Shown here one piece after another: positions 1-32,000 of a DNA stretch of 32,000 nt. The first letter of the stretch is position 1; every line of letters starts with the position of its first letter. The notes beneath the pieces were generated by a model that was given only the letters and a program-made list of their open reading frames with translations, ran no database searches and was not told where the DNA came from. Location: positions 2,940,001 to 2,972,000 of the forward strand of contig NC_010814.1 in NCBI RefSeq assembly GCF_000020385.1, in the 5' to 3' direction. The stretch comes from Trichlorobacter lovleyi SZ. GTDB taxonomy: Bacteria; Desulfobacterota; Desulfuromonadia; Geobacterales; Pseudopelobacteraceae. The translations under genes and the position numbers were made by a program.

Positions 1-1
1 A

Positions 2-370
2 CACTACGAGATCCGCATCCAGGGGACTGGCAATGCTCAGGTGACACTGGCAGCAGACAACCGCGCGTCGCTCCCTGATGGCTATACAGTTTCGGCCACC
101 GCAGCAGCACTGAGCGCAGGCCAACCACGACAGACCTATCCATTCTCCGCCAGCGGCGCGCCCCGCCTGTCGACATGGCAGTTGCTGGTGGAACAGGAAC
201 AGGTCACAGCCGGACCGCTGCCCGCTTTTTCCCTTACCATAAAAAACACGACCACCCTGCCACTGCCAGCCGGCAAGGCTGCGCTCTACTATGCCGGCGA
301 ATACCTTGGCACCACCGACTTTTCCGCTGTGGCAGCCGGAGCCTCCGCCACACTGACAGGCCCCAAATAA
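2..370 (+). CDS. 3' end of a gene that continues upstream of the window; uncharacterised protein, possibly DUF4139-like C-terminal region
   Basis: Frame 2 is open from base 2 (HYEIRIQGTGNAQVTLAADN...) to TAA at 368-370, and a hairpin follows at 371-408. The product guess rests only on the stretch LPAGKAALYYAGEYLGTTDF and is weak. Confidence 0.45.
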   Translation, partial: HYEIRIQGTGNAQVTLAADNRASLPDGYTVSATAAALSAGQPRQTYPFSASGAPRLSTWQLLVEQEQVTAGPLPAFSLTIKNTTTLPLPAGKAALYYAGEYLGTTDFSAVAAGASATLTGPK

Positions 371-408
371 GTAAAGGCCGGCACCTTTTGCAAGGAACCG
401 GCCTTTAC
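371..408. terminator. Bidirectional hairpin between convergent genes
   Basis: GTAAAGGCCGG (371-381) pairs with CCGGCCTTTAC (398-408). An inner CCTT/AAGG pairing sits around loop TTGC. On the minus strand the stem is followed by TTATTTGG. Confidence 0.6.
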
Positions 409-455
409 TGCAGCTGACAGACAACCGCACTGCCAATTCTGGGGCAGGATTGGGA

Positions 456-1463
456 CTACTTCAGGAAGACCTCAATCTTGGCCTTCTTTTTGGCATCTTC
501 CAACGTGGCATTAATTGCCTCAGTCACCTTTTTCCGCTTGAGTGAGTCAGCGATCTTGGCCTTGACTTCATCAAATGCAACCTTGGCTGCAGCCTTTTTC
601 TCGGTCAGCTTGATGATATGATAGCCGAACTGGGTCTCTACCACACCGCTCACGTCACCCGGCTTCATGGCAAAGGCGGTCTCTTCAAACGGTTTTACCA
701 TCTGACCCTTGCCGAAATACCCCAGATCCCCGCCCTGTTTGCTACTGGGGCAACCTGAGTTTTCCTGGGCCAGCTTGGCAAAATCAGCACCTGCCTTGAC
801 CTGCTTGAGCAGATCTTCAATCTTCTCTTTGGCCTTCTTTTTGTCCGCGTCAGTTGCCTTGGCATCCAGTGTAATCAGGATATGGCTGGCACGCACCTGC
901 TCCGGCTGGGTAAAGGTCTCGGGGTTTTTGTCATAAAACTCCTTCATCTCTGCATCTGTCACGACCTGTTTAGGCACAATCACCTGCTCAATATGGTTTT
1001 CAATAATCACATTGCGGCGAATCAGTTCACGCAGATCCTTTTCACTCAGTCCCTGCTCCTTCAGACCTTGCAGGTACTCATCATTTGTCTTGAAACGGGC
1101 CTTTAACTTGGTAACGGCATCATCAATCTTCTTATCCAGATCCTTGACCGGGGTAGCCTTGGCAACCTGATACATCAGTTCTCCGCCCAGCATCTGGTTC
1201 AGCAGGAACTGCTGCACTTCCTTCTCCTTACCGGGAGGCACCTGGGCTGCAGAAGGTGACTTGCTGAAGGCATTCAGCGCCTTCTGCAGATCCGCTGCAG
1301 GGATGGCAACGCCATTCACCCGTGCCACCGGGTCAGGCAACGAGTTGGTCTTTTCAACAGCAGCAGGAGCCGGCTTCTTCTCAGCAGCTCCTGCATCTGC
1401 ACTACCCAGCATGGCTACAGCTGCTGCCAGTACCGCAATGGTCAGACAACGGTTGAACATCAT
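456..1463 (-). CDS. Secreted peptidyl-prolyl cis-trans isomerase, parvulin (PpiC/SurA/PrsA-like) family
   Basis: Parvulin domain: ASHILI...GGDLGYFGKGQMVKPFEETAF...ETQFGYHIIK. Start trimmed to ATG 1463 (MMFNRCLTIAVLAAAVAMLGSADA, a signal peptide), which has AAGGAG 11 nt upstream. The track ORF began at 1520. Confidence 0.85.
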   Translation of the reverse strand: MMFNRCLTIAVLAAAVAMLGSADAGAAEKKPAPAAVEKTNSLPDPVARVNGVAIPAADLQKALNAFSKSPSAAQVPPGKEKEVQQFLLNQMLGGELMYQVAKATPVKDLDKKIDDAVTKLKARFKTNDEYLQGLKEQGLSEKDLRELIRRNVIIENHIEQVIVPKQVVTDAEMKEFYDKNPETFTQPEQVRASHILITLDAKATDADKKKAKEKIEDLLKQVKAGADFAKLAQENSGCPSSKQGGDLGYFGKGQMVKPFEETAFAMKPGDVSGVVETQFGYHIIKLTEKKAAAKVAFDEVKAKIADSLKRKKVTEAINATLEDAKKKAKIEVFLK

Positions 1464-1555
1464 AACAGTACAATCTCCTTTAGTGATGGTTTTGATTGAG
1501 AATGTATAACACGGCGTCAATCAAGGAAAAAGCGGATTTTTTTTAAGAATCATTT

Positions 1556-1584
1556 TTGACTTTTCAATTACTTTCGAGTACAGT
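1556..1584 (+). promoter_or_regulatory. Candidate sigma70-type promoter for the cheY-like operon
   Basis: TTGACT (1556-1561), 17-nt spacer, TACAGT (1579-1584), about 60 nt upstream of the cheY-like start. Sequence match only. Confidence 0.3.
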
Positions 1585-1647
1585 TCCGGCATACAAAACC
1601 TGCCATTCGGCAGGGCCACCAAAGCCACACTGGGAGGGAAGGTGTCT

Positions 1648-2007
1648 ATGAAGAAGGTGCTTGTCGTTGATGACAGCCTCTCCGTAACCCGCCAGCTGGA
1701 AAAGATCATAAATGATTCCGGCGATTTTGTCTGTGTCGGCCATGCAAAAAACGGGGCCGAGGCAATCAAGATGAACCATACGGAAGACCCTGACATTATC
1801 TGCATGGATATGAACATGCCCGGTATGGATGGTCTGACCGCCCTGCGCAGTCTGGTAATGCTGGACAAGGCAGTGCAGGTGGTAATGGTCACCTCCCTGG
1901 GGGGTGTCGGTGATAAGTTTACCGAGGCCATCAAACTTGGGGCAAAAAATGTTATTTCCAAGCCGTTTGAGACGGAAAACGTGCTGCGTATCCTGCGGGC
2001 GCTCTAA
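1648..2007 (+). CDS. cheY: Single-domain response regulator (CheY-like receiver)
   Basis: VLVVDDS..., IICMDMNMPGMDG (phospho-acceptor Asp), VVMVTS, ISKPF (conserved Lys). About 119 aa with no output domain. ATG 1648 lies downstream of GGGAGGGAAGG; GTG 1642 is the alternative start. Confidence 0.8.
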   Translation: MKKVLVVDDSLSVTRQLEKIINDSGDFVCVGHAKNGAEAIKMNHTEDPDIICMDMNMPGMDGLTALRSLVMLDKAVQVVMVTSLGGVGDKFTEAIKLGAKNVISKPFETENVLRILRAL

Positions 2008-2028
2008 CAGGGCTGGGGGGCTAAGCCA

Positions 2029-2895
2029 ATGGCAGTAAAATTCTTTGGACAATTTCTGGTGGAACAGGATGCGGTGACCGGTGAGTCGCTGCTCCACGCC
2101 ATAGAACTGCAGGAGCGGACTAATCTCAAACTGGGAGAGATGGCCGTTGCCATGGGGTTCATTACACAGCAGGATATTGAAACAGCCCATTCAGCCCAGC
2201 TGTCAAAAGACATGAAACTGGGCGATCTGCTGGTTGAGCTCGGTTTTCTTTCTCCAAGACAGTTGGAAGAGGTCATTGCCCACCAGAAGGCCACCCACCT
2301 CTATATCGGTGAGGCACTGGTCAAGGTTGGTGCTCTGACCCCGGAAAAACTTGATCATTATCTTGCTGCATTCAAGGCGGACCAGGCTCCCTATGTCGCC
2401 AACCATGTTGAACTGCCTGCCTGGCTCAGCGAGAATGCTACCGCCTGGGAAATGACCGTAGATCTGACCTACAAGATGATCACCAGGGTCATCGGCATTC
2501 AATTTCGTCCCGGTAAATTTTTCGAGACCAGCGTGCTTTCCAGTAACCATATGATTGCTGCCATGGATCTCAGCGGCGACCTGACCGCCCGTTACCTGCT
2601 CTCGGTCTCGGCCGGCATTCAAAAAACCATCGCCAAGGCAATTCTTAAAGAAGACAATGTTGACCATGAGGACGATGAAATCCTTGAAGACACGGTGATG
2701 GAATTTGTGAACATCGTCTGCGGCAACGTTGTGGCAAAGGCATCACAGATGGGGGTTACGCTTGACATCAATCCCCCGATCACGCTGCATCCCTCATCGG
2801 ACGGTCTGGTCGTACCGGACAATTACCGTTGTGTTGTATTCCCTATCCATGTCGGTGATGATGAAGTCATGGAAATGGCTCTGTTTATCAAATAG
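2029..2895 (+). CDS. Fusion protein: N-terminal tandem MshEN/T2SSE_N-like 24-residue motifs plus C-terminal CheX/CheC-family CheY-P phosphatase-like domain
   Basis: Four 24-residue units at a strict 29-residue period (res 5-28, 34-57, 63-86, 92-115). Units 2 and 3 are KLGEMAVAMGFITQQDIETAHSAQ and KLGDLLVELGFLSPRQLEEVIAHQ, joined by a 5-residue spacer. The C-terminal half has D221-x3-E225-x2-N228 (DTVMEFVN) followed by PP249-250, as in CheC/CheX/FliY. It lies 21 nt downstream of the cheY-like gene. Confidence 0.7.
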   Translation: MAVKFFGQFLVEQDAVTGESLLHAIELQERTNLKLGEMAVAMGFITQQDIETAHSAQLSKDMKLGDLLVELGFLSPRQLEEVIAHQKATHLYIGEALVKVGALTPEKLDHYLAAFKADQAPYVANHVELPAWLSENATAWEMTVDLTYKMITRVIGIQFRPGKFFETSVLSSNHMIAAMDLSGDLTARYLLSVSAGIQKTIAKAILKEDNVDHEDDEILEDTVMEFVNIVCGNVVAKASQMGVTLDINPPITLHPSSDGLVVPDNYRCVVFPIHVGDDEVMEMALFIK

Positions 2896-2919
2896 CTGCT
2901 TTCCAGTAGACGGAAACCG

Positions 2920-2949
2920 ACAAGGGCACCCCCACCAGGGTGCCCTTGT
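2920..2949. terminator. Bidirectional hairpin terminator between convergent operons
   Basis: ACAAGGGCACCC (2920-2931) pairs with GGGTGCCCTTGT (2938-2949): a 12-bp perfect stem with a 6-nt loop. The 3' arm touches the stop codon of the minus-strand methyltransferase. Confidence 0.7.
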
Positions 2950-3686
2950 TACGTTCCAAGCAAGATCTTTGTCACCTCATCCGTATAATGTTCCGTATCG
3001 CTCCTCACCAGCAGTGGTGGCAGAATCTGCAGATTGGCAGACGTTCTCCCCTTTGTCAGCTCCACCAGAAAGACCTTGGCCGGTGCAGCGGGCAAGCCAT
3101 GCACCATCCTTAGCCGTAGTACTGCAAGCTTCTGAGCAGCAGCCTCAACCATTAATTCGACCAGACGGTCCGGGTGATGGACCATGCAGATTCTTCCGGA
3201 AGGCTTGACCAGATACTTGGCCGCAGCCAGAAAATCAGCCAGCCCTGCCGTGGTCTCATGACGGGCGGCCAGTTTTCCGGGGTGGGGGTTCAACCGTCCC
3301 CTGCCCTGCTTGCGATAGGGGGGGTTACTAACCACCAGGTCGCAGCTTGAAACCGGCAGATGGCGCCGGACCTGCAACACATCATCGTGAAGCACGGTTA
3401 CCCGCTCTGCCAAACCATTCAAACCGACATTTTGTCGAGCCAGCGAAGCGGCAGCGTCATCCTGTTCAAAAGCTGTAATATGGGCAGCAGCTGCCATGCG
3501 AGCAAGAACAAGTGCCATGACGCCGCAGCCGGTCCCCAGGTCAACAATGGATGTTTCCTGACTGGCATTGGCAAAGTCACACAGTAGCAAAGGATCAAGG
3601 CTGAAGCGATACCCCTGCTTTGGCTGCAGCAAGGTCAGACCAAACCGTTTCAGTTCATCCTGGGTAACGTCAGACTGTTGATCCAT
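2949..3686 (-). CDS. NPPY-motif SAM-dependent methyltransferase, TrmN6/YfiC-like (tRNA m6A37 methyltransferase family)
   Basis: GYRFSLDPLLL, DLGTGCGV (SAM motif I), VVSNPPY. Start trimmed to ATG 3686 (MDQQSDV), with GGAG 9 nt upstream. It overlaps the upstream gene by 17 nt. Confidence 0.65.
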   Translation of the reverse strand: MDQQSDVTQDELKRFGLTLLQPKQGYRFSLDPLLLCDFANASQETSIVDLGTGCGVMALVLARMAAAAHITAFEQDDAAASLARQNVGLNGLAERVTVLHDDVLQVRRHLPVSSCDLVVSNPPYRKQGRGRLNPHPGKLAARHETTAGLADFLAAAKYLVKPSGRICMVHHPDRLVELMVEAAAQKLAVLRLRMVHGLPAAPAKVFLVELTKGRTSANLQILPPLLVRSDTEHYTDEVTKILLGT

Positions 3687-6087
3687 GCTCACGTCTCCGC
3701 AACCACCACTCCCGAACGGCCACAACGCCAAACAGAGCAAACGAACCCAAGGTTAACCACTTACCAATTTTAAACGGCAGTGGATCAAAACGGAACTCAA
3801 CCGTATGCTTTCCGGGTGTCAGGTAAACCCCGCGCAGGATGTGGTTGACCGGAACGATAGGAGTTGGTTTGCCGTTGTCAATGGCATACCACCAGTTATA
3901 ATATTTCTCGCCAAGCACCAATAAAGCTGATTGAGGCGTGTTTGCAGACAACCGGATACGGTTTGGCTCATACCGTTCTATGCTAACTGCAGGCAATGCC
4001 GCGACTCCCCCAGACAGAGCGACCGGCGGGGCAGACTCAACCACAGCAACAGCACGGGGGTCAAACTGCGGCCCGCGCATGAAAGCAATCCGATCGCGGG
4101 GAGACGGTATCTGACGTATGGCCGGCACCAGCCAGGCCTTGGGCAGCACAGTCCTGTTTTCCAACACAATCGCGTTGTTGGCAGAATGAAACACTGGCTG
4201 ATACTTGCTGACTAGTAATTCCTTCTGGGCATTATACTCGTTAGCCGGCATCACCAGATATTTAAGGTTCATGATATCCGGCATTGCCGAGAGTAACACC
4301 AGATTATCCAAGTATTCCCGATAGCGCTTCTCACTGACCGTCACATAGGAGGCCACGGTAGGCAGATGGTAGTCGCTATAGTAATGAGCCTCCTGCTCGT
4401 TGAGCGGTTGCATCCGGTACAGCCCGATCTGTTTTTCCAGGAATGCGACCGTATCCGTTTTGGCCCGTTGTTTATCTGCAACCGGTGGAGCCGTAACTAC
4501 GAGGAAGCGGGTGTTTACCCTCCAGAGGTCTGCAACCAGAAGTAGCCCCAACAGTGGCACAATCACCGACCAGCGCAGCCAACGCTTATACCCGGCAAAC
4601 AACACCACTAAATAAACGCAGGCAATACCAAAAGCAGTCCCCACTTCAGTCAGCATAAACCAGATCCGCTCATTGATCAGCCCGATGCCGCTCTGATAGC
4701 GAGTGGATTCATCAATAAATCCTCTGGTAAGCGCGAGAATCTTCTCAGGCATCATCATCACCTGTAGCCATAGCGCCCCGATAATCAGTACCATCAGTGC
4801 AAGGGCAGCTATCCACCCCGGAAGCTTCTGCTGCAATTCCTCCTGATCACTCAACAGCAGATCAATTGCCCTCCCCATCAGCACTGCTGCAGCAAAGGCA
4901 CAGAGAAACAGGATCATCTTCGGCACCCGAAAGGTGGAAAAACCCGGCAGATGGTCAAACATAAACTGATAGACAAAGGTATACTTACCCAAGGCCATCA
5001 GCAGGGCACTCCCCATCAGAAAGCTGAAAAACCAGTTCAGGCGGTCTCGCCTGAACAACAATGGCAACGGCAATAAGAACCACGGTAACAGGCCCAGGTA
5101 GTCACTGGTCTGGGTGAAGTACATCCGCCCCCAGTAATAGGCCTCACCTTTTTGAGGCGTATCGCCGGCTTCCTGTCGGGAAAAACCGAACATGCCCGGT
5201 ATCAGAAAGGTGGCAATCTCTTCAGGCGGCATTGACCAACTCATCCCTTGAGTCTGGCTCATACCTCCGCCCCGTTCAGACTGTTTCGACCAGCTTAAGA
5301 GCGGCGCAAACGACATGGCAATGGTACTGAAAAAGAAAGCAACCATAACCACTGCAAGGGCGACATCTCTGGATAACGCCCTGACTCGATAATTGCCCAC
5401 CTCGTCATGCCAGCGGAATACCACCTGGAACAGCCAGTACACAGCAACAGCAAGACAGGTATAAAAGGATATCTGCCAGTGCATGTGGAAGAACTGAACC
5501 GCAAGTAACAAGCCTGTCAACAGATAGTGAAACAGCCGCCCTCCGACCAGGGCAGACTCAAATGCGAGCAAAATCCAGGGTAGCCAGGCAATAGCTTCAA
5601 TTTTCTGAATATGCCCGGCATTGATCAGGGTCAGGTTTTCTGAACAGAGGGCAAATAACAGGCCGGCCAGAAAGGCACCAACACGACTGACACCAATTCG
5701 ACGGCAGTAATAAAATGTTCCGATACCTCCCCACGCCAGAGCCAGCACAGCCAGCCAGGCAATACTGGCAGGAAACGGCAGCAGACGCTGGATCAAATAA
5801 CGATGAAACAGGAGCGTAATGGCATTCCAGCCCCCCTCCAAGGAGCGCCCTCCATCGCTGAACGGCTCCCAGTTGGCCTGAAAGGCGCCAGCCACACTGG
5901 TCAGGTACTCAAACGGGGTCTGTTGCTTGACCTGTTTGGCAGCCCAGAAAAACTGAGTAATCACATCTGAAGCCCTGATGATCTGGTCGGTGAAAAGTAT
6001 CCGTCCACAAAACAAGACCACCACGCAAAGCAGCAGAATAGCCCAGAACAGGTCATGATCCCAGAGACGCGGTTTCTGTTCAACCAT
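3670..6087 (-). CDS. Large polytopic membrane protein, YfhO-like / GT-C-fold glycosyltransferase candidate
   Basis: 805 aa. Many hydrophobic helices in the first ~560 residues, then a soluble (periplasmic?) region and a final TM helix. An acidic residue sits in the first loop (ASDVITQFFW). GGAG lies 7 nt upstream of ATG 6087. The family call is by architecture only. Confidence 0.5.
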   Translation of the reverse strand: MVEQKPRLWDHDLFWAILLLCVVVLFCGRILFTDQIIRASDVITQFFWAAKQVKQQTPFEYLTSVAGAFQANWEPFSDGGRSLEGGWNAITLLFHRYLIQRLLPFPASIAWLAVLALAWGGIGTFYYCRRIGVSRVGAFLAGLLFALCSENLTLINAGHIQKIEAIAWLPWILLAFESALVGGRLFHYLLTGLLLAVQFFHMHWQISFYTCLAVAVYWLFQVVFRWHDEVGNYRVRALSRDVALAVVMVAFFFSTIAMSFAPLLSWSKQSERGGGMSQTQGMSWSMPPEEIATFLIPGMFGFSRQEAGDTPQKGEAYYWGRMYFTQTSDYLGLLPWFLLPLPLLFRRDRLNWFFSFLMGSALLMALGKYTFVYQFMFDHLPGFSTFRVPKMILFLCAFAAAVLMGRAIDLLLSDQEELQQKLPGWIAALALMVLIIGALWLQVMMMPEKILALTRGFIDESTRYQSGIGLINERIWFMLTEVGTAFGIACVYLVVLFAGYKRWLRWSVIVPLLGLLLVADLWRVNTRFLVVTAPPVADKQRAKTDTVAFLEKQIGLYRMQPLNEQEAHYYSDYHLPTVASYVTVSEKRYREYLDNLVLLSAMPDIMNLKYLVMPANEYNAQKELLVSKYQPVFHSANNAIVLENRTVLPKAWLVPAIRQIPSPRDRIAFMRGPQFDPRAVAVVESAPPVALSGGVAALPAVSIERYEPNRIRLSANTPQSALLVLGEKYYNWWYAIDNGKPTPIVPVNHILRGVYLTPGKHTVEFRFDPLPFKIGKWLTLGSFALFGVVAVREWWLRRREHGSTV

Positions 6088-7105
6088 GCTGTTGCTCCTT
6101 ATGCGACTCGATCATATCGCGATAGATTTCTTCCAGACGAGACATCATTCCCTCAATGGTAAATTGTGCAAGAAAAGCCTGGCCATTGGCAACCAGCTGG
6201 CGGGATTGTTCCGGTTTTGTCAGACACTGTATCAGACAGTCTGCCAATGCTTCCGTATCATCCAGGTCAAACAAAAAACCGGTTTCACCATGCTGTACCA
6301 GTTCCGGATGACCGCCAACCCGTGAAACAACAGGGGGCAACCCGGCCATGGTTCCCTCGGCAATCACCAACGGTGTAGCCTCAATTTCCGACGGCAGCAC
6401 CAACACCTTGCCCCTGCTGTAGGTCTGATACACCTGTTCCCGCGGCATGCCGTAGATGTACTCAACCGGCAGGTTGCGCGACAGAAAACGGGCAAACAAC
6501 CTTGAGTGCAACGGTTCCTTACCAATCACCAACACCCTGGCAGCGGGCACCTTTTCCAGTACCAAAGGCAGGGCTTTCAGCAAACGGTGCAAACCTTTGC
6601 GAAAATAATCGCCGCCCACAAACAGAATCAGATCCTCACGCTGCTGCCACGGTTTGGGGGTAATGGCTGAATAATCCAATCCAAAATAGAAGCTGAGATA
6701 CTTGCGGGGATGCTGAATCAGATCATACAGAAACTGGCCGTGCAGGATCAGGCCATCAATCTTTTTAAATAGAAAATGATACTTCAGCCTTCGCAGCTTC
6801 TGCAGCAGAAAACGCAGCGGGAAGTCCGGGCAGAAAAAGTGGTAATAATGAACCCAGTAATAGTCATGGACATCCACCACCAAAGGACAGCGCAGACGAC
6901 GGGCCACAGCCCAGGAGAGATGCTTCAGGTTGGTACAGTGGGCAACATCCCAATCACCGGCGAGGTCCTGCTCGGATTCATACAATTTGACAGTACAGCG
7001 TTTACCCAGTTCCCTCAGCAGGTTGGCCTCATAGGTGCCACTGCCGGTTAAAGACAGATTGGGACGGGTCAACAACAGGACCTTTAATCGGTTGTCACTG
7101 GTCAC
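6080..7105 (-). CDS. Glycosyltransferase family 4 (GT-B, glycos_transf_1)
   Basis: C-terminal EATPLVIAEGTMAGLPPVVSRVGGHPELVQHGETGFLF. Start moved to GTG 7105, which forms a GTGA overlap with the upstream stop (7102-7104). GGAAAGG lies upstream. The track start at 7201 would overlap the neighbour by 100 nt. Confidence 0.75.
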   Translation of the reverse strand: MTSDNRLKVLLLTRPNLSLTGSGTYEANLLRELGKRCTVKLYESEQDLAGDWDVAHCTNLKHLSWAVARRLRCPLVVDVHDYYWVHYYHFFCPDFPLRFLLQKLRRLKYHFLFKKIDGLILHGQFLYDLIQHPRKYLSFYFGLDYSAITPKPWQQREDLILFVGGDYFRKGLHRLLKALPLVLEKVPAARVLVIGKEPLHSRLFARFLSRNLPVEYIYGMPREQVYQTYSRGKVLVLPSEIEATPLVIAEGTMAGLPPVVSRVGGHPELVQHGETGFLFDLDDTEALADCLIQCLTKPEQSRQLVANGQAFLAQFTIEGMMSRLEEIYRDMIESHKEQQHG

Positions 7106-7884
7106 GACAACACCTTTCCAGGCAATCCACTCCTTTTTAATAAACGGTACAGAGCAGAATGAATGATCTGATAATAGAGTGGCAACAGGTATGAAAACCA
7201 CCAGGGGAAGAGAGCCGGATGCAGGGCCGCTATCAGACGATGCATGGCCAGCCGCTTCTGGCTGTCCATAAGCGCATTCATAGATTCATGCCTGATGCGG
7301 TACCCAAACCCCACCTCCGGCAGCCTCAGCACCTTACGCCCCAACTCCAGCAAAGAGATCCAGAACTCCCAATCCTCACAGCCGTAACGCATCTCCGGCT
7401 TATAGCCACCTACCTTTTCCCAATCTGCCTTTCTGAACAAGGCAGAACAGAAGATCAGGTTGCTGAACCGCATCCGGGATAATGAGAAGGAAGCGGCCTG
7501 TATCAGCCCCTCGGCATCCCCGAACTTTTCCCCCCTGCAGTACACGATGCCGAGTTCCAGGTCAGCCTCAAGGGCTGCCGCAGCCTGACTGATATAGTGC
7601 GGCCCAATCCGGTCATCCGCATCCAATGGCAGGATATACTGTCCTTGAGCTGCAGCTATGCCTGTATTACGAGCTGTGGACAGTCCACCATTCTGACGCC
7701 GCACCAAGCTGGTTCTGGGATAGTTCAGCGTCTCCAGAATCAGGCAGGTTTCCGGTTCAGTGGAACCATCGTCCACCACAATGATCTCCAGATCTTCAAA
7801 ATCAGATGCCAGTACCGAAGCGATTGATTCTGCCAGATACGCCCCCTGATTGTAGCAGGGTATGATCACAGAGACGGCTGGCAT
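7102..7884 (-). CDS. Glycosyltransferase family 2
   Basis: VSVIIPCYNQGAYLAESIASVL...LEIIVVDDGSTE, DADD, CEDWEFW. Confidence 0.85.
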   Translation of the reverse strand: MPAVSVIIPCYNQGAYLAESIASVLASDFEDLEIIVVDDGSTEPETCLILETLNYPRTSLVRRQNGGLSTARNTGIAAAQGQYILPLDADDRIGPHYISQAAAALEADLELGIVYCRGEKFGDAEGLIQAASFSLSRMRFSNLIFCSALFRKADWEKVGGYKPEMRYGCEDWEFWISLLELGRKVLRLPEVGFGYRIRHESMNALMDSQKRLAMHRLIAALHPALFPWWFSYLLPLYYQIIHSALYRLLKRSGLPGKVLS

Positions 7885-7886
7885 AG

Positions 7887-9878
7887 TTATCCTTGTATTA
7901 CCTTGCGGTACTGTTCACAGAACCGGTCACCGCAAAACTGCGCCTGAGCATAACCATAGGCTGCAATAGCCAGCTGTTCCAACAGCTTTCTGTTGCCATG
8001 AAGTTGGACAATGGCATCATGCAGTGCCGTAACAACGGCATCCTCATCCTGATCGGGCAACAGCCAACCGTTTTCAACATGCCGGATATGCTCCGGTATA
8101 CCGCCGACAGCCGTACAGACCGGCACACAGCCCTGGGCCATACCCTCCATGACCGTTAGCGGGAACCCTTCACGGCTGGATACAATCACAATCAGGTGGG
8201 CAGCGGCATAGATCTCAGCCAACGCTGCAGCATCATCAATATGCCCCGTAATGCGACAGTACATGTCATCACCTGACTCTAGACTATCAGGTCCAGCCCC
8301 CACCAGTATGAAGTTGGCCTGCAGTCCCTCCTGGCAACAACGCCGGGCGGTTCGGCCAATCAGATGCAGCCGTTTTTCCTCGCTGCCGCGACCGACAAAC
8401 AGCACCTGCAACGGACCGTCCCATCGTTTTCCAGGCATGACTGACGGCACAGGTACACTATTGGGAATCAGTACGATCCGCTCAGCAAGGGCGGCATCAA
8501 GACCTGATTTTTCATACTGTTCCTGCAGATCCTGACTGGTCTTATGATTGATCACTACCCGGCAATCAAGCCGTGGCACAGCCGGCAGGGTAAAGATTTC
8601 AACACCTGCACCAAAGGCATGGATCAGATCGGAACAACGGACATGGGGCTTCAAAAATGGCAGCAGCAAGGCATAAAAAAGGCTGTTAGCTCCAAACACC
8701 ACCGGCCGTTGATGGCGATTGATAAACCCGGCAGCCAAGCCTACGCTAAAGGGATAGAGATACTTGCAGATTGGCCAGAGATTAAACAGCCTGGCTCCCT
8801 GATCAAACAAGCCGTAAAAATCACGCGAAGACGACTTTTTGGTAAAAACAATCCACGGCTTCTCGCTATGAAAACAGCGCACCACGCCGGCATGAACCCG
8901 TTCAGCACCACCCATATGAAAAAACGGGAAGAAAAAAAACAGACCGGAACGGTTGACCACGGGGAGTAATGCCCCAATCATTGCCGACAGGCGCACAAAT
9001 AGCTGCACAACAGCAGTACGGTTGAGTTGTAAAGCCAGTTTATCGCGATTATCATCCGGCCAGTCGCCTAGCAACAGACGGAATAATCGCTTTACCGCCA
9101 GGCGGGCAGCATCACGAAGTAGTGACACGCTAACCTGTAAGCAAAATGAATTCAGACGCCAATTTACAAGGGCATGGCGTAGAAAGTAGTTCTTTGCTCT
9201 CAAATGCCTATATTCCGGTGGCAATGAACGCCCCGCGGAACTGAAAGACGAGTTAACAATCCGGTAATACAGTAGAACTGCCGGTATCTTTGCCACCTGC
9301 AGACCATCAGACACCAGCCTGAGCAACAGATCATAATCCTCAACGGCATCCCGTCCACCTCGATAACGGTATTGGCGCAGTATTTTCGCCCTGATCATCA
9401 AGGAAGAGTTTGCAACACAATTGGCCCTCGGCAAGAATGCCCTTATCTGATCAGGAGTGACCGTAGATCTGTCATCTGCCCAGCCACTCAGGAAGGTTCC
9501 GTTTTCGTCAACACACTCGATACATGCAGCCACTGCAGCCACGGACTGATCCGTATCCAAAAAAGCAACCTGTTCGGCAAGCCGTTCCTCTGTGCTGATA
9601 TCATCACAATCCATCAAGGCGATATACTCCCCACGGGCCAGCTCAATCCCCCTGTTGCGAGTTACTACAATCCCTTGATTGATTTCATTTTTAACGCTGA
9701 TTATGCGGGTATCATGATACGAGGCAATGCAAGCAGCAGAAGAATCGGTTGAGCCATCGTCAACAATGATCAGCTCAAAATCATGGAAGCTCTGTCCTAG
9801 AATACTGTCGATCGCCTCCCGCAGAAAGCGCTCACCATTGTAAACCGGCATCAAAACCGAGACCCGTGGCGATATCAT
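7887..9878 (-). CDS. Bifunctional glycosyltransferase, N-terminal GT2 fused to C-terminal GT4-like domain
   Basis: N-terminus: VSVLMPVYNGERFLREAIDSIL...ELIIVDDGSTD, MDCDD. C-terminus: HMGGAERV ... SSREGFPLTVMEGMAQGCVPVCTAVGGIPEHIRHVENGWLL. ATGA overlap with the following gene at 9875-9878. Confidence 0.8.
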   Translation of the reverse strand: MISPRVSVLMPVYNGERFLREAIDSILGQSFHDFELIIVDDGSTDSSAACIASYHDTRIISVKNEINQGIVVTRNRGIELARGEYIALMDCDDISTEERLAEQVAFLDTDQSVAAVAACIECVDENGTFLSGWADDRSTVTPDQIRAFLPRANCVANSSLMIRAKILRQYRYRGGRDAVEDYDLLLRLVSDGLQVAKIPAVLLYYRIVNSSFSSAGRSLPPEYRHLRAKNYFLRHALVNWRLNSFCLQVSVSLLRDAARLAVKRLFRLLLGDWPDDNRDKLALQLNRTAVVQLFVRLSAMIGALLPVVNRSGLFFFFPFFHMGGAERVHAGVVRCFHSEKPWIVFTKKSSSRDFYGLFDQGARLFNLWPICKYLYPFSVGLAAGFINRHQRPVVFGANSLFYALLLPFLKPHVRCSDLIHAFGAGVEIFTLPAVPRLDCRVVINHKTSQDLQEQYEKSGLDAALAERIVLIPNSVPVPSVMPGKRWDGPLQVLFVGRGSEEKRLHLIGRTARRCCQEGLQANFILVGAGPDSLESGDDMYCRITGHIDDAAALAEIYAAAHLIVIVSSREGFPLTVMEGMAQGCVPVCTAVGGIPEHIRHVENGWLLPDQDEDAVVTALHDAIVQLHGNRKLLEQLAIAAYGYAQAQFCGDRFCEQYRKVIQG

Positions 9879-10750
9879 GGCAGACGCACCCAGGTTTCCG
9901 GCAAAAGATCGTTGGTAGTTATAGCCGGGTCAGTGAACCACCGGCAGGGGGCGACAACCAGCTTGTGCGGAGACGGATTCAACCAGGCTCCCCACCAGCT
10001 AAAGCTGCTATTGGCAATAATCTGATGAGCACAGCGCGAAATCAGCACCAGCTCCTCGGCTGAGCCATTCAATCCAAAATCTGCGGCAAGCCTGAACGGC
10101 TGCCCAAGATCAAGATGTTCCTGACACCATGCCGGATCATCCGAAAACACCAGAAACTGAGAATCGGGATAACTCGTTAGAATATTGGCAACGGCAGCCT
10201 GATAATAATCCTGAGAGCAGATACCATGAAAGCTGGCTGCTGCCGGATTGGTGACATAGTCACCACGCCTGACATGCACCGCCACAGTGGCATCAGAGAG
10301 TACGCTGCTTGCCTTACGTAAGGCAGGACTTGGTGCTTTAAGACTAAGTTCCTGCTGCAGAAGACTGGTAATCTGCTTAAAATAACACTCAGATTGCCAG
10401 AAACCATCCAGAATACAACTCGACGGTGCCCTGAAAATTAATGGATCAAACCCGCAGCCCTGCTCTTTTAGTATGATGCTGCCCCACAAAGGAATGCTGG
10501 CCTTCAGCAACAGCCGATGCATGCATGCCTGATAACTCCCCAATGGCTGACGGCCCTCCTCAGCCAATAGCGATGCCTTGATGTTAAACGGAGCAAGTTC
10601 AAAACAACGAGGAGTATCTCCCGGTTTTGGATGCTGTAACCTTGAAAGATCAAGGAGCAGCTCAACATCATGTTTTTCAGCTAACGCCCTTCCGGCTGCA
10701 TATTGAAAAAGCTGGTTACCCAGACCGCCATTCAACAGTACCGTAATCAC
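9875..10750 (-). CDS. Alpha-1,2-fucosyltransferase (GT11 family)
   Basis: LNGGLGNQLFQYAAG, HVRRGDY, IANSSFSWWGAWL, which are the GT11 signature motifs. Start moved to GTG 10750 (GTGA overlap with the upstream stop). GGAGG lies 7 nt upstream, giving N-terminus M-ITVLLNGGLGNQ. Confidence 0.85.
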   Translation of the reverse strand: MITVLLNGGLGNQLFQYAAGRALAEKHDVELLLDLSRLQHPKPGDTPRCFELAPFNIKASLLAEEGRQPLGSYQACMHRLLLKASIPLWGSIILKEQGCGFDPLIFRAPSSCILDGFWQSECYFKQITSLLQQELSLKAPSPALRKASSVLSDATVAVHVRRGDYVTNPAAASFHGICSQDYYQAAVANILTSYPDSQFLVFSDDPAWCQEHLDLGQPFRLAADFGLNGSAEELVLISRCAHQIIANSSFSWWGAWLNPSPHKLVVAPCRWFTDPAITTNDLLPETWVRLP

Positions 10751-11532
10751 AACAGATCCTCCGGCCGGTCCTTGACGAAACAGAAACATCCGCAGCCGTA
10801 TGCTTGGCCGTCAACCAGTTCTGTTTTAGGTGCTATCAGCAACCCAATCGAGGGATCGTCTGGAACCAAAGAAAAACTAATAAGCCTCAGACCAGGGAAA
10901 AGTGCACAGACCTGTTCATAGCTATAGATTCGATGGGCATTAAAGGCTGTTCTCGGCCTCCCCACCGGTGTCACCAGCAACAAGCGACCGTCTGGCGCAA
11001 GCACCCTGCTCAATTCAGCAGCAGCCTTGACATCACCCTTGTCATCAAGCGGATCACCATAGCGGCCAAGCCCGATATGCTCAATAACATGCATACAGGA
11101 AAGCGACGAAATGCTGTTGTCTTCAAAATGAAGTGTGAGCAGGTTCGCATGCCCGCAGGACAGTCCTGAAAGAGACAACTCGGCAGGGCGGTAATCATAG
11201 AAACGAATCGGCACAAAAGCGGAAACCAACGCGACAAAGTAAAGCGATGAACCGATATCAATATGCTCTTCAGGTCGTGTGTCAGCAAGCTGGCGGGCAG
11301 CCCAGGCAGTATGATAGACATAGTGCCGGTCAAAACCGGTAGTCACGGTAGAATCGAACAAACAGGGGTAACGGTCTTTCCAGCGGAGTCTTATCTTTCC
11401 GGTCTGCCCTAGCATCTGCGAGTAACGCAGGTAATCCCTTAGAAACAAAAAATAGTGCAGTGGCAGGCGAACAGAACGCCAGATAAAACGGATGAGAACT
11501 ATCTGTTCAAAGTATGCACGAAGACGTTTCAT
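10747..11532 (-). CDS. Class I SAM-dependent methyltransferase, DUF268-like (probable sugar O-methyltransferase)
   Basis: HIDIGSS..., SLSCMHVIEHIGLGRYGDPLD, LAPDGRLLLVTPVG, YGCGCF. It sits between the flippase and the fucosyltransferase. Substrate unknown. Confidence 0.6.
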   Translation of the reverse strand: MKRLRAYFEQIVLIRFIWRSVRLPLHYFLFLRDYLRYSQMLGQTGKIRLRWKDRYPCLFDSTVTTGFDRHYVYHTAWAARQLADTRPEEHIDIGSSLYFVALVSAFVPIRFYDYRPAELSLSGLSCGHANLLTLHFEDNSISSLSCMHVIEHIGLGRYGDPLDDKGDVKAAAELSRVLAPDGRLLLVTPVGRPRTAFNAHRIYSYEQVCALFPGLRLISFSLVPDDPSIGLLIAPKTELVDGQAYGCGCFCFVKDRPEDLL

Positions 11533-12845
11533 CAGTTGATCCGCAGCAGCCGTTCAAGGCGGAAATTAACTACACCAACGGCAACCAGATAAGCTACCGA
11601 GGCAATTATCAAAGCAGCAGCCATACCATTTACGCCATAGCTCACAACGAGATAGCCCCCAACTCCAAGCAACACAAAGGCATGAATGGCCTTAGGCCAC
11701 AGATAGATGCCAGGACGGTTGGCACAAATCCCTACCAGTGCCATCAGCTGCCCCACCTGCCACAGAGAAAGGCCAAGTACCAGCATCCAGAGCAGGTCAG
11801 AATGCCGCGTAAATTCAGTCGTTGTCAGCAGCAATGCGACAGGACGGCCCAGTAAGGCAGTGAGCACTGTTCCCGTTCCAGAGCAGATGACGGCAAAGAG
11901 CATGATGCGCATAATCAAACGTCGAACTTCAAGCCTCTGGGCACTGCTTGTCATTGTACCTGCCCGTTCATAAATAATCGGCACCATCAACTGATTAATA
12001 ATGGCAAACAATAGATTGACCGGAGAAGCTGCGATCTGAAACAAGGCCGCATAAATACCAACTGATGCGGTTCCTGCAGCCAGTTGGAGCACCCAGCGAT
12101 CAGCATAGAGAGTGACCACGGTAAACAGTGCGTATCCAACAAAAGGAAGAACAAATGTCACAAATTCATGCTGTGCCTGGGACACCTGTTCCTCTTGTGG
12201 CACCACCGCAACTCGGCTCTGCTGCTGTTGCTGACCTCGAAACATGCGATACTGCCACAAAACAACCAAAAATGAGCCAACACAGTATCCACCCAATGCG
12301 GCTGAACCACTGCCCCAAAAAATGGCCGCAAAAATAGCACAGCCTATTCTCAGCCACACATCGCCAATCTGAGCTAGAGTTGCGTTTCTACGATCACGAG
12401 CCGCATTCTGCCAGGCAAGAAACGAAACGCCAACACCACTGATCATCCCAAATACAAGTCCCCACAATACCAGCCCACCCCACACGCTGCCCTTAGCCAT
12501 GTATACGAGTAGTGATCCAACCATAACAGGCAAAATAAGCAACAGCAGCAGCTTGGTATGGAGACTGCGCAGTACAAAAAAATACAGGTTTTCTTTGCCG
12601 CAATCTCGATAGGGTGCATAAAAGCGTGCAGCAGCATTGGAAAGCGGGTTATGCAGAAAGGTGGTCAGAAAACCGGCAATGGTTAATCCAAGAGCCAAAT
12701 GACCATATTCAGAAGCTCCCAACTGGCGGGTGAGCAGCTTGATACCGACCAGCCCCCCCAGAAAAGCAGCAGCATGCCCGGCAAGCACCCAAAGCAGTTC
12801 TCCGCGCAGGCGAAGAATCTGTTGCATCAAGGGGGGCATGGGCAC
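11532..12845 (-). CDS. wzx: Polysaccharide/oligosaccharide flippase (Wzx, MOP superfamily)
   Basis: About 437 aa and highly hydrophobic, with 12 or more predicted helices, in a glycan-cluster context. The start is uncertain: GTG 12845, ATG 12839 or ATG 12827, none with a clear SD. The stop overlaps the next start by 1 nt (TGATG). Confidence 0.65.
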   Translation of the reverse strand: MPMPPLMQQILRLRGELLWVLAGHAAAFLGGLVGIKLLTRQLGASEYGHLALGLTIAGFLTTFLHNPLSNAAARFYAPYRDCGKENLYFFVLRSLHTKLLLLLILPVMVGSLLVYMAKGSVWGGLVLWGLVFGMISGVGVSFLAWQNAARDRRNATLAQIGDVWLRIGCAIFAAIFWGSGSAALGGYCVGSFLVVLWQYRMFRGQQQQQSRVAVVPQEEQVSQAQHEFVTFVLPFVGYALFTVVTLYADRWVLQLAAGTASVGIYAALFQIAASPVNLLFAIINQLMVPIIYERAGTMTSSAQRLEVRRLIMRIMLFAVICSGTGTVLTALLGRPVALLLTTTEFTRHSDLLWMLVLGLSLWQVGQLMALVGICANRPGIYLWPKAIHAFVLLGVGGYLVVSYGVNGMAAALIIASVAYLVAVGVVNFRLERLLRIN

Positions 12846-12860
12846 AATTAATACAACCGT

Positions 12861-13826
12861 CTAGGAGACATACTGTTCAACAAACCACCGGTACGCATCC
12901 CGCACGCCATCCTCCAGCTCTATGCGATGCTTCCAGCCCAAGGCATGCAGCCGGGAGGAGTCGGCCAGTTTACGGGGAGTGCCGTCCGGTTTGTCCGTAT
13001 CAAAGACCAGCTCACCTTCGAAGCCCACCACCTGCTGCACCATTCGGGCAAGATTGGCAATGCTGATTTCCTGGCCTGATCCGACGTTGATCAAGGCAGG
13101 TGCGTCAGAATACATAAGAAGTTCTTCATAGCAACCATCATCCAGCAGCATCAAAAAAAGTGAAGCATCTGCCAGATCGTCCACATGCATGAATTCACGT
13201 AGCGGTGTGCCGGTACCCCAGACGGTGACATTTGGAGAACCCGATTGTTTTGCCTCATGAAACTTACGCAGCAGGGCCGGCAGGACATGGGAGCCGGTCA
13301 GGTCATAGTTGTCACCGGGGCCGTAAAGGTTGTTGGGCATGGCGGCCAGAAAGCGGGTGCCGTACTGCTGGTTGTAGGTACGGCACTGAACAATACCGGC
13401 AATCTTGGCTATGGCGTAGGCATCATTGCTTGGCTCAAGCGGGGAGGTCAGCAGGTCCGTCTCACGAATCGGTTGGGGAGCAAATTTCGGGTAGATACAG
13501 GTACTGCCCAGAAACAGTAGTCGCTGAACACCATTTTTCCAAGCCTCGTGAATCACATTAGTCTGAATCATCAGATTGTCGTAAATGAACTCTGCCTTAC
13601 GGGTGCTGTTGGCAATAATCCCGCCCACCCGTGCTGCAGCCAGAAAGACATACTCAGGCTGTTCCTGTTCAAAGAAAGCCGCAACAGCGGACTGATTACG
13701 CAGATCAAGCTCTGAAGATGTCTTTAACACCAGATTCCGGTAGCCTGCCTGTTCCAGCTTTCTGACAATGGCAGAACCGACCATGCCGCGGTGGCCTGCT
13801 ACGAAAATTTTTGCATCAGATTTCAT
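12861..13826 (-). CDS. fcl: GDP-L-fucose synthase (GDP-4-keto-6-deoxy-D-mannose 3,5-epimerase/4-reductase)
   Basis: [70 protein letters not shown]. Collinear with E. coli Fcl along the full length. GGAGGAG lies upstream. Confidence 0.95.
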
Positions 13827-14443
13827 TACCGCTCCTCCAAAAATACAACCGGAACCTTGATTGACATCGGATCAGCCCCGAGATCAAGCAAGGCGTGATA
13901 GAGTACTTCAGCTCGATTACGTGAGCTGATCAACACCTTATACATCCCGCTCAACATGGCACGGGCCAAAGACACAACTTCATGCCCCATAAACGTGCCT
14001 TCCGTGTCATCAGTATCCATTACCAACGCCACTTCAATACCTGCTTCATGCAAAGCCAGCCAGGCCAGTTCAGCACACCCATCTATACCGCACAAGGCCA
14101 CCCGCTCGACCCCTTCATCCCTAAACTGCCGGCACAACTGACGATATTCCTGCAGCAGCAACGGAATCATGCGATCCAGGTAACGGCTGTGCAGCAGCGC
14201 CAGCCTCCGCAGTTCAGCACAGCCTCTGGAGGTAAGGTGATAGGTGCAGCGATTGCCGGACCGTTCTTTGATTCTGACCCATCCTTTGGCAACAGCGGTC
14301 TTAAGGTAGTTGTTGACCAACCCCAGGGCACTATCCAACCTGCGGGCCAGATCACGCTGCGAGCTGACAGGGCCCTGCTCTAACTCGCAGAGCAGCCTGA
14401 ACAGAGTATAATCATCAAGTGATGCAGCTGTCGATTTGTTCAT
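13826..14443 (-). CDS. Winged-helix (MarR-like) transcriptional regulator with an uncharacterised C-terminal alpha/beta domain
   Basis: The N-terminus ([35 protein letters not shown]...WV) looks like a wHTH. The C-terminus ([30 protein letters not shown]...KVLISS) looks Rossmann-like. ATG 14443 preferred; TTG 14479 is the alternative. The stop shares 1 nt with the fcl start (TAATG). Confidence 0.55.
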
Positions 14444-14468
14444 GACCTGAACCGTACCCCAGGACAGA

Positions 14469-15659
14469 TTATTTTTCAACCTTCAGCAGCCGTTGATAGA
14501 TCGCTTCCAGTTCTTGCACCCGGGCATCCCAGCCAAGCTGTTCAACGGCCCGTGAGCGCAAGCGCCTGCCTTGTTGGCGCAACTGTTCCCGGTCTGCCAA
14601 AGCATGCGCAATACAATTGACCAGATCAACGGTATCGCCGAATACGGCATAGATGCCGTCATCCCCCAGTAGTTCACGGTTTACCGGCGTGTCAAAGGCC
14701 ACCACCGGCAGGCCGCAGGCCATGTAGTTCAGAAGTTTTCCATTGGCTTCAGTGTCAGAAACCTTGGGCGAGACCGCCAGGTCTCCTGCAGCAAGCATCT
14801 GGGGCGCCCTGGCATAGTCAATCATACCGGTAAAGGTCACAAAGCTTGCAATATTCAGCTGATCTGCCAGCTGGCGATACTGCTGCTCCGGATACCCCAT
14901 GATCACCAGATGAAAAATCCTCCCCTGGTGAATCAACTGTTTTGCAGCCTGTAAAAGCAGATCAACCCCTTGATATTGATTGAGCAGCCCGAGATAGACA
15001 ATGACCGGTATCTCATCAGCAATCCCCAACAACTGTCTTGCTTCGCTGCGGGAGTAGGGACGAAAAACGGTTGTATCAACACCATCGGGTAAGGCAGTAA
15101 CCCGTTCCTGCGGAAGCCTCCACAGACCTGTCAGCTCTTGCCGGCCCGGTGTTGAACTGGTGATGATCAGATCGGCCAGGCGGTTGATGCGGTTTTCAAT
15201 GCTGCAAAACAGACGATGCAGCAGGGTGTTTGCACCGAAAAAACCATGATTGAGTGACTCGCCGCTCAGACTGCCTTGATAATCAAACAGGAGTGGTATC
15301 CTGCGCAACCGGGCCACCAGCCAGCCGACCAACGCTCCTTCATGCAGATGGGCATGTATCAGATCCGGCTTGAAACGCCGTGCAACCCCGAACGCCTTAC
15401 AGAACAGCACCAGATCAAGATACGGTTTGTGCCAGGAAGGACCGGCCTCCCGCTTCCGGTACCAGGGCAGCGGAAGCGTACGATCAACCGGTACCGGTTC
15501 TAGATCGCGCCCCAGGTGATAGGTCACAATCCGGACCTGATGCCCCCGCGCCATCAAGGCCTTTGCCTCTTCAAAAATCCTGACGTGGCAGCCCCGATCA
15601 GAAAAATACGGAGTTGGCGCGATCATCAGGATACGTAACCGCCTATCAGACATAGTCAT
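14469..15659 (-). CDS. Glycosyltransferase family 4
   Basis: RILMIAPTPYFSDRGCHVRI..., C-terminal SPKVSDTEANGKLLNYMACGLPVVAFDTPVNRELLGDDG. It overlaps the upstream gene by 14 nt. Confidence 0.8.
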   Translation of the reverse strand: MTMSDRRLRILMIAPTPYFSDRGCHVRIFEEAKALMARGHQVRIVTYHLGRDLEPVPVDRTLPLPWYRKREAGPSWHKPYLDLVLFCKAFGVARRFKPDLIHAHLHEGALVGWLVARLRRIPLLFDYQGSLSGESLNHGFFGANTLLHRLFCSIENRINRLADLIITSSTPGRQELTGLWRLPQERVTALPDGVDTTVFRPYSRSEARQLLGIADEIPVIVYLGLLNQYQGVDLLLQAAKQLIHQGRIFHLVIMGYPEQQYRQLADQLNIASFVTFTGMIDYARAPQMLAAGDLAVSPKVSDTEANGKLLNYMACGLPVVAFDTPVNRELLGDDGIYAVFGDTVDLVNCIAHALADREQLRQQGRRLRSRAVEQLGWDARVQELEAIYQRLLKVEK

Positions 15660-16602
15660 CCGGCTCGTTCAGACGCTCCCGTACGGAGTAGATCGGCTTG
15701 CCCTGGGATTCGTAATAGGTACGGGCATTCAGCTCTCCCAGCAGACCAAGGGTGATGAACTGGATCCCCATGAACATCAGGAAGGCGGTCAGGATCAGGA
15801 GCGGATTGCGGTTCATACTGGTATTGGCAAACAGCTTCATATAGACCATGGCGCCACCGGTGACACAGGCCAGCAGCATCGAGTAGATGCCCCACTTGCC
15901 GAACAGCTGAATCGGCTTGGTGGCATAGGAAAGCAGGAATTTGACCGTCAACAGATCCAGCACCACCCGCACGGTACGGGAGATACCATACTTGCTGGTG
16001 CCGTACAGACGGGGATGATGCCGCACCGGAAGCTCAGTTACCCTGGCGCCGATCCGCGAGGCCAGGGCAGGCACAAAACGGTGCATCTCCCCGTAAAGGC
16101 CAATCCCGTCCAGTACCTCGCGGCGATAGGCCTTCAGGGTGCAGCCATAGTCGTGCAGATGGACATCTGTCAGACGGGAGATCAGGCCGTTGGCAATCAT
16201 GGAAGGCAGTTTCCGGTTGATGAAGGTATCCTGCCGATCCTTGCGCCAGCCTGAGACCACATCATAGCCCTCCTTGATCTTTTCCAGCAGTAACGGGATA
16301 TCAGCCGGGTCATTCTGCAGATCACCGTCCATTGGCACGATCACGGCCCCACGGGCCGCCTCAAATCCGGCGGCCATGGCTGCTGTCTGGCCAAAATTGC
16401 GTCGGAAACGGATCACCCGCAGCCGCTGGTCAGTGGCAGCAAGCTCCTTAAGCAGAGTAAAGGAGTTATCGCCAGAGCCGTCATCAACACAGATAACTTC
16501 GTACTGCAGGCCGGTTGGAGCAAGTGCAGCTGTTATGGCATCATACAGCGGCCTGATATTATCTTCTTCAAAGTAGATCGGTACGACAATACTGAGATCC
16601 AT
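15646..16602 (-). CDS. Polyprenyl-phosphate glycosyltransferase (GT2, GtrB/ArnC/DPM1-like) with two C-terminal TM helices
   Basis: LSIVVPIYFEEDNI, VICVDDGSGDNS, RFRRNFGQTAAMAAGF, MDGDLQNDP, VVSGWRKDRQD, then two hydrophobic helices. Start trimmed to ATG 16602, with GGAG 9 nt upstream. The track start at 16626 is TTG. Confidence 0.8.
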   Translation of the reverse strand: MDLSIVVPIYFEEDNIRPLYDAITAALAPTGLQYEVICVDDGSGDNSFTLLKELAATDQRLRVIRFRRNFGQTAAMAAGFEAARGAVIVPMDGDLQNDPADIPLLLEKIKEGYDVVSGWRKDRQDTFINRKLPSMIANGLISRLTDVHLHDYGCTLKAYRREVLDGIGLYGEMHRFVPALASRIGARVTELPVRHHPRLYGTSKYGISRTVRVVLDLLTVKFLLSYATKPIQLFGKWGIYSMLLACVTGGAMVYMKLFANTSMNRNPLLILTAFLMFMGIQFITLGLLGELNARTYYESQGKPIYSVRERLNEPDDYV

Positions 16603-16622
16603 CTCATATACTCCAGTAGGTA

Positions 16623-17564
16623 TCAAGGCGTAAGGTGACGGATGGTCACCGGCGGACGGTTATAGCATGTTTGAGGTTTCAGAGGGAGCAGAAAGCCGGC
16701 CAGCAATCCGAGACCGTTCGAAATATGCAGTATCGGGAACAAGAGTGGCAGAAGCAGCAAATATGATGCAGCCCGTTCCTTCACCGCTGCCCGAAGCGTA
16801 CAGAGGCCTATGGCAAGCAGGTAGCCTGCCAGCGGCAACCGCAAAAGCGGCGACTGCAGAAACGGTACTGCCAGGAGATACACCAGAAAGAACAGCGGCA
16901 CAAACGGCATCAGACCGTTCAATCCGGCAATTCTGGTCTGCTCTGACCTGCCGCGGCCATAACGGAACATCTGGCGGACAAAGGCAGCCAGAGAAGTACG
17001 TTGGCTGCGCTCAACCGCAAGTCCAGGGTCATGTAAAAGTATACCCCCTGCCTTATACAGACGATCCAGCAGTTCGTTTTCTTCATTGGGGTAGAGCCGT
17101 TCATCCAGACCGTTGTTGGCAAGAAAGGCCTCACGCCGGATCGCCAGATTACAGAGGATCAGCTCCCGCTCGGTGGTTCGCCGGACCGTTCCCACCGCCC
17201 GGTAGCGATTGCGCACCCCCCCTGCCCCAAGTGGCGAGGCCAGGGCTGCAGCGATGGCGTGCTGCAGCAGGGTATCGGTTGACGGTGTCAGCGACGGCCC
17301 TCCGACAACAACCACCTGTGGATCAGCAAAATGCCGCGCAAGCCTCTGCAGGGCGTCCGGCACCACCATGGCATCATCATCAAGGAAATAGATGATTTCA
17401 CCGGCGGCCTGCTGTACCGCCTGGTTACGCTGGCAGCTCGGGCTGGTTCCTTCGGCAACCAGCAGTTCATACTGACCGGATGGCCAGCCCAGGGCGGCTA
17501 TCCGTCCGGCAGCCTGCGGAACCAGCCCAGGTTTGATCGGTATGACTACGGAGATGGTCAGCAA
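16623..17564 (-). CDS. Glycosyltransferase family 2 with C-terminal membrane segment
   Basis: ISVVIPIKPG..., IYFLDDDAMV, hydrophobic C-terminus. Start set to TTG 17564, with GGAG 5 nt upstream. The longer track ORF (to 17621) would translate through the terminator hairpin at 17582-17608. Confidence 0.65.
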   Translation of the reverse strand: MLTISVVIPIKPGLVPQAAGRIAALGWPSGQYELLVAEGTSPSCQRNQAVQQAAGEIIYFLDDDAMVVPDALQRLARHFADPQVVVVGGPSLTPSTDTLLQHAIAAALASPLGAGGVRNRYRAVGTVRRTTERELILCNLAIRREAFLANNGLDERLYPNEENELLDRLYKAGGILLHDPGLAVERSQRTSLAAFVRQMFRYGRGRSEQTRIAGLNGLMPFVPLFFLVYLLAVPFLQSPLLRLPLAGYLLAIGLCTLRAAVKERAASYLLLLPLLFPILHISNGLGLLAGFLLPLKPQTCYNRPPVTIRHLTP

Positions 17565-17581
17565 TACAGCTCCACAAACAG

Positions 17582-17608
17582 AAAAAACCGGGTAAAACCC
17601 GGTTTTTT
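17582..17608. terminator. Intrinsic (bidirectional-type) terminator downstream of ccsA
   Basis: AAAAAACCGGGT / ACCCGGTTTTTT: perfect arms around an A-rich loop, with a CCGGG/CCCGG core flanked by A6 and T6. It begins 23 nt after the ccsA stop. Confidence 0.75.
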
Positions 17609-17631
17609 CAAGCAGAATCAAACAACTGATA

Positions 17632-18483
17632 TTAATTCATACTACCATAACTATGCAGTCCTGACAACAGCAGGTTTACTCCCAGGTAGCAGAAAATAGT
17701 GGCAGCAAAGCCGATAATAGAAAGCCAGGCAGCCCGCTTGCCGACCCAGCCCTTGGTAAAACGGGCATGCAGGAAAGCAGCATAAACAAACCAGACAATC
17801 AGTGACCAGGTTTCCTTGGGATCCCAGCTCCAGTAGGTACCCCAGGCATAATTGGCCCAAGCCGCACCGGTGATGATCCCCAGGGTTAAGAGCGGAAAGC
17901 CGACCATGATTGCCTTATAGTTCAGGTCGTCCAGAACCCGGGTCGGGGGAAACTGGGACATCAAGCCACCGGCCGCCTCATTCCCCTTTTCCTCGCTCTT
18001 GGCCTTGATCAGATACATGATCGAGACACCGCAGGCCACCGCAAAGGCGGCATACCCCAGAAAGCAGGTGATCACATGGTAGAGCAGCCAGTTGCTCTGC
18101 AGGGCTGGCATCAGCGGGTTGATATCAGTGGGCAGATAGAGTTGCGCCCAGGCCATCCCCATCAGGGCAAACGGCATTACAAAGGCACCAATAATCCGGT
18201 ACTTGTACTTGATATCGATAATGCCGAAGATCAAAACAATGCTCCAGGCAAAAAAGACCACTGATTCGTACAGGTTAGACATCGGAGCATGCCCCAGGCC
18301 GATATCATAGGATTCTTTCCAGCGCAGACCGATAGCAATTGTTTGCACAACAAAACCGATCCACGCCAGTGCTGAAGCTGCAGTCCCAACGTGTTTGTTG
18401 CGGCCGGCCAGGTATCCGAAAAATAGCAGGGTCGAGGCCATATAGAAGATGGTAGTAGCGTTAAAGAGTTTTGCGCTCAACAT
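17632..18483 (-). CDS. ccsA: Cytochrome c biogenesis protein CcsA (System II heme handling; ResC)
   Basis: WWD motif WGTYWSWDPKETWSLIVW, polytopic. Start trimmed to ATG 18483 (MLSAKLF), with GGAGGAA 7 nt upstream. Confidence 0.9.
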   Translation of the reverse strand: MLSAKLFNATTIFYMASTLLFFGYLAGRNKHVGTAASALAWIGFVVQTIAIGLRWKESYDIGLGHAPMSNLYESVVFFAWSIVLIFGIIDIKYKYRIIGAFVMPFALMGMAWAQLYLPTDINPLMPALQSNWLLYHVITCFLGYAAFAVACGVSIMYLIKAKSEEKGNEAAGGLMSQFPPTRVLDDLNYKAIMVGFPLLTLGIITGAAWANYAWGTYWSWDPKETWSLIVWFVYAAFLHARFTKGWVGKRAAWLSIIGFAATIFCYLGVNLLLSGLHSYGSMN

Positions 18484-18499
18484 GTAGACATTCCTCCGC

Positions 18500-19879
18500 T
18501 CAGATAGTCTGTTTCTGGAGTTCTTCAGCCAACCGCTCAAACTCCGTCAGAAATGCCGGCTGATTTTTGCTGGCATTGCCGTAGATCCGCGCATAGCCGT
18601 GCTGCACCACAATCCAGACCCGCTTGTGGGACATGAAAAAGGCAATACAGAGACCCAGGCACATCATAAAACAGCCGGCCCAAACGACCCAGACACCGGG
18701 GTCTTTATTCACCTGCAGGCCGGTATACATCCGGGCATCAGTACCGGTAAAGGTAAAGATCAGACGGTCTCCGCGGAGATCATCCAGCCCGGGATTGTTT
18801 TTATACACCTTGAAAAACTTCGGTTCCGCCCCCTTATCACTTACCCCCAGTACTGCCGCCAGCCCCTCGCCCGGATTGTCGGTCAGATCAACAATTGAAG
18901 CAGAACGTCCATCCGGCAGGCGTGTCTGGCTGCCCGGGCGCAGGACAATCTGTTCGCTCTTGCCGCTCTCACGCTGTTTCACCGTAAAGAAGAACAGGCT
19001 GGGATCGTTGGCCTGGCCATAGCTGGATTGATAGAAGGTGATACCTTTGTATGTCAGCGGTTCATTGACCACAACGCGGACATGCTTGTAGCCGGGGATT
19101 TCTTTACCGTTTTCAGTCAGGGTCAGAATACTCTTGAACTCCTTCGGCATCTGGCTTGGTCCGCCACCGCCCGGCGCGTCGTAGAAAGAGACCGTAAACT
19201 GATCACACTTGACCTCGAAGCCCAGTGGCACATCCTTACCGCTGCGGGCCTTGATCGTGTTGATGGTTTCACCTTCGACAATGGCTACAAACCCTTTGTA
19301 CCCGCCAATATTACCGATAATGGTTCCGGCCATGATCACCAGGATGCTGAAGTGCACAACATAGACCCCCAGCCGGCACCAGGCATTTTTCTGAGCAAAA
19401 AGATGATACTGGTTTCCGACCTGGGTGATCGTGGGCGTGGCAAAGCGGGCGCCGAGGAAGGCAGCAAGTTTGTCTCTTGAGGCATCCAGTGAGCCCTCAA
19501 GCTTCAGCTCTTTGCTGGGAAATATTTTTTGTTGCGTTTCGGAGATGGTTGTTGCCGGTTCGCTGACGAACTTGAAGACATGGGGCAGACGCTTGATCGA
19601 GCAGGCGATCAGGTTGATACAGAACAGTGCCAGCAAGGCCAGAAACCACCAGGAATGGTACATATCAAAGAAACCGAGTTTCTCGTACAGCGCCTTGCGG
19701 CCCGCGCTGATGGTTGCCCAGTAACGCTCATCAATATTGGGAAACTGCGGTATGACAGTACCGATGATTGAGGTGATTGCCAGCGTGATCAGCAGAAAGA
19801 GGGTCAACTTGAGAGAACAGAAAAAATCCCACACCTGTTGCACAAAGCCACGTTGATTGGTACTCACTGAACGCTCCAT
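18500..19879 (-). CDS. resB: Cytochrome c biogenesis protein ResB/CcsB (System II)
   Basis: N-terminal FFCSLKLTLFLLITLAITSIIGTVIPQ, a large periplasmic domain, a C-terminal TM helix, and adjacency to ccsA. GTG 19867 (GGAG 6 nt upstream) is an alternative start. Confidence 0.85.
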   Translation of the reverse strand: MERSVSTNQRGFVQQVWDFFCSLKLTLFLLITLAITSIIGTVIPQFPNIDERYWATISAGRKALYEKLGFFDMYHSWWFLALLALFCINLIACSIKRLPHVFKFVSEPATTISETQQKIFPSKELKLEGSLDASRDKLAAFLGARFATPTITQVGNQYHLFAQKNAWCRLGVYVVHFSILVIMAGTIIGNIGGYKGFVAIVEGETINTIKARSGKDVPLGFEVKCDQFTVSFYDAPGGGGPSQMPKEFKSILTLTENGKEIPGYKHVRVVVNEPLTYKGITFYQSSYGQANDPSLFFFTVKQRESGKSEQIVLRPGSQTRLPDGRSASIVDLTDNPGEGLAAVLGVSDKGAEPKFFKVYKNNPGLDDLRGDRLIFTFTGTDARMYTGLQVNKDPGVWVVWAGCFMMCLGLCIAFFMSHKRVWIVVQHGYARIYGNASKNQPAFLTEFERLAEELQKQTI

Positions 19880-20011
19880 TAAAACCGTATTAAAAGAGTA
19901 ACATGAAGAAAACGCAATTTACGACTATTTCTGTCTTGTATTGTCAGTTATAGCTCATCCCTGAAAAAATGGGTAGCGGTTTTTTGGCATAGCTGTTTGA
20001 CAAAAATCAAA

Positions 20012-20045
20012 TAAAATAAAAAAAGGCCAGCAGAGGCTGGCCTTT
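20012..20045 (-). terminator. Rho-independent terminator downstream of the triheme cytochrome gene
   Basis: Minus strand reads AAAGGCCAGC-CTCT-GCTGGCCTTT followed by TTTTATTTTATTT. Confidence 0.8.
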
Positions 20046-20071
20046 AATACAACGCTATAAGCTGCCGACAA

Positions 20072-20341
20072 TTACTTCTTGTGGCAATCCTTGCAGCCTT
20101 GAGGACCTTTTTTCTCAGCTTTGTGGCACTTGACGCAGAGCTTGTTGTGAGCAACATCCTTGTTCATTTCAATCTTCTTGGGAGCGCCTTCATGGCACTT
20201 GGCACAGCCCAGCTTCATGTGAGCCTTGTGGGGAAAAGCAACCTTACCCATGGCGCCGCCTTTGTACTCGTAGCTGTCGGCAGCAAATGCGGTGCCAGAG
20301 AAAGCGACCAGGGCAAACAGTGCAATAATAGTTCTTTTCAT
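20072..20341 (-). CDS. Periplasmic triheme cytochrome c7 (PpcA family)
   Basis: Signal peptide MKRTIIALFALVAFSGTAFA. Three CXXCH motifs (CAKCH, CVKCH, CKDCH). FPHKAH and ...GCKDCHKK are collinear with Geobacter PpcA. AAGGAGG lies 8 nt upstream of ATG 20341. The track ORF was over-extended to 20425. Confidence 0.9.
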   Translation of the reverse strand: MKRTIIALFALVAFSGTAFAADSYEYKGGAMGKVAFPHKAHMKLGCAKCHEGAPKKIEMNKDVAHNKLCVKCHKAEKKGPQGCKDCHKK

Positions 20342-20379
20342 TGTTACAACCTCCTTGGTAATGTTAAAAAAGATGTGGA

Positions 20380-20409
20380 ACTTAAGCATAGTCCCTAAAA
20401 AAAAGTCAA
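20380..20409 (-). promoter_or_regulatory. Candidate sigma70-type promoter for the cytochrome c7 gene
   Basis: Minus strand has TTGACT (20409-20404), an 18-nt spacer, then TTAAGT (20385-20380). Sequence match only. Confidence 0.25.
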
Positions 20410-20434
20410 GCATTAAGCGTACCAACTCGCCGGC

Positions 20435-21709
20435 CTAGATCCTTCCAAGTGCTTTTTTACCGATATCGCGACGAAACTGTACCCCGCGCCAGGAAATCTT
20501 CTCAACCCCCTGATAGGCCCGCTCAATCGCAGCAGCAACGGTGTTCCCCAGGGCCGTCACCCCCAGCACCCGCCCACCGGCCGTCACGATCCGGCCATCC
20601 TTTTCGGCAGTTCCAGCATGAAAGACCGTCACGTCAGTCAACTGCTCGGCTGCCTCAATTCCGGTAATACTATCCCCTTTCGGGTAATCACCGGGGTACC
20701 CTTCCGCTGCCATGACCACACAAATTGCTGCCTGATCATGCCACTCAATGCTATGGCCGGACAGATCGCCTTCAGCCACTGCCAGCAAGAGCGGCACCAG
20801 ATCGGATTTCATCCGCATCAAAAGTGGCTGACATTCCGGATCGCCAAAACGGGCATTGAACTCCAGGGTTTTAACCTCACCGTCCTTGACCATCAGACCG
20901 GCATAGACAATCCCCTGGTAAGCGCAGCCTTCCGCAGCCATACCGTCAACCGCCCGCTGCACCACCTGCTCCATCGCCTTTTGATGCACCTCGGCAGTCA
21001 CCACCGGAGCTGGTGAGTAGGCCCCCATGCCGCCGGTATTAGGCCCCTGGTCGCCATCGAAGATTGCCTTGTGGTCCTGGGCCGAGGCCAATGGGATAAC
21101 AAACCTTCCATCGGTAATGGCCAGAAAGGAAGCCTCTTCACCGGTCAAAAACTCCTCAACAACCACTCGCGACCCGGCATCGCCAAAGGCGTTACCGGAA
21201 AGCATATCCTGCACCGCTTCAATCGCCTCAGCCTCGGTCTGGGCTATGATCACACCTTTGCCTGCGGCCAGCCCATCGGCCTTGACCACAATCGGTGCCC
21301 CGGTCTTGCGAATAAAGGCCTCGGCAGCAGGAATCTCGGTAAAGACACCATAGGCTGCCGTAGGGATATTGTATTTATGCATCAGATCCTTGGAAAAGGC
21401 CTTACTGGCCTCAATCCGCGCCGCCGCCCGGCTGGGCCCGAAGATTCTGACCCCGTACTCACGGAACAGGTCCACAATCCCCAGCGACAGCGGCAGCTCC
21501 GGCCCCACCACCGCCAGATCGATCCCTTCTGATTTGGCAAAGCCCAACAGCTTGTCGATCTCTTCCACCTTGATCGGCAGGTTGGTAGCAAGACTGGCAG
21601 TCCCCGGATTACCGGGAGCACAGTAAATCTGCGTCACCAAGGGCGATTGGGCAATCTTCCAGACCAGAGCATGTTCGCGGCCACCGCCGCCGATTACTAG
21701 AATTTTCAT
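20435..21709 (-). CDS. purD: Phosphoribosylamine--glycine ligase
   Basis: MKILVIGGGGREHALVWK..., full-length collinearity with PurD. ATG 21709 is preceded by GAGGTG. Confidence 0.95.
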   Translation of the reverse strand: MKILVIGGGGREHALVWKIAQSPLVTQIYCAPGNPGTASLATNLPIKVEEIDKLLGFAKSEGIDLAVVGPELPLSLGIVDLFREYGVRIFGPSRAAARIEASKAFSKDLMHKYNIPTAAYGVFTEIPAAEAFIRKTGAPIVVKADGLAAGKGVIIAQTEAEAIEAVQDMLSGNAFGDAGSRVVVEEFLTGEEASFLAITDGRFVIPLASAQDHKAIFDGDQGPNTGGMGAYSPAPVVTAEVHQKAMEQVVQRAVDGMAAEGCAYQGIVYAGLMVKDGEVKTLEFNARFGDPECQPLLMRMKSDLVPLLLAVAEGDLSGHSIEWHDQAAICVVMAAEGYPGDYPKGDSITGIEAAEQLTDVTVFHAGTAEKDGRIVTAGGRVLGVTALGNTVAAAIERAYQGVEKISWRGVQFRRDIGKKALGRI

Positions 21710-21737
21710 ACAGATCACCTCAATACCAGGCCCACTC

Positions 21738-21859
21738 GGGACCGTTCAATTTTACGTGAGGCCAAGGAAGATGAGCACAGGCGCGGAGGCGTACCGTAAG
21801 TACGCCGCACAAGCTCTTTGCGACATCTGACGCAGAGATCGCGGAAAAGGGGACGGTCC
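21738..21859. repeat. Imperfect ~120-nt palindromic intergenic element (long hairpin) between purH and purD
   Basis: Concentric complementary segments: GGGACCGT (21738-45) / ACGGTCC (21853-59); TTTT (21750-53) / AAAA (21845-48); AGATG (21769-73) / CATCT (21824-28); GAGC (21773-76) / GCTC (21813-16); core GGCGTAC (21788-94) / GTACGCC (21800-06) with loop CGTAA. Confidence 0.55.
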
Positions 21860-23418
21860 TAGTGCCTGAAATGGCGCATATTGGTAAAGACCATCGCCAT
21901 GCCATGCTCATTGGCGGCCTGAATCACCTCTTCATCCCGCACTGAACCGCCCGGCTGGATGATCGCCGTGACACCAGCCTCGGCAGCGGCATCCACGCCA
22001 TCGCGGAACGGGAAGAAGGCGTCGGATGCCAATACCGTCCCCTTGATCGGCAGCAACGCCTTTTGAACGGCGATCTTGGAGGAATCTACCCGTGACATCT
22101 GGCCGGCACCGATTCCGACGGTCTGATCGGCATTGGTAAAGACAATGGCGTTTGACTTGACATGTTTGCAAACCCGCCAGGCAAAATCCAGCGCAGCCAG
22201 TTCCTGGGCGGTTGGCTGACGTTCAGACATCACCTTGCAGTCAGTGGCCGCAACCATACCCAGGTCACGTCCCTGCAGCAGCAGCCCGCCCACGACCCGC
22301 TTCAGATCATAACCGGTCTGGAGATGTCCGGCCAGCAACGGCACCTGCATCACCCGCACATTCTTCTTGGCGGTAAAGATCGCCAAAGCCTCTTCATCAT
22401 AGCCAGGGGCGATCACCGCCTCCAGAAAGGTCGAGGTCAACTCACGGGCAGCTGCAGCATCAACAATACGGTTAAAACCTACGATACCGCCAAAGGCGGA
22501 GACCGGGTCGCACTCACGGGCCTTGAGATAGGCGGAGATGGGAGAATCCCCCAGTGCAACGCCGCAGGGATTGGTATGCTTGATGATAACGGCTGCCGGC
22601 TTGTCGGTAAACTCCTTGACCGTCTCAATGGCAGCATCCAGGTCGATAATGTTATTAAAGGACAGCTCTTTACCCTGCAACTGGACCGCATTGGAGACGC
22701 AGGGCTCGGTAATGCCCCGCTCCACATAGAAGGCGGCCGACTGGTGGGGGTTCTCGCCGTAACGCAGATCCTGGGCCTTCTTAACCTGAATCGTAAAGGT
22801 CTCAGGGTATTCGTCAGTGTTCTCCCCCAACCGCGCCCCCAGCCAGTTGGAAATGGCACCATCGTAGGCAGCGGTGTGTTGATAGACCTTTACGGCCAGA
22901 CGAAAGTTGGTTTTGGCCGAGACAGCACCGCCATTAGCAGCCATCTCCTCCAGGACCGCTGCGTAATCAGCAGCATCCACCAGCACCGTCACGTCATGAT
23001 TATTCTTGGCAGCAGAACGCAGCATGGTGGGGCCACCGATATCAATGTTCTCAATGGCATCCTCAAGGGTGCAGTCCGGTTTGGCCACCGTGGCCTCAAA
23101 GGGGTAGAGATTAACCACCACCATGTCGATCGGTTCAATACCGTGCTCTTTCATCTTGGCCTGATGCTCTGCATTGGCACGGATACCCAGCAGACCGCCA
23201 TGTACCTTGGGATGCAGAGTCTTGACCCGGCCATCCAACATCTCCGGGAATCCGGTAAACTCGGACACATCCTTTACCGTCAGGCCGGATTCACGCAGCA
23301 GCTTGGCGGTCCCGCCAGTGGAAAGAATTTCCACACCATATCCAGCCAGAGCCTTGGAAAGTTCTACAATACCGGTCTTGTCGGAGACACTGATCAGCGC
23401 CCGTGTAATTTTGGCCAT
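21859..23418 (-). CDS. purH: Bifunctional AICAR formyltransferase / IMP cyclohydrolase
   Basis: [24 protein letters not shown]...[18 protein letters not shown]-terminal HFRH. Full-length PurH architecture. Confidence 0.95.
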
Positions 23419-23547
23419 GATGACACCTCGATGTACGTTGGTTTGATTATCTTAATGAACTGCGGTCAGGAGAGAGCTTTGTAGCATGGGAGACAAGGCC
23501 CTGCCAAGAGCTTTTGAAACAGCACCATGTATACAACACCTGCGGAT

Positions 23548-24588
23548 TTAAACGACGATCACCGGCAACTCCGCACGGGGCAACACATCACCTATCAGCA
23601 CACAAAAAATGCTGTTTTCAGCAGCTTCCGCCTGAAACAACGCTGCTGCACCGGGCTGCAGGGCAATCAACAGCCCACCGGAGGTCTGGGGGTCAAACAA
23701 CGGCAGCAAACGTTCAGGGTCACAATCACCCGCATCAATCCGGGAAAGATAGTAGCTGCGGTTCCGGTAACAGCCGGCAGGCACCATACCGTCGGCGACC
23801 TGATCGGTGACGCCCTGCATCAGGGGAACTGCATCAAGATACAGACGGATGGTTACCCCTGACCCCAGGGCCATTTCGCAGCTATGGCCGATCAGGCCAA
23901 AACCGGTTATGTCGGTGCAGGCAGATGGCGTATAGCGCAGCATCAATTCAGCAGCAGCACGGTTCAAGAGTGACATCCAGGCTACCGCCTCTGCCTCCTG
24001 CTCAACGGTTGCCATCTCCCCCTTGACTGCCGTGGACAGAATGCCGCTGCCCAGCGGCTTGGTCAACAGCAGGCAGTCACCGGGGCGGGCCGTGCTGTTG
24101 CGCAGCACCTGCTCGGGATGCACGGTGCCGGTCACCGATAACCCGTACTTCAACTCGTCATCCTCAACCGTGTGCCCCCCCACCAGACAGCAACCAGCTT
24201 CATTGAGGGCATCCTGACCTCCGGCCAGCACCTCACCCAGAACCTCCGGCTGCAGGCTGCAGGCGGGGAAAAAGGCAAGATTCATGGCGGTTAACGGTCT
24301 CCCGCCCATGGCGTAGATATCAGAGAGTGCATTGGCAGCAGCAATCCTGCCGAAGGCCCGGGGGGCATCGGCAGGAGGGGTAATCACATCACAGCTTTCA
24401 ATCAGCGCGATCTCCGGTGTCAGGCAATAGACTCCCCCATCATCGGACGTTTCCGGTCCCACGATCAATCTGGGGTCAGCAGGACGATTGAGTCCCGCCA
24501 ACGCGTCGGCAAGGCCCTCCGGGCCCAGCTTGGCCGCTCAGCCGGCAGCTTTGACGGTTTGCGTCAGTTTGATTTTCTTGTTGGTCAT
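23548..24588 (-). CDS. selD: Selenide, water dikinase (selenophosphate synthetase), selenocysteine-containing form
   Basis: The track ORF (23548-24501) lacks the catalytic N-terminus. Reading the same frame upstream through TGA (24540-24538) gives [33 protein letters not shown]..., which aligns with E. coli [25 protein letters not shown] (U at Cys17, Lys20 conserved). Downstream motifs: [65 protein letters not shown]. Confidence 0.85.
24509..24529 (-). promoter_or_regulatory. Candidate bacterial SECIS stem-loop
   Basis: The mRNA reads GCUGGGCC-CGGAG-GGCCUUGC, starting 9 nt 3' of UGA: six Watson-Crick pairs, one G-U and one U-U mismatch. Not folded computationally. Confidence 0.4.
24538..24540 (-). 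other. selD: In-frame UGA, predicted selenocysteine codon 17 of selD
   Basis: TGA on the minus strand, in frame with ATG 24588 and with the downstream SelD ORF. It aligns with the catalytic Cys/Sec position. Confidence 0.8.
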
Positions 24589-24592
24589 GGGA

Positions 24593-25735
24593 CTATTTTC
24601 CCGCTCCAAGATATACCCGCGGCACCCGCTTACTGATACCGCACAGCAGCTCATACGGAATCGTACCGGCCCAATGGGCCACTTCTTCCGCAAAGACGGT
24701 ATTGCCTTTCCGATCCTCCCCGATCAGGGTAACATCATCACCCACAGCCACACCGGGGATATGGGTAACATCCAGCATCAGCCAATCCATGCAGACCGTA
24801 CCGGAAACCTGCGCCCGCTCCCCCCTGACCAGCACCTGCCCCTTGTTGGTCAGGGCGCGGGGATAGCCATCGGCATAGCCCACCGGCACACTGGCAATCA
24901 GGGTGCGCTGTTCAGCCGTAAAGCGGCGGCCATAGCTGATGGTAGTGGCAGGCTCGACCCATTTCAGCATGGCGATCTTGCTTTTCAGCCGCATCACCGG
25001 ACGCAGAGAAAGCCTTCCCTGAAAATCGGGTGAAGGCAACGCTCCGTACAGCGCTATACCGGGACGGACCAGATTACAGAAGGGATAGTCATTGAGCAGT
25101 GCCCCGGCGCTGTTGGCGATATGGATATAGCGTGGCGAAAAACCGGCCTTGCGGATCTGCTCGACCGCCCAGCCAAAGCGCTCTCCCTGCAGCCGGGTAA
25201 AGTACTGGCCCGATTCATCCAGCTCGTCGGCAGAAGCAAAGTGGGAGATCACCCCTTCCAGATAGATATTGGGCAGCAGCTTAAGGGCATTCAGCAGGGC
25301 AGGTACCTGGTCATAGGGGATCCCCAGACGTCCCATACCGGTGTCCACCTTCAGATGCACCAGGGCTTTGCGATAGAGTTTACCCGCAGCCAGATCAAGC
25401 GCCTTCAGCTGTTCAAGGGAAAATACGGCAGAAGAGATACCGTATCCGACACATTTACGTTCCTGCCCCGGGTAGATGCCTCCCAGCAACAGAACCGGTT
25501 TATCAATACCGGCTTTGCGAAGCTGGATCGCTTCGGCCAGAAAGGCCACCCCAAAGGCGTCTACCCCCTGGCGTTCCAGCTCCTTGCTTACTTCAAGAAA
25601 GCCATGACCATAGGCATCGGCCTTGACCACTGCCAGCACGGCTGACCGTGACGGCACCGAGGAGCGGACAACCGAATAGTTTTCCCGCAGGGCACCAAGA
25701 TCTATCTCTGCAAAGGTTGGGCGACTGTCAAACAT
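24593..25735 (-). CDS. alr: Alanine racemase
   Basis: [11 protein letters not shown] (PLP lysine motif), full-length Alr architecture. The stop lies 4 nt before the selD ATG. Confidence 0.92.
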
Positions 25736-25797
25736 GCCACTTACTTACCACGGCCTGCCGCAGGGGGCAATCTGAAAACGCCTGTTTACGGAAGCGG

Positions 25798-25826
25798 TTG
25801 ACGACCTGCGGATTTTATCGTATGGT
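25798..25826 (+). promoter_or_regulatory. Candidate sigma70-type promoter for the thi operon
   Basis: TTGACG (25798-25803), 17-nt spacer, TATGGT (25821-25826). The spacing to the inferred riboswitch P1 is tight, so confidence is low. Confidence 0.3.
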
Positions 25827-25827
25827 T

Positions 25828-25920
25828 GCGTCGCCCTGGGGGAGCCTTGCATAGGCTGAGACGGCTCTGCCGGACCCCTTGAACCTGAACCGGGTAATGC
25901 CGGCGGAGGAAAGCGGCCTC
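25828..25920 (+). promoter_or_regulatory. TPP (THI-box) riboswitch aptamer
   Basis: CUGGGGGAGCC...GGCUGAGA...ACCCCUUGAACCUGAACCGGGUAAUGCCGGCGGAGGAAA matches the conserved TPP riboswitch core (GGGG.GC, CUGAGA, ACCC..GAACCUGA.C.GG.UAAUGCC.GCG.AGG.A). It sits upstream of thiamine biosynthesis genes. Boundaries are approximate. Confidence 0.9.
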
Positions 25921-25939
25921 GTTCCCAGCATCTATTTTC

Positions 25940-25975
25940 GGGCCGCCTGAGTTGTATTCAGTGCGGCCCTTTTTC
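25940..25975 (+). terminator. Riboswitch expression-platform terminator
   Basis: GGGCCGC (25940-46) pairs with GCGGCCC (25963-69), followed by TTTTT. GCGGCC at 25913-18 (3' side of the aptamer) is an identical copy of the 3' arm and could form the competing antiterminator. Confidence 0.75.
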
Positions 25976-25995
25976 GTACCATGAGGTACTACGCA

Positions 25996-27474
25996 ATGTC
26001 TGAAAAATCCATGCCGCTGCGCCTGGTGATAACCACGCCAAAGACCATCCGAAACCGGTCCATTGCCGGGGTCTACCTGATTACCGATCAACAGGACGAC
26101 CTGCTTAAACGGGTGGCCCAGGCCCTGCGTGGCGGGGTGACGGTGCTGCAGTACCGCGCCAAAGACAAACCCTATGAGTTCTGCCTGGAAGAAGGGAGCC
26201 AGCTGAAACAGCTCTGCAGCCGTTTTGGCTCCCTCTTTATCGTCAACGACGACCTGAGGCTTGCCCATGCCCTGGATGCCGATGGCGTGCATCTGGGACA
26301 GGAGGACAGCTCTCCCCAGCAGGCCAGGGAACTGCTGGGACCGGACAAGATCATCGGTGTCTCCACCCATAATCTTGATGAGGCACTCAAGGCAGAGTCG
26401 GACGGCGCCGACTACCTGGGATTTGGCGCCATGTATCCCACTGACAGCAAATCGATCACCCATATGCCCGGCACCTCCGGTCTGGCTGCCATCCGTGACC
26501 GGGTCAAGCTGCCGATTGTGGCCATCGGCGGCATCAGCCCGGCCAATGCCTGCCGGGTGATTGAGGCCGGCGCCGATGCAGTTGCCGTCATCTCCTCGGT
26601 GCTGGCAGCCCCCCGGCCTGAGGTGGCTGCCACGGAGCTGCGCCTGCTGTTCAACCGGCTGGCCCCCTATCCCCGTGGCGGCGTGCTGACTATTGCCGGC
26701 AGCGACTCCGGCGGCGGCGCCGGTATCCAGGCCGACCTGAAGACCATTACCCTGCTGGGCAGCTACGGAGCCTCGGCCATCACAGCCCTGACCGCCCAGA
26801 ACACCAGGGGGGTCAAGTCAATTCACGGCATCCCCCCCTCCTTTGTCCGGGACCAGATTGATACGGTCCTGACGGATCTGCCGATTGATGTGATCAAGAC
26901 CGGCATGCTGCATACCCCGGCCATCATCTCGTTACTGGCCGAGTACCTGACCGAACAGCCCAACTACTACCCGGTGGTGATCGACCCGGTCATGGTGGCC
27001 AAGGGGGGTGCCTCCCTGCTTGAACTGGATGCCGTATCGATCTTTCAACAGGCCCTGTTACCCCAGGCCTACCTGTTGACCCCCAATATCCCCGAGGCAG
27101 AACGTCTGCTCAATTGCCGCATCAACAGTGAGGCCGCCATGGAACAGGCAGCCCGGCAATTGCACGGCATGGGTGCCGCCAATGTCCTGCTCAAGGGGGG
27201 ACATCTGAGTGGTGGTGATGCCGTTGATATACTTTTTGACGGTCAGACCATCCAGCGTTTCAGCTCTGAACGGTTCTTCACCAGCGCCACCCACGGCACC
27301 GGCTGCAGTTTTGCCTCTGCCATCGCCGCCTGTCTGGCCCAGGGTGAGCCGCTGAGAGAAGCAGTTCGCCTGGCTAAAAACTTTATCACCACTGCCATCC
27401 GCCTGGCCCGCCCGATGGGCAAAGGCCATGGCCCGATCAACCACTATCTTGCTGCAAAGGAAACAGACCAATGA
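25996..27474 (+). CDS. thiE/thiD: Bifunctional thiamine-phosphate synthase (ThiE, N-terminal) / hydroxymethylpyrimidine-phosphomethylpyrimidine kinase (ThiD, C-terminal)
   Basis: ThiE part: GVYLITD, LQYRAKDK, DGVHLGQED, GVSTH, ADYLGFGAMYPT, VAIGGI. ThiD part: VLTIAGSDSGGGAGIQADLKT, ALTAQNT, IKTGML, VIDPVMVAKGG, TPNIPEAE, LLKGGH, HGTGCSFASAIAA. ATG 25996 preferred (GAGGT 8 nt upstream); the track start at 25981 lies only 6 nt after the terminator T-run. Confidence 0.9.
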   Translation: MSEKSMPLRLVITTPKTIRNRSIAGVYLITDQQDDLLKRVAQALRGGVTVLQYRAKDKPYEFCLEEGSQLKQLCSRFGSLFIVNDDLRLAHALDADGVHLGQEDSSPQQARELLGPDKIIGVSTHNLDEALKAESDGADYLGFGAMYPTDSKSITHMPGTSGLAAIRDRVKLPIVAIGGISPANACRVIEAGADAVAVISSVLAAPRPEVAATELRLLFNRLAPYPRGGVLTIAGSDSGGGAGIQADLKTITLLGSYGASAITALTAQNTRGVKSIHGIPPSFVRDQIDTVLTDLPIDVIKTGMLHTPAIISLLAEYLTEQPNYYPVVIDPVMVAKGGASLLELDAVSIFQQALLPQAYLLTPNIPEAERLLNCRINSEAAMEQAARQLHGMGAANVLLKGGHLSGGDAVDILFDGQTIQRFSSERFFTSATHGTGCSFASAIAACLAQGEPLREAVRLAKNFITTAIRLARPMGKGHGPINHYLAAKETDQ

Positions 27475-28760
27475 CCCAGCTTGAAGCCGCCCGCAAAGGG
27501 ATTATCACTGACAAGATGAAGACCGCCGCCACGGCTGAAGGAGTTACCCCGGAGTTCATCCGTGACGGTATCGCCAAAGGCACCATCATCATCAGCCACA
27601 ATGACAAGACCCACCAGCACGGTATCCCGCTGGCAGTGGGAACCGGTCTGCGCACCAAGGTCAACGCCAACATCGGCACTTCGGCTGATGACACCGACAT
27701 TACCAAGGAGCTGGAAAAGGCCCGGGTGGCGGTCAAGCATGGTGCAGACGCCATCATGGACCTCTCCACCGGCGGTCCGGTTGACGAGATCCGCCGCGCC
27801 ATCGTGGCTGAGACCACCGCCTGTATCGGCTCGGTACCGCTCTATCAGGCAGCCACCGACACCGTGCGGGTCAAGAAAAAGGCACTGGTGGATATGACTG
27901 CCGATGATATTTTCAAAGGGATCATCAAGCATCTGGATGACGGCGTCGACTTCATCACGGTCCATTGCGGCGTAACCCGCTCTACGGTGGAGCGGATGAA
28001 AAACGAGGGGCGGATCATGGATGTGGTCTCCCGCGGCGGTTCCTTTACCATTGAGTGGATGTCCTACAACAACAAGGAAAACCCGCTCTACGAAAACTTT
28101 GATCGCCTGCTGGAGATCACCAAGGAATACGACGCCACCCTGTCACTGGGGGATGGTTTCCGCCCCGGCTGTCTGGCCGATGCCACTGACCGGGCCCAGA
28201 TTCATGAGCTGATCATCCTGGGTGAGCTGACCCAGCGGGCCTGGGATGCCGGGGTCCAGGTCATGATCGAGGGGCCGGGCCATGTGCCGCTCAACCAGAT
28301 TCAGACCAACATTCAGCTCCAGAAACGGCTCTGCCACGGTGCGCCGTTCTATGTACTGGGACCGCTGGTGACCGACATCGCGCCGGGTTACGACCATATC
28401 ACCTGTGCCATTGGCGGCGCCATCGCCGGGGCGGCCGGAGCAGACTTCCTCTGCTACGTCACCCCGTCTGAACACCTGGCCCTGCCGGAGATCGAGGATG
28501 TCCGCAACGGCGTGATCGCCTCCCGGATTGCCGCCCATGCCGCCGACATCTGCAAGGGACTGCCCGGTGCCATTGAGAAAGATAACGCCATGGCCAGGGC
28601 ACGTAAAAAGCTCGACTGGGAGGGGCAGTTTGCCCTGGCCCTTGACCCGGACCGGGCCCGGGAGTATCGTGCCAACTCACCGGTATCCGAGCATGGCGCC
28701 TGCACCATGTGCGGGGAGTTTTGCGCCTATAAGGTCATGGATGAAGCAATGAAGCGGTAG
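27471..28760 (+). CDS. thiC: Phosphomethylpyrimidine synthase (short anaerobe-type ThiC)
   Basis: Full-length ThiC collinearity ([33 protein letters not shown]-like [23 protein letters not shown]), with C-terminal CTMCGEFCA cluster motif. ATGA overlap with the upstream stop. Confidence 0.95.
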
Positions 28761-28920
28761 GAACGGTCTTTTCCCGCTCTGGCCAAGTCAACCATCGGCA
28801 GCGATTGTGCGGCATACCATGCTGTACGCCTCCGCTCGCTGTCTTGCTTGCCTCAGCCATAACGGAAAAATCCTCGTTCCGCACAAAAGTCTGGCAGTTT
28901 TGTTGGTATGGAGGTTGGTC

Positions 28921-29340
28921 ATGGGCGACATCACCCGTTTCGGTATCTCGATTGACAGCGATCTGCTGGACAGTTTTGATCGCCTGATCACCCGCAAGGG
29001 ATACCAGAACCGTTCAGAAGCGATCAGAGACCTGATCCGGGCCACGATTGTGGAAGAAAAAATGGATGCCGGCCACGAAGAGATGGTCGGCACCGTTACC
29101 ATGGTCTATAACCACCATGTACGCGATCTGGCGGACAAACTGACCGAACACCAGCATCAGCACCATCATCAGGTCATCTCTGCCCTGCATGTGCATCTTG
29201 ACGCCCATAACTGCCTGGAGGTACTGGTACTGAAAGGCAGTAGCGCCGAAATCAAACAGATCGCGGATGAATTGCTGGGCGTCAAGGGGGTCAAGCACGG
29301 CAAGCTGTTCCTCACCTCGGCAACCCCAGAACATCACTGA
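28921..29340 (+). CDS. nikR: Nickel-responsive transcriptional regulator NikR
   Basis: RHH N-terminus: [37 protein letters not shown]. His-rich HQHQHHH, and the high-affinity Ni site pattern [13 protein letters not shown] (H-x-H-x5-C), collinear with E. coli NikR. ATG 28921 has GGAGG 6 nt upstream. The track ORF was over-extended to 28807. Confidence 0.92.
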
Positions 29341-29343
29341 TTC

Positions 29344-30093
29344 ATGTCCGCTGCGCACCAAAGCCGGAAGACCCGGTCCATCCGGCTCTATCTGTCTGTC
29401 TCACTACTGCTGCACGGATTATTCTTTGTGGCGGCAATCGTACTGCTCCCCCCCCTTGTCCAAGCCCCCCCCAAAGAACCTGCTCTGGTGATGACCCACC
29501 TTGTGTCTCTGCCGACTCCAAACGCAGGTAAAGAGACAACGTCCCCGGCACCGGCGCTGCCCGTCATTAACAGACCCACACCTAAATCCCAACCTCAACC
29601 ACAGCCGCCACCGCCCAAAAGCGTCGCACCAACGACATTCAGCAGCAATCCGCCGCTCAAACCCAGTGAACCGGCACCACAAGCCCCCCCTGCGCCGACA
29701 TTCAGCGCGCAACAGACCAAGGCTGGCGTTGCGTCAAAACCGGAGACCGGTTCCCAGCCGGCGGTTCAAACCAGTACAACAACAGGTGGCAACCGGATAG
29801 CGCCTCAGGAAATGGCCTTTGGCAGTGCCAGCGGACCGGCATTCCGCAGGCAGGCGGTGCCTGTCTACCCGGCCCTGGCAAAACGGCGGAATAAGGAAGG
29901 GGTTGTACTGCTACGCCTCAGTATCAGCGAAACCGGCCAGCTGACCCAGCTTGAGGTCCTGGAGGACCCGGGCTATGGCTTTGGCGAGGCCGCTCAGGAG
30001 GCAGTTCGCAATTCAAGCTTCACCCCGGCTCGCCACAACGGAAAACCGGTTGCCGTACGGGCAGTCCTACCGATCCGTTTTTCACTGCGTTAA
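29344..30093 (+). CDS. tonB: TonB-family energy transducer
   Basis: N-terminal TM helix (LYLSVSLLLHGLFFVAAIVLL), a Pro-rich spacer (PKSQPQPQPPPPKSVAP...) and a C-terminal TonB domain (PVYPALAKRRNKEGVVLLRLSISETGQL...GKPVAVRAVLPIRFSL). It starts 3 nt after the nikR stop. Confidence 0.85.
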   Translation: MSAAHQSRKTRSIRLYLSVSLLLHGLFFVAAIVLLPPLVQAPPKEPALVMTHLVSLPTPNAGKETTSPAPALPVINRPTPKSQPQPQPPPPKSVAPTTFSSNPPLKPSEPAPQAPPAPTFSAQQTKAGVASKPETGSQPAVQTSTTTGGNRIAPQEMAFGSASGPAFRRQAVPVYPALAKRRNKEGVVLLRLSISETGQLTQLEVLEDPGYGFGEAAQEAVRNSSFTPARHNGKPVAVRAVLPIRFSLR

Positions 30094-30857
30094 CAGGCGG
30101 TCACCCCCCGCCTGCCGCAGACGACACAGGCCTGCATGGAAAACGGCGGTTCCAGCCTGCATCCGGCAAGCAATTCCGTATCGGCAAAGATCTCCTCAGC
30201 AGTACCGTCTGCCCGGATCTCACCCCCGTGCATCACAATCACCCTGTCGCAGACCTCTGCCACCATATCAAGGTCATGGCTGGTAATGATCCTGGTATGG
30301 CTGAAATTTTTCAGCAGCTTGATAACCTCCCTGCGTGAGAACGGATCAAGACCTGCGGTCGGCTCATCCATAACCAGTATGGCAGGGTCCATGGCCAGTA
30401 CCGTGGCAATGGCAACCCGTTTCTTTTCACCGCAGGAAAGCCGGTAAGGCGGCTTTCCCGCCAGATGCCCGGCTCCTACGGCCTGCAGCGCAGCGGCCAC
30501 CTGCGCTTCAATATCGCCGGGAGCCACACCGCGGTTGAGCGGTCCGAAGGCAATGTCATCAAAAACCGTCGGCATGAAGAGCTGGTCGTCAGGGTCCTGA
30601 AACACCATCCCCACTGTCCGCCGCACCTCTTGCAGCGTCCTGGGTGTAACCGGGAAGTCACCGATTCGGACCTCACCCGAGCTGGGAGTCAGACAGCCGT
30701 TTAACTGCTGCAACAGGGTGGACTTTCCGGCCCCGTTGGCCCCGATCAGTGCCACCGACTCACCGTGATGGATGCAGAACGACACGGAACGCAACGCGGC
30801 TGTCCCATCAGGGTAGGAGAAGCTGAGCCGGTCTGCTGCAACAATGTGGTGGCTCAT
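30090..30857 (-). CDS. cbiO: ECF-type Ni/Co transporter ATPase component (CbiO/NikO)
   Basis: Walker A GANGAGKST, signature LSCGEKKR, Walker B ILVMDEPTAGLD. ATG 30857 forms an ATGA overlap with the cbiQ stop. The track ORF was over-extended to 30953. Metal specificity is not determinable from sequence. Confidence 0.85.
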   Translation of the reverse strand: MSHHIVAADRLSFSYPDGTAALRSVSFCIHHGESVALIGANGAGKSTLLQQLNGCLTPSSGEVRIGDFPVTPRTLQEVRRTVGMVFQDPDDQLFMPTVFDDIAFGPLNRGVAPGDIEAQVAAALQAVGAGHLAGKPPYRLSCGEKKRVAIATVLAMDPAILVMDEPTAGLDPFSRREVIKLLKNFSHTRIITSHDLDMVAEVCDRVIVMHGGEIRADGTAEEIFADTELLAGCRLEPPFSMQACVVCGRRGVTAC

Positions 30858-31684
30858 GGCATGAGCCTCCCTGCATTGAAAAATGCGGTAACAGCATGAC
30901 CGATACTGAGGGGAATGTTCGTGAAACGCAGGATCATGAACAGGGCTGTCCAACTGACAAGAAAGGACAGTTCAGGCAGACCAAAACCACTACCGCGCTG
31001 AAGATGGAAGGTACCCTGGAACCCCCGGGCCAGCATCGCCATATGAATCCGCTCAGCACGTTCCCAGGCTTTAAGCAGCAAATGCCCGGCCATGGAGGTA
31101 AACGGCCCCATGCCCATCCCACGTGTGCCAAAGGCACGCAGTTCACGGGCACGGGAGGCCCTGGCAGCAGCATCAGCAAGCACAAACAGGTAGCGATGCA
31201 TAAAGAGAAGTTGCACCGCAAGCGGATGCGGCATGCCGAGACGTTCCAACGCCTCGCAGACCGCCGTGAAACCGGTGACCGCCACCAGTATGACTGCAGC
31301 AGTTACGGTCAGCGTAGCACGCAGCACAATGGATGCACAGGACAGCCAGCCACCACTGACTGCAAAGGACCCGAGGTAAATCTGAATCTCCCGGTCAAAC
31401 AAGGGGTTGAATATGCCGATTGCAGCGGCAAACGGAATTACCAGGGCAACCTTGCGAGCAATAAATACTGCCGGCAGATCCGCCAGCACCACCACCGCCA
31501 CCGGGAACAGAAAGAACGGTACCATTGCACTCAGTTCATACCGGCCAAACGATACAACCGTCACAATGAATATCAGTACCACCAGCACCTTGGCCCTGGC
31601 ATCAAGGCGGTGGATACGCGTATCCCGGACAGCAAGCTGGTCCAGCTGCCGAAAGTCCAGCATTGCCCCTTCTATGGTTGCCAT
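30854..31684 (-). CDS. cbiQ: ECF-type Ni/Co transporter transmembrane (T) component (CbiQ/NikQ)
   Basis: RIHRLDARAKVL..., a multi-TM profile, and a position between the PDGLE/CbiM-type gene and cbiO. ATG 31663 (MLDFRQ) is an alternative start. Confidence 0.75.
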   Translation of the reverse strand: MATIEGAMLDFRQLDQLAVRDTRIHRLDARAKVLVVLIFIVTVVSFGRYELSAMVPFFLFPVAVVVLADLPAVFIARKVALVIPFAAAIGIFNPLFDREIQIYLGSFAVSGGWLSCASIVLRATLTVTAAVILVAVTGFTAVCEALERLGMPHPLAVQLLFMHRYLFVLADAAARASRARELRAFGTRGMGMGPFTSMAGHLLLKAWERAERIHMAMLARGFQGTFHLQRGSGFGLPELSFLVSWTALFMILRFTNIPLSIGHAVTAFFNAGRLMP

Positions 31685-31700
31685 GACCGCCCGCAGCCCT

Positions 31701-32000
31701 TCACGCCGTTGCTCTGACCCGTTTCAGCAGGGCTCCTCCCAACATGAGCAGCAGCAGGGTGATCATCACGCCGACGAGTCCGGCCAGGCTGGTTCCGGCT
31801 GTTTCAGCAGCACGGCTTGCAGGAGCCTGCGCTTCAGCTACAGCAGGATGTTTGAAGGCATAGTCCGGCAGGAATGAAACCGTTTCCTGCAGACCGGCCA
31901 GCCAGCTATGCAAGCGGTTATCCGGTGCCTTCAGCTCTGCAGTCCCGGCAACTCTGGTTATGGCCCACTCCAGTCCGTCAGGGTTGTTTGATGCGACCAG
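31701..32000 (-). CDS. 3' end of a PDGLE-domain protein (CbiN-like / C-terminus of CbiM-NikMN type ECF substrate component); 5' end lies beyond the window
   Basis: My own translation shows the frame is open to the window edge: LVASNNPDGLEWAITRVAGTAELKAPDNRLHSWLAGLQETVSFLPDYAF...LAGLVGVMITLLLLMLGGALL. It has the PDGLE motif and a C-terminal TM helix. The track start at 31913 is only an internal TTG. Confidence 0.6.
   Translation of the reverse strand: MVASNNPDGLEWAITRVAGTAELKAPDNRLHSWLAGLQETVSFLPDYAFKHPAVAEAQAPASRAAETAGTSLAGLVGVMITLLLLMLGGALLKRVRATA

Follow-up and report, generated by a model that had tools for sequence, protein, structure and literature searches.

The stretch of DNA analysed here (the window, 32,000 nt) carries a two-gene operon in which the gene of a 119-aa receiver and that of a 288-aa fusion protein are separated by 21 nt (Table 1). 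The fusion protein joins a four-unit array of MshEN-type motifs to a CheX domain. On balance, the pair probably constitutes a self-contained, c-di-GMP-gated receiver/CheX module of Geobacterales/Desulfuromonadales, for which ligand binding, phosphatase activity and gating are predicted properties.

The architecture itself is already known and is not a new discovery. Wang et al. 2016 (Nat Commun 7:12481, Suppl. Table 4, Fig. 3c) listed it as '(MshEN_N)2-CheX', exemplified by Geobacter lovleyi Glov_2742, and the 133 N-terminal residues of Glov_2742 printed there are identical to those of the window protein, which is very probably Glov_2742. Their domain call and their inference of c-di-GMP input to chemotaxis via CheX are the same as ours. 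It is a listing, made without experiment, in which the array is drawn as tandem domains (residues 1-60 and 61-119); occurrence of the architecture in Firmicutes is stated, and the account is silent on a receiver partnership, on synteny and on natural receiver fusions. A literature search for experiments on Glov_2742 or any MshEN-CheX fusion found none. The present analysis adds to the literature the receiver synteny, the receiver fusions, the length and conservation of the array and a suggested nested layout of the sensor. Its value is that of an experimental lead with added detail on a published architecture.

In the proposed mechanism, the first gene would supply a stand-alone receiver that acquires its phosphate elsewhere, and the second a CheX-family phosphatase that would strip the phosphate from it by means of E225 and N228, as characterised CheX proteins do. 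The sensor would be a rigid N-terminal array of 111 residues and eight helices with four MshEN-type half-site motifs. Units 2 and 3 would form a canonical MshEN_N four-helix bundle with one c-di-GMP bound, and units 1 and 4 a second, variant bundle around it, in which two aromatic residues, F5 and Y92, take the place of the stacking Arg/Lys. Whether ligand is bound may then be relayed to CheX by the final helix of the sensor and the short linker that follows, altering how active CheX is or how well it can reach the receiver, such that cellular c-di-GMP would set the lifetime of the phospho-receiver. Such gating of receiver dephosphorylation is plausible.

A module of this kind was the subject of an original prediction made for this locus. 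The open reading frames, the 21-nt gap, the unit borders and spacers and the catalytic-motif coordinates given there are all exact when read from the sequence, and the PP pair placed about 21 residues past the catalytic motif is P249-P250.

Table 1. Features of the receiver/sensor-CheX locus, in coordinates of the window
Feature	Coordinates	Strand	Basis and remarks
Candidate weak sigma-70-like promoter, TTGACT-17-TACAGT	1556..1584	+	9/12 consensus positions; consensus match alone, function not implied
Shine-Dalgarno-like GGGAGGGA	1632..1639	+	Read from sequence; precedes receiver ATG
Stand-alone CheY-like receiver, 119 aa	1648..2007	+	ATG 1648, TAA 2005-2007; Pfam Response_reg
Fusion protein, 288 aa: four-unit MshEN_N-type array, linker, CheX	2029..2895	+	ATG 2029, TAG 2893-2895; HMMs, AlphaFold, Foldseek
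Unit 1, res 5-28, FFGQFLVEQDAVTGESLLHAIELQ	2041..2112	+	Variant motif, F for R/K at position 1; would pair with unit 4 on the outside
Unit 2, res 34-57, KLGEMAVAMGFITQQDIETAHSAQ	2128..2199	+	Near-canonical, H54 at position 21; proposed inner bundle with unit 3
Unit 3, res 63-86, KLGDLLVELGFLSPRQLEEVIAHQ	2215..2286	+	Fully canonical MshEN motif; proposed inner bundle with unit 2
Unit 4, res 92-115, YIGEALVKVGALTPEKLDHYLAAF	2302..2373	+	Variant motif, Y at position 1, F at position 24
Linker, res 120-136	2386..2436	+	Mean identity 45%; pLDDT 65-78
CheX domain, res 137-288	2437..2892	+	Pfam CheX, 1-94 of 94 model positions; Foldseek
Catalytic motif D221-x3-E225-x2-N228	2689..2712	+	Column-for-column alignment with solved CheX
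P249-P250, CheC/CheX/FliY signature proline(s)	2773..2778	+	Spacing as 'DITPP' in T. maritima CheX
GC-rich perfect 11-bp hairpin, extendable to 13 bp	2920..2949		Arms 2920-2930 / 2939-2949

The predicted sensor array

The array consists of four 24-residue MshEN-type units that recur with an exact period of 29 residues and are separated by the spacers ERTNL, LSKDM and KATHL. It matches NF053729, the 53-residue NCBIfam model 'cyclic di-GMP-binding domain, MshE-related', with 100.8 bits (cutoff 38). Any pair of adjacent units reaches 55-57 bits, and units 1 to 4 taken singly give E values of 2e-4, 1.5e-6, 5.4e-8 and 3.3e-3. Because of the match to NF053729 as a whole and unit by unit, the repeat is, at the level of profile statistics, not due to chance. 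Searches with phmmer also match the array to c-di-GMP-bound MshE (5htl) and to PilF GSPII domains. Units 2 and 3 had been taken to fit the MshEN signature, and they do so under the relaxed form of it that Wang et al. give, with no mismatch in unit 3 and one in unit 2, where H54 (position 21) stands for a ligand-contacting Leu. Units 1 and 4 have two mismatches each, at positions 1 (F5) and 10 (D14) in the former and at positions 1 (Y92) and 24 (F115) in the latter, whose second helix extends toward the linker.

The Pfam model MshEN/T2SSE_N (PF05157) gave no match to the fusion protein at E <= 1. We attribute this to the missing MshEN_C subdomain: only the 53-residue MshEN_N part is present, and the array runs straight into the linker and then CheX. 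The miss does not count against the motif; with no PF05157 match and no alpha/beta MshEN_C, the array is to be classed as MshEN_N only. Of the profile support proposed for the fusion, the matches to PF13690 (CheX) and PF04509 (CheC) materialised and that to PF05157 did not; the MshE-type motif is matched by NF053729.

The predicted fold agrees with the motif assignment. In two independent AlphaFold models of the fusion protein (pLDDT 86 and 88.9), the N-terminus superposes on c-di-GMP-bound MshE (5htl, Foldseek) with an rmsd of 1.0-1.1 Å over 56 residues, and the C-terminus superposes on CheX as described below; the fold expected of each half is thus reproduced. V. cholerae MshE (5htl) and T. 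thermophilus PilF GSPII-B (8pdk) carry the same motif in two 24-residue copies with a 5-residue spacer, are 37-38% identical to units 2 and 3, and fit their four-helix bundle at 1.0-1.6 Å. These domains possess an additional MshEN_C and control a secretion or pilus ATPase, whereas the window protein has four motifs, lacks MshEN_C and has a phosphatase output. Furthermore, two of its four motifs place aromatic residues at the Arg or Gln positions of MshE and PilF.

Conservation is concentrated where MshE contacts its ligand. In MshE, the backbone amide of the position-3 Gly reads the guanine, and mutation of this residue abolishes binding. The corresponding Gly is unchanged in all four units of 80 out of 80 sequences (the window protein and 79 orthologs) and of 122-123 of 124 distant relatives, and Q28, Q57 and Q86 are equally conserved. 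In relatives down to 26% identity, the positions of c-di-GMP contact in MshE are the most conserved of the array, namely the position-3 Gly (four units), the position-24 Gln (three) and hydrophobic positions 2, 17 and 21. Mean identity is 70-73% in the array, compared with 64% in CheX and 45% in the linker, and the array measures exactly 111 aa in 122 of 124 diverse relatives.

Units 1 and 4 had been regarded as degenerate copies, a description that does not hold. Both retain the position-3 Gly and the hydrophobic cluster positions and are strongly conserved; F5, F6, G7, Q28, G94 and F115 are unchanged in the same 80 sequences and Y92 in 78. As these residues are near-invariant, the two units are, judged by their conservation, a constrained variant and not decayed copies or relics.

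The array might, like that of XpsE, bind no nucleotide and serve as a structural, dimerisation or docking domain of an unregulated CheX. Non-binding MshEN homologues such as XpsE are documented, and units 1, 2 and 4 depart from the motif as published; MshEN_C, which in MshE supplies one ligand contact (D108), is absent here, as is a PF05157 match. This alternative is nevertheless unlikely, given that the contact positions are the best conserved and that units 2 and 3 model closely onto ligand-bound MshE. In addition, Arg-to-Ala and Gln changes in MshE cost less than 5-fold in affinity, so the substitutions seen need not abolish binding.

The CheX domain

The C-terminal half matches Pfam CheX (PF13690) over the full model (positions 1-94 of 94; E = 3.6e-15, 56.2 bits, cutoff 27) and CheC (PF04509) with E = 4.2e-7 and 30.2 bits (cutoff 22). 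The models, in which pLDDT exceeds 90 across most of this domain, superpose by Foldseek on T. maritima CheX (1squ) with TM 0.83-0.86 and an rmsd of 2.3-2.6 Å, and on B. burgdorferi CheX in 3hzh with TM 0.79-0.80. E225 and N228 fall in the columns of the catalytic E-x2-N in both proteins, whose complete motifs read S-x3-E-x2-N (T. maritima) and T-x3-E-x2-N (B. burgdorferi); the earlier assignment of a CheC/CheX/FliY active site is thus upheld. Among 124 diverse relatives, the Asp of the motif is retained in 109, the Glu in 114 and the Asn in 112, and P250 in 111. By profile and predicted fold, the 288-aa protein is a member of the CheC/CheX/FliY family, of the CheX type, with predicted phosphatase activity.

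T. maritima CheX (1squ, 1xko) and B. burgdorferi CheX (3hzh, a CheX-CheY3-BeF3 complex) share with the window domain their fold (TM 0.79-0.86), one catalytic helix that carries E-x2-N, and the proline spacing. They are single-domain proteins of ~150 aa without a sensor and are 18-20% identical to the window CheX, which unlike them bears a 136-residue N-terminal extension.

The proposed receiver partner

The upstream protein matches Pfam Response_reg (PF00072) with E = 8e-25, and its acceptor pocket (D8, D9, D55, T83/S84, K106) is complete and invariant across 77 orthologs. The aromatic switch residue is absent, with V103 (GAKNVISKPF) at the position of Y106 of E. coli CheY. The protein falls below the NCBIfam CheY/CheB cutoffs, the best CheY model giving 87 bits where 200 are required. 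Pfam scans of the other long ORFs of the 32 kb detect no further che or flagellar gene, as had been noted for che genes, and no kinase lies within the window. Because of the sub-cutoff score, V103 and this lack of che genes, the upstream gene is best named a stand-alone CheY-like receiver and not a textbook CheY.

The two genes travel together, in keeping with their proposed co-occurrence. At 80 of 80 genome loci, which are the 80 closest in genome and metagenome scans and all close relatives, the immediate 5' neighbour of the fusion gene is the receiver gene, as it is at 68 of 77 further loci. With one exception, it is directly 5' in all orthologs of at least 49% identity for which upstream sequence is available, at gaps of 17-203 nt, most of them below 120. 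Across loci, receivers are 79-100% identical where phosphatases are 57-91% identical. The adjacency is not kept in 3 of 5 sampled relatives at or below 36% identity, the gene context of distant members resting on six single look-ups. The family is large, with some 800 or more members (793 at E <= 1e-10); it forms more than 100 clusters at 50% identity and is present in 186 species-level genomes.

In some lineages the two partners occur as one chain, in both orders (sensor-CheX-receiver and receiver-sensor-CheX). The fused receivers are 40-44% identical to the stand-alone receiver and have in common with it the signatures SS[VL]GG and GAKNVI.KPF, compared with identities of 36% for T. maritima CheY and 31% for E. 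coli CheY, which served as controls. By these signatures and identities, they belong to the same subfamily as the stand-alone receiver.

Alternatively, CheX may act on another receiver, or sequester the phospho-receiver without hydrolysis, with adjacency reflecting co-regulation only. Distant relatives indeed adjoin a CheX-receiver fusion and CheW, or a sigma-54 activator with CheZ, or neither, and about 10 of the 124 relatives lack E225 or N228. We consider this quite unlikely in view of the near-universal adjacency and short gaps among the closer orthologs, the occurrence of the same receiver subfamily fused to the phosphatase, and the full catalytic motif of the window protein. Dephosphorylation of the adjoining receiver remains the preferred reading.

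Pairing of the sensor units

Two lines of evidence bear on which units pair. First, the identities returned by Foldseek for the two models against 5htl (38% and 37%) fit units 2 and 3 only, the unit register in the models being deduced indirectly. Second, direct-coupling analysis joins unit 2 with unit 3 and unit 1 with unit 4 by strong couplings, with six couplings above 4 sd between units 2 and 3, two between 1 and 4, one between 3 and 4 and none between 1 and 2. Statistical support for these blocks is modest (Fisher p = 0.035 at 3 sd), and clade-specific co-changes account for some of the top pairs. Together, model and couplings suggest that units 2 and 3 form the canonical bundle and that units 1 and 4 pack together, in a nested and not the published tandem layout. 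They also favour the original choice of units 2 and 3 as the canonical site. The tandem parse (1+2, 3+4) is backed by Wang et al. and by the NCBIfam HMM, to whose halves single units align alternately; as a physical pairing it was set aside in view of the Foldseek identities and couplings. The models have a pTM of 0.59-0.62, so that the arrangement of sensor relative to CheX is predicted without confidence.

More tentatively, the sensor could consist of one MshEN_N bundle (2+3) inserted in the spacer of a variant bundle (1+4), a possibility we regard as doubtful. The arithmetic of this layout is 24 + 5 + 53 + 5 + 24 = 111 residues. The ligand of MshE lies at the point of convergence of helix ends and spacers, and both sites of a nested sensor would therefore face one junction; the invariant spacer residues N32, D61, H90 and Q119 would line it. 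If correct, the layout would be a new arrangement of a known ligand-binding motif and would yield a composite pocket able to hold two ligands or a ligand dimer. A cooperative, switch-like phosphatase response could follow from it, or a second specificity, for instance for cGAMP. Alternatively, units 1 and 4 could make their contacts from one chain of a CheX dimer to the other, in which case ligand binding and dimerisation would depend on each other.

It is improbable that the sensor reads another or an additional cyclic dinucleotide such as 3',3'-cGAMP, with units 1 and 4 conferring an altered specificity. In favour of this reading, MshEN does bind cGAMP, if weakly (KD 330 uM), Geobacter synthesises cGAMP with Hypr GGDEF enzymes and possesses cGAMP riboswitches (PMC10118264), and F5, Y92 and F115 are strictly conserved departures from the c-di-GMP motif in two mutually co-varying units. 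Against it, the position-3 Gly is kept in all units, guanine specificity in MshE comes from the backbone amides at positions 3-4, and the same F5/Y92/F115-type residues occur far outside Geobacterales.

Related systems and significance

Coupling of an MshEN-type domain to an unrelated enzyme has a precedent in E. coli NfrB, in which the MshEN domain is a c-di-GMP-dependent allosteric activator of the fused glycosyltransferase (PMC10118264). The NfrB model matches the window protein weakly, and NfrB differs from it in its output enzyme and in its single-domain, C-terminal sensor.

A link between c-di-GMP and CheX has been described in Vibrio, where the effectors PlzC and PlzD are functionally and genetically linked to CheX in tuning CheY-P (PMC12799141, PNAS 2026; PMC12887009, Commun Biol 2026). 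These two papers found no direct mechanism; direct PlzD-CheX contact was not found, and the part that PlzC plays in motility can be uncoupled from its binding of c-di-GMP. The Vibrio sensor is a PilZ protein distinct from CheX, whereas the family described here offers a version of the link in which sensor and phosphatase are one polypeptide. Fusion of a sensor to a CheY-P phosphatase would represent the most direct route yet by which c-di-GMP, the messenger of the switch between sessile and motile life, could reset a chemotaxis-type phosphorelay. The hosts include metal-reducing and electrode-colonising bacteria, for which the choice between attachment and swimming matters.

Flanking elements

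The receiver gene is preceded by a divergent intergenic region of 121 nt. A sigma-54 promoter was sought by eye over positions 1521-1641, where the spacing is unsuitable; the sole match in this region is the weak sigma-70-like candidate of Table 1. Downstream, the hairpin lies between the convergent fusion gene and a methyltransferase gene. It was not flagged by a scan for T-tract terminators. With a folding energy of -33.9 kcal/mol in a 70-nt context, it is probably a transcription stop common to both convergent genes.

The receiver-fusion gene pair

The window encodes a stand-alone CheY-like receiver and, 21 nt downstream on the same strand, a fusion protein with an N-terminal array of four MshEN_N-type units and a C-terminal CheX domain. 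All residue and nucleotide coordinates of the original prediction proved exact when re-read from the sequence: four 24-residue units recur at a 29-residue period with three 5-residue spacers, and D221-x3-E225-x2-N228 and P249-P250 lie where described. A divergent isomerase gene, a convergent methyltransferase gene and a hairpin bracket the two genes, which therefore look like a two-gene operon. The hairpin is common to both convergent genes, overlaps the methyltransferase stop codon and was not flagged by a T-tract-based terminator scan. The original prediction saw no other che genes nearby, and when the remaining long ORFs were scanned with Pfam, no further chemotaxis or flagellar genes turned up in the 32 kb; the remainder comprises a glycosyltransferase/polysaccharide cluster and cytochrome c maturation, purine, thiamine, alanine racemase, nikR, tonB and cobalt-transport genes.

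Features of the window (coordinates in nt; gene pair from ORF reading)
Feature	Position	Strand	Remark
SurA-like peptidyl-prolyl isomerase gene	456-1520	-	divergent from receiver gene
Receiver gene	1648-2007	+	119 aa
Fusion protein gene	2029-2895	+	288 aa
GC-rich hairpin	2920-2949		perfect 11 bp (13 bp with extension), between convergent genes
Small methyltransferase gene (MTS)	2949-3740	-	convergent with fusion gene
Long run of cell-surface glycan genes	2949-17621	-	
Cytochrome c maturation genes, CcsA-like and ResB-like	17632-20425	-	adjoin small c7/class III multihaem cytochrome gene
ORF overlapping TPP riboswitch region	25786-26463	-	no Pfam match; probably spurious
TPP riboswitch (Rfam RF00059)	25828-25928	+	65.1 bits vs cutoff 54.3
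Fused thiE-thiD gene	25981-27474		just 3' of riboswitch
thiC	27471-28760		after thiE-thiD

Prior description and proposed function

The finding is not new: in 2016 this very gene was already described in print with the same architecture and the same functional inference. Supplementary Table 4 of Wang et al. 2016 (Nat Commun 7:12481) lists '(MshEN_N)2-CheX' with Geobacter lovleyi Glov_2742 (ACD96455) as example, gives its range as 'Deltaproteobacteria, Firmicutes' and cites no experimental reference. The Glov_2742 residues printed in Supplementary Fig. 3c of that paper are identical to the window protein (133/133). A literature search found no experimental studies of Glov_2742 or of MshEN with CheX, chemotaxis or phosphatase. 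Two papers of 2026 tie PlzC and PlzD, c-di-GMP effectors of the PilZ type, genetically to CheX in Vibrio; a direct mechanism was not found in them, nor is the fusion mentioned (PMC12799141, PMC12887009).

The evidence best fits a CheX phosphatase that senses c-di-GMP and is dedicated to its co-encoded receiver. The MshEN-type array would bind c-di-GMP, the phosphatase would be gated by this ligand, and the receiver would serve as its substrate. A precedent is E. coli NfrB, where an MshEN domain allosterically controls a fused enzyme (PMC10118264). The low pTM of two AlphaFold models of the fusion protein (0.59-0.62) means that the models do not predict how sensor and enzyme are placed relative to each other. 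As far as computation reaches, the original interpretation is supported. The analysis shows the domain identities, the intactness of contact and catalytic residues, the folds predicted for both halves, the pairing of the genes and the natural fusions to a receiver; ligand binding, substrate and gating are inferred. Of lasting value are a well-defined experimental lead, a strict receiver partnership, natural receiver fusions and a possible nested sensor topology.

The CheX half

A CheX domain makes up the C-terminal half. As anticipated, its Pfam CheX match is significant (56.2 bits, cutoff 27) and covers the whole model; Pfam CheC also matches (30.2 bits). Foldseek comparison of the two AlphaFold models (pLDDT 86.0 and 88.9) reveals a fold like that of T. 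maritima CheX (TM 0.83-0.86, 2.3-2.6 Å) and of B. burgdorferi CheX from the CheY3-BeF3 complex (TM 0.79-0.80). The E-x2-N of both proteins aligns with E225 and N228, and their proline spacing is the same. The catalytic D, E and N are retained in 109-114 of 124 diverse representatives.

The sensor half

The expected MshEN match holds for the 53-residue NCBIfam model 'cyclic di-GMP-binding domain, MshE-related' (score 100.8 bits, cutoff 38), to which each of the four units is significant when scanned alone, and fails for the full Pfam MshEN model, which does not match the N-terminal part. A phmmer search retrieves c-di-GMP-bound Vibrio cholerae MshE (5htl) and the GSPII domains of PilF, and 5htl superposes on the two models at 1.0-1.1 Å over 56-57 columns, as the proposed fold predicts.

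Units 1 and 4 had been called degenerate copies. Among the window protein and 79 orthologs, the position-3 glycine of every unit is unchanged, as are F5, F6, H54, Q28, Q57, Q86 and F115 and the fourth spacer residues N32, D61, H90 and Q119 (80/80 sequences), and mean identity falls from the array (70-73%) to CheX (64%) and the linker (45%). In 122 of the 124 representatives the array measures exactly 111 residues, and 122-123 keep the glycine. This strict conservation argues that units 1 and 4 are a conserved variant rather than decayed copies.

Pairing of the four units

In MshE, two motifs make one four-helix bundle around one c-di-GMP, whose guanines are recognised through the backbone amides of motif positions 3-4 and through Leu clusters to which one motif contributes position 2 and its partner positions 17 and 21. 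With four evenly spaced motifs, pairing is ambiguous. The published drawing (Wang et al. 2016) and the HMM point to tandem pairs 1+2 and 3+4. The 5htl superpositions have identities of 38% and 37%, matching the ungapped values for units 2+3 (37.5% / 36.8%) rather than units 3+4 (39.3% / 38.6%) or units 1+2 (~30%). Likewise, the 32-33% identity to PilF GSPII-B agrees with units 2+3 (18 identities over ~57 columns), against 41% expected if units 3+4 were superposed.

Mean-field direct-coupling analysis (490 unique sequences, effective number 203) places units 2 x 3 at the top, including L35-L79, the equivalent of the MshE L10-L54 contact, and helix-1/helix-4 pairs separated by 44-51 residues. 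Units 1 x 4 are also strongly coupled (V16-L97 at 7 sd, separation 81; Q8-V98, A24-L97, L27-L91), and the N-terminus is coupled to residues 118-122. Couplings above 4 sd number six for 2 x 3, two for 1 x 4, none for 1 x 2 and one for 3 x 4. The motif-position pairs (20,6), (12,6) and (27,8) recur in the 2 x 3 and 1 x 4 blocks, whose coupling maps correlate at r = 0.19 (every other block pair ≤0.08). Tandem pairing is thus disfavoured by the Foldseek identities, the coupling counts and the recurring motif-position pairs. A nested arrangement, 1[2 3]4, is suggested with moderate confidence: the Fisher test at a threshold of 3 sd yields no better than p = 0.035, co-changes within a single clade account for some of the top pairs, and intra-chain and between-chain (dimer) contacts are indistinguishable by this method.

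Proposed receiver-phosphatase partnership

The proposed co-occurrence is borne out: the receiver gene lies immediately 5' of the fusion gene in 80/80 genome loci and in 68/77 further loci having room. Orthologs of at least 49% identity with upstream sequence all have it, with one exception, and the isomerase, methyltransferase and YfhO-like flanking genes are syntenic too in most loci. Of the five relatives sampled at ≤36% identity, three have no adjoining receiver. In one 29% relative (5001-7667 of JBMXMQ010000136.1), the genes immediately downstream encode a CheX-receiver fusion of 423 aa and CheW. A 26% relative is the last of four same-strand genes (340-4873 of CAZTWC010000011.1), ordered CheZ, MshEN-receiver-TPR protein, receiver/sigma-54 activator and fusion protein; this one operon thus combines two distinct MshEN-type proteins with two types of CheY-P phosphatase.

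Natural fusions carry the receiver at either end: five representatives read sensor-CheX-receiver and two receiver-sensor-CheX. Their receivers share 40-44% identity with the window receiver and have its unusual SS[VL]GG and GAKNVI.KPF signatures, compared with only 36% and 31% identity for T. maritima and E. coli control CheY sequences. This lends independent support to a functional partnership of receiver and phosphatase.

The receiver's acceptor pocket is intact. It scores under curated CheY thresholds and carries valine in place of the E. coli CheY switch residue Y106, so 'CheY-like receiver' is the safe name. An aromatic switch residue is typical of motor-binding CheY. Lacking one, and outconserving its presumed phosphatase across loci (79-100% against 57-91% identity), the receiver may be a heavily constrained hub protein.

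Distribution

At E ≤ 1e-3 an exhaustive profile-free search of 50%-identity cluster representatives yields 2661 relatives, 104 of which reach E ≤ 1e-30; the best 150 of the 2661, extending to ~26% identity, are mostly full length (276-295 aa). Relatives are encoded by 186 species-level genomes, the best 80 of which, judged by record title, are nearly all Geobacter-type or Desulfuromonas-type genomes or unclassified Deltaproteobacteria MAGs, two being named otherwise (Dongiaceae, Pedobacter). A profile search adds Malonomonas, Desulfuromonas, Geoalkalibacter, Trichloromonas and one Nitrospirota genome. The closest named database relative is from Trichlorobacter thiogenes (91%). A JGI metagenome contig (Ga0209016_1000362) encodes a 100% identical fusion protein, preceded at a distance of 21 nt by the gene for an identical receiver; strains nearly identical to this one therefore occur in sampled environments.

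Other features of the window

The glycan run contains the MTS methyltransferase, an 805-aa YfhO-like membrane protein, GT1, GT2 and GT11 (fucosyltransferase-like) enzymes, a flippase-like Polysacc_synt protein, an epimerase and an HTH_24 protein. In most Geobacterales loci its first two genes keep their place beside the receiver/CheX operon. CcsA/ResB-like genes beside a multihaem cytochrome gene are typical of Geobacter-type genomes.
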